DNA of 64,000 nucleotides, from the NCBI GenBank assembly GCA_964187785.1, contig OZ076409.1, forward strand, positions 74,712,001 to 74,776,000. Direction: 5' to 3'. The stretch is from Amphiscolops sp. MND2022 (Eukaryota). Under the pieces are notes generated by a model. It saw only the letters and a list, made by a program, of their open reading frames with translations, was not told the DNA's origin and ran no database searches. The translations under genes were made by a program, and so were the position numbers. Below, piece after piece: positions 1 to 64,000 of this stretch (positions are counted from its first letter, which is position 1; each line of letters starts with the position of its first letter).

Positions 1-846
1 TTAGCTCCTTCGTACCTTGATCCCTTCGACTAGAGGTATTCAATTCTTACAAGGAGCTACGTGGAGTTATTTATTAACAGTTGAAGATATCAAGTAAGCT
101 ATTGTCTAGTATAAGTAGTAGGAAGCGTTTGCTATCGTGACTTGTCATTCAGTTCATTTGTGTAACTTGCAATTTATCATTAGGTTATAATTCTTGGCCT
201 AAAAAACTAGGCTTTGCACTACAATAGGGTAGAAAGTTTTTTTTTAATTTTTGGAAAATTTACTTGGAATGTTTCATGAATTGACAGTTGTAGAATATTA
301 GCGAGCGGCGAAAGACCCATGGGTCTGCTGCCATGTGTCACTTGTCTAATCAAATTCAAGTTAGAAACTTTTCCCTTCCAACGGTATGATCCCTCTTGTA
401 CTTTTGATACTTTTTAAACGCTTCTCAAGCACTCTTGGCTCTGAAATTTGCAACCATGCCTTATCCATTCAACTACCATCACGTCTCCAGAACCACTGCA
501 TGTTTTCCCACCGTGGAACCCCTCAAAACATTTCGGGGGCAAATGTCGTTGCCAGTAATTTAGCCTCTGAAGCTCCTCGAAAGGTTCCTCATTTATCCAT
601 TGACCGTCAACCCTCTTCCCGTTTATGCGACATAAGTTGAGAAATTCACCGTCGTCTTGTATACTTTTGGAAGTTCCTTGTTGATTTAGCATACATTTCG
701 TTCGATATTATCTCGATAGACTCTACCAGTCCATCTCGCCTAGTTGGGCCTCTAGAATTTTCTGATCTCATTTTCTTGAGATGAATTGCTTCTATTTATC
801 AGCCACTCTGAGTCCCATAGCCTGGGCCATTTATAACAACCTCTTA

Positions 847-862
847 CTCTCTCTCTCTCTCT
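847..862. repeat. (CT)n microsatellite
   Basis: Run of ct dinucleotides. Confidence 0.8.
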
Positions 863-1244
863 AGAGTTTGAAATTCCTTCTCCCAACAATATATCCATGT
901 TACCGTAATCAGACATGTTATCCATTTCTCTAGACTTCTTTCTCTAGACCTCTAATTGAAGCCATAGAAAAGGTTAAAATGACCTGACCGACTAACAGCC
1001 CCGTTAGGCTTTTCAATGGACAAGGACAGGGGTTGGTATTGAATGTAAAATATCAGTTAAGGTATATAGTTAGGTCACTAGCTAGCACAGTCACTCCAAA
1101 GGGGCATCATTTTAATGTATAATTCCAAGTACATGTTATTTTTCATCAACAAATTATAGTAGACTAAATACCAACACCGACTAATTGAATATTTGGACTA
1201 GACCATTCCAGCTTTTTATCTATGTAGCATCGCAACAATGAATA

Positions 1245-1751
1245 AACAAGACGGGAACGTCCAAAGTCGGCGCCATATATAAGGCTCATAAAGCGCAAGA
1301 CTTCTTTTGAAAGCAAAACTTGAAAATTTTGATTTTTTTCTTTCAGAAAATGTCGCATAGTGCCAAAAAATGTAAAAGGGGGGACCCTTTGGGGTTTATT
1401 AACATATATTCTGTTGGAAAATATAAAAAAACTCGAAAGGGGGACTGTTTTGAGACATTGAAAAATTTTGGAAAAAAGTCGCACAATGCCGAAAAAAAAC
1501 CAAAGAGGGGACCCTTGAGGCACGTCCGGTTTTGTAGGTTACGTTAAAAAAGTAAAAAATAAAAGGGGGGGACCCTTTTGCACTAATTTCTGCTGACCGG
1601 ACTTGGCCTTATGGTAGTAGTTTTAGTAGTTTCGATTGTAAGAAAAGTGGACCAATCAGAGTTAGATTGTAGTCTGACGAAAAAAAAAGGAATTAAAAAA
1701 AACTAGCCACTGTAATAGTCGGGCACTTTTCACTGGGAAAGCGCCGACTAA
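1245..1751 (-). mobile_element. Non-autonomous DINE-1/Helentron-like element
   Basis: Starts AACAAGACGGGAACGTCCAAAGTCGGCGC and ends with stem-loop TAGTCGGGCACTTT...AAAGCGCCGACTA. GTCGGCGC/GCGCCGAC form subterminal inverted repeats. Internal AAAGGGGGGACCCTT subrepeats and A-rich flanks. Family assigned from architecture only. Confidence 0.55.
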
Positions 1752-2282
1752 ATAATGAATAAAGATCAAGCCGTCATTGACTACAATGCCACTGACAGCT
1801 ACGCTAGCTATCCTGAACAGGCAGATATTTGACGGCGCCTGTCTGCCTGTGAGTATAGTTGTCTTATCAAATAATGATTGATGCATTTATACAAAAAATT
1901 TTACAGGTTTGAAAAAGCAAATTATACAACTGTTTTGAAAACTTTAGTTTGTAGTAAAGGAATGGTTCTGGGTAAGGCAGTGTGTCTTGCTTTGTCTATC
2001 GTGTTGGGGTCGCCATCACATGCGGCAGCCTGCGACAGATACAGCGCCAACGGTTGGAATAAAGCGAATTTTCGATCGAAACAAAAACAGCGAATTCGAG
2101 AAGTGTGTTATCATGATTCAAATTGAAAGAATCCGATTTTTGGCACTTGTTAGATGCGAACACTCGCTCTGTAGGACAATTTGGTTGCAGTTGTTCACGT
2201 TGAAAAGAATGGTTGTGTGACACCCTCGGAGCAAGAGCCGAACTTTGGGTACAGGTCTTTCAGACTTGGCAATAGATTATCG

Positions 2283-2698
2283 CTATACTTGCAATAAGTG
2301 GAAGTTAGTCAAAGTTTTGACTAACTTACACCATGTTTATATGCATTCAAAACTCAGTGTTCATTTTAATTCCAATTCATACCACAGCATCGTAAACCAG
2401 TCAAAGTAAACAATGATTCAATAAATAATTAGTTATTACTGAGCTCTACCGTGCATAGTACGTATAAACTGCATTCAATGCAAGTTGCACACGTGAACAC
2501 GTGTGTTTCATCCACGCATTTACGTGCAAATAAAATACCTTGTAGCTTCTAATTAGTACAATTGATTGATCTGTCAACAGGTTTCCTATTTTAACAAAAC
2601 ATAATTTCAAAGCAGCCCTCATTAATAGTTGCCTAACATTTATTTTGGTCCCTGTCGTGAGCACAGTCACCGGAATGATTGGATAACTTGTTATTTTG
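2283..2698 (+). repeat. ~415 bp repeat, inverted partner of 7861-8289
   Basis: Near-identical reverse complement, e.g. GTCCCTGTCGTGAGCACAGTCACCGGAATGATTGGATAACTTGTTATTTTG vs CAAAATAACAAGTTATCCAATCATTCCGGTGACTGTGCTCACGACAGGGAC. Confidence 0.9.
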
Positions 2699-2756
2699 TG
2701 TTCATTATTTATCAAGTGTAGACGCACTACACGCGACCCTGGCTCTACAGTAAAAC

Positions 2757-2800
2757 AACAAGACGGGAACGTCTCGAATCGGTGCCCCGCTGAAAGCGCA
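2757..2800 (-). mobile_element. Terminus of a second DINE-1/Helentron-like copy (extent unclear)
   Basis: ACAAGACGGGAACGTC is identical to the start of the 1245 element. A related end AACAATCCAGGAACGGGCCAAGTTGGCACCCCGCTGAAGGCTCA lies at ~3426. Confidence 0.4.
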
Positions 2801-5340
2801 GCAATGTATTTTTAAAATGCTCGGAGTCTGTGAAGTAGTCTCATTTCTGTAGCTGCTGTAATGAAAATAAGCCATTTTGTTGGTATTTTTAGCTGAACAG
2901 AAACTACCTTTTAGCGTTTTAAAAATATATAAAGCGTTTTAAAAATCGAAATTTATGTTGATACAGCAAATATTGATATGTTGTCAATGGTTCTCGAGCA
3001 AAAATTGTTGATCAGTCTTTCTAACGAAAACGCATCAAACATGTTCTGCATTATCACTAATGAAACCTTTTCAACAAACGCTCACCCAAAAACTGAAGTC
3101 ACCCAACTTTACTGTATTTCAACAGTAATGAAGATTCTATTGCATGCAACATCTCTAGATTTTTAAATCTTTATAGAGATGATATAATCCGGGACAGCTG
3201 AAAACGTAAACTATTCTCTAATAAGATTGCACCATTACATAAAACATCTCAACAAACATTAAAAATTAAGAACCCGAGCTCTCCAATCAAGACACAAAAC
3301 CAGCTAAATTGAGAAGCTTTCAAACGAAGTAAACTTCCTAAGCAAAATGCGAGTTGCAAATGGAATTCTAAAACTTTTATAAGACTGATGTAAAACTGAG
3401 AAAACTTGGGAATACTGTTCTAAAAACAATCCAGGAACGGGCCAAGTTGGCACCCCGCTGAAGGCTCAGAAAAAGCGATACCATTTGAATGAGCTCGAGT
3501 TCAATCATTGAAAAAAAATGTTTGTCAATCTCACAGTGACAAAAGCACCTTATGGGCACCCATGAGATTCGAAAAACACTTTTCATTAAATAAAGACATT
3601 TTGAAGTTGTCAAAAGTCGCAGTGCCAAAAAAACGAAAAAACCTTTGACCTAGTCTAATTTTCCAAACAACAAAAATCTTTTAGTTCCGCTCGAGATTCA
3701 AAACCCACAACCAGATTCTAGGTTGCGAAGCAGGCAGCCTAACCACGAGGCTTGGCCGTAAAGAAAGCCTCACAATCAAGGAATTTTTATGGAATTATAA
3801 AATTTATAGAAAGTGGTCGCTACAGTTACAGCTAAAGAACAAACTTGCAACTATTTTGTGTAAGAATCTTGCATTTTCCAAAAAGCGCCTATTGAAAACG
3901 TTTAGTACCGCATACTTCAGTCTTTTCCTTCATTTCCAATATTTTTCTAGCGCAAAGTAGTTCGAGCAATTAAAGCAACGAGTGTCAGAGCAAACGCTGA
4001 TTCCTTTATCCAGGCTCCTAATTTCAGCGTTAAACTGCAAGCTGAGTGACAATTTTTGCTAATTTCTAGTTTTGCATTTCGACTTAATAAAGGGTTAATT
4101 TTTGCTCCACAGATACTCCAAGCTTTTTCAACACACTCTGCAAGTAGTTAAGTAGTTCCAAAAGAAAACTCAAAATTGTCTGACCAGCAAGCTATTTCAT
4201 TAGATTCCAGGACTAAACTAGTACAATTACAAATATTGAAAGTTCAATCCCTTACAAAATTTAGAAGTTCCAGGAGTTGAAAACTGAATGTATCTCTATC
4301 AGGTCAAAATCTCTTTTATGAGTGAAAATAGGAGTATTCTCTTAACCGCATTACTCAGAACCAGGGTTGTAACAAAAAACAGCTGCGCTTTTAAGCTTGA
4401 CTCCAAATTAGTTCAAAATTAGTTTTGAACTGGAAGGAAAGTAGAATTCATTTCTCAAAGGAAAATTTCTGTCCAAATTTTGCTACTTCGTTTTTAGTAT
4501 GTTATCGATTGTGTAAATCGACAAAAAGCGCCCCCATTCTATAGTCATAAGCGCCTCGCTAAGTTTTGAACTGCTTTCATCGTCTCTAATTAAATCTAAT
4601 TGAAGATGTTCAAACAAAATAATTCACTGGTAATGCCATGTTTAACATTTTCACATTTAACGAATTCCAATTGAAATCGACTTGAATCGTTAATATTGGC
4701 AAATCTGTCAATAAAATGTAAATTATTTTCCGTCCATATTTCATATGGGAAAGAAAAAAATGAATCAGCCGATTTTTTCCCCATAATTTTCCCCAAATGT
4801 TCGAAATTTATACCTAACTGAAGGGTTTTACCCATAGAATTCAACGTAAAAACCGTTCAACAAGTGAAACATTCGTTGTCCAGTAGTAGGCTCTTCGAAA
4901 GAGATAAATGCAATTTTTCAATTTAAAAAAGCTTCAAATCGACACCCGAAAAGCATAAAAACTTTTACAAACAAAAAACACAAACTTTTACAAATTTTAG
5001 CGATTTTATGCAATTTGTCAAACATTCCAAAAATTTGGTGAATTAAAACGTTTAAACGAATTCGTTGTCCAATAGGCTTTTTGGGGATATAAAAGCAAAT
5101 TCGTAACAGAAAATGGCAAAAAAGACCCAAAATAGTCGAAAAATTATTGTGAAAATATGAAAAAGTTAGTGACATAGTGCAACAATTGAATTCGTTGTGG
5201 AGTAGGCTTTTTAATAGATGAATGCAGAAGTTTTCATTAAAAATATGCCTTAGTTTGACACCAAAAAAGTAGAAAAATTGAAATTTTCTAAGCTTGAAAA
5301 CATTCAAAGATGAAGAGACTAGCTATGCAGTGTTTTGTGG

Positions 5341-5358
5341 AGAGAGAGAGAGAGAGAG
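5341..5358. repeat. (GA)n microsatellite
   Basis: agagagagagagagagag. Confidence 0.85.
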
Positions 5359-7860
5359 TTGCTGTTTTGCTTCAAATACATTTCAATGACTTCAATGAGT
5401 GGAGTAAAAATTATTTTCAACGTTTTTATGCAATTCTTGTGGAAAAATTTGAATCGTTTTGATCATAATCTGAAAAGGTGTTCAAAACAATAGCAGTCGA
5501 CATCCACTTGTTTTTTTGAAGACATATTTGCAAATCGGTGTTTGAAAAGAAAACTCAAATGACCTAAAAATTGTCAAAACATCGAAATTTTCGTTTTCGA
5601 CAATTTCAGTGATTGTTTGTGTAAAGCTTCTTGAGTTTAACGGTTTTAAAAGTACAGAATACTTATCAAAGTATTCAATACGCCTTCAAAAGGAAAACTT
5701 GATAGCTTTCTAGGTAGAACAATATCTCAATGGCCCCAATCCCAAATGTTTTTCGAATTTCGTGTAATTTTAGAACTTTGCGAAATTTCGTATGCTAGAA
5801 GAATGAAAACTTTCAACAGCAAACAACTTCGTTGTACAGTAGGCTTTTTGGAACTGAATCGCAGTCTCGCGCTAGAAAAGACACAAAATAATCTCATAAA
5901 ATTTTTCCAATCTTATGGACACTTTCAAATATAAATAAGAGAAATTGTGTATTTGAGAAATTTCAAAAAGGTGTAAACGATATAATTGGGTGTGCATTAA
6001 ATTTTCAAAAAACTGATTTTGCAGTTTTGTATGTAGAAAAGTACCTCAGAATGACCATAAGTGATTGAAAAATCCAAAAGTTTTAGACGTTTTTTGCGAA
6101 GTTTGGTGAAATTTTTGAGCTACTTAATAGATTAGATTTTAGATTGGTGTAAAGATTCAATTTTTTCCTTTATAAAAATTTTTTCACTTGAAACTTCTTG
6201 ACATTTTCATCGCTACTCTTGAGACTCGTAATTATGTCGTTGCTAGAACAGTTCGGACGGAAAATATCCCGCTGGTCAGCGGGCGCCTTGTTTCTTAAAG
6301 CAGCTATTAGTGAATACGCTGTTTTAAAATGGACACTTGTTTTATTCAACTGGAGTTAGGAACTGGAGTCAGCAAGTTGGCGGAGGAAAAGAATGAGCAA
6401 CTTCCATGTAGCCTTTGATAGGGGCGCTTCTGACTGTGTATTTTGGGCGCCTTTGACTAGGGCGCTTTTGTCTGGTAACTGTTATTGATGTATCCATGGA
6501 GCGTTCCTGTAAGTTATTATTCTAGTAAAGAGGTCATTTCTATTGATATCTATTCTCATCAGAAACTACGGACTGCAAAACAAAATCAAACCTTCCATTC
6601 ATACTGACAATGTTGAGTTTTGCATGTTTCGGTTAAATTCGACAGTATTATTACCGAAAGTAAAAATATTTTATATTGCTAAAACAATTTTGAACCAGTT
6701 TGATTCAACTGTCGCGGCATTTCAGATTCGAAATTTTAATTTGCGAAATTACTTCGGAAGAAATTCTAACAATGTTCCGGTGCCTCTTGCTTGGGGTTGA
6801 TAAATTGCGCAATTTTACTGAGAGTGGTTTCTTTAGCGTTATCGCCTTCAATTCCTTTGGCCCATCGAGCGATGGTGTTTGAATTTCATATGACAGGCCA
6901 CAAGTTGACCAACAGTGGATTAGCTGTTTACAGAAACATAGAAACCTTTTCATGCTTGAAACTATGTATGATTCACCCGCAATGCATTTCCATAAATTGG
7001 AACCGAAAAGGATTTTGTCAGCTAAACTCTCAGGATAATTATTCGTTTAAGAGTATTCTCCAAATCGATCCCAATTTCAACTTTTCTGGAATTTCTATTC
7101 TATTGCACACAACATTCTAACACGGCATAAATGTAAAAAAACTACAAAAAGTCTCTAAATTAACATGTGAATGAAGTTTTACAGAATTTACGGCTAGTAT
7201 CGTCACCACAATAAATTTTTAAAAATGTAATCATAAGGTTAGCTATAAAAAGTTTGTTAGTTTTCAATGTTAATTTGTTCCATCATTTGATCAACGTGTA
7301 TAATGTCTCCTCTGTCGTGCTGGGGTTCATGTAAAACAGTATAAGACCTAGTATCGTCGTTAATTTTTTCTCCAAACAACTGCTTCCACGAAAAGTTGAT
7401 ACTTCTGCATTATGGGAATAAAAATTCAACAGCTGACGTTTAAAATTTTTTCATGATTTTATATCCAGATGTTACAATTTTCAGGTTTGGCTGATATCAC
7501 TAATTGAACAGCGATTTCTGTTTATGACTGGACTGTTGCGCAATCGCCCGACAGGGCAATAATTTATCAAAACTTTTTGATCCCTTTCTGCGTTTGGGAA
7601 CTTTGGAGCCCATAGTGATTCTGGGAAGACAACTTTCTCTTCTCGCAAATTCTCCCATTTTGAAGTAGAACTGGAGCCCTGTGGCTTTTTAATACCGAGC
7701 CAGCTTCGCTCGCAATTAGGTATTTTCTCACAAAGCAGCTTCAACTGAATGTTACTAAGGTTGTACAACCGTTAGACTATTTGTTACAACTTTTCTTGAT
7801 GTGCTCACGACAGGGATCAAAATAGATCCTTGCCAATACCCTGGCTCAAAATACCCAGAC

Positions 7861-8289
7861 CAAAATAACAAGTTATCCAATCATTCCGGTGACTGTGCTC
7901 ACGACAGGGACCAAAATTAAAATTAGTTAGGCAACTCAGGCTATTAATGAGGACTGCTTTGAAATTATGTTTTGTTAAAATAGGAAACCTGTTGACAGAT
8001 CAATCAATTGTACTAATTAGAAGCTACAAGGTATTTTATTTGCACGTAAATGCGTGGATGAAACACACGTGTTCACGTGTGCAACTTGCATGGAATGCAG
8101 TTTATACGTACTATGCACGGTAGAGCTCAGTAATGATAACTAATTATTTATTGAATCATTGTTTACTTTGACTGGTTTATGATGCTGTGGTATGAATTAG
8201 AATTAAAATGAACACTGAGTTTTGAATGCATATAAACATGGTGTAAGTTAGTCAAAACTTTGACCACATTCCACTTTTCGGAAGTATAG
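7861..8289 (-). repeat. ~425 bp repeat, inverted partner of 2283-2698
   Basis: Reverse complement match as above; followed by further GACTAACTT subrepeats to ~8470. Confidence 0.9.
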
Positions 8290-8549
8290 GAGTCCCTCAA
8301 TTTGCAAAAAGTGGAAGTTAGTCAACGTTTTGACTGACTTACGAAAAAGAGTATTTTTGGACTAACTTCCGCTTTTTTCTAATTACGTGTTTTGACTAAC
8401 TTACACAATTTTCCATTACGCGCGTTGATTTTGCTACACCGTTGAAGCATAGACCGTCTTGACTAACTTACGCTGAATGACCATTTTACCATTTTACTCA
8501 GATTACGCAGCTTGACTGACAGCAGCTTACCGGTACGTGTATCGTAATG

Positions 8550-9209
8550 CCCCTTTTTGTGACCGCTTTTTGACCTTGTGCACCAAAATGCCAACATCTT
8601 GAGGCCTAATGAGGCATTCAAATCTGTACAAAGATAAAATGTTAGACAACCGAAGTCCCGGAAGATCTTTAGCATATACCGGAAGTTACCCCCCATGACC
8701 GGAAGTTACCCAATGTGACCGGAAATGGTCCAAAAATTAATGTAAAGTTGAATTTTTCACTATTTCAAGACCACTTAATTGAAACTTTTCAATCTCAAAA
8801 CTAGCGTACTGGCTTGTTTTGCTGAATTTATGAAAATTGATGAGCTCTATCGCCCCCGATAGCCTTCGAAGTTGACCTTGCGTCAACTTTGGAGGCTATC
8901 GATAAAGAAAAATGAACAACAAAGTACATTGTTGCTCTCGTTTTTTTCCCGTTGTTTTTCCTCAAACATTCTTGAGACATATACATGGCCGTTAGTTGAA
9001 ATCAATATTTAGCCCATGTTATAGCTGGAGCAGCGAAGCGTTACACAGACTAGTGTGGTTTTGAAATCACACTATTTAAATTAACAACTGACCGTCTTAG
9101 TCAACTCCACACATTCATACCAACGCCCACCGTCTGTGGGCATGCCGAGGCATGCCCTTCGACGACGTATGACGAATCCACTCCAACGACACCCGCAGTC
9201 CTCAGCTAG
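8550..9209 (+). mobile_element. Unit 0: family A, 5'-truncated
   Basis: Matches the 3' half of 15690-17078 from CCCCTTTTTGTGACCGC onward; ends CTAG. Confidence 0.85.
9121..9170 (+). other. Representative conserved 3' subterminal module CAACGCCCACCGTCYGT-RGGCATGCC-GA-GGCATGCCY-TTCGACGACG
   Basis: Intact in 25 of 32 unit ends, disrupted in 2 and absent in 5; 9-bp perfect stem at 9138-9157. Confidence 0.9.
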
Positions 9210-10280
9210 GTGGTCAAGGGGGATGCCCATCAGAAAACATTGCGAGGCCGGGGAGGGTCCCGAGAGCCGAGCACATTCTATCAATTCCTACCTTCAGGAT
9301 TGCGAAGTATTTTAACCGATCTCGAAATTCACCCGTAGGATTTGTCTGAAACTTTGCATGTGGCTTTATGACAAAAATTTAAGAACTTTTTTCTGCTGAC
9401 GTTTTTCCAGGAAAATTCATTTTGTAGGGTTTTTTTGCGTTTTTTTTGGTTTTTTTCATCTTTTTTCATCTTTGATTAATCAATGACCGAATCAAAGGCC
9501 ATTTTCACCATGAAGGAAAGCCCGTAGCGGCAAAGTGCACTTTTATGAAAATCATCAACGGTCAACGGTCTTTCGAACGGTCCAAAAAAATTTCCCCCCG
9601 GGGGAAACCAAAGTGCCGAAAAGTGCCAAAATTATTTTTTTGACTGAATCACTTTGATCAAATTGATGATTTGAGCAGCCGGAACGGTCCGCACGGTCTC
9701 GGACAATAAGGTCAAAAATTGTCAGCATCCAATGGGGGTTCCAAAAATGTAATTCGTTCACCTGTAGGAGACATCAGAAAAAAGTTGATTTTTTGGGGTA
9801 TATGTCATTATGAGTGATTGGATGAGAAATAATTGTATCACTTTCAGTTGGATATGATGCAGCACAGGAAGCAGCTGCAGCAAACTTGAAACTGATTATG
9901 GGGCTGGGGTTTACCCTCTGTATCGAGCAAAACAGCCCTAGGGCATAAGTTGTGCCAAAAAATGCCTCAAAGTGATGATTAGGTTATTGCAAATCGATCA
10001 GCAAAATTTATTGTCACCGGTGTTCCGAGAGTTGCGCAGCATCTCGCAGGAACAACGGTGCTTGCTTAGAAAGCAAAAAACCACAAAATCCCTTGAGTTA
10101 AGTTGACGGCAGTCACCATAGACATTCACTCGTCAGGGTGATGATATTTATCGTTCAATCCCAGAATAACTTACAAAAAATTGCTAGCCTCAATATTTCT
10201 TTTTCATACTCCATTAGCAAAGGTTGCGCTGTTAAGTTTAGGCCTTTTACTAGCAGTGCTCTAAATCGCTCCATCGCTAG
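9210..10280 (+). mobile_element. Unit 1: family B (1071 bp)
   Basis: Head GTGGTCAAGGGGGATGCCC; homologous to units 2 and 14; no GGCATGCC hairpin. Confidence 0.85.
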
Positions 10281-11349
10281 GTGGTCAAGGGGGATGCCCA
10301 TCAGAAAATATTGCGAGGCCGGGGAGGGTCCCGAGAGCCGAGCACATTCTATCAATTCCTACCTTCAGGATTGCGAAGTATTTTAACCGATCTCGAAATT
10401 CACCCGTAGGATTTGTCTGAAACTTTGCATGTGGCTTTATGACAAAAATTTAAGAACTTTTTTCTGCTGACGTTTTTCCAGGAAAATTCATTTTGTAGGG
10501 TTTTTTTGCGTTTTTTTGGTTTTTTTCATCTTTTTTCATCTTTGATTAATCAATGACCGAATGAAAGGCCATTTTCACCATAAAGGAAAGCCCGTAGCGG
10601 CAAAGTGCAATTTTATGAAAATCATCAACGGTAAACGGTCTTTCGAACGGTCCAAAAAAATTTCCCCCCGGGGGCAATCAAAGTGCCGAAAAGTGCCAAA
10701 TTTATTTTTTTGACTGAATCACTTTGATCAATTTGATGATTTGAGCAGCCGGAACGGTCCGCACGGTCTCGGACAATAAGGTCAAAAATTGTCAGCATCC
10801 ATTGGGGGTTTCAAAAAGTAATTTGTTCACCTGTAGGAGACATTTGAAAAAAGTTGATTTTTTGGAGTTTTGGCATTATGACTGATCGGATGATAAATCA
10901 TTGCATCACGTTGAGTTGCATTTGATGCAGCACACGAAGCAGCTGCAGCGAACTTGAAACTGCTTAGGGGGTTGGGGTTTACTATCTGTAACAAGCAAAA
11001 TATCCCTTGGGCAAAAGGTATGCCAAAAAGTGCCTCAAAGTGTTAATTAAGTAGTTGCAAATCGGCTAGCAAAATTCATTGTCACCGGTGTTCCGTGAGT
11101 TGCGCAGCATCTCGCGGGAACAACGGTGCTTGTTTCGAACGCAAAACCCAACATACCTCTTTGGTGACGTGACGGAGGTCACCATTGGCCTTTTTCGGCA
11201 GTGTGATGATATTTTTATTGTTGAGTTGTGAACAACATACACAAAAGGTTTAGCGTGGGATAATTGTTTGTATCATACTTCAGTAACAAACTTTCAACCG
11301 TTTTGTTTAGGCCTCTACCTAGCAGTGCTCTAAATCGCTCCATCGCTAG
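10281..11349 (+). mobile_element. Unit 2: family B (1069 bp)
   Basis: Same head and tail as unit 1, with a diverged 3' half. Confidence 0.85.
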
Positions 11350-14300
11350 GTGGTCAGTGCTGTTGCGTTCATTTTTTTCCGGCCGTGGGGGAGGGCCCCT
11401 CTGAGGCCGGTCATTTTTCAGGTAACAGCTTTCTTATACAAAAAAGCGGGAAAAAACCTCAGTGCTCAAATCCCAACCGTCAGAATGAGCTGAAATTTGG
11501 CATGTAGCTAGTGCATTGCAAATGATTAGGATGGGTTATAACGCTATGTTTGGCAAAATTGGTTTTGTTGCATTTTTTTTGTCATATAGGGCCAAAAATG
11601 GCCTTTTTTGCGTATTTTTTGCTTGACTAGCTAATAACTCGCGTTGGGTTGGTACTAGCGATACGGGTGTGGGGTATGGAATTGAAAGATTACCAAGTAC
11701 CTTGCTGATGACGTTATTTGATTTCCGCTCACATCACCCCCCACGCCGGAAATGCCCAATTTGTCACTTCCGGTCGCTATTTTTGACTTTTTTGGATGGA
11801 GTTAAAACCCATTTCCGGTGTGAAGGAGTAGGTTGAGCGCTCCAACCACGATTTACTAAAAGTAGGTTTAGACAAAGTCCTTTCAAGAAAAAAGTAATGT
11901 GAGCCCGCACCTATCACCCCCTCACCGGAAATAGGGGTCACGCCTCCTTTTTCTGTGTTGCAAAAGTGACATGTGCACATTTGTCCAACTCCGAAGCCCC
12001 GGAGCACCGTGGGACCCTTATACTTTCTAAACACCTATCCCACACGCTACCGGAAGTGACCGGAAGTTTCACCGGAAATGACATCCTTGGACCGGAAATG
12101 GTCAAAAAATGACTTTTCAATGCAAAATAGACACATTTGGTGCGATTTTTAGGCAAAAAGCATAGTTCGTGAAACGCTTGTTGCAGTTGGAAGGGCCATT
12201 GTTCAGCAAGAATGCGTACAGCATTACGTAGCACATCAAGTAGTTGATACTTTTTCGTCCATAATATCCTTAGGACCGGAAATGGCCATTTTTGAATCGG
12301 AAACTTCTTCAGCTTGATTTTTAACAGGTTTTTCCGCAATATTAGCGTAGGAATTGCTCGTCGGATGCTGTAGGTCTATTTTAAAACTAGCTAACTGCTT
12401 CTTAGAAATGTATTTCAGAAGTCCCAACCAATTCCAGAATACCGGAAATAAGAGTAATTGCCTCCTTTATGACCTTTGAATAATAATTTGTTAAAATCCG
12501 CATATTATTTTTTTCCACACTTGTTGCTGAGATTATATCTAAGCAATAACATGTGCTTGTCATGAAGTGCTGTAATGTGGGAGTTACGAATATTGCTATT
12601 TAAGAGTATTACATACGTGAATATCCGCCGTAATAAAGATTTTTTGAAACAACCACTTTTGAAGTCCTATAGATTGTCAGCACACCCGAAACAATTCAAG
12701 TTTCTAGTTTCGATTTTAAGGCTTCCGCGACTATTTAGTTGAGATGATAGTTTTCACGTTCTCTGCAAAACGTGCATTTCATTGTGTTTTTGACATTTAT
12801 TGGGCTGTTTCACATTGTAATTCAAAACTAATTGATCATACAATTTGGAACAATTGAAAATTTTCAATTGAACATTAAATGTTTTAATAGTTTCTCTTTC
12901 GTTGAAGATACTATTTTGTGGCCATTAGAACAGGTTGAATTAGTTGAATAAGTAGCCAGTGCGATACATCGTTTAATACATAGCGTTTGACATCGGTTTT
13001 TTTGCGAACAAAGACAAGCATGATTTGTTGAAAGTTTTTACCATATCGCTTCAAATCGGGTGTGACAAACAAGGAATTTCTCGTTTTATGTGCTACTCCG
13101 AAAGCAACCTGAAAACGCAAATCGATCTATTGAATTATCGAGATGAAAATAAGCATTTCAAGTCTGGATTTCAATTTAATTCTATCACTCCGGTCTATTT
13201 TTATGTCGCAAGAGTGATAAAGCGTGTTAGCAAGGTTAAACACATCGAACAATTTTAATAATAAAGTCTCCGGAAAGGGAAGAAAAAATGAGTTTTCCTG
13301 TCAAAACTATGATAACCACGTACGAAACATCAAGTTTTTGTATTGTTCAATAGTCCAAAACGTGAATGAAGTTTTTAAATATCCAAGCGTTTCTAATCAA
13401 GCATGCGTTTCAAATGTCTGACAGGGCAGCATCGTTCTCAAAAAACATTGCTTTCAATGTGGTTTGATACCAGCAAAACGAACGTAGGCACAACCAGATT
13501 CTCAAATTTCTTGCAAAACAGCCGATTTCTTTGAAAATCCTAATTGATTTCACAGGGTATATGGTGAAACCCTGTTGGATTCCAAAAATGAAAAGCTGAT
13601 TTCTTGGGTTTGCGAGATAAAAGACAACGGGAATCTGAAAGCAAGTCATCTCAATAAAATACCTGTTGCTCTTTAAACAAATGGACTTTAGTAGTCGAAA
13701 TTTTTTCTCAGACACTTTCGATCAGAGAATGTTTGAGTCCTTACGTTCGAATCAGGTTGGTTTCAGGTGGCTCGAAGTGCCAGCTGAACCAACCTTTCAA
13801 ATAAAGAAAAACCCCACATCTCCCTTCATGCCACGCTACCCCGTATAGCGTTTCAACTTGACAGAAGTTGGAACGTTTGATTTTGGCGTCGCTTGGGATT
13901 GACACACCAGTGTTGATACTAAATTTGGCAAAGAGAAATCGCAGAAATGATTGTTTCTTTTTTTCCCTTTGATTTAGTCTGTCGAGCGTACAAAGCAGTT
14001 TGGGAAACTAACTTGCATTTCCACTGAACGAAAAAAAGTAGTAGCCTTGCAAACTCCTGGAAAAGATTGAATCAGGTTTTCCTATTTGTGAGATCAGCTG
14101 TCACTCAATTATCAATTACTTTTTTAAAAATTTTTAGGAACAACTAACCTAACTCTGCTCGACTCTCTTGAATAATGCAACAATCGTTTACTGATCTGTA
14201 CTCGTGAGAAAAAAATCAACTGCAGGTCCAAAAACAATCTATATATCTTTGGTTTATTCCGTGCAAAGCTTTTTTTCACACCATGTGACTCAACTATAAC

Positions 14301-14420
14301 ATGTATGTAATGAAACCAATAACACCTTCAACTATCAACGCCCACCGTCCGTAGGCATGCCGAGGCATGCCTTTCGACGACGCGCGCCGGAAACAATCTA
14401 ACGGCGCCACCCGCTTCTGG
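11350..14420 (+). mobile_element. Unit 3: family C, singleton (3071 bp)
   Basis: Head GTGGTCAGTGCTG; CCGGAA-rich 5' third; unique AT-rich interior; terminal hairpin; ends CTGG. Confidence 0.7.
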
Positions 14421-15689
14421 GTGGCCGCGTCTTTTGTCGAACTTTAACCATGGAGGCGCGGGTAGGGTCCTGCGCCGACTTAGTGCCTTTACTATGATAC
14501 AAAAATAGGTACCTGAGTAAACGATCTCGAAGATGAGCCGTCAGAAATTCCTGAAAATTTGCATGTGGCCCCCAATTGGCGAGCATATGAAAAGTGTAGG
14601 AGGTCATTTTTCCCAAATTCCACTGTGAGACGAGATAAACGCGAAAAATGAGGTAAAAAATGGACCCATTTTTGATAAATTTTGCAATATCTCGTTCCAG
14701 AGGCATCGGAGGTACCGTATACCTGACGTGGAAAATGCTCGGCATGTGAAGGGGGTTACGTGGACAAATTTTCGTCCAAATCGGATAAAAATTGACAGAG
14801 TAATAACAAATTTTTTTGTTCATTTTGGCGACTTTTTCAGAAAACCCAGTTTATCTCTGCCGTTTTTTGCCCAGATTTTTTCTAGAACCTCTCCTAAAGG
14901 CCTCCCCTGGCCGGTTTACCTCCCAAAAAAACCATTTGGCCCTAAATACGAGGTTTCAGCGTTCCAGCATTATCGGGCGAAATTTTATATGACTTAGAAA
15001 ATTTTCAAAAATTTTCAAAATTTTTCTAAAAAAGTTCAGGCCGCCCAAAGTGAAGAAACTTCCACACAACTAGTATTGCAAGTGAATGCATGTGGAAAGC
15101 CCTGCACTTGACGAGGAAAATGCCATTTAGAACGTCTTTTTATCTTAACTTGATGTTGACTTATGATCTTTTGAGTAGCGTATAACACGTGATCACAGTA
15201 GTGAAAATCCTAATTTTCAATAATTTTCAAACAATAACGCATGAAAAGAACCTGGAAAAGGTTCCGATGGGTCATTTGGGATGTCGGAAGCATGTGTACC
15301 TTCCCGTAGTGTATAGCGGATATATTTGGGACTTATTAGAAATTGTGATATATTTTATACAAATCTTTGTTTCTCTCAGAATCTTATGCGGTTGAGTACA
15401 TTCCATCTCCCTCTCAGGGGAGATGTGAATGTACGTTTGCCAAATGCCTTGTAAAGTTCACATGTTTGATGGACTTAACTAAAAAAACAAGTGTGAGTTG
15501 CGTTTGCCGAATCGCTACAGTAAAAAATACTAAAACTTTAGTCAGATTGAATGGTTTTTGTCTTTAGTGTTTCTTCTTGTATAGCCGACTTCCACATCCA
15601 AATATCAACGCCCACCGTCCGTAGGCATGCCGAGGCATGCCTTTCGACGACGTATGCCAAAATCCAAATGCCACGCTGTCACTCTCTTG
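14421..15689 (+). mobile_element. Unit 4: family D (1269 bp)
   Basis: Head GTGGCCGCGTCTTTT; homologous to unit 13; ends CTTG. Confidence 0.85.
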
Positions 15690-17078
15690 GTGGTTGGGGC
15701 GGTCCCCAGAACGCACAAGGAGGCGCGGGGAGGGTCCTGCGCCGACGTAGAATAATTTCATATAATACTAGTATCCTACATGGGTGTTTTAGAAGCGATT
15801 TTGGAATCTAACCGTAGGATTTGGATAATTTTTTGCATGCGGCCATAACTCGAAATTCTAAGAACTTTTTCCTACTGTCATTTTCCCCGCAAAATGTTTT
15901 TTGTTGACTTATGGCCGAAAAACCGGAAATAACGTCCTTTTTAGACGTTATATCCGAAGTGTCGTCATAACTTTTTTCCAGTGCATGCTAGCGTTCTCGT
16001 TCACTTTTACACTTAGTTGCAGCATCTCAAAATACAACTGGTGGAAAATTTTGATTGCATTCGGATCACCCCCCATCGAGATAGAAGGGTTCCCCCCTCC
16101 AGTTTTACCCCCCAAATTTGCGAAAAAGCCAATTTTGAGCATGAAGCCGAGGATTTAGCGTACCCGCACCCTCCTGATGTTTTGTTGTACGTATTGGGGT
16201 CAATCGGACGACATGTGTGGTTTTCACCCCCAACCCCCCCTGGGACCGGAAATGACATTTTTTTGTGTTTTTTGGCAGAAATTAGCCTTTTTCATTATTT
16301 GGCAGTCGTTTTAGGGACTCCTAGCAGGATATCGAAAATGAAATACAACCTGATCACAACCCAGTGACAACATGTTGGCCATTTGGAGGTACCATCATGA
16401 CCGGAAGTGGGGTCAACTCCCCTTTTTGTGACCGCTTTTTGACCTTGTGAACCAAAATGCCAACAACTTGAGGCCTAATGACGCATTCAAATCTGTACAA
16501 AGATAAAATGTTAGACAACCGAAGTCCCGGAAGATCTTTAGCATATACCGGAAGTTACCCCCCATGACCGGAAGTTACCCAATGTGACCGGAAATGGTCC
16601 AAAAATTAATGTAAAGTTGAATTTTTCACTATTTCAAGACCACTTGATTGAACATCTTCATTCCCAAAACTAGCGTACTGGCTTGTTTTGCTGAATTTAT
16701 GGAAATTGATGAGCTCTATCACCCCCGATAGCCTTCGAAGTTGACCTTGCGTCAACTTTGGAGGCTATCGATACTGAAAATGAACAACAAAGTACATTGT
16801 TGCTCTCGGTTTTTTTCCCGTTGTTTTTCCTCAAACATTCTTGAGACATATACATGGCCGTTAGTTGAAATCAATATTTAGCCCATGTTATAGCTGGAGC
16901 AGCGAAGCGTTACACAGACTAGTGTGGTTTTGAAAGTACATTATTTAAATTAACAACTGACCGTCTTAGTCAACTCCACACATTCATACCAACGCCCACC
17001 GTCTGTGGGCATGCCGAGGCATGCCCTTCGACGACGTATGACGAATCCACTCCAACGAAACCCGCAGTCCTCAGCTAG
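15690..17078 (+). mobile_element. Unit 5: family A (1389 bp)
   Basis: Head GTGGTTGGGGCGGTCCCCAGAACGC; tail GTCCTCAGCTAG. Confidence 0.9.
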
Positions 17079-18350
17079 GTGGCCGGAAATTTTTTTTTTC
17101 AGCAAAATCTTTGCCATTGGGGGAGGGGCCCCGGATGGCCAGTAGTACGGGATAGCTTCCTACCAAATCCAGATGGAAAAAACGTGATTTCGGAAACTAG
17201 CCGTCAGAATTTGCTCAAATTTTGCATACGGCTTCCTATGACAATCCTAAGAACTAATCCCTACTGGCATTTTGCCCAAAAAACGCAAAAAGTTGGTCAA
17301 AATCTTAGTTTTTTGGTCAAAAAATAGCGTTTTTTCGAAAAATTTTTTTTCAGAGACAATTACTCGTAACTGGTTCACCCAGCGCAAAAACGCCTAGCTG
17401 ATTTATTGTTGGGCACTTCATGAGGAGTGCGTATACAAATTTTCGTCCAAATCGGATAAAAGTTGATTGAGAAATAACTGAAAATTTGGGGCATTTTTTT
17501 GGAAATTTTCGAAATCCCAGTCTATCTCTGCCGTTTTTTGCCCAGATTTTTTTCCAGACACTTTCCTAAAGACCTCCCCTGGCCGGTTTACCTCCCAGCA
17601 AAACCATTTGGCCCTAAATACGGAGTTTCAGCATTCCAGCAAACCCCGGGTAAAAGATAAATGACTTAGAATTTTTTCGAAAAATTTTCAAAATTTTTTT
17701 TTTCAAATTCAGGCCTCCCAAAGTCAAGAAACTTCCACACAACTAGGATTGCAAGTGATAGCATGTGGAAAGTGCTTGAATAGACGAGAATAATTAGCTA
17801 TTATACGACTCTGTAGCTTAACCTGACGTTGACTTATGATAATTTTAGTGTGAGCTTCGTATGTGCTGAAAAAATCAAAAAAAACCTAAAAGTCTTTTAA
17901 AAGTAATCAGAATACGTCCAATCAACCCCAGAGCTGTTAAATTGCTGTTGTGCAGTGGAGAAACACCATTTAGAGTGTTTTGACCCATTTTGATAAGTTT
18001 TTATACCGTCTTGTTCATCCGATAGCACAAAACAGTTGAGTACATTCCATCTCCCTCCTTGTGGGGGAGATGAGAATGTACTCGCTAAAAGTCAGGCACT
18101 ATAGCGCCCATTTTGTTTTATTCGACGCTAGTGATGCTATTGCACACGAATACAATAGTTTTGTCAAATCATGTTTGACATGATGAATCTTACTATACCT
18201 TTAGTTTACGTTAACCTACTAGTACAACATCGCATCCCTGACGTCAACGCCACATACTCGCATCAACGCCCACCGTCCGTGGGCATGCCGAGGCATGCCC
18301 TTCGACGACGTATGCCAAATAGCGCCACAGGGCGCAAACTTGTCCGCTAG
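17079..18350 (+). mobile_element. Unit 6: family E (1272 bp)
   Basis: Head GTGGCCGGAAATTTT; core shared with D/I/J/M. Confidence 0.8.
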
Positions 18351-20324
18351 GTGCGGGGGGGTAACCCCTACAAAGATATTGGAGGATTCGGGTAGGGTCC
18401 TGAATCCGAGTTCAGTGCTGCCAGCTATCGTTAGGGATTTGAGAAAATTTTGCCGATCTCGTGATCTAACCGTAGGATTTTAAAGTTGGAGCGGCCCCCA
18501 CCAGATTTTCCAAAGTTATTCGCCCCCCACCGGGTTCCAGCGTGATTGAAATTTTTTGACGGGGTACACGGGCGACCGTTAGGGGTCATTTTGAGGGTAA
18601 AATTTATATCCGGTCGCATAACTTTTTTCCTGTTGGTTTAAAACTTTGGGACCCTGCTAAAAGTTTCTTGACCGTGTTGCAGTGGCTCCGGAGGTCCAAA
18701 CCAAATTTTTCTATCTTGAAGCTATCTCCAAGTACCCCCCCGCCCAAACCGTTATTTTTCCGGAAACGCAGGTTTTTGACCCGGAAGGAGTCGTCTGAGC
18801 GCGGGGTCGTTAGGTGATGTATTGGGGACGGCCTTGAGACGAAGCGGGGGACATGTAGTTTGCCGACCCCAGTTTACCCCCCGGACGGGAAATGACCGTT
18901 ATTTGAGCGGGAAAAATGCCCCCCTCCACGTTTTACCGCTCTTTCCGGTGTGAAGGAGTGGGAGTAGCGCGTCGGGTGCCATATATCAAAAGTAGGTTTA
19001 GACAAGGACCTATCGGAAACATGTAGTTTGGGACCCCCTGGACCAACCCGTTAGCGGGAAATGGGGCTTCCGCCTCCTTTTTTTACTGCTAAAACCGTAA
19101 AATGGGCATTGAGGGGTAAATATCTCGTGAACGCGTGGAGCAATCGTGTCCATCACTTCTACAAGGTTTCATACCTATGATATGGTGCCTTCAGGGGGGC
19201 AAACAGATTTCCGCTATCTATCACCGTTACCGACTTGGCCCCCCAGCCTAACCGCTATGTGACCGGAAATGTCACTTTTTGAGCCCAAAGGGTCGGTCCC
19301 ACCCGGGGAACGTTAGGTAACTTATTGTAGTGCTAATTGAGACGAGTTGGGGGACATAGTTTCAGTCACCCCCCGTTACCCCTTAGGACCGGAAATGACC
19401 GTTATGTGGGTAAATTGGCATTTTTTGTACTTTTTGAAGGGCATTTAGATGCGGAAGGAGTGGTAATAGGGGCTTGGACACTATATGAAGGAAGGGAGGA
19501 CGTGAGGCGAGCATTCGAAAATAACCGTTATGTTGACCCTAAAGACCCCCTGGTACCGGAAGTGACCCGTAATGGTCAAATTTTGTGTTTAAAGGGTACA
19601 AATGTTTGGTGTTTTATGGATAACAGTACCTATTGGGTGTTTCGACGGTCTGCAGTCGTGAACATAGTCATGAAACCTTGTGGGGGGTAACAGTATATAG
19701 CACCGAAAGTCCAAACCGTTGGAGACAGGATAAGTTTTTTTGGTTTTAAAATGTCTTTCGGCCTACTTTTGTCGACTATTATGGACTATTTTTGAAAAAT
19801 AAAGTTTTTCCATATAGTTTCAGAGACTCCGAAACCTCAAGCAACATAACCGTTACCTTATGATAGCCTTTCAAGTTGGCCTGGTGTCAACTTGGAAGGG
19901 CTATCCTTCAAAAGTCATTAATCAAGTGTGTTTTTGAGTATGCTTGTTTTACTTTAGAATCAATTAGAGCTTCAAGAAAATATTGCCAACGATAAAAACT
20001 ATGTCGTGATGATTCCGTTATTAGAATAATAGTTAACAAATTTTGATAAAGTTGATTTTTTACATTTCAAATCTGTCCTAAATGCCAGAAAACCTCTTTA
20101 CCAAACAAATGGTATTGATTGAATTGTATAAAACAGCTAATAAAAGTTCAAATTGAATATTACCTTTCATTATGCAAGCTGAAACGTCATATTATAGTTT
20201 CATTAACGTCAACGCCACATACTTTACATCAACGCCCACCGTCTGTGGGCATGCCGAGGCATGCCCTTCGACGACGTATACCAAATTCCTCCAACACAAC
20301 ACCCCCGAGCGCGGTAGCAGCTAG
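18351..20324 (+). mobile_element. Unit 7: family F, singleton (1974 bp)
   Basis: Head GTGCGGGGGGGTAACCCC; GC-richer body; GATAGCC-type palindrome; terminal hairpin. Confidence 0.8.
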
Positions 20325-21713
20325 GTGGTTGGGGCGGTCCCCAGAACGCACAAGGAGGCGCGGGGAGGGTCCTGCGCCGACGTAGAATAATTTCATATAA
20401 TACTAGTATCCTACATGGGTGTTTTAGAGGCGATTTTGGAATCTAACCGTAGGATTTGGATAATTTTTTGCATGCGGCCATAACTCGAAATTCTAAGAAC
20501 TTTTTCCTACTGTCATTTTCCCCGCAAATTGTTTTTTGTTGACTTATGGCCGAAAAACCGGAAATAACGTCCTTTTTAGACGTTATATCCGAAGTGTCGG
20601 CATAACTTTTTTCCAGGGCATGCTAGCGTTCTCGTTCACTTTTACACTTAGTTGCAGCATCTCAAAATACAACTGGTGGAAAATTTTGGTTGCATTCGGA
20701 TCACCCCCCACCGAGATAGAAGGGTTCCCCCCTCCAGTTTTACCCCCCAAATTTGCAAAATAGCCAAATTTGAGCATGAAGCCGAGGATTTAGCGTACCC
20801 GCACCCTCCTGATGTTTTGTTGTACGTATTGGGGTCAATCTGACGACATGTTTGGTTTTCACCCCCCAACCCCCCCTTGGACCGGAAATGACATTTTTTT
20901 GTGTTTTTTGGCAGAATTTAGCCTTTTTCATTATTAGGCAGTCGTTTTAGGGACTCCTAGCAGGATATCGAAATTGAAATACAACCTGATCACAACCCAG
21001 TGACAAAATGTTGGCCACTTGGAGGTATCATCATGACCGGAAGTGAGGTCAATCCCCCTTTTTGTGACCGCTTTTTGACCTTGTGCACCAAAATGCCAAC
21101 ATCTTGAGGCCTAATGAGGCATTCAAATCTGTACAAAGATAAAATGTTAGACAACCGAAGTCCCGGAAGATCTTTAGCATATACCGGAAGTTACCCCCCA
21201 TGACCGGAAGTTACCCAATGTGACCGGAAATGGTCCAAAAATTAATGAAAAGTTGAATTTTTCACTATTTCAAGACCACTTAATTGAAACTTTTCAATCT
21301 CAAAACTAGCGTACTGGCTTGTTTTGCTGAAATTATGGAAATTGATGAGCCCTATCACCCTCGATAGCCTTCGAAGTTGACCTTGCGTCAACTTTGGAGG
21401 CTATCGAAACTGAAAATGAACAACAAAGTACATTGTTGCTCTCGGTTTTTTCCCGTTGTTTTTCCTCAAACATTCTTGAGACATATACATGGCCGTTAGT
21501 TGAAATCAATATTTAGCCCATGTTATACCTGGAGCAGCGAAGCGTTACACAGACTAGTGTGGTTTTGAAATTACATTATTTAAATTAACAACAGATCGTT
21601 TTAGTCAACTCCACACATTCATACCAAAGCCCACCGTCTGTGGGCATGCCGAGGCATGCCCTTCGACGACGTATGACGAATCCACTCCAACGACACCCGC
21701 AGTCCTCAGCTAG
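20325..21713 (+). mobile_element. Unit 8: family A (1389 bp)
   Basis: Full-length match to unit 5. Confidence 0.9.
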
Positions 21714-23131
21714 GTGGTCGGGTATTTTTTTTTACTCGTATATGACGTTTGCGAGGCTTTGGGGAGGGCCCCGTGCCGAGCCTGTTATCCGAAATTCACC
21801 ACTACCAGAAGTGGTATAAATAAGCGAGATCTCGAAAACTATCCATTAGAATTCTCTGAAATTTTGCATGTGGCTCCTAATCAATGAGCAATGAAAAAGT
21901 GTAGGAGTGACTGTCGCTGAAAAAATTGTCTTTGTGCATTTTTTGCGCAATTTTTGTCGCATTGTTGCGTTTTTTTATGTCATTTTCCACTTTGGAGGCA
22001 AAAAACTCATAGATGCTTTGTTCCTAGCGCAACGAGTGCGGAGCACGAAAAGTTGCAGCATCTTCAATTACGTGTGCTGAGAAAATTTGGTTGCCCTCGG
22101 GTTACCCCCCACAGAGACAGTTGGTACTTCCGGTTAATTTTGACCCCCTGAAATTGGGAAATTGGTAATTTTAGAAAGAAAGCCGTGGACTTAGCGTGTC
22201 CACACCCTGCTGAAGTTTTGTTAGGCATTTTGAGATAGATCTGATGACATGTGTTCAGTTCACCCCCATCACCCCCTGGACCGGAAATGAACTTTTTTGT
22301 GCACATTCAGACCGGAAGTCTCCATTTTCACCGGTAAGCAGTCCTTGAACGAGCAACTAGCAGAACATCAAAACTGAAATACAAGCTGGGGCCAACTTAG
22401 TGACCCTTTGTTGTTCAGTTATAGGTAACGCTATGACCGGAAATGGGGTCAAAACCCCCCTCTTGGTTGTTTTTTATCAATTTGACTAGTTTTTGGTCCA
22501 CATTCAAGTCGCGCAAGGCAATTGCAACAGTTTGAGCTCAAACTGCATGTTAACTGCGTAGATGTAACTGACAATGTCAGATACCGGAAGTAACCCCCTG
22601 TGACCGGAAGTTGTCATTTTTGAGCGGAAGTGGTCCAAAAAGTAGAGTAAATGCAGTTTTTCACTGCTTTTTAAGGCAAAGTTATTACTTTTTTCTATTA
22701 AAGTTATTACCTTTTTCTATCTTATTGTTTTTTCCTACTCACAAAACTTACATTGTAGCTTGTTTGGCCAAAGTTCTGGAAAGTGATTACCTCTATCACC
22801 CCAGATAGCCTTCCAAGTTGACCTTAGGTCAATCTTGAAGGCTATCTGTTCTGAAAACGATAAATAGTGGAAATTGGGTTTCTCGTTTCTCGTTGTTATT
22901 TTTTCCATAAAGTTAATTTGTTAAATAAGGCTTTTGTTCAACTGAGTAATTTGAATTTTGTCCAGAGGTGTCACACAGACGAATACCATTTCAAGTTGAA
23001 GTAAACATATGATGGCAATATTAGACAATATCACACACACTTACCAACGCCCACCGTCCGTGGGCATGCCGAGGCATGCCCTTCGACGACGTATGCCAAA
23101 TAGCGCCACAGGGCGCCCAAATGTTTGCTAG
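21714..23131 (+). mobile_element. Unit 9: family G (1418 bp)
   Basis: Head GTGGTCGGGTATTTTT; homologous to unit 21; body distantly related to A. Confidence 0.85.
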
Positions 23132-25318
23132 GTGGAGGTTATTTTATAATAATTAATGTGTTTTTTTCCGGAGTTTGTGGCTTTGGAAAAAACAAAAGGC
23201 GAGAAATCGGGCACTCCGGGCTGAACCGTATACACTCAAATTTCGCCCATTTTTTATACGATCTCGAAACTCAGCCGTACGATTTGGCTGAAAATTTGCA
23301 TGCGGCTACAAATTGAGATTCTAAGAACTATTTCCTGGTGACATTTTTTTGAAATTTTTGTGTACGTTTCCCCCCCGCCCCCTAAAGGGGCCAATTTTCC
23401 CCACTTTTGCACTTATGAGTCAAATTCTCAAAACTGGTGGATCTGAGCGTATTCCCGCCGGGGACAACTTTTAACAAGCGCTCCTCAGTAGACCTTCATG
23501 ACTTTTTACTTTGGTGGTACGTTCACCCCCCGAGGAGGAAATTGCGTTTTTGTGACTTCCGGTCGAGGCTTTTTTCACCCAAAAATTAGATTTAAGCCAG
23601 TTTTGAGCAGGAAGGAGTGGATTTAAAGTGCCTGTACCCTGCTAAAAATTTGTTGGGCTTGTAGCGATATATCTCATACCAAGTCTGGTTTTCAACCCCA
23701 AACCCCCCTTGAGACCAAAATTCACCCAAAGTTTTTTACCTCTGTTTGTAGTTTTTTTACCGAATATCGTCTTTTCCATGGGTAAGGAGTTGAATTAGGG
23801 GCTCCTAATAGGGTACCAATGTTCAAGTACACTTGCAGTGCAACTGATTGACCCTTTTTGGGCCTCTCCTGTGTTCGGCAAGGACCGGAAGCGGTGTAAC
23901 CCCCCCTTTTTTGACGTTTGTTGACCTTGAGACTCGCGCTTAGATGACGTTTATGTCGCGCGAATCCTACAAACAAGTATTAGGATGACATGCTAGCCAA
24001 CTAGAGAGCAGTAAGGGAAACAATATCATACCGGAAGTAACCCCCCGTGACCGGAAGTTGTCATTTTTGACCGCAAATGGTCCAAAACCTAGCGTAAAAG
24101 CAGTTTTTCATTGCTTTTAAAGTCAACTTCTTACATTTTTCAATCTGCGCGAGCTTTTCTTCAGGTTCGTTTTTGTTGCCAGTGCACAGCAACGAATATA
24201 CAACTGTAAAATTTTCGCTATAAAATTGTCGGAGAGAGAAATAACGGATTATTTGGACTTTTTTTCAAAAATATTAGTCTACATCTGTCATTTTTACCCA
24301 ATGTTACTCAACAGTAGAACCACAGGTTTTATTCTCTGCCCAAAAATATGCCTAACAAATTCACCTTTGGTTGCAGTTTGAGCATTCTAGCTTTACCTGG
24401 TCACAAGTTAGGGGACTTGAAAAAGTTTCAAAAATTTTTCCGAAAAATTTTTCTAAACGTCATGTCTCCCAGAGTTAAGAAACTTCCGCACAACTAGGAT
24501 TACAAGTGAATGCACGTGGTAAGACCTATAATTGGAGAGAAAAATTCAGTTTGGAACGTCTCTTTATCGTAACGTGACGTTAAGAGAAGTTGCTTTGAAT
24601 GCGAGCTTGATGAGACGTCGAGAAGTAACAGTGTGTAAATGGAACCTATGTCTCGACAAATACTCATCGGAATACATGAGATGAACCCCAATTACCCTCA
24701 ATTTCAGTTGCCTAGTACAACAACGTCTTCCAAGGACCCTTTAATCTTTTTGATAAGCGTTGAAGTCATCATTAGCTTGAGTTCGCAAGAAACAATTGAG
24801 TACATTCTCATCTCTCCCCATCGGGTGAGATGAGAATGTTTTTGCTAAAAGCCAGGTATTACGGCCCAATTTTGTTTTATTGCGACGCATTCTGTGCTTT
24901 AGCACATAGATACTTTTATTCCGTCTCACTTTTTGTATACACTCTGATTTGTTGTTATAAATTTCTCGTCATTACTTTACATAAACTAATTACCATAAAA
25001 CTTTAACGTCAAAGCCACATTCATTTAGACGCCCACCATTCCGTAGGTATGCCGAGGTATGCCATTCAAAGATGTATGTCAAACGCAAATGCGATAAAAT
25101 TAGTGCTGAAAATCGGAAACAGTGACAAACAGTTTTGACTTTTTGATATTTGTTAGGTTTTCATATGGAACTTACACATCACTGACAATTCAAAACATTC
25201 CAGCTGACGCTCACATACAAACATCAACGCCCACCGTCTGTGGGCATGCCGAGGCATGCCCTTCGACGACGTATAGCAAATTCCTTTAATATCTACACCC
25301 AATTGCGGTAGCAGCTAG
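23132..25318 (+). mobile_element. Unit 10: family H (2187 bp)
   Basis: Head GTGGAGGTTATTTTATAAT; near-identical to unit 26. Confidence 0.9.
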
Positions 25319-27998
25319 GTGGTCGGGGCCCGATGCCCTTCAAAAAACCGTTGCGCGTCGACGGGAAGGGTCCTGTCCGCGCCCGTGGGATAAGAACAAT
25401 ATATACGATGTCAAAAAGCCACTTTTTTCAACGATCTCGTAAACTAACCGTAGGATCCTGCTCAAATTTGGCATGTGGCTTGCAAATAGTCTGAAATGAA
25501 AAAGTGTAGGAGGTAATTTTTCTGTACTATCATTTTGTGTTGACTTATGAGCTAAAAACTACCCGTTCGACATCTTTTTTTCACTTTTTTCAAATTTTAG
25601 AGCTCATATCTCGTTTTCAGGTGCTCGGAGCGGTTCGCATGTGGACGTCAATATTGCTCAGCAGTGCTAGAGGAGTGCGTAGACAAATTTTCGTCCAATT
25701 CGGATAAAAATGGACTGAGTAATAACCGATTTTTTGACGAATTTTTTCGAAAATTTTTGAAATCCCAGTCTATCTCTGCCGTTTTTTGCCCAGATTTTTT
25801 TCCAGACACTCTCCTAAAGGCCTCCCCTGGCCGGTTTACCTCCCAAAAAAACCATTTAGCCCTTTTGCCGCAGTTTCAGCGTTCCAGGATTCCTTGAGTA
25901 AAAGATAAATGACTTAGAATTTTTTCGAAAAATTTTCAAAATTTTTTTTTTCAACTTCAGGCCTCCCAAAGTCGAGGAACTTCCACACAACTAGTATTGC
26001 AAGTGAATGCATGTGGAAAGTTCTCGAATAGACGAGAAAAATGAGCTATTGTACGACCCTGTAGCTTAATCTGACGTTGACTTATGACATTTTTAGTGTG
26101 AGCTTGAATAGGGGTTGAAGTGTCAAATAAAATTAAGTGTCTTTTCAGAGCCTATTACATCCTCCCACGTTATCGTAGCGGTTCGCATGTGGACGTCAAT
26201 ATTGCTTAGCAGTCTTAGGGGAGTTCGTATACAAATTTTCGTCCAGATCGGATAAAAATTGACTGAGTAATAACCGATTTTTTTGACGAATGTTTTCGAA
26301 AATTTTTGAAATCCCAGTCTATCTCTGCCGTTTTTTGCCCAGATTTTTTTCCAGACACTCTCCTAAAGGCCTCCCCTGGCCGGTTTACCTCCCAGAAAAA
26401 CCATTTGGCCCTTTTGCCACAGTTTCAGCGTTCCAGGATTCCTTGAGTAAAAGATAAATGACTTAGAATTTTTTCGAAAAATTTTCAAAATTTTTTTTTT
26501 CAACTTCAGGCCTCCCAAAGTCGAGGAACTTCCACACAACTAGTATTGCAAGTGAATGCATGTGGAAAGTTCTCGAATAGACGAGAAAAATGAGCTATTG
26601 TACGACCCTGTAGCTTAATCTGACGTTGACTTATGACATTTTTAGTGTGAGCTTGAATAGGGGTTGAAGTGTCAAATAAAATTAAGTGTCTTTTCAGAGC
26701 CTATGACATCCTCCCACGTTATCGTAGCGGTTCGCATGTGGACGTCAATATTGCTTAGCAGTCTTAGGGGAGTTCGTATACAAATTTTCGTCCAGATCGG
26801 ATAAAAATTGACTGAGTAATAACCGATTTTTTTGACGAATGTTTTCGAAAATTTTTGAAATCCCAGTCTATCTCTGCCGTTTTTTGCCCAGATTTTTTTC
26901 CAGACACTCTCCTAAAGGCCTCCCCTGGCCGGTTTACCTCCCAGAAAAACCATTTGGCCCTTTTGCCACAGTTTCAGCGTTCCAGGATTCCTTGAGTAAA
27001 AGATAAATGACTTAGAATTTTTTCGAAAAATTTTCAAAATTTTTTTTTCAACTTCAGGCCTCCCAAAGTCGAGGAACTTCCACACAACTAGTATTGCAAG
27101 TGAATGCATGTGGAAAGTTCTCGAATAGACGAGAAAAATGAGCTATTGTACGACCCTGTAGCTTAATCTGACGTTGACTTATGACATTTTTAGTGTGAGC
27201 TTGAATAGGGGTTGAAGTGTCAAACAAAATATTAAAATGGAAGCTAATTAAAATGGAAGCTAAGTCTAATCGGAATACGTTCAGTCAATCCCAGAGCTGT
27301 TCAATTGCCTTTGTTTAGTGCAACAAAACTATTTGAGGTCATTTGACTCATTTCTATTATGTTTTGAAACCGTTTTATCCATTCAATAGCATAAAACAGT
27401 TGAGTTCATTCCATCTCCCTTTCGGGGGAGATGAGAATGTACTCGCCAAAGACAAGGTGCAAGGGCCCCTACTTGTATCCTGCTACTTTTTCTGTGCAAC
27501 TGCCAACGGACAACATGACTTCGTGTGACTTTTTTCTTTGCAATGTGATTGGACATGTTGAACGTTCAGTCCTTACCTTTCCACAGCATTCAACTTTCGA
27601 TGGGTCGGGGCCCGTTGTCCTGTAAATGACATCTGCGCGTCTACAGCGAGAGTTCTGGCCTCGCTCTTAGCAGAAGACAATGTGACGTAGTCAAATCGCC
27701 AATTTTTAACGATCGCGGCGAATCTACGAAGAATCGTACTTGAGTTTCTTTGGTTACTGTGAGATTTACGATATCAAAAAAATTAGGACATGCCATTTTT
27801 TCAAACCAATTTTTGGTCATAAATTCTTCCAAAGAAACAGAACAACGCTAAACTATCATTTATTTACATCGAATGAACCATCCAGTAGTGTTTCAAAATC
27901 ATTTTGCCAACACGAATCAGTTTCAAGGTGAGAAGCCAACATAAACTTTAAAGTTTTTCATATTAACACCTCGTGTACTCCACTGCTTTCACCGCTAG
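25319..27998 (+). mobile_element. Unit 11: family I (2680 bp) with internal triplication
   Basis: Head GTGGTCGGGGCCCGATG; ends CACCGCTAG; no GGCATGCC hairpin. Confidence 0.75.
25629..27225 (+). repeat. Three tandem copies of a ~549 bp segment inside unit 11
   Basis: AGCGGTTCGCATGTGGACGTCAATATTGCT at 25629, 26177 and 26726. Confidence 0.9.
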
Positions 27999-29276
27999 GT
28001 GCAAAAATCTATTGATTTGCCAAACACTTCGAGGGCGGGGTAGGGCCCCCAGCCCGAGTCAAAAGTCGAAGACAAACAACTTAAGGCAACTGTCGAATTC
28101 TCCTATCGATTTTCTAAACGAGCCGTCAGATTTGGCTGAAATTTTGCATACGGCTTCCTATAACAATCCTAAGAACTAATCCCTACTGGCGTTTTGCCCG
28201 GAAAATTCAAAAAGTGGGTCAAAATCTTAGTTTTTTGGTCGAAAAATGGCGTTTTTTGGAAAAAATTTTTTTAAGAGCCCATATCTCGCTCCCAGGTGCC
28301 CGTAGCAACCAGACCTCGGACGGTACTATTGCTGGGCACTTTGTAAGGAGTCCGTAGACAAATTTTCGTCCACATCGGATAAAAAATGACTGAGTAATAG
28401 CCGTCATTGGGACGCATTTTTTCGACTTTTTTCGAAAACCTAGTCTATCTCTGCCGTTTTTTGCCCAGATTTTTTTCCAGGACCTCTCCTAAAGGCCTCC
28501 CCTGGCCAGTTTACCTCCCAGAAAAACCATTTGGCCCTTTTGCCGCAGTTTCAGCGTTCCAGGATTCCTTGAGTAAAAGTAAAATGACTTAGAATTTTCT
28601 CAAAAAATTTTCAAAATTTTTTTTTGAACTTCAGACCTCCCAAAGTCAGGAAACTTCCACACAACTAGTATTGCAAGTGAATGCATGTGGAAAGTGCTCG
28701 AATAGACGAGAAAAATGAGCTATTATAAAGCTCTGTAGCTCAACCTGACGTTGACTTATGATAATTTTAGTGTGAGCTTGCTATGTGAGAAAAAATTTCA
28801 AAAATTGAAAATCGAAGTTAAGTCTCATCCAAAACTCTTCGGAATACGTTCAATCCATCCCAAAGCGGTTTGTTCCCAGTTGTATGGTGCAGCAACACCA
28901 TTAAAGGTCATTTGGCCCATTTTTATAACTTTTGACGCCGTCTTATCCATTTGAAAGTTCGAAACAGTTGAGTACATTCCATCTCCCCTACGTGGGAGAT
29001 GGTAATGTACTCGCAAAAAGCCAAGGTCCTACCGCCCTATTCTATCCGGCGTTGCATCAGAAATGCAGTAGCATGAGCTCCAGGTTGTTTGCAGTAGCCT
29101 TTACGTATGTTGTGACTATGTATTACAACTCTGTTACTAAACATGAAAAAATTGTTTCAATCCCAAAAATTTTCATTTCAACTTTAGTATGTCACCAATA
29201 AACATATATGCATCTTTCCTACTACAACCACCCTACCACCCGGCCCCTTGTCCACTGTTCAACCGTGCACGTCTAG
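27999..29276 (+). mobile_element. Unit 12: family J (1278 bp)
   Basis: Head GTGCAAAAATCT; body related to E; no GGCATGCC hairpin. Confidence 0.8.
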
Positions 29277-30547
29277 GTGGCCGCGTCTTTTAGATGGACT
29301 TTTAGCCCTGAGGCGCGGGTAGGGTCCTGCGCCGAGCTGGTGAAAATATACTCCTGGCAAATGGCCCGAATCGGAGACGATCTCAAAAGTGGCCCGTACG
29401 ATTTTCTTGAAACTTTGCATGTGGCCCCCAATTGGCGAGCAATGAAAAAGTGTAGGAGGTCATTTTCTCCTGGTTTCATTGTGAGACGAGATATATGAAA
29501 AAAACGGACCCCAAAATGACGAAAATTTCACTTTTTGACCAATAATGTGACATTATCTCCTCAGACAAGGCTCGGAGCAAAATTTGTCAGGACCCAAACT
29601 TATTGCAGGCTGTTAGGAGAGTACGCACAGTAAGTTTGAAGGAAATCCGATAATCATATGTTGAGAAATTAACGATTTTCCGACAAAATTTTTTGCATCT
29701 GCAGTCTATCTCTGCCGTTTTTTGCCCAAAATTTTTTCGAGACCCTCTTCTAAAGACCTCCCCTGGCCGGTTTACCTCCCAGAAAAACCATTTGGCCCTA
29801 AATACGAGGTTTCAGCGTTCCAGCTTTCCCCAGTGAAAAGTTATGGGACTTAGAATTTTTTCAAAAATTTTCAAAATTTTTCTAAAAAAGTTCAGGTCGC
29901 CCAAAGTGAAGAAACTTCCACACAACTAGTATTGCAAGTGGATGCATGTGGAAAGCCCTGCACTTGACGAGAAAAATGCCGTTTAGAACGTCTTTTTATC
30001 TTAATTTGATGTTGACTTATGATCTTTTGAGTAGCGTATAACACGTGATCACAGTAGTGAAAATCCTAATTTTCAATAATTTTCAAACAATAACGCATGA
30101 AAAGAACCTGGAAAAGGTTCCGATGGGTCAGTTGGGATGTCTGAAGCATGTGTACATTCCCGTAGTGTATAGCGGATGTATTTGGGACTTAATAGAAATT
30201 GTGATATATTTTATAAAAGTCTTTGTTTCTCTTAGAATCTTATGCAGTTGAGTACATTCCATCTCCCTCTCAGGGGAGATGTGAATGTACGTTTGCCAAA
30301 TGCCTTGTAAAGCTCACAATTTTGGAGGATTCAAATAACTAAACAAGTGTGATTTGCGTTTGCCGAACCACTGCGACAAAATATCCTAAATCTATAGCGA
30401 GATTGTATGGTTTTTGTCTTTAGTGTTTCGTCTTGTGTAGCCGACTTCCACATCCAAATATCAACGCCCGCCGTCCGTAGGCATGCCGAGGCATGCCTTT
30501 CGACGACGTATGCCAAATACCCAATGCCACGCTGTCATTATCGCTAG
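29277..30547 (+). mobile_element. Unit 13: family D (1271 bp)
   Basis: Homologous to unit 4, with a different segment at about +200 to +430. Confidence 0.85.
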
Positions 30548-31617
30548 GTGGTCAAGGGGGATGCCCATCAGAAAATATTGCGAGGCCGGGGAGGGTCCCG
30601 AGAGCCGAGCACATTCTATCAATTCCTACCTTCAGGATTGCGAAGTATTTTAACCGATCTCGAAATTCACCCGTAGGATTTGTCTGAAACTTTGCATGTG
30701 GCTTCATCTTAAAAATTTAAGAACTTTTTTCTGCTGACGTTTTTCCAGGAAAATTCATTTTGTAGGGTTTTTTTGCGTTTTTTTGGTTTTTTTCATCTTT
30801 GTTCATCTTTGATTAATCAATGACCAAATCAAAGGCCATTTTCACCATGAAGGAAAGCCCGTAGCGGCAAAGTGCACTTTTATGAAAATCATCAACGGTC
30901 AACGGTCTTTCGAACGGTCCGAAAAAATTTTCCCCCGGGGGCAACCAAAGTGCCGAAAAGTGCCAAATTTATTTTTTTGACTGAATCACTTTGATCAAAT
31001 TGATGATTTGAGCAGTCGCAACGGTCCGCACGGTCTCGGACAATAAGGTCAAAAATTGTCAGCATCCAATGGGGGTTCCAAAAATGTAATTCGTTCACCT
31101 GCAGGAGACATCAGAAAAAAGTTGATTTTTTGGAGTTTTGGCATTATGACTGATCGGATGATAAATCATTGCATCACGTTGAGTTGCATTTGATGCAGCA
31201 CACGAAGCAGCTGCAGCGAACCTGAAACTGCTTAGGGGGCTAGGGTTTACTATCTGTAACAAGCAAAATATCCCTTGGGCAAAAGGTATGCCAAAAAGTG
31301 CCTCAAAGTGCTAATTAAGTTGTTGCAAATCGGCTAGCAAAATTCATTGTCACCGGTGTTCCGTGAGTTGCGCAGCATCTCGCGGGAACAACGGTGCTTG
31401 TTTCGAACGCAAAACCCAACATACCTCTTTGGTGACGTGACGGAGGTCACCATTGGCCTTTTTCGGCAGTGTGATGATATTATTATTGTTGAATTGTGAA
31501 CAACATACACAAAAGATTTAGCGTGGGATATTTGTTTGTTTCATACTTCAGTAACAAACTTTCAACCGTTTCGTTTAGGCCTCTACCTAGCAGTGCTCTA
31601 AATCGCTCCATCGCTAG
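30548..31617 (+). mobile_element. Unit 14: family B (1070 bp)
   Basis: Homologous to units 1 and 2. Confidence 0.9.
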
Positions 31618-33005
31618 GTGGTCGGGGCGGTCCCCAGAACGCACATGGAGGCGCGGGGAGGGTCCTGCGCCGACGTAGAATAATTTCATAAAATACTATT
31701 ATCCTACATGGGTGTTTTTGAAGCGATTTTGGAACCTACCCGTCAGATTTGGATAATTTTTTGCATGCGGCCAAAACTCAAAATTCTAAGAACTTTTTCC
31801 CTCTGTCATTTTCCCCGCAAATTGTTTTTTGTTGACTTATGGCCGAAAAACCGGAAATAACGTTCTTTTTAGACGTTATATCCGAAGTGTCGTCATAACT
31901 TTTTTCCAGGGCATGCTAGCGTTCTTGTTCACTTTTACACTTAGTTGCAGCATCTCAAAATACAACTGGTGGAAAATTTTGGTTGCATTCGGATCACCCC
32001 CACCGAGATAGAAGGGTTCCCCCCTCCAGTTTTACCCCCCAAATTTGCGAAAAAGCCAATTTCGAGCATAAAGCTGAGGATTTAGCGTACCCGCACCCTT
32101 CTGATGTTTTGTCGTACAAATTGGGGTCAATCGGATGACATGTGTGATTTTCACCCCCAACCCCCCCTGGGACCGGAAATGACGTTTTTTTGTGTTTTTT
32201 GGCAGAAATTAGCCTTTTTCATTATAAGGCAGTCGTTTTAGGGACTCCTAGTAGGATATCGAAATTGAAATACAACCTGATCACAACCCAGTGACAACAT
32301 GTTGGCCATTTGGAGGTACCATCAAGACCGGAAGTGGGGTCAACCCCCCTTTTTGTGACCGCTTTTTGACCTTGTGCACCAAAATGCCAACAACTTGAGG
32401 CCTAATGACGCATTCAAATCTGTACAAAGATTGAATGTTAGACAACCAAAGTCCCGGAAGATCTTTAGCATATACCGGAAGTTACCCCCCATGACCGGAA
32501 GGTACCCAATGTGACCGGAAATGGTCCAAAAAGTAATGTAAAGTTGAATTTTTAACTATTTCCAGACCACTTCATTGAACATTTTCAATCCCAAAACTAG
32601 CGTACTGGCTTGTTTTGCTGAAGTTATGGAAATTGATGAGCTCTATCACCCCCGATAGCCTTCGAAGTTGACCTTGCGTCAACTTTGGAGGCTATCGATT
32701 CTGAAAATTAACAACAGAGTTCATTGTTGCTCTCGTTTTTTTTCCGTTGTTTTTCCTCAAACATTCTTGAGACATATACATGGCAGTTAGTTAAAATCAA
32801 TTTTTTAGCCCATGTTATAGCGGGAGTAGCAAAGCGTTACACGGGCTAGTGTGGTTTTGAACTTACATACTTTTAAAATAAAAAAGACCGTCTTAGTCAA
32901 CGCCACACTTTCATAGCAACGCCCACCGTCTGTGGGCATGCCGAGGCATGCCCTTCGACGACGTATGACGAATCCACTTCCACGACGCCCGCAGTCCTCA
33001 GCTAG
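31618..33005 (+). mobile_element. Unit 15: family A (1388 bp)
   Basis: Full-length, somewhat diverged A copy. Confidence 0.9.
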
Positions 33006-34392
33006 GTGGTTGGGGCGGTCCCCAGAACGCACAAGGAGGCGCGGGGAGGGTCCTGCGCCGACGTAGAATAATTTCATATAATACTAGTATCCTACATGGG
33101 TGTTTTAGAAGCGATTTTGGAATCTAACCGTAGGATTTGGATAATTTTTTGCATGCGGCCATAACTCGAAATTCTAAGAACTTTTTCCTACTGTCATTTT
33201 CCCCGCAAATTGTTTTTTGTTGACTTATGGCCGAAAAACCGGAAATAACGTCGTTTTTAGACGTTATATCCGAAGTGTCGTAATAACTTTTTTCCAGGGC
33301 ATGCTAGCGTTCTCGTTCACTTTTACACTTAGTTGCAGCATCTCAAAATACAACTGGTGGAAGATTTTGGTTGCATTCGTATCACCCCCCACCGAGATAG
33401 AAGGGTTCCCCCCTCCAGATTTACCCCCCAATTTTGCAAAAAAGCCAATTTTGAGCATGAAGCCGAGGATTTAGCGTACCCGCACCCTTCTGATGTTTTG
33501 TTGTACGTAATAGGGTCAATCTGACGACATGTGTGGTTTTCACCCCCAACCCCCCCTGGGACCGGAAATGACACTTTTTTGTGTTTTTTGGCAGAATTTA
33601 GCCTTTTTCATTATTAGGCAGTCGTTTTAGGGTCTCCTAGCAGGATATCGAAATTGAAATACAACCTGATCACAACCCAGTGACAACATGTTGGCCACTT
33701 GAAGGTACCATCATGACCGGAAGTGGGGTCAAACCCCCTTTTTCTGACCGCTTTTTGACCTTGTGCACCAAAATGCCAACAACTTGAGGCCTAATGACAC
33801 ATTCAAATCTGTACAAAGATAGAACGTTAGACAACCGAAGTCCCGGAAGCTCTTTAGCATATATCGGTGGTTCCCCCCATGACCGGAAGTTACCCAATGT
33901 GACCGGAAATGGTCCAAAAATTAAAGTAAATTTGAATTTTTTACTATTTCAAGACCACTTCATTGAACATTTTCAATCCCAAAACTAGCGTACTGGCTTG
34001 TTTTGCTGAATTTATGGAAATTGATGAGCTCTATCACCCCTGATAGCCTTCGAAGTTGACCTTGCGTCAACTTTGGAGGCTATCGATACTGAAAATGAAC
34101 AACAAAGTACATTGTTGCTCTCGGTTTTTTCCCGTTGTTTTTCCTCAAACATTCTTGAGACATATACATGGCCGTTAGTTGAAATCAATATTTAGCCCAT
34201 GTTATAGCTGGAGCAGCGAAGCGTTACACAGACTAGTGTGGTTTTGAAATTACATTATTTAAATTAACAACTGACCGTCTTAGTCAACTCCACACATTCA
34301 TACCAACGCCCACCGTCTGTGGGCATGCCGAGGCATGCCCTTCGACGACGTATGACGAATCCACTCCAACGACACCCGCAGTCCTCAGCTAG
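33006..34392 (+). mobile_element. Unit 16: family A (1387 bp)
   Basis: Full-length A copy. Confidence 0.9.
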
Positions 34393-36386
34393 GTGGGCGG
34401 TAGGTTTCCCGTAGTCAAAAAAAAATTGCAGGCCGGGGTAGGGGCCCTGGCCGAGGCAAAATACCATAGAAAAGGTACCAAATTATGTGAGTTTAGAAAA
34501 TTGAGCCATACAAATTCTCTGAAAATTGCTGTGTGTACCCTATCGCCCAATCTAAGAACTTTTTCCTGCTGACGTTTTGCCCTCCAAATGTTACTAATAT
34601 GACTTTTTGAAAAATTTATCTCTGGTTTTTCATCAAAAATAGTGATTTTGGCAATTTTTGTGAAATATCTCTGATTGCATTAATTTTTGGACTTTGACTG
34701 TGAAACAAGCTCGGAACCATCATTTCGTGACCATGGCAATGCACTAAACACAAAAGATGTAGAGTTTTTAAATTTTTTGAAAATTTGACATTTTTAAATT
34801 TTTTTCACTACTATCAGTACCATATATGTCAAAATAACCTCAGAAAATTTTTTTTATTTTATTTAATTTAGAATCCTTGCTATCCATGGTTTCTGTTAGT
34901 ATCTACTCGCTGCCAGAGACTCAACAGTTACCATCGAATCTGAAATTAAAAATTTTTTCGAGGTCATAGGTGTTTCACAAGGATTTCACAACATAGTCTT
35001 GTTTTACAAATAGGTCATTTACAACATCATATTTTCATCGAGGCATGTCGGATATAGTCTTATTGCTCACGAACGGTCCTACTGGCAACGTAATAACCAT
35101 TTATAGAAATATAAAGTTTTAAAAAAATCTTTTCACCCGTTCTTCAGACATTTTTCAGACATTCGGAACTTAACTTAGAAAAATTTCGTCTCAAAAACCC
35201 ATTTTTCGTCAGGTCGAAATTTGAAATTCAGCTTTTGAAGCACAAATATGCACTCTGACGTAACCAGTAGGGCCAATGATACTCAACAACACCATTGAGA
35301 CTGGTATCAGTCGCTCCAAAAACATATGAGCCGTGATAAGACGTTTTTTTCAACAATACTGTTCAATTGATGTAAACATCGCGGAAGCCTTGGATTACAG
35401 TGAAAGTTGATTTGAACAAAAATTTACTCTTTTTTGTCAATCACTATGTAGACAGAATGCGTAGGGTAAGTTTCAGCACTAATATGAAGATTTTGAAGGA
35501 ATCGGGTTGCTCAAGGCGTGGTATGAGACACTTTTTTCTCATATACTAGTGTTTTTCAAAACCTTTTCGTTAAATATCTCGAAAAGCAAACAATAAAAAA
35601 TACTTTCTGATATCTAATTTAATTCCTAGAATATAAATGAATCATGTGGTTGATCAGAAACTCTCTACTTTAATGTTTCCAGAAAAAAATCCCTTCCCAT
35701 GTTTTATATCTGTAGCAGTAAAAAAAGTAGACGCTAAAAAATACGCTATTTTGCTAAAATTGAATTGCAATTGTTTAGCTTTAAAACTCTTTTAATACTT
35801 CTAACGCCACCTTAAGGACTCAAGATGATTGAAAATGTCAATCACAATGCTGACATGTAGTCTTTCTACGATCCTGGCTGGACAGATTTTGATTATTTTT
35901 CAAGTACCTGTTAACTGAATCTCGTGATAGCCTTCTAAGTTGACCTTCTGCGTCAACTTGAGAAGGCTATCACTAAAACAAACTAAATTCTGATTTGTTT
36001 GTTTGTTCCTAACGTCTTTTGGTACGATCGTCTTACGGTTAGTTGGTTAAACCAGGTCGCTTATACTTCCACAATTTTCGACCACCGTCCGTGTATTCGG
36101 TTCACACGACTTTACATTTTCAGTCGTTTGTTTTCGATAACTATCACAATGTACTGCCAGTAGCGCAAAATTCATACTAGTACTTGGTTGGTTGAAATAC
36201 TTAAACAACTGTTTCCATAGTTATTCGCGGTGATGGTACAATCCGCGCGCCTACATACCTACGGCGTCTTGTCACTACAACGCCACATAGGGAAACAACG
36301 CCCATAGTCCGTAGGCATGCCTAGGCATGCCTTTCGACGACGCGCGCCAAATCTATGCGCGCCCGCACTTGTGCGGTAGCTGCTAG
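34393..36386 (+). mobile_element. Unit 17: family K, singleton (1994 bp)
   Basis: Head GTGGGCGGTAGGTTTCCC; unique AT-rich body; GATAGCC-type palindrome; terminal hairpin. Confidence 0.8.
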
Positions 36387-37771
36387 GTGGTTGGGGCGGT
36401 CCCCAGAACGCACAAGGAGGCGCGGGGAGGGTCCTGCGCCGACGTAGAATAATTTCATATAATACTAGTATCCTACATGGGTGTTTTAGAGGCGATTTTG
36501 GAATCTAACCGTAGGATTTGGATAATTTTTTGCATGCGGCCATAACTCGAAATTCTAAGAACTTTTTCCTACTGTCATTTTCCCCGCAAATTGTTTTTTG
36601 TTGACTTATGGCCGAAAAACCGGAAACAACGCCCTTTTTAGACGTTATATCCGAAGTGTCGTCATAACTTTTTTCCAGGGCATGCTAGCGTTCTCGTTCA
36701 CTTTTACACTTAGTTGCAGCATCTCAAAATACAACTGGTGGAAAATTTTGGTTGCATTCGGATCACCCCCCACCGAGATAGAAGGGTTCCCCCCTCCAGT
36801 TTTACCCCCCAAATTTGCAAAATAGCCAATTTTGAGCATGAAGCCGAGGATTTAGCGTACCCATACCCTCCTGATGTTTTGTTGTACGTATTGGGGTCAA
36901 TCTGACGACATGTGTGGTTTTCACCCCCAACCCCCCCCTTGGACCGGAAATGACACTTTTTTGTGTTTTTTGGCAGAATTCAGCCTTTTTCATTATTAGG
37001 CAGTCGTTTTAGGGACTCCTAGCAGGATATCGAAACTGAAATACAACCTGATCACAACCCAGTGACAACATTTTGGCCACTTGGAGGTATCATCATGACC
37101 GGAAGTGGGGTCAACCCCCCTTTTTGTGATCGCTTTGTGACCTTGTGCACCAAAATGCCAACATCTTGAGGCCTAATGAGGCATTCAAATCTGTACAAAG
37201 ATAAAATGTTAGACAACTGAAGTCCCGGAAGATCTTTAGCATATACCGGAAATTACCCCCCATGACCGGAAGTTACCCAATGTGACCGGAAATGGTCCAA
37301 AAAAATATGTAAAACTAATTTTTTCACTATTTGAAGACCACCTCGTTGAACATTTTCAATCCCAAACCTAGCGTACTAGCTTGTGGCGTTGAATTTATCG
37401 AAATTGATAAGCTTTATCACCCCCGATAGCCTTCGAAGTTGACCTTGCGTCAACTTTGGAGGCTATCGATACTGAAAATGAACAACAAAGTACATTGTTG
37501 CTCTCGTTTTTTTCCATTGTTTTTCCTCAAACATTCTTGAGACATATGCATGGCCGTTAGTTGAAATCAATATTTTAGTCCATGTAATAGCGGGAGAAGC
37601 GAAGCGTTTCACAGGCTAGTGTGGTTTTGACCTACCTAATATTTAAAATAACAAATGACCGTCTTAGTCAACTCCACACATTCATACCAACGCCCACCGT
37701 CTGTGCCCACCACATGCCCTTCGACGACGTATGACGAATCCACTCCAACGACGCCCGCAGTCCTCAGCTAG
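36387..37771 (+). mobile_element. Unit 18: family A (1385 bp), terminal hairpin disrupted
   Basis: Near-identical to unit 27. Confidence 0.9.
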
Positions 37772-39958
37772 GTGGAGGTTATTTTATAATAATTAAAGTG
37801 TTTTTTTCCGGAGTTTGTGGCTTTGGAAAAAACAAAAGGCGAGAAATTGGGCACTCCGGGCTGAACCGTATACACTCAAAATTCGCCCAATATTTATACG
37901 ATCTCGAAACCCAGCCGTACGATTTGGCTGAAAATTTGCATGCGGCTAAAAAATCAGATTCTAAGAACTATTTCCTGCTGACATTTTTTTGAAATTTTTG
38001 TGTACGTTTCCCCCCCGCCCCCTAAAGGGGTCAATTTTCCCCAATTTTGCACTTATGAGCCAAATTCTCAAAACTGGTGGATCTGAGCGTATTCCCGGCG
38101 GGGACAACTTTTAACGCGCGCTCCTCAGTAGACCTTTTTGACTTTTAACTTTGGTGGTACGTTCACCCCCCGAGGAGGAAATGGCGTTTTTGTGACTTCC
38201 GGTCGAGGCTTTTTTCACCCAAAAAATAGAATTAAGCCAATTTTGAGCAGGAAGGAGTGGATTTAAAGTGCCTGTACCCTGCTAAAAATTTGTTGGGCTT
38301 GTAGCGATATATCTCATACCGAGTCTGGTTTTCACCCCCAAACCCCCCTTGGGACCAAAATTCACCCAAACTTTTTTTACCTCTGTTTGTAGTTTTTTTT
38401 GCAAAATGTCGTCATTTTCATGGGTAAGGAGTTGAATTAGGGGCTCCTAATAGGGTACCAATGTTCAAGTACACTTGCAGTGCAACTGAGTGACCCTTTT
38501 GGGGCCTCTCCTGTGTTCGGCGAGGACCGGAAGTGGTGTAAACCCCCCTTTTTTGACGTTTGTTGACCTTGAGACTCGCGCTTAGATGACGTTTATGTCG
38601 CGCAAATCCTACGAATCAGTATTAGGATGACATGCTAGCCTACTAGAGAGCACTAAGGGAAACTATACTATACCGGAAGTAACCCCCCGTGACCGGAAGT
38701 TGTCATTTTTGACCGGAAATGGTCCAAAACATAGCGTAAAAGCAGTTTTCATTGCTTTTAAAGTCAACTTATTACTTTTTTCAGTCTGCGCGAGCTTGTC
38801 TTCAGATTCGTTTTTGTTGTCCGTGCACACTACAACAAATATACATCTGTAGAACTTTTGCTATAATATCGTCGGAGAGAGAAATAACGGGTTTTCGGAA
38901 TTTTTTTCAAAAATGTTTGTCTATATCTATCATTTTTACCCAACGTTATTCAACAGTAGAACCACAGGGGTTAGTATCTGCCAAAATATATGCCTAACAA
39001 AACCACTCGTCCCATTGGTTGCAGTTTGAGCGTTCTAGCTTTGCCTGGTCACAAGTTGAGGGACTTCAAAAAGTTTCAAATTTTTTTGGAAAATTTTTTT
39101 TAAACGTCACGTCTCCCAAAGTTAAGAATTTTCCACACAACTAGGATTGCAAGAGAATGCACATGGTAAGACCTATAAATGGAGAGAAAAATTCCGTTCA
39201 GAACGTCTCTTTATCGTTACGTGACGTTAAAAGATGTTGCTTTGAATGTGAATTTGATAATGCGTCGAGAAGTAAAAGAGTGTGAATGGATCCTATGTCT
39301 CGACAAATACTCATCGCAATACATACGATGAACCCCAATTACCCTCACTTTCAGTTGGCTAGTACATCAGCGTCTTCCAAGGACCGTTTACCTATTTAAA
39401 AATTGTCAAATTCATTATTAATATCAGTTAGCAAGAAATATTTGAGTACATTGTCATCTCTCCCCATCGGGTGAGATGAGAATGTTCTTGCTAAAAGTCA
39501 AGTACTACGGCCCATTTTTGTTTTATTGCGACGTTTTCTGTGCCTTAGCACAAGGATACTTTTATGTCATCTCACTTTTGTTATACAATCTGACTTGTTG
39601 TTATAAAATTCTCGTCATTACTTTACCTAAACTTACTACCATGCATCTTTAACGTCAAAGCCAAATTCATTTAGACGCCCACCATTCCGTAGGTATGCCG
39701 AGGTATGCCTTTCGAAGAAGTATGGCAAAACACAAACGGGCAAATGAAAAGGGCTGAAATTCAGAAACAGTCACAAACAATTTTGACTATTTGACCGATG
39801 GTAGGTTTTTATATGGAACTTACACATCACTGACATTTCAAAACATTCCAGCTGACGCCCACTTACAAACATCAACGCCCACGGTCCGTGGGCATGCCGA
39901 GGCATGCCCTTCGACGACGTATGGCAAATACCTTTTACGACGTCCCAACTTTCCCTAG
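37772..39958 (+). mobile_element. Unit 19: family H (2187 bp)
   Basis: H body with an L-like last ~45 bp. Confidence 0.9.
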
Positions 39959-42334
39959 GTGGTCGGGGTGTGTTTCCCAGCCGATTTTGCCGCGCGGGGA
40001 GGGACCCGTTCAGCGGCCCAGGTCATTATTTTTTTACATTAAAAAAAACGATACCCCGGAAAGCGATTTCGAAACCCACCCGTAGGATCCCTCTGAATTT
40101 TTGCATACACCTCCGTATAACAGTTCTAAGAAAAAGTCAGCAAGGGCGTTTTCAGTTCTAAACGGGGAATGTTGACCAAAAAGCGCAATTTATGTCCAAA
40201 AAAATGCAATTTTTCGACTTTTTTATTTTTGACGGCCCATAGCTCTTTTCCAGATGCCCGCCCAAGTCATAAACCGGAGAAAACTTTTGTTGGGCACTTC
40301 GTGAAGAATCGTTAGGGTGATTTTCGTTTCAATCGTATTTCCTGACGTTGACTTATAGTTGGGTGAAAAAACGCAACATTTGTTACAAAAAGTGCTTTTG
40401 GTACTCAAGGGCCCATAACTCGTGACATAATCAACTGAGCAAGTTCGTGTATGATTACAGTTTTGTTGCCTATCTATAGGAGAACAAACAAGCAGAAACA
40501 AAATTTTCTGTGGGAAATCGTCAAAAAAAGATATCACAGGTTTTATACTCAATAAAACAGTGTGTTTCGGTTATCGTGGAAAAAATGTAAAATGGTGGCA
40601 TTTTTCGGCTGTTCAAGGTAGCGGGTATTTTATTGCAGTAATTAACTCACCTCTAGTAGTCATTCACCTGGATGATTTTCACTTTTGATAAATTGCATGA
40701 TAAACTTCATTTTTTGCGTCACCAATATTGACACCCACGATTACGGTCAAATTTTTCGCGTTCACGTGTTTAAATGGATATAACTTTTTTCCAGTGTGTT
40801 TTACGGTTCTCACACAGGAGTGCAAAATTGTTGCCCGTCTTAAACAGAAAATATATAGTAAGTTTGGAGTTGTTTGACGCGTTTTTGGAATAACCAGAGA
40901 TGCACATTTGACAGTTTTTTTGGCCCACGAAACACTATTTTTCAAAACCAAACAGTTTTCCCCAAAAAAGTCAAACTTCGTCCACACAACTTAGATTGCA
41001 AGTGGATGCATGCGGAGAGTACTTGAAACGATGAGAAAAATGAGCTATAGAACGCTCCTTTACGACAACCTGACGTGGACTTAGGATAGTTTGAAAAATT
41101 ACGAAAAAAAAGAACAACGGTTCCAAAACAATCAGTTTGTAGTAAATGGCCAATAACTCCATACACAACCCTCCGCGCAAGCTAGTGTCCAAGTACGTTT
41201 TTGTTACCCGTCAACAGTGCAACAAATAAGTAAAAGTAAAACTTTATGTACAGAATCGTCGGAGATAGAAATAACGGGATTTTATATCACATTTAAGAGA
41301 CAAAATTGAAAAATTAGTCTATTCCTGGCATTTTACCTAAACTTTTTCGACAGTACACATACAGGAGGTAAAATTGGCCCAATATCATGCCTAACAAAAC
41401 TATTTGATCCATTGGCCGCAATTTGAGCGTTCCACTTTTCCCCAGTCATAAATTATGGGACTTCGAAAATTTTCAAAAGTTCCATTTTTCAACAAAATTC
41501 CAAATTCAGGCCTCCCAAAGGTAAGAAAGTTCCACACAACTAGGATTGCAAGTGGTTGCATGTGGAAAGTACTCGAACCGACGCGAAAAATGGGCTTTAG
41601 AACGTCTCTCTATCGTAACCTGACGTTGACTTAGGATGTTTTGAATGTGAGATTGCTACGTGGTCGAGAAATGTAAGTGGAACATATATCTCGTCGAAAA
41701 CTCATCGGAAAACATTCAATGAACCCCAATCACCCTAACTTGCAGTTTCTTAGTGCAACAACGTCTGTCAAGGACATTTTTTGATAAGAGTCGAAATTAT
41801 TATTAAATGCAGTTAGCAAGAAACACTTGAGTACATTCTCATCTCTCCCCATCGGGGGAGATGAGAATGTACTTGCTAAAACGGTCTTTTGTTCCCATGC
41901 CAGGCGTTCTGTGCTTTGGCACATAAATACCTTTGTTTCGTCTGACGTTTCGGATAAACGGTGACTTTTCATTAAATTTCCCGTCATTACTTTACGTAAC
42001 ATAATCTTTCTACCATTCACCTTTAACTTCAAAGCCACATAAATTTAGACTCCTATCGTCGAAAAACATACCGCGGCATCTTTTTCGACGACGTATGCCG
42101 AAACACAAACGCGAACAAAAGTGCTGATTTTCAGAAACGGTGACAAACAATTTTGACTGTTTGACATAACATTTGGTAGGTTCTTATATGGAACTTACAC
42201 ATCACTGATATTTCACAACATTCCAGCTGACGCCCACATACCAACATCAACGCCCACCGTCCGTGGGCATGCCGAGGCATGCCCTTCGACGACGTATGGC
42301 AAATAATTTTAGCGACGCCCCCACTGCCCCCTAG
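39959..42334 (+). mobile_element. Unit 20: family L (2376 bp)
   Basis: Head GTGGTCGGGGTGTGTTTCCCAGCC; closest to unit 29. Confidence 0.9.
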
Positions 42335-43729
42335 GTGGTCGGGTATTTTTTTTTACTCGTATATGACGTTTGCGAGGCTTTGGGGAGGGCCCCGTGCCGA
42401 GCCTGTACCGAAATTGGCCACATGTAGAAATCTGGCACTAAAATGCGAGATCTCAAAAAGTAGCCGTTAGAAATTTCTGAAAATTTGCATGTGGCTCTGA
42501 ATCAATGAGTAATGAAAAAGTGTAGAAGTGACCACCTCTGAAAAAATGGTCCTTGTTGCACTTTTTGCGCAATTTCTGTCGCATTGTTGCGTTTTTTATG
42601 TCATTTTCGACTTTGGAGGCAAAAAACTCATAGATGCTTTATTCCTAGCGTACCAAGTGTGGAGCATGAAAAGTTGCAGCATCTTCAATAACGTATGCTG
42701 AGAAAATTTGGTTGCCCTCTGGTTACCCCCCACAGAGATAGAGGGGTGCTTCCGGTTACTTTTGACCCGCTAAATTTGGGAAACTGCTAATTTTCGTAAA
42801 GAAGCCGTAGATTTAGCGTGTCCACACCCTGTTGAAGTATTGTTAGGCATTTTAAGATAGATCCGATGACATGCGTTCAGTTCACCCCCCATCACCCCCT
42901 GGACCGGAAATGAATTTTTTTGTGTACTTTAAGACCGGAAGTCTCCATTTTCACCGGTAAGGAGTCCTTGTACGAGCAACTAGCAAGACATCAAAATTGA
43001 AGGAAAACCTGGGGTCAACTTAGTGACCACGTGTTGTTCAGTCATGGGTTCCGCTAAGACCGGAAATGGGGTCAAAACCCCCCTTTTGGTCGTTTTTTTA
43101 TCAGTTTGACCAGAGTTTTTTCCACGTTCAAGTCGCAATGCACATCAAACCAGTGTGAACATAAACTACATATTTATTGAGTAGACGTACCTGACACTGC
43201 CATATACCGGAAGTAACCCCCCTGACCGGAAGTTGTCAATTTTGACCAGAAATGGTCCAAAAAGTAGCGATAAATCAGTTTCTCACTGGTTTTTAAGGTC
43301 AAGTTATTACTTTTTTTCTTTCTTATTGTTTTTTTCCTACTGAAAAACATACTTTGTAGCTTGTTTGGCTAAAGTTCTGGAAAGGGATCACCTTTATCAC
43401 CCCCGATAGCCTTCCAAGTTGACCTTGGGTCAATCTTGAAGGCTATCAGTTCAGAAAACGAAAAATTGTGGAAATTGGGTTTCTCCTTTTTGTTGTAATT
43501 TTTTCCATAAAGTCAATATGTTAAATAAGGCTTTTGTTCACCTGAGTGATCTGAAACTTGTCCAGAGGTGTCACACACACGAATACCATTTCAAGTTGAA
43601 GTAAACATATGAGGGTAGTATTAGACAACATCACACACAATTACCAACGCCCACCGTCCGTGGGCATGCCAAGGCATGCCCTTCGACGACGTATGCCAAA
43701 TAGCGCCACAGGGCGCCCCTATTTGCTAG
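42335..43729 (+). mobile_element. Unit 21: family G (1395 bp)
   Basis: Homologous to unit 9. Confidence 0.85.
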
Positions 43730-45920
43730 GTGGAGGTTATTTTATAATAATTAAAGTGTTTTTTTCCGGAGTTTGTGGCTTTGGAAAAAACAAAAGGCGA
43801 GAAATTGGGCACTCCGGGCTGAACCGTATACACTCAAAATTCGCCCAATATTTATACGATCTCGAAACCCAGCCGTACGATTTGGCTGAAAATTTGCATG
43901 CGGCTAAAGAATCAGATTCTAAGAATTATTTCCTGCTGACATTTTTTTGAAATTTTTGTGTACGTTTCCCCCCCGCCCCCTAAAGGGGTCAATTTTCCCC
44001 AATTTTGCACTTATGAGTCAAATTCTCAAAACTGGTGGATCTGAGCGCATTCCCGACGGGGACAACTTTTAACAAGCGCTCTTCAGTAGACCATTTTGAA
44101 TTTTTACTTTGGTGGTACGTTTACCCCCCAAGGAGGAAATGGCGTTTTTGTGACTTCCGGTCGAGACTTTTTTCACCCAAAAAATAGAAATAAGCCAGTT
44201 TTGAGCAGGAAGGAGTGGATTTAAAGTGTCTGTACCCTGCTAAAAATTTGTTGGGCTTGTAGCGATATATCTCATACCAAGTCTGGTTTTCACCCCCAAA
44301 CCCCCCTCGAGACCAAAATTCACCCAAACGTTTTACCTCTATTTGTGGTTTTTTCACAAAATGTCGTCATTTCCATCGGCAAAGATTTGAATTAGGGGCT
44401 CCTAATAGGGTACCAAAGTTCAAGTACACTTGGAGTGCAACTAAGTGACCCTTTTTGGGCCTCTCGTGTGTTCGGCAATGACCGGAAGTGGTATTAACCC
44501 CCCTTTTTTGACGTTTGTTGACCTTGAGACTCGTGCTTAGATGACGTTTATGTCGCGCAAATCCTACAAACCAGTATTAGGATGACATGCTAGCCAACTA
44601 GAGAGCAATAAGGGAAACTATACTATACCGGAAGTAACCCCCTCTTGACCGGAAGTTGTCATTTTTGACCGGAAATGGTCCAAAACCTAGCGTGAAAGCA
44701 GTTTTTCATTGCTTTTAAAGTCAACTTATTACTTTTTTCACTCTGCGCGAGCTTGCCTTCAGGTTCGTTAGTGTTGCCCGTGCACACTGCAACAAATATA
44801 CATCTGTAACATTTTCGCTATAATATCGTCGGAGAGAGAAATAACGGGTTTTTGGGATTTTTTTCAAAAATATTAGTCTTTATCTGTCATTTTTACCCAA
44901 CGTCGTTATTGAACAGTAGAACCATAGGGGTTAGTCTTTGCCCAAATATATGCCTAACACAAGCACTTGTCCCATTGGTTGCAGTTTGAGCGTTCTAGCT
45001 TTGCCTGGTCACAAGTTAGGGGACTTGAAAAACTTTCAAAATCATTTCCGAAATTTTTTTCTATACGTCACGTCTCCCAAAGTTAAGAAACTTCCTCACA
45101 ACTAGGACTGCAAGTGAAAGCATGTGGTAAGACCTATAAATGGAGAGAAAAACTCCGTTTAGAACGTCTCTTTATCGTAACGTGATGTTAAGAGATGTTG
45201 CTTTGAATGTGAGTTTGATAATGCGTCGAGAAGTAAAAGTGTGTAAATGGAACCTTTGTCTCGATAAATACTCATCGCAATACATGCGATGAACCCCAAT
45301 TACCCTCAGTTTCAGTTGCTTAGTACATCAACGTCCTCCAAGGACATTTATCTATTTTGAAAAGTGTCGAAATCATTATTAAAATCAGTTATCAAGAAAC
45401 ACTTAAGTACATTCTCATCTCTCCCCATCGGGTGAGATGAGAATGTTCTTGCTAAAAGCCAGGTACTACGGCCCCCTTTTGTTTTGATGCGATGCATTCT
45501 CTGCTTTAGCACATAGATATTTTATTTCGCCTCATTGTTTGTATACTCTCTGACTTGTTGTTATAAATCTCTCGTCATTACTTTACATAAATATACAACC
45601 AAAAATCATCATCGTCACGCCACATACATTTAGACGCCCACCATTCCGTAGGTATGTCGAGGCATACCTTTCGATTACGAATGTCAAAACGCAAACGCGA
45701 TAAAAAGTGCTGAATGTCTGAAACAGTGACAAACACTTTTGACTATTTGACATATGGTAGGTTTTAATATGGGAGTTACACATCACTGACATTTCACATC
45801 ATTCCAGCTGACGCCCACATACCAACAACAACGCCCACCGTCCGTGGGCATGCCGAGGCATGCCCTTCGACGACGTATGCCAATTTCTGTAAATCTACAC
45901 CCAATTGCGGTAGCTGCTAG
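43730..45920 (+). mobile_element. Unit 22: family H (2191 bp)
   Basis: Full-length H copy. Confidence 0.9.
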
Positions 45921-48305
45921 GTGGTCGGGGTGTGTTTCCCAGCCAATTTCGCCGCGCGGGGAGGGACCCGTTCAGCGGCCCAGGTCATTATTTTTTTACA
46001 TTAAAAAAAACGATACCCCGGAAAGCGATTTCGAAACCCACCCGTAGGATCCCTCTGAATTTTTGCATACACCTCCGTATAACAGTTCTAAGAAAAAGTC
46101 AGCAAGGGCGTTTTCAGTTCTAAACGGGGAATGTTGACCAAAAAGCGCAATTTATGTCCAAAAAAATGCAATTTTTCGACTTTTTTATTTTTGACGGCCC
46201 ACAGCTCTTTTCCAGATGCCCGCCCAAGTCATAAACCGGAGTAAACTTTTGTTGGGCACTTCGTGAAGAATCTTTAGGGTGATTTTCGTTTCATTCCTAT
46301 TTCCTGACGTTGACTTATGGTTGGGTGAAAAAACGCAACAAGTGTTACAAAAAGTGCTTTTGGTACTCAAGGGCCCATAACTCGTGACAAAATCAATTGA
46401 GCAAGTTCGTGTATACTTACGATTTTGTTGCCTATCTATAGGAGAACAAACAAGCAGCTACAAAATTTTCTGTGGGAAATCGTCAAAAAAAGATCTCACA
46501 GGTTTTATACTCAAAAAAACAGTGTTTTTCGGTTATCGTGGAAAAAATGTAAAATGGTGGCATTTTTCGGCTGTTTAAGGTAGCGGGTATTTTATTGCAG
46601 TTATTAACTCACCTCTAGTAGCCATTTACTTGGATGATTTTCAATTTTGATAAATTACATGATAAACTGCATTTTTTGCGTCACCAATATTGACACCCAC
46701 GATTACAATCACTTTTTTCGCGTTCACGTTTTTGAGTGGATATAACTTTTTTCCAGTGCGTTTTACGGTCTTCATCCAGGAGCACAAAATTGTTGGCCGT
46801 CTTAAGCAGAAAATATATGGTAAGTTTAGAGTCATTTGAAACGTTTTTGAAATGTCCAGAGATGCACAAATTTACAGTTTTTTTGCCCACAAAACACTAT
46901 TTTACGAAACCCAACACTTTTTGCCAAAAAAGTCAAATTTCGTCCACACAACTTAGGTTGCAAGTGGATGCATGCGGAGAGTACTTGAAATGATGAGAAA
47001 AATGAGCTATAGAACGCTCATTTACGACAACCTGACGTGGACTTAGGATAATTTGAAAAATTACGAAAATAAAGAACAACGGTTCCAAAACCATCAGTTT
47101 GTAGTAAATGGCCAATAACTCCATACACAACCCTCCGCGCAAGCTAGTGTCCAAGTACGTTTTTGTTACCCGTGAACAGTGCAACAAATAAGTAAAAGTA
47201 AAACTTTATGTAGAGAATCGTGGGAGAAAGAAATAACGGGATTTTATATCACATTTAAGAGACCAAAGTGAAAAATTAGTCTATTCCTGGCATTTTACCT
47301 AAACTTTTTCGACAATACACATACAGGAGGTAAAATTGGCCCTAAATTAAGTCTAACAAAACTATTTGATCCATTGGCCGCAATTTGAGCGTTCCACCTT
47401 TCCCCAGTCATAAATTATGGGACTTCGAAAATTTTCAAAATTTCCATTTTTCAACAAAATTTCGACTTCAGGCGTCCCAAAGGTAAGAAAGTCCCACACA
47501 ACTAGGATTGCAAGTGGATGCATGTGAAAAGTACTTGAATAGACGAGAAAAATGGGCTATAGAACGTCTCTCTATCGTAAGCTGACGTTGACTTATGATG
47601 TTTTGAATGTGAGTTTGCTAACGGGTGGAGAAGTCAAAGTGTAAAAGTGGAACATATGTCTGGTCGAAAACTCATCGGTATACATGCAATGAACCCCAAT
47701 CACCTTCAATTGCAGTTGACTAGTGCAAAAACGTCTGTCAAGGACAATTTTTGATAAGTGTCGATATCTTTATTAAATTCAGTTAGCAAGAAACTCTTGG
47801 GTACATTCTCATCTCTCCCCATCGGGGGAGATGAGAATGTACTTGCTAAAACGGTCTCCGTTGTTTTCATGCGAGACATTATGGGCTCTGGCAAATAGAT
47901 AGATAACTTTGTTTCGTCTGACTTTCTGATAAACGTTGACTTGTCATTAAGTTTCCCGTCGTTACTTTACGCAACATAAACTCTCTACCATTCACCTTTA
48001 AATTCAAAGCCACATAGATTTAGAATCCAATGATCGAAAAACATACCGAGGCATGTTTTCGACGACATTTGCCGAAATACAAACGTGAAGAAATTACTGA
48101 GAGATTCAGAAACAGTGACAACCACTTCTGACTTTTTGACATATGGTATGTTTTTATATGGAACTTACACATCAATGATATTTCGCAACATTCCAGCTGA
48201 CGCCAACCTACCAACATCAACGCCCACTGTCCGTGGGCATGCCGAGGCATGCCCTTCGACGACGTATAGCAAATCCACCCCTCCGACGCCCCCGCCTAAC
48301 TCTAG
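45921..48305 (+). mobile_element. Unit 23: family L (2385 bp)
   Basis: Full-length L copy. Confidence 0.9.
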
Positions 48306-50683
48306 GTGGTCGGGGTGTGTTTCCCAGCCAATTTTGCCGCGCGGGGAGGGACCCGTTCAGCGGCCCAGGTCATTATTTTTTTACATTAAAAAAAACGATA
48401 CCCCGGAAAGCGATTTCGAAACCCACCCGTAGGATCCCTCTGAATTTTTGCATACACCTCCGTATAACAGATGTAAGAAAAAGTCAGCAAGGGCGTTTTC
48501 AGTTCTAAACGGGGAATGTTGACCAAAAAGCGCAATTTATGTCCAAAAAAATGCAATTTTTCGACTTTTTTATTTTTGACGGCCCATAGCGTTTTCCCAG
48601 ATGCCCGCCCAAGTCATAAACCGGAGTAAACTTTTGTTGGGCACTTCGTGAAGAATCTTTAGGGTGATTTTCGTTTCAATCCTATTTGCTGACGTTGACT
48701 TATGGTTGGGTGAAAAAACGCAACATTTGTCACAAAAAGTGCTTTTGGTACTCAAGGCCCCATAACTCGTGACATAATCAATTGAGCAAGTTCGTGTATA
48801 CCTACGATTTTGTTGCCTATCTCTAGGAGAACAAACAAGGGGAAACAAAATTTTCTGTGGGAAATCGTCAAAAAAAGATATCACAGGTTTTATACTCAAT
48901 AAAACAGTGTTTTTCGGTTATCGTGGAAAAAATGTAAAATAGTGGCATTTTTCGGCTGTTTAAGGTAGCGGGTATTTTATTGCAGTTATTAACTCACCTC
49001 TAGTAGTCATTTACTTGGATGATTTTCACTTTTGATAAATTGCATGATAAACTTCATTTTTCGCGTCACCAATATTGACACCCACGATTACAGTCAAATT
49101 TTTCGCGTTCACGTTTTTGAGTGGATATAACTTTTTTCCAGTGCGTTTTACGGTCTTCATCCAGGAGCACAAAATTGTTGGCCGTCTTAAGCAGAAAATA
49201 TATGGTAAGTTTAGAGTCATTTGAAACGTTTTTGAAATGTCCAGAGATGCACAAATTTACAGTTTTTTTGCCCACAAAACACAATTTTACGAAACCCAAC
49301 ACTTTTTGCCAAAAAAGTCAAACTTCGTCCACACAACATAGATTGCAAGTGGATGCATGCGGAGAGTACTTGAAATGATAAGAAAAATGAGCTATAGAAC
49401 GCTCATTTACGACAACCTGACGTGGACTTAGGATAATTTGAAAAATTACGAAAATAGAGAACAACGGTTCCAAAACAATCAGTTTGTAGTAAATGGCCAA
49501 TAATTCCATACACAACCCACCGCGCAAGCTAGTGTCCAAGTACGTTTTTGTTACCCGTGAACAGGGCAACAAATAAGTAAAGGTAAAACTTTATGAAGAA
49601 TATCGTCAGTGGAAGAAATAACGTGATTTTATGTCACATTTGAGTGACAAATTTGAAAAATTAGTCTATTCCGGGCATTTTACCTAAACTTTTTCGACAG
49701 TACACATACAGGGGGTAAAATTGGCCAAATATCATGACTAACAAAACTATTTGATCCATTGGCCGCAATTTGAGCGTTCCACCTTTCCCCAGTCATAAAT
49801 TATGGGACTTCGAAAATTTTCAAAATTTCCATTTTTCAACAAAATTTCAAATTCAGGCCCCCCAAAGGTAAGAAAGTTCCACACAACTAGGATTGCAAGT
49901 GGTTGCATGTGGAAAGTACTCGAACTGACGAGAAAAATGGGCTTTAGAACGTCTCTCTATCGTAACCTGACGTTGACTTATGATGTTTTGAATGTGAGAT
50001 TGCTACGGGGTCGAGAAGTGTAAGTGGAACATATGTCTCGTCGAAAACTCATCGGAATACATCCAATGAACCCCAATCACCCTCAATTGCAGTTTCCTAG
50101 TGCAACAACTTCTGTCAAGGACCTTTTTTGATAAGAGTCGAAATTATTATTAAATTCAGTTAGCAAGAAACACCTGAGTACATTCTCATCTCTCCCCATC
50201 GGGGGAGATGAGAATGTACTTGCAAATTGGCCTCATTTGTTTTCATGCGAGGCATTCTGTGCTTTGGCACACATAGATAACTTTGTTTTGTCTGTCTTTT
50301 TGCATATACTTTAAATTGTCATTAGAAATTTGCCGACTTTACTTTACGTAAAATTAACTTTCTACCATGCACCTTTAACGTCAAAGCCACATAAATTTAG
50401 ACTCCTATCATCGAAAAACATACCGCGGCATCTTTTTCGATGACGTATGCCGAAACACAAATGTGAAAAAAAGTGATGAGATTCAGAAACAGTGACAAAC
50501 AATTTTTACTATTTGACATAAGGTAGGTTTTTATATGGACCTTACACATCACTGATATTTAATAACAATCCAGCTGACGAACACATACCAACATCACCGC
50601 CCACCGTCCGTAGGCATGCCGAGGCATGCCTTTCGACGACGTATGCCTAATCCATTCCTCCGACGCCCCCACTCCGCCCCTAG
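48306..50683 (+). mobile_element. Unit 24: family L (2378 bp)
   Basis: Full-length L copy. Confidence 0.9.
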
Positions 50684-53064
50684 GTGGTCGGGGTTGTTTC
50701 CCAGCCGATTTTGCCGCGCGGGGAGGGACCCGTTCAGCGGCCCAGGTAATTATTTTTTTTGCATTAAAAAAATGACCCATCCTAAAAGCGATTTCGAAAC
50801 CCACCCGTAGGATCCCTCTGAAATTTTGCATACACCTCCGTATAACAGATGTAAGAAAAAGTCAGCAAGGGCGTTTTCAGTTCTAAACGGGGAATGTTGA
50901 CCAAAAAGCGCAATTTATGTCCAAAAAAATGCAATTTTTCGACTTTTTTTATTTTTGACGGCCCATAGCGTTTTCCCAGATGCCCGCCCAAGTCATAAAC
51001 CGGAGTAAACTTTTGTTGGGCACTTCGTGAAGAATCTTTAGGGTGATTTTCGTTTCGATCCTATTTCCTGACGTTGACTTATGGTTGGGTGAAAAAACGC
51101 AACATTTGTTACAAAAAGTGCTTTTGGTACTCAAGGGCCCATAACTCGTGACATAAGCAATTGAGCAAGTTCGTGTATACCTACAATTTTGTTGCCTATC
51201 TATAGGAGAACAAACAAGCAGAACAAAAATTTTCTGTGGGAAATCGTCAAAAAAAGATATCACAGGTTTTATACTCAATAAAACAGTGTTTTTCGGTTAT
51301 CGTGGAAAAAATGTAAAATGGTGGCATTTTTCGGCTGTTTAAGGTAGCGGGTATTTTATTGCAGTTATTAACTCACCTCTAGTAGTAATTTACTTGGATG
51401 ATTCTCACATTTGATAAATTGCATTATAAACTTCATTTTTTTGCGTCACCAATTTTGACACCCACGATTACAGTCACTTTTTTCGCGTTCACGTTTTTGG
51501 GTGGATATAACTTTTTTCCAGTGCGTTTTACGGTCTTCATCCAGGAGCACAAAATTGTTGGCCGTCTTAAGCAGAAATTATATGGTAAGTTTAGAGTCAT
51601 TTGAAACGTTTTTGAAATGTCCAGAGATGCACAAATTTACAGTTTTTTTGCCCACAAAACACTATTTTACAAAACCCAACATTTTTTGCCAAAAAAGTCA
51701 AACTTCGTCCACACAACTTAGATTGCAAGTGGATGCATGCGGAGAGTACTTGAAATGATAAGAAAAATGAGCTATAGAACGCTCATTTACGACAACTTGA
51801 CGTGGACTTAGGATAATTTGAAAAATTACGAAAATAAAGAACAACGGTTCCAAAACAATCAGTTTGTAGTAAATGGCCAATAACTCCATACACAACCCTC
51901 CGCGCAAGCTAGTGTCCAAGTACGTTTTTGTTACCCGTGAACAGTGCAACAAATAAGTAAAGGTGAAACTTTATGTAGAATATCGTCAATGGAAGAAATA
52001 ACGTGATTTTATATCACATTTGAGTGACAAATTTGAAAAATTAGTCTATTCCGGGCATTTTACCTAAACTTTTTCGAGAGTACACATACAGGGGGTAAAA
52101 TTGGCCAAATATCATGCCTAACAAAACTATTTGATCCATTGGCCGCACTTTGAGCGTTCCACCTTTCCCCAGTCATAAATTATGGGACTTCGAAAATTTT
52201 CAAAACTTCCATTTTTCAACAAAATTTCAAATTCAGGCCCCCCAAAGGTAAGAAAGTTCCACACAACTAGGATTGCAAGTGGTTGCATGTGGAAAGTACT
52301 CGAACTGACGAGAAAAATGGGCTTTAGAACGTCTCTCTATCGTAACCTGACGTTGACTTATGATGTTTTGAATGTGAGATTGCTTCGGGGTCGAGAAGTG
52401 TAAGTGGAACATATGTCTCGTCGAAAACTCATCGGAATACATCCAATGAACCCCAATCACCCTCAATTGCAGTTTCCTAGTGCAACAACGTCTGTCAAGG
52501 ACCTTTTTTGATAAGAGTCGAAATTATTATTAAATTGAGTTAGCAAGAAACACTTGAGTACATTCTCATCTCTCCCCATCGGGGGAGATGAGAATGTACT
52601 TGCAAATTGGCATCATTCGTTTTCACGCGAGGCATTCTGTGCTTTGGCACACATAGATAACTTTGTTTTGTCTGTCTTTTTGCATATACTTTAAATTGTC
52701 ATTAGAAATTTGCCGACTTTACTTTACGTAAAAATAACTTTCTACCATGCACCTTTAATGTCAAAGCCACATAAATTTAGACTCCTATCGTCGAAAAACA
52801 TACCGCGGCATCTTTTTCGATGACGTATGCCGAAACACAAATGTGAAAAAAAAGTGATGAGATTCAGAAACAGTGACAAACAATTTTTACTATTTGACAT
52901 AAGGTAGGTTTTTATATGGAACTTACACATCACTGATATTTAACAACAATCCAGCTGACGAACACATACCAACATCACCGCCCACCGTCCGTAGGCATGC
53001 CGAGGCATGCCTTTCGACGACGTATGCCTAATCCAATCATCCGACGCCCCCACTCCGCCCCTAG
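50684..53064 (+). mobile_element. Unit 25: family L (2381 bp)
   Basis: Full-length L copy; 3' half closest to unit 24. Confidence 0.9.
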
Positions 53065-55268
53065 GTGGAGGTTATTTTATAATAATTAATGTGTTTTTTT
53101 CCGGAGTTTGTGGCTTTGGAAAAAACAAAAGGCGAGAAATCGGGCACTCCGGGCTGAACCGTATACACTCAAATTTCGCCCATTTTTTATACGATCTCGA
53201 AACTCAGCCGTACGATTTGGCTGAAAATTTGCATGCGGCTACAAATTGAGATTCTAAGAACTATTTCCTGGTGACATTTTTTTGAAATTTTTGTGTACGT
53301 TTCCCCCCCGCCCCCTAAAGGGGCCAATTTTCCCCACTTTTGCACTTATGAGTCAAATTCTCAAAACTGGTGGATCTGAGCGTATTCCCGCCGGGGACAA
53401 CTTTTAACAAGCGCTCCTCAGTAGACCTTCATGACTTTTTACTTTGGTGGTACGTTCACCCCCCGAGGAGGAAATTGCGTTTTTGTGACTTCCGGTCGAG
53501 GCTTTTTTCACCCAAAAATTAGATTTAAGCCAGTTTTGAGCAGGAAGGAGTGGATTTAAAGTGCCTGTACCCTGCTAAAAATTTGTTGGGCTTGTAGCGA
53601 TATATCTCATACCAAGTCTGGTTTTCAACCCCAAACCCCCCTTGAGACCAAAATTCACCCAAAGTTTTTTACCTCTGTTTGTAGTTTTTTTACCGAATAT
53701 CGTCATTTCCATGGGTAAGGAGTTGAATTAGGGGCTCCTAATAGGGTACCAATGTTCAAGTACACTTGCAGTGCAACTGATTGACCCTTTTTGGGCCTCT
53801 CCTGTGTTCGGCAAGGACCGGAAGCGGTGTAACCCCCCCTTTTTTGACACCCCCCCTTTTTTGACGTTTGTTGACCTTGAGACTCGCGCTTAGATGACGT
53901 TTATGTCGCGCGAATCCTACAAACAAGTATTAGGATGACATGCTAGCCAACTAGAGAGCAGTAAGGGAAACAATATTATACCGGAAGTAACCCCCCGTGA
54001 CCGGAAGTTGTCATTTTTGACCGCAAATGGTCCAAAACCTAGCGTAAAAGCAGTTTTTCATTGCTTTTAAAGTCAACTTCTTACATTTTTCAATCTGCGC
54101 GAGCTTTTCTTCAGGTTCGTTTTTGTTGCCAGTGCACAGCAACGAATATACAACTGTAAAATTTTCGCTATAAAATTGTCGGAGAGAGAAATAACGGATT
54201 ATTTGGACTTTTTTTCAAAAATATTAGTCTACATCTGTCATTTTTACCCAATGTTACTCAACAGTAGAACCACAGGTTTTATTCTCTGCCCAAAAATATG
54301 CCTAACAAATTCACCTTTGGTTGCAGTTTGAGCATTCTAGCTTTACCTGGTCACAAGTTAGGGGACTTGAAAAAGTTTCAAAAATTTTTCCGAAAAATTT
54401 TTCTAAACGTCATGTCTCCCAAAGTTAAGAAACTTCCGCACAACTAGGATTACAAGTGAATGCACGTGGTAAGACCTATAATTGGAGAGAAAAATTCAGT
54501 TTGGAACGTCTCTTTATCGTAACGTGACGTTAAGAGAAGTTGCTTTGAATGCGAGCTTGATGAGACGTCGAGAAGTAACAGTGTGTAAATGGAACCTATG
54601 TCTCGACAAATACTCATCGGAATACATGAGATGAACCCCAATTACCCTCAATTTCAGTTGCCTAGTACAACAACGTCTTCCAAGGACCCTTTAATCTTTT
54701 TGATAAGCGTTGAAGTCATCATTAGCTTGAGTTCGCAAGAAACAATTGAGTACATTCTCATCTCTCCCCATCGGGTGAGATGAGAATGTTTTTGCTAAAA
54801 GCCAGGTATTACGGCCCAATTTTGTTTTATTGCGACGCATTCTGTGCTTTAGCACATAGATACTTTTATTCCGTCTCACTTTTTGTATACACTCTGATTT
54901 GTTGTTATAAATTTCTCGTCATTACTTTACATAAACTAATTACCATAAAACTTTAACGTCAAAGCCACATTCATTTAGACGCCCACCATTCCGTAGGTAT
55001 GCCGAGGTATGCCATTCAAAGATGTATGTCAAACGCAAATGCGATAAAATTTGTGCTGAAAATCGGAAACAGTGACAAACAGTTTTGACTTTTTGATATT
55101 TGTTAGGTTTTCATATGGAACTTACACATCACTGACAATTCAAAACATTCCAGCTGACGCTCACATACAAACATCAACGCCCACCGTCTGTGGGCATGCC
55201 GAGGCATGCCCTTCGACGACGTATAGCAAATTCCTTTAATATCTACACCCAATTGCGGTAGCAGCTAG
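53065..55268 (+). mobile_element. Unit 26: family H (2204 bp)
   Basis: Near-identical to unit 10, plus a 17 bp tandem duplication near 53832-53865. Confidence 0.9.
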
Positions 55269-56652
55269 GTGGTTGGGGCGGTCCCCAGAACGCACAAGGA
55301 GGCGCGGGGAGGGTCCTGCGCCGACGTAGAATAATTTCATATAATACTAGTATCCTACATGGGTGTTTTAGAGGCGATTTTGGAATCTAACCGTAGGATT
55401 TGGATAATTTTTTGCATGCGGCCATAACTCGAAATTCTAAGAACTTTTTCCTACTGTCATTTTCCCCGCAAATTGTTTTTTGTTGACTTATGGCCGAAAA
55501 ACCGGAAACAACGCCCTTTTTAGACGTTATATCCGAAGTGTCGTCATAACTTTTTTCCAGGGCATGCTAGCGTTCTCGTTCACTTTTACACTTAGTTGCA
55601 GCATCTCAAAATACAACTGGTGGAAAATTTTGGTTGCATTCGGATCACCCCCCACCGAGATAGAAGGGTTCCCCCCTCCAGTTTTACCCCCCAAATTTGC
55701 AAAATAGCCAATTTTGAGCATGAAGCCGAGGATTTAGCGTACCCATACCCTCCTGATGTTTTGTTGTACGTATTGGGGTCAATCTGACGACATGTGTGGT
55801 TTTCACCCCCAACCCCCCCCTTGGACCGGAAATGACACTTTTTTGTGTTTTTTGGCAGAATTCAGCCTTTTTCATTATTAGGCAGTCGTTTTAGGGACTC
55901 CTAGCAGGATATCGAAACTGAAATACAACCTGATCACAACCCAGTGACAACATTTTGGCCACTTGGAGGTATCATCATGACCGGAAGTGGGGTCAACCCC
56001 CCTTTTTGTGATCGCTTTGTGACCTTGTGCACCAAAATGCCAACATCTTGAGGCCTAATGAGGCATTCAAATCTGTACAAAGATAAAATGTTAGACAACT
56101 GAAGTCCCGGAAGATCTTTAGCATATACCGGAAATTACCCCCCATGACCGGAAGTTACCCAATGTGACCGGAAATGGTCCAAAAAAATATGTAAAACTAA
56201 TTTTTTCCTATTTGAAGACCACCTCGTTGAACATTTTCAATCCCAAACCTAGCGTACTAGCTTGTGGCGTTGAATTTATCGAAATTGATAAGCTTTATCA
56301 CCCCCGATAGCCTTCGAAGTTGACCTTGCGTCAACTTTGGAGGCTATCGATACTGAAAATGAACAACAAAGTACATTGTTGCTCTCGTTTTTTTCCATTG
56401 TTTTTCCTCAAACATTCTTGAGACATATGCATGGCCGTTAGTTGAAATCAATATTTTAGTCCATGTAATAGCGGGAGAAGCGAAGCGTTTCACAGGCTAG
56501 TGTGGTTTTGACCTACCTAATATTTAAAATAACAAATGACCGTCTTAGTCAACTCCACACATTCATACCAACGCCCACCGTCTGTGCCCACCACATGCCC
56601 TTCGACGACGTATGACGAATCCACTCCAACGACGCCCGCAGTCCTCAGCTAG
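55269..56652 (+). mobile_element. Unit 27: family A (1384 bp), terminal hairpin disrupted
   Basis: Near-identical to unit 18. Confidence 0.9.
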
Positions 56653-59024
56653 GTGGTCGGGGTTATTTCCCAGCCAATTTTGCCGCGCGGGGAGGGACCC
56701 GTTCAGCGGCCCAGGTCATTATTTTTTTACATTAAAAAAAACGATACCCCGGAAAGCGATTTCGAAACCCACCCGTAGGATCCCTCTGAATTTTTGCATA
56801 CACCTCCGTATAACAGTTCTAAGAAAAAGTCAGCAAGGGCGTTTTCAGTTCTAAACGGGGAATGTTGACCAAAAAGCGCAATTTATGTCCAAAAAAATGC
56901 AATTTTTCGACTTTTTTATTTTTGACGGCCAACAGCTCTTTTCCAGATGCCCGCCCAAGTCATAAACCGGAGAAAAGTTTTGTTGGGCACTTCGTGAAGA
57001 ATCCTTAGGGTGATTTTCGTTTAAAACCTATTTCCTGACGTTGACTTATGGTTGGGTGAAAAAACGCAACATTTGTTACAAAAAGTGCTTTTGGTACTCA
57101 AGGGCCCATAACTCGTGACATAATCAATTGAGCAAGTTCGTGTATAATTACGATTTTGTTGCCTATTGATAGGAGAACAAACAAGCAAGAACAAAATTTT
57201 CTGTGGGAAGACGTCAAAAAAAGATATCAAAGGTTTTATACTCAATAAAATGGTGTTTTTCGATTATCGTGGAAAAAATGTAAAAGGGTGGCATTTTTCG
57301 GCTGTTCAAGGTAGCGGGTATTTCATTGCAGTTAATAACTCACCTCTAGTAGTCATTTACTTGGATGATTTTCAATGTTGATAAATTGCATGATAAACTT
57401 CATTTTTTGCGTCACCAATATTGACACCCACGATTTCAGTCAATTTTTTCGCGTTCACGTTTTTGAGTGGATATAACTTTTTTCCAGTGCGTTTTACGGT
57501 CATCATCCAGGAGCACAAAATTGTTGGCCGTCTTAAGCAGAAAATATATGGTAAGTTTAGAGTCATTTGAAACGTTTTTGAAATGTCCAGAGATGCACAC
57601 ATTTACAGTTTTTTTGCCCACAAAACACTATTTTACGAAACCCAACACTTTTTGCCAAAAAAGTCAAACTTTGTCCACACAACTTAGATTGCAAGTGAAT
57701 GCATGCGGAGAGTACTTGAAATGATGGGAAAAATGAGCTATAGAACGCTCATTTACGACAACCTGACGTGGACTTAGGATAATTTGAAAAAGTACGAAAA
57801 AAAAGAACAACGGTTCCAAAACAATCAGTTTGTAGTAAATGGCCAATAACTCCATACACAACCCTCCGCGCAAGCTAGTGTCCAAGTACGTTTTTGTTAC
57901 CCGTGAACAGTGCAACAAATAAGTAAAAGTAAAACTTTATGTAGAGAATCGTCGGAGAAAGAAATAACGGGATTTTTTATCACATTTAAGAGACAAAATT
58001 GAAAAATTAGTCTATTCCTGGCATTTTACCTAAACTTTTTCGACAGTACACATACAGGAGGTAAAATTCGTCCAATATCATGCCTAACAAAACTATTTGA
58101 TCCATTGGCCGCAATTTGAGCGTTCCAATTTTCCCCAGTCATAAATTATGGGACTTCGAAAATTTTCAAAAGTTCCATTTTTCAACAAAATTTCAAATTC
58201 AGGCCTCCCAAAGGTAAGAAAGTTCCACACAACTAGGATTGCAAGTGGTTGCATGTGGAAAGTGCTCGAACCGACAAGAAAAATGGGCTTTAGAACGTCT
58301 CTCTATCGTAACCTGACGTTGACTTATGATGTTTTGAATGTGATACTGCTACGTGCTCGAGAAGTGTAAGTGGAACATATGTCTCGTTGAATACTCATCG
58401 GAATACATTCAATGAACCCAATCACCCTAAATTGCAGTTTCCTAGTGCAACAACGTCTGTCAAGGACCTTTTTTGATAAGAGTCGAAATTATTATTAAAT
58501 TCAGTTAGCAAGAAACACTTGAGTACATTCTCATCTCTCCCCATCGGGGGAGATGAGAATGTACTTGCTAAAACGGCTTCTTTGTTTTCATGCGATGGAT
58601 TCTGTGCCTTGCCACACATATAACTTTGTTTTGTGTGACCTTGCGTATATACTTTGACTTGTCATAATAAATTTCTTCTCGTAAATTTACGTAAATCAAC
58701 AATGCATCTACAATGCACCTTCAACGTCAAAGCCAAATAAATATAGCTGGCCACCGTCCGTAGGCAGAGCAAGGCATGCTTTTTGACGACGTATGCCGAA
58801 ACACAAACGCGAACAAAACTGCTGAAAATCAGAAACAGTGACCAACAATTTTGACTGTTTGACATATGGTAGGTTTTTATATGGAACTTACTGATATTTC
58901 ACAACATTTCAGCTGACGCCCACCTACCACTATCAACGCGCACCGTCAGTGGGCATGCCGAGGCATGCCCTTCGACGACGTATGGCTAATACCTTCAGCG
59001 ACGCCCCCGCGCTCCCCCGTCTAG
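56653..59024 (+). mobile_element. Unit 28: family L (2372 bp)
   Basis: Full-length L copy. Confidence 0.9.
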
Positions 59025-61401
59025 GTGGTCGGGGTGCGTTTCCCAGCCGATTTTGCCGCGCGGGGAGGGACCCGTTCAGCGGCCCAGGTCATTATTTTTT
59101 TACATTAAAAAAAACGATACCCCGGAAAGCGATTTCGAAACCCACCCGTAGGATCCCTCTGAATTTTTGCATACACCTCCGTATAACAGTTCTAAGAAAA
59201 AGTCAGCAAGGGCGTTTTCAGTTCTAAACGGGGAATGTTGACCAAAAAGCGCAATTTATGTCCAAAAAAATGCAATTTTTCGACTTTTTTATTTTTGACG
59301 GCCCATAGCTCTTTTCCAGATGCCCGCCCAAGTCATAAACCGGAGAACACTTTTGTTGGGCACTTCGTGAAGAATCGTTAGGGTGATTTTCGTTTCAATC
59401 GTATTTCCTGACGTTGACTTATAGTTGGGTGAAAAAACGCAACATTTGTTACAAAAAGTGCTTTTGGTACTCAAGGGCCCATAACTCGTGACATAATCAA
59501 CTGAGCAAGTTCGTGTATGATTACAATTTTGTTGCCTATCTATAGGAGAACAAACAAGCAGAAACAAAAATTTCTGTGGGAAATTGTCAAAAAAAGATAT
59601 CACAGGTTTTATACTCAATAAAACAGTGTGTTTCGGTTATCGTGGAAAAAATGTAAAATGGTGGCATTTTTCGGCTGTTCAAGGTAGCGGGTATTTTATT
59701 GCAGTTATTAACTCACCTCTAGTAGTCATTTACTTGGATGATTTTCACTTTTGATAAATTGCATGATAAACTTCATTTTTTGCGTCACCAATATTGACAC
59801 CCACGATTACGGTCAAATTTTTCGCGTTCACGTGTTTAAATGGATATAACTTTTTTCCAGTGTGTTTTACGGTTCTCACACAGGAGTGCAAAATTGTTGC
59901 CCGTCTTAAATAGAAAGTATATGGTGAGTTTAGAGTAATTTGAAAAGTTTTTGAAATGTCCAGAGATGCACAAATTTACAGTTTTTTTGCCCACAAAACA
60001 CTATTTTACGAAACCCAACACTTTTTGCCAAAAAAGTCAAACTTCGTCCACACAACTTAGATTGCAAGTGGATGCATGCGAAGAGTACTTGAAATGATGA
60101 GAAAAATGAGCTATAGAACGCTCCTTTACGACAACTTGACGTGGACTTAGGATAATTTGAAAAATCACGAAAAAAAAAGAACAACGGTTCCAAAACAATC
60201 AGTTTGTAGTTAATGGCCAATAACTCCATACACAACCCTCCGCGCAAGCTAGTGTCCAAGTACGTTTTTGTTACCCGTGGACAGTGCAACAAATAAGTAA
60301 AAGTAAAACTTTATGTAGAGTATCGTCGGAGATAGAAATAACGGGACTTTATATCACATTTAAGAGACAAAATTGAAAAATTAGTCTATTCCTGGCATTT
60401 TACCTAAACTTTTTCGACAGTACACATACAGGAGGTAAAATTGGCCCAATATCATGCCTAACAAAACTATGTGATCCATTGGCCGCAACTTGAGCGTTCC
60501 ACCTTTCCCCAGTCATAAATTATGGGACTTCGAAAATTTTCAAACTTTCCATTTTTCAACAAAATTAGAAATTCAGGCCTCCCAAAGGTAAGAAAGTTCC
60601 ACACAACTAGGATTGCAAGTGGTTGCATGTGGAAAGTACTCGAACCGACGAGAAAAATGGGCTTTAGAACGTCTCTCTATCGTAACCTGACGTTGACTTA
60701 TGATGTTTTGAATGTGAGATTGCTACGTGGTCGAGAAATGTAAGTGGAACATATGTCTCGTCGAAAACTCATCGGAATACATTCAATGAACCCCAATCAC
60801 CCTAATTGCAGTTTCTTAGTGCAACAACGTCTGTCAAGGACATTTTTTGATAAGGGTCGAAATTATTATTAAATGCAGTTAGCAAGAGACACTTGAGTAC
60901 ATTCTCATCTCTCCCCATCGGGGGAGATGAGAATGTACTTGCTAAAACGGTCTTTTTGTTCCCATGCCAGGCGTTCTGTGCTTTGGCACATAAATACCTT
61001 TGTTTCGTCTGACGTTTCGGATAAACGGTGACTTTTCATTAAATTTCCCGTCATTACTTTACGTAACATAATCTTTCTACCATTCACCTTTAACTTCAAA
61101 GCCACATGAATTTAGACTCCTATCGTCGAAAAACATACCGCGGCATCTTTTTCGACGACGTATGTCGAAACACAAACGCGAACAAAAGTGCTGAATTTCA
61201 GAAACAGTGACAAACAATTTTGACTGTTTGACATAACATTTGGTAGGTTCTTATATGGAACTTACACATCACTGATATTTCACAACATTCCAGCTGACGC
61301 CCACATACCAACATCAACGCCCACCGTCCGTGGGCATGCCGAGGCATGCCCTTCGACGACGTATGGCAAATACTTTTAGCGACGCCCCCGCCCACCTCTA
61401 G
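59025..61401 (+). mobile_element. Unit 29: family L (2377 bp)
   Basis: Full-length L copy, closest to unit 20. Confidence 0.9.
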
Positions 61402-62688
61402 GTGCCGGGATTTCCATTCGATAAGGAATTCTGCGCGTGTGGGTAGGGCCCCTGGCGCGCTCCTGTGTTTTCGGTTTTCCTACTCCAAATTCACACCCCA
61501 GTTATCTCCGATCTCGTAAACTATCCATACGATTTGGCTGAAATTTGGCACACGTACCCCCCTCGGCACGGTGAAGATGATTTCCTACTGACGTTTTTCC
61601 CGCTAAACATTTTTTGTTGACCAAAATAACGGTTTTTGGGGTAAAATTTTCAACTTTTTTTAAATTTTATCTTATATCTCGCCACGGGTACACGCTAGCG
61701 CTTCCAAACCTTGCTGACGAAAGTTTGCAAACTGTCTCAGGAATGCTGTGTGAAATTTTCAGCTCAATTGGACTTAAACTCGAGGAGATATAGCGTTTTT
61801 CCGGAGCGGGGGGGTTTCATTTTTCTAACGGTCCAGCTTATCTTTGCCATTTTTTCGAAAATGCACTCGCCTAAAGGCCTCCCCTGGCCGGTTTTATTCC
61901 CAGCAAAACCATTTGGCCCTAAATACGGAGTTTCAGCGTTCCAGCATTCCCGGGCGAAAAGTTGTGGGACTTAGAAAATTTCAAAAATTTTCAAAAATTT
62001 TTTTTTCCGTTATTTGGGCCCCCAAAGTGGGGGAAAAGACCCCCCAACCAGTAAAGCAAGTGAATGCATGTGGAAAGCCCTTGTTTAGAGGAGAAAAATG
62101 CCGTTTAGAACGTCTTTTTATCTTGGCTCAACGTTGACTTATGACGTTTTGAAGGTGATGTTTGGAGGTGTAAATCACGTGAATAGTAAACGTTATGAGT
62201 ATTTATCTGATCTGAAAGCCATTGAGATGCAATATGGTTTGCTCAAAACGTAATTCATGGCAGTTTGGCAATCAATCAACACCCTTTGTTGTCGTTTGAC
62301 ATACTTTTTTGTTGTTATAATAAAAATTTTGTGTATTTGTTCATTTTTTTCTCATCAAATAACTTGAAACAGTTGAGTACATTCCATCCCCCCTTCCGGG
62401 GGAGATGAGAATGTACTCGCAAAAAGCAGCGAATTACGGCCCTTACCTTCCCGAGCTACGCAGTATAAGGATTACATATTGGTTCCGACATTTTCATAGA
62501 GTTAAATCTTGGTAATCTGTCTGGATATGCAGAAAAATCAGCACGTGCCTTTTAATACCAAGTTGCTCACAACGACAATTATTTTATATCAACGCCCCCA
62601 TATTTATCAACGCCCCCCGTCCGTGGGCATGCCGAGGCATGCCCTTCGACGACGTATACCAAGATATACATCGAGCGCGTTAGCCTAG
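61402..62688 (+). mobile_element. Unit 30: family M (1287 bp)
   Basis: Head GTGCCGGGATTTC; tail GCGCGTTAGCCTAG. Confidence 0.85.
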
Positions 62689-63974
62689 GTGCCGGGATTT
62701 CTATTCGATAAAGTATGTGGCGCGTGTGGGTAGGGCCCCTGGCGCGCTCTTGGGTATGGTGTTCACCAGCTAGGAAACAGGGGTCGATTTTTCGGGATCT
62801 CCTAAACTAGCCACACGATTTGGCTGAAATTTGGCACACGTACTCCCCTCGGCATGGTGAAGATGATTCCCTACTAGCGTTTTGCTCGCAAAATTTTTTT
62901 TGTTGTCCAAAATAACGGTTTTTGGGGGAAAATTTTGAACTTTTTTTAAATTTCATCTTATATCTCGCCACGGGTTTACGCTAGCGCTTCAAAACCCTGC
63001 TAAAGAAAGCTTGCAAACTGTCTCAGGAATGCGGTGTGAAGTTTTCAGCTCAATCGGACTTAAACTCAGGGAGATATAGCGTTTTTCCGGAGCGGGGGGG
63101 TTTCATTTTTCTAACGGTCCAGCTTATCTTAGCCATTTTTTCGAAAATGTACTCGCCTAAAGACCTCCCCTGGCCGGTTTTATTCCCAGCAAAACCATTT
63201 GGCCCTAAATACGGAGTTTCAGCGTTCCAGCATTCCCGGGCGAAAAGTTGTGAGACTTAGAAAATTTCAAAAATTTTCAAATTTTTTTTTTCCGTTTTCC
63301 GCCCTCCCCCCCGAGGGGAAAAGACCCCCCAACCAGTAATTTGAGTGAATTCATGTGGAAAGGCCATGTTTAGAGGAGAAAAATCCCGTTTAAATTGTCT
63401 TTTTATCTTTATTCAACGTTGACTTATGACGTTTTGAAGGTGATGTTTGGAGGTGTGAAGCACGTGAAAAGTAAACGTTATGAGTTTTTATCTGATCTGA
63501 AAGCCATTGAGATGCAACCTGTTTTGCTCAAAACGTAATTCATATCAGTTTGGTAGTCAATCAACACCCTTTGTTGTCATTTGACATCTTTTTTTGTTGA
63601 TATAAGAAAAAATTTCGTGTATTTATTCATTTTTTTCTCATCAAATAACTTGAAACAGTTGAGTACATTCCATCCCCCCTTCACGGGGGAGATGAGAATG
63701 TACTCGCAAAAAGCCCCGAACTACGACCCTTACCTTCCTGAGCTACGCAGTATAAAGATTGCATATTGGTTCCGACATTTTGATAGAGTTATATCTTGGT
63801 AATCTGTCTGGGTATGCAGAAAAACCAGCACGTGCTTTTTTATACCAAGTTGCTCACAACGACATTTATTTTATATCAACGCCCCCATATTTATCAACGC
63901 CCCCCGTCCGTGGGCATGCCGAGGCATGCCCTTCGACGACGTATACCAAGATATGTTCGAGCGCGTTAGCCTAG
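62689..63974 (+). mobile_element. Unit 31: family M (1286 bp)
   Basis: Homologous to unit 30. Confidence 0.85.
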
Positions 63975-64000
63975 GTGGTTGGGGCGGTCCCCAGAACGCA
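63975..64000 (+). mobile_element. Unit 32: start of another family A copy
   Basis: GTGGTTGGGGCGGTCCCCAGAACGCA runs to the window edge. Confidence 0.85.

What the first reader, a model, noticed from the sequence alone, without database searches (positions are those of the whole stretch)
9138..9157. 3' subterminal hairpin GGGCATGCC-GA-GGCATGCCC with compensatory base change
Seen 40-55 nt before CTAG in 25 units. The outer pair is G-C in 19 copies and A-T (AGGCATGCC..GGCATGCCT) in 6 copies (units 3, 4, 13, 17, 24, 25; e.g. 14353-14372), and it is never mismatched. The loop varies: GA, AA at 43662-43681, TA at 36313-36332. Flanking CGTC...GACG can extend the stem across a 3x3 internal loop. Known: Helitrons have a GC-rich hairpin about 10-15 nt upstream of the terminal CTRR; here it is much farther away. 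Inference: a structural termination, origin or recognition signal.
Basis: partly seen in the sequence, partly recalled or inferred. Interest (0 to 1): 0.7.

Follow-up and report, generated by a model that had tools for sequence, protein, structure and literature searches.

The report
Palindrome in self-stacking mobile DNA array
The palindrome is real, but it is an optional part near the end of gene-less mobile DNA units that stack head to tail at one short junction sequence into a row of more than 30 units, an arrangement that fits no transposon end pattern I could find described.

Summary
Observation confirmed: 25 copies (19 G-C, 6 A-T), 39-54 nt before CTAG. The reading as a Helitron-like terminator shown by covariation is only partly supported. 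Only one pair varies, 8 of 9 stem pairs are invariant, and unpaired flanks are equally conserved. The change also fits a tandem protein-binding site, because the 20-mer matches the p53 consensus at 19-20 of 20 positions. Seven of 32 units lack an intact copy, including two identical copies with different neighbours. The larger finding: 8550-64000 is a co-oriented array of 32 non-coding 1.1-3.1 kb units from 13 families joined at CTAG|GTG. What is common to the units is the head: a sequence block (31 of 31) and a truly covarying, + strand-biased hairpin (27 of 31; stem kept in the other 4). A metagenome contig (L001) repeats palindrome, junction and head. Best model (45%): non-autonomous elements moved by a rolling-circle HUH enzyme that inserts at resident end-to-start junctions. 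Rival: Crypton-like tyrosine recombinase (30%). No enzyme was found and no genome was available. Helitron and HINE membership tests fail.

The parts
9138..9157 (+). The finding: 20-bp palindrome, also a direct repeat of a 10-bp palindromic half-site that matches the p53 consensus at 19 of 20 positions; 25 intact copies in the window
9121..9167 (+). 47-bp 3' subterminal module around the palindrome, conserved in primary sequence in 10 of 13 families and L001, paired and unpaired positions alike
   Evidence: 39 of 47 columns invariant in 11 representatives: 16 of 18 stem, 23 of 29 non-stem
9206..9212 (+). Junction core CTAG|GTG between unit 0 and unit 1; 32 such junctions in the window (30 CTAG, CTGG at 14417, CTTG at 15686); C and GGTG invariant
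9246..9268 (+). 5' subterminal hairpin of unit 1 (invariant GGG-DAGGGN-CC core, family-specific covarying stem), 38-48 nt after the junction
18384..18407 (+). Same 5' hairpin in unit 7 with a different, fully complementary stem, including a G-T pair on the + strand
9306..9423 (+). Conserved head block starting 94-123 nt after each junction, present in 31 of 31 complete units
   Evidence: leave-one-out profile finds it in 13 of 13 families; L001 E 4.8e-20
8550..64000 (+). Head-to-tail array: 5'-truncated unit 0, 31 complete units of 1069-3071 bp in 13 families, and the start of one more; runs off the window on the right
36387..37771 (+). Unit 18, with the palindrome destroyed (37684-37735) by a replacement copied from the sequence just upstream
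55269..56652 (+). Unit 27, 100% identical to unit 18 (one 1-bp gap), same broken palindrome, different neighbours on both sides
25029..25080 (+). Example of a decayed internal copy of the 3' module about 200 nt upstream of the terminal one (10 such copies, in families I and M)
27603..27717 (+). Decayed second head inside unit 11 (71% identical to its own head): a fossil junction, i.e. two units fused

Best explanation
The palindrome is the core of a 47-bp, sequence-conserved, accessory cis-element near the 3' end of non-autonomous mobile DNA units. SHOWN: each unit has fixed ends (5' GTG, 3' CTAG), a universal head (structured hairpin plus conserved block) and an optional tail module; units of 13 families were placed one by one at resident end-to-start junctions, in one orientation, with nothing added between them. 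INFERRED: an enzyme encoded elsewhere, most likely a rolling-circle HUH nuclease (Helitron/IS91-like), nicks at G|G, displaces the + strand starting from the head, and closes a circle at CTAG. The circle's junction has the same form as every junction in the array, so strand transfer into a resident junction inserts the unit and rebuilds a junction on each side, and the array keeps growing. The tail module is bound or folds to favour ending at the next CTAG, but is not required; failed ends and tail swaps gave the fused and mosaic families.
For: Heads and tails travel with their own unit and the boundary lies inside the core; 28 of 32 junctions are different family pairs and repeated pairs are not in excess (2 against 3.2). 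Adjacent same-family units are only 90-97% identical while distant ones reach 99.8-100%, so this is not concatemer insertion or simple unequal crossover. The head is universal (31 of 31) and the tail module is not (25 of 32), the same asymmetry as in Helraiser, where the left end is essential and the hairpin is not (PMC4778049, passages). The head hairpin covaries (own arms -8.7 against crossed arms -6.0 kcal/mol, permutation p about 5e-5) and favours the + strand (12 of 13; 12 G-T against 1 A-C), as expected for a single-strand signal. 119 of 149 CTAG sites in the array are internal and carry no head, so more than CTAG is recognised. [quoted passage not shown] L001 repeats the module, a 48-nt gap, CGAG|GTG, the hairpin and the head block.
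Against: No transposase or remnant: 0 array ORFs pass a Pfam cut-off among the 79 of 131 ORFs scanned, so the enzyme class is inferred from anatomy only. Known Helitrons start with TC and insert at A|T; neither holds here. The identity of U18/U27 could come from gene conversion instead of transposition (their shared diagnostic sites span positions 241-1334 of 1393). The invariant part of the core reads CACC on the bottom strand, like the core of an active Crypton (PMC9977147). + strand folding would also fit an RNA. No empty site, array edge or solo copy was available. U4, U5 and L001 share one stem, so the 13 hairpins are not all independent.
Confidence: 0.45

Rival explanations
1. Crypton-like elements: a tyrosine recombinase recombines the short core shared by both ends (GGTG to CTAGGTG) on a circular intermediate with an identical core in the genome. 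Each insertion regenerates the core on both sides, so repeated insertions give core-unit-core-unit arrays. The tail module and head block are then accessory (arm-type) binding sites.
For: One core per junction, one orientation, no inverted repeats at the ends. CTNGGTG occurs 32 times on the + strand of the array, always at a junction. CryptonF-1_cRei ends in CACCG, targets CAYCG and gains copies (PMC9977147, passages); the invariant core here is CACC on the bottom strand. Cryptons have 4-6 bp terminal direct repeats and non-autonomous derivatives in animals (PMC3212892, passages). An ACGCCCAC-like word recurs at about 20-bp spacing near several tails.
Against: No conserved inverted repeats flank the core (information falls below about 1 bit outside 8 positions), whereas simple recombinase sites have 11-13 bp arms (PMC3212892). 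The same paper found no terminal repeats in animal CryptonA/I. 3 of 33 junctions vary at the two middle letters of CTAG. A 4-letter match to one algal element is weak. The strand-biased hairpin is not predicted.
Confidence: 0.3
2. The 20-mer works as a double-stranded binding site for a host p53-family factor (two adjacent decamer half-sites), or for another tetrameric protein, and not as a hairpin. It could couple the elements to germline or stress states. This can hold together with either mobility model.
For: 25 of 25 intact copies match RRRCWWGYYY x2 with no spacer at 19 or 20 of 20 positions; block shuffles give 0.2 such sites per window (consensus as given in 10.1101/2025.10.01.679811, passage). 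All variation seen in 26 terminal copies keeps the consensus: G/A at position 1, C/T at 20, and free change only at position 10, the one mismatched position. A 2-nt loop is too short for the drawn 9-bp stem: the predicted fold is 8 bp with a 4-nt loop. p53 sites are common in transposons (same paper).
Against: The 25 copies descend from one sequence, so this is a single match, and a GC-rich double palindrome is biased towards matching. Position 10 is G in 24 of 26 copies, not the preferred pyrimidine. The flanks are conserved as strongly as the site. Several decayed internal copies lose the core C yet keep pairing. The host is not known and no binding data exist.
Confidence: 0.2
3. One reading: canonical Helitrons whose terminator hairpin is this palindrome, held by selection on pairing.
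For: 3' CTRR in 31 of 32 ends; constant position; outer pair never mismatched in 26 of 26 terminal copies; a true compensatory change in one internal copy (U22).
Against: No 5' TC, no A|T junction, distance 39-54 nt against 11 nt in Helraiser; absent or broken in 7 of 32 precisely ended units; a single varying pair.
Confidence: 0.07
4. A satellite-like array: ancient units spread only by unequal crossover and conversion, with the conserved module acting as a recombination hot spot and no transposase involved.
For: Mosaic families and swapped tails; mild clustering of families along the array (adjacency p 0.09, spread p 0.06).
Against: Unequal crossover copies blocks and makes neighbours identical; here repeated blocks are not in excess and neighbours differ by 3-10%. 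Boundaries fall at a 7-bp core, not in the module. The same ends exist in an unrelated contig (L001).
Confidence: 0.06

Closest known systems
Helitron1 / HLE1 (Helraiser, PMC4778049; HELIANO, PMC11417382; passages read)
   Same: 3' CTAG, no terminal inverted repeats, essential left end with dispensable 3' hairpin, precise head-to-tail circle junctions, 3'-end bypass and replacement
   Different: 5' GTG instead of TC; junction G|G instead of A|T; palindrome 39-54 nt instead of 11 nt from the end; structured hairpin at the 5' end; mixed-family arrays of independently inserted units
IS91 family (PMC13181058; passages read) and TrwC integration into oriT (PMC3264647; abstract)
   Same: Target tetranucleotide resembles the element's own terminal tetranucleotide; subterminal palindromes at the origin end; leaky termination; HUH enzyme able to integrate into a copy of its origin
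   Different: Bacterial; encode their enzyme; IS91 uses any matching tetranucleotide, whereas 119 internal CTAG sites here are unused
Crypton tyrosine-recombinase transposons (PMC3212892, PMC9977147, PMC8969392; passages read)
   Same: Short core shared by both ends and by the target, regenerated on insertion; no inverted repeats; non-autonomous derivatives; CACC shared with the CryptonF-1_cRei core
   Different: No recombinase gene seen; no mixed arrays described in the passages read; animal CryptonA/I were reported without terminal repeats. I recall that Repbase holds non-autonomous CryptonV elements of fish with hairpin ends; this is recalled only and could not be checked.
Helentron HINEs / DINE-1 (PMC4067079; passages read)
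   Same: Non-coding, hairpins near both ends, a palindromic element 38-60 bp from the 3' end in mite HINEs
   Different: No subterminal inverted repeat pairing head with tail; no T-rich insertion site
Tandem TE dimers by repeated insertion at one site (10.1101/158386; passages read) and Helitron-derived tandem arrays (PMC12001565; passages read)
   Same: Target preserved at the junction so that insertions stack
   Different: Those arrays are single-family (2-7 repeats in the Xenopus study); here 13 families alternate over more than 55 kb
Replitrons (PMC10288648; passages read)
   Same: Orientation-specific, HUH-driven, insertion after RG (31 of 32 ends here finish in RG)
   Different: A direct repeat sits at both ends, so tandem copies would show it twice; reported from algae, plants and protists; fuzzy ends are not seen here

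Membership tests
Helitron1 (HLE1) | 3' CTRR | tested here: met
   30 CTAG + 1 CTGG of 32 ends; 1 CTTG; assumes the cut lies after CTAG
Helitron1 (HLE1) | 5' TC | tested here: not met
   GTG follows in 32 of 32 junctions and in L001
Helitron1 (HLE1) | Hairpin about 11 nt before CTRR | tested here: not met
   Palindrome lies 39-54 nt away; last 30 nt of 19 distinct tails have mean folding z -0.4, strong in 2 of 19 only
Helitron1 (HLE1) | Insertion between A and T | tested here: not met
   All 32 junctions are unit-to-unit with no A|T; no host-flank insertion was available
Helitron1 (HLE1) | RepHel partner with the same ends | not testable with these tools
   No genome held; no domain in 79 of 131 ORFs scanned
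Helitron2 / Helentron / HINE | Short subterminal inverted repeats pairing the two ends | tested here: not met
   Longest head-to-tail complement 6.46 nt within units against 6.42 nt across families, 13 representatives
Helitron2 / Helentron / HINE | T|T insertion site | tested here: not met
   No T run at any of 32 junctions
Helitron2 / Helentron / HINE | Hairpins near both ends | tested here: met
   Head hairpin in 27 of 31 (stem kept in the other 4); tail palindrome in 25 of 32
Crypton | Short direct repeat at both termini, same in all copies | tested here: inconclusive
   Each complete unit is bracketed by the same core, but in an array this cannot be told from end+start of neighbours
Crypton | Tyrosine recombinase partner; clean excision leaving one core | not testable with these tools
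   No genome, haplotypes or empty sites
IS91-like HUH elements | Target tetranucleotide resembles terminal tetranucleotide; palindromes at origin end | tested here: met
   By anatomy only; a tetranucleotide alone is not sufficient here
IS91-like HUH elements | Y2 HUH transposase | not testable with these tools
   No coding unit found
Replitron | Direct repeat at both ends of the element, RG target | tested here: inconclusive
   RG in 31 of 32 ends, but the core is single, not doubled, at junctions
DIRS / Ngaro retrotransposons | Inverted or split direct terminal repeats, internal complementary region | tested here: not met
   Self matches of 60 nt or more in only 3 of 13 representatives (U7, U11, U20), none in the A1-B1-A2-B2 layout
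Integron attC cassettes | Folded site whose two core boxes pair symmetrically around the hairpin | tested here: not met
   The CCACC complement lies about 80 nt before the junction but only about 20 nt from the palindrome centre, and is missing in 8 of 32 tails; attC layout recalled
p53 response element | Two RRRCWWGYYY decamers | tested here: met
   25 of 25 with at most 1 mismatch, 1 perfect; consensus
p53 response element | Binding and regulation by a p53-family protein | not testable with these tools
   No ChIP or binding data

The most novel reading that the evidence does not exclude
An undescribed group of eukaryotic (probably animal) mobile elements, neither Helitron nor Crypton by their ends, that integrates junction into junction and so builds integron-like, mixed-family cassette arrays of tens of kilobases. 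The covarying head hairpin is the recognition signal, and most cassettes carry a p53-family-type double half-site that links the array to host stress or germline control.
Probability: 0.2. Interest if true: 0.85.

Novelty: new variant of a known kind. Interest (0 to 1): 0.55.

Why it matters
The palindrome alone is a modest result, and a caution: one swapped pair in an otherwise invariant palindrome is not evidence of selected structure. The array is the interesting part. Thirteen diverged families all target the same 7-bp end-to-start junction, which implies a site-specific eukaryotic integrase that uses its own junction as a landing pad. Such an enzyme would be a candidate for targeted, repeatable insertion. 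The arrays would also be a place where fused and mosaic elements arise, as units 10, 11 and 20 show. The head hairpin, head block and core give exact search handles for the missing enzyme, so the HUH-versus-recombinase question is directly testable once the genome is in hand.

Tried and rejected
Own genome: none held, so no genome-wide count, empty site or autonomous partner. Rfam: 0 matches at gathering score over the window; 4 weak matches far below cut-off in 14200-23300, rejected as chance. tRNA/tmRNA: 0. Pfam: 79 of 131 stop-to-stop ORFs scanned (near-duplicates left out); the only hit above cut-off is a PAN domain outside the array. Collection scans for the tail module: 1 locus in metagenome contigs, 0 in viral contigs, 0 in prokaryote genomes. 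A loose head pattern gave 10 viral loci, but none had the module or similarity to any unit, so they were rejected as chance. Two stricter patterns gave 0. Phage BLAST: no match. Sequencing runs: one holder, X1, no RNA holder listed; 54 contigs laid, 9 at 99% or more identity, and none of the 8 of 59 pieces shown spans a junction, so it neither confirms nor questions the unit order. Pairing between a unit's own ends: none (-8.2 against -8.3 kcal/mol). A first small hairpin right after GTG: visible in several families but weak overall (mean z -1.0 in 16 heads). Polarised growth from one end: rejected, since near-identical pairs lie 9-16 units apart with more diverged units between. Reading the element on the bottom strand (head hairpin as terminator): disfavoured, since it leaves no conserved 5' base and turns 12 G-T pairs into A-C, but not excluded; Helraiser also tolerates stem but not loop changes. 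The model built was not used. Earlier findings by place and sequence: none. Ten literature searches showed no description of this arrangement. Repbase and the Kojima review that may cover CryptonV (not held) could not be seen, and no supplements were read.

Full report
1. Observation. The 20-mer at 9138-9157 is as described. The gap to CTAG is 39-54 nt. A profile search found 2 further terminal copies in which the palindrome is destroyed (U18, U27) and 10 decayed internal copies 224-252 nt before a junction. It found none in the first 9.1 kb of the window, and 5 units (U1, U2, U14, U11, U12) have no trace.

2. Setting. From 8550 to the end, the window is a head-to-tail array: 32 junctions (30 CTAGGTG, one CTGGGTG, one CTTGGTG) delimit a 5'-truncated unit 0 and 31 complete units of 1069-3071 bp. 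They fall into 13 families with 84-100% identity inside families. Tails follow the upstream unit and heads the downstream unit, so the boundary lies inside the core; outside C-T-A-G-G-T-G-S there is little conservation. No array ORF passes a Pfam cut-off among the 79 of 131 ORFs scanned; Rfam and ARAGORN find nothing. A PAN-domain exon-like ORF at 6770-7117 resembles eukaryotic clusters whose few labelled members are animals, a weak hint of an animal host. No genome was held.

3. How the array was built. Of 32 junctions, 28 are different family pairs, and repeated pairs are not in excess (2 against 3.2 by permutation). Same-family neighbours are 90-97% identical, while U18/U27 (100%, one gap) and U10/U26 (99.8%) lie far apart with different neighbours on both sides. 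The U10/U26 diagnostic sites run from position 26 to 2217 of 2222. This points to whole units being copied singly into internal junctions; gene conversion is the alternative for these pairs. 119 of 149 CTAG sites in the array are internal and unused, and CTNGGTG on the + strand occurs 32 times, always at a junction. One metagenome contig, L001 (1 hit), shows a 68-70% relative of family C ending in the same module, a 48-nt gap, CGAG|GTG, the head hairpin and the head block, so the arrangement is not peculiar to this assembly.

4. The palindrome. On 20 of the 26 terminal copies (19 from the window plus L001), 8 of 9 stem pairs never vary and one pair is G-C in 13 and A-T in 7; the proposed extension has no change on both sides. 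The palindrome sits in a 47-bp module in which non-stem columns are nearly as fixed as stem columns (23 of 29 against 16 of 18 invariant in 11 representatives); the 10 bases after it are invariant in 26 of 26. The A-T form occurs in families B, C, L, in L001, and in two sister units of family M (100/100 support). Because the 18 bases between the two positions are identical, one conversion tract can move both changes, and tails are visibly exchanged between families. The 8-mer is itself palindromic, so the motif is also a direct repeat of a decamer. It matches the p53 consensus with at most one mismatch in 25 of 25 copies (0.2 per shuffled window; consensus in 10.1101/2025.10.01.679811), and every variant seen keeps that consensus. 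For folding: z is -2.7; a flanking C/T variant keeps a G-T pair on the + strand; decayed internal copies keep pairing through G-T pairs, one true compensatory change (U22), or a left flank rewritten as the complement of the right (family M). These last patterns are also what template switching at palindromes produces (recalled), so they show folding, not function. It is not an obligatory terminator: 7 of 32 units end exactly at CTAG without it.

5. The head is the constant signal. A GGG-DAGGGN-CC core starts 38-48 nt after the junction in 27 of 31 complete units (0.02 expected by chance). The other 4 (family I) keep a 7-bp stem around a long insert. Stems differ between families yet pair: own arms fold at -8.7 against -6.0 kcal/mol for crossed arms (permutation p about 5e-5; 12 family representatives plus L001, family I left out, three sharing one stem). 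The + strand folds better in 12 of 13, with 12 G-T against 1 A-C appositions. A sequence block 94-123 nt after the junction is present in 31 of 31 units and is recovered leave-one-out in 13 of 13 families. There are no inverted repeats between a unit's two ends and no preferential folding of own-end joins.

6. Mechanism. Shown: fixed asymmetric ends, universal structured head, optional tail module, single-unit insertion at junctions, fused and mosaic families (a decayed head inside U11, mosaic U10 and U20). Inferred (45%): a rolling-circle HUH enzyme in trans starts at the head, ends at CTAG, and transfers the circle into a resident junction, which has the same form as its own. This combines features described separately: Helraiser's essential left end, dispensable hairpin and precise circle junctions (PMC4778049), IS91's target that resembles its own end and leaky termination (PMC13181058), and TrwC's integration into its own origin (PMC3264647, abstract). 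The main rival (30%) is a Crypton-like tyrosine recombinase: CryptonF-1_cRei ends in CACCG and targets CAYCG (PMC9977147), and the invariant core here reads CACC on the bottom strand. Against it, no symmetric arms flank the core, and animal CryptonA/I lack terminal repeats (PMC3212892). The p53-site reading (20%) concerns the palindrome only and is compatible with both.

7. Comparison and membership. It works like a self-targeting, circle-based DNA element. It is not a canonical Helitron (no 5' TC, no A|T, no hairpin about 11 nt from the end; definitions from PMC11417382 and PMC8969392) and not a HINE (no subterminal inverted repeats, no T|T; PMC4067079). Crypton, Replitron (PMC10288648) and IS91-type membership cannot be settled without the enzyme. 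Stacking by repeated insertion is known (10.1101/158386; PMC12001565; PMC13085455, for oriented Helitrons at chromosome ends), but the passages read describe single-family arrays or other targets. All papers were seen as search passages, except PMC3264647 (abstract and outline); PMC5753468 only names CryptonV. No supplements were read. Ten searches did not show this arrangement, but Repbase is outside the library and may already hold these families. Earlier AI notes on head-to-tail Helitrons and on prokaryotic self-stacking units were leads only.

8. Verdict. Observation confirmed, interpretation partly supported. The palindrome is an accessory subterminal element whose single covarying pair proves little. 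The surrounding system, a mixed-family array built at a 7-bp junction with a covarying head hairpin, is a new variant of a known kind with an unidentified enzyme. Interest 0.55.

Noticed in passing
window 6770-7117 (+): ORF with a PAN/apple domain (Pfam E 7e-6, above cut-off), probably a host exon 1.4 kb from the array.
   Followed up: partly
window 2283-2698 and 7861-8289: Two 95% identical copies of another repeat in opposite orientation; a related end starts head-to-head at 8295 and runs into the middle of unit 0 at about 8550, which may explain the truncation of unit 0.
   Followed up: no
window 50177-50220 and homologues in families C, F, I, J, K, M, N and L001 567-605: An internal hairpin of about 40 nt, perfect over 20 bp in family M, with a variable loop, shared by seven families and L001.
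   Followed up: partly
window 25319-27998 (unit 11): Three tandem copies of a 549-bp internal segment (97-98% identical) plus a decayed second head at about 27600.
   Followed up: partly
window 42056-42099, 50419-50451, 52788-52831, 61123-61166: In family M the internal decayed module has its left flank rewritten as a near-perfect complement of the right flank, as expected from template switching at a palindrome.
   Followed up: partly
window 37684-37735 and 56565-56616: The lesion that destroys the palindrome replaces 12 bases with 7 that repeat the sequence just upstream, like a templated repair at a break inside the palindrome.
   Followed up: partly
all junctions, e.g. window 18344-18355: The junction with its usual flanks resembles the core of the CTCF binding motif (recalled, not tested).
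   Followed up: no
window 11350-14420, 15690-17078, 18351-20324, 21714-23131: Families B, E, G and H carry 5-10 co-oriented CCGGAAR words each (ETS-like, recalled), some in 20-bp tandem spacing.
   Followed up: no
window 23132-23230 (family I heads): The head hairpin keeps its 7-bp stem although the conserved loop is replaced by an insert of about 40 nt; these units still reached 4 copies.
   Followed up: partly
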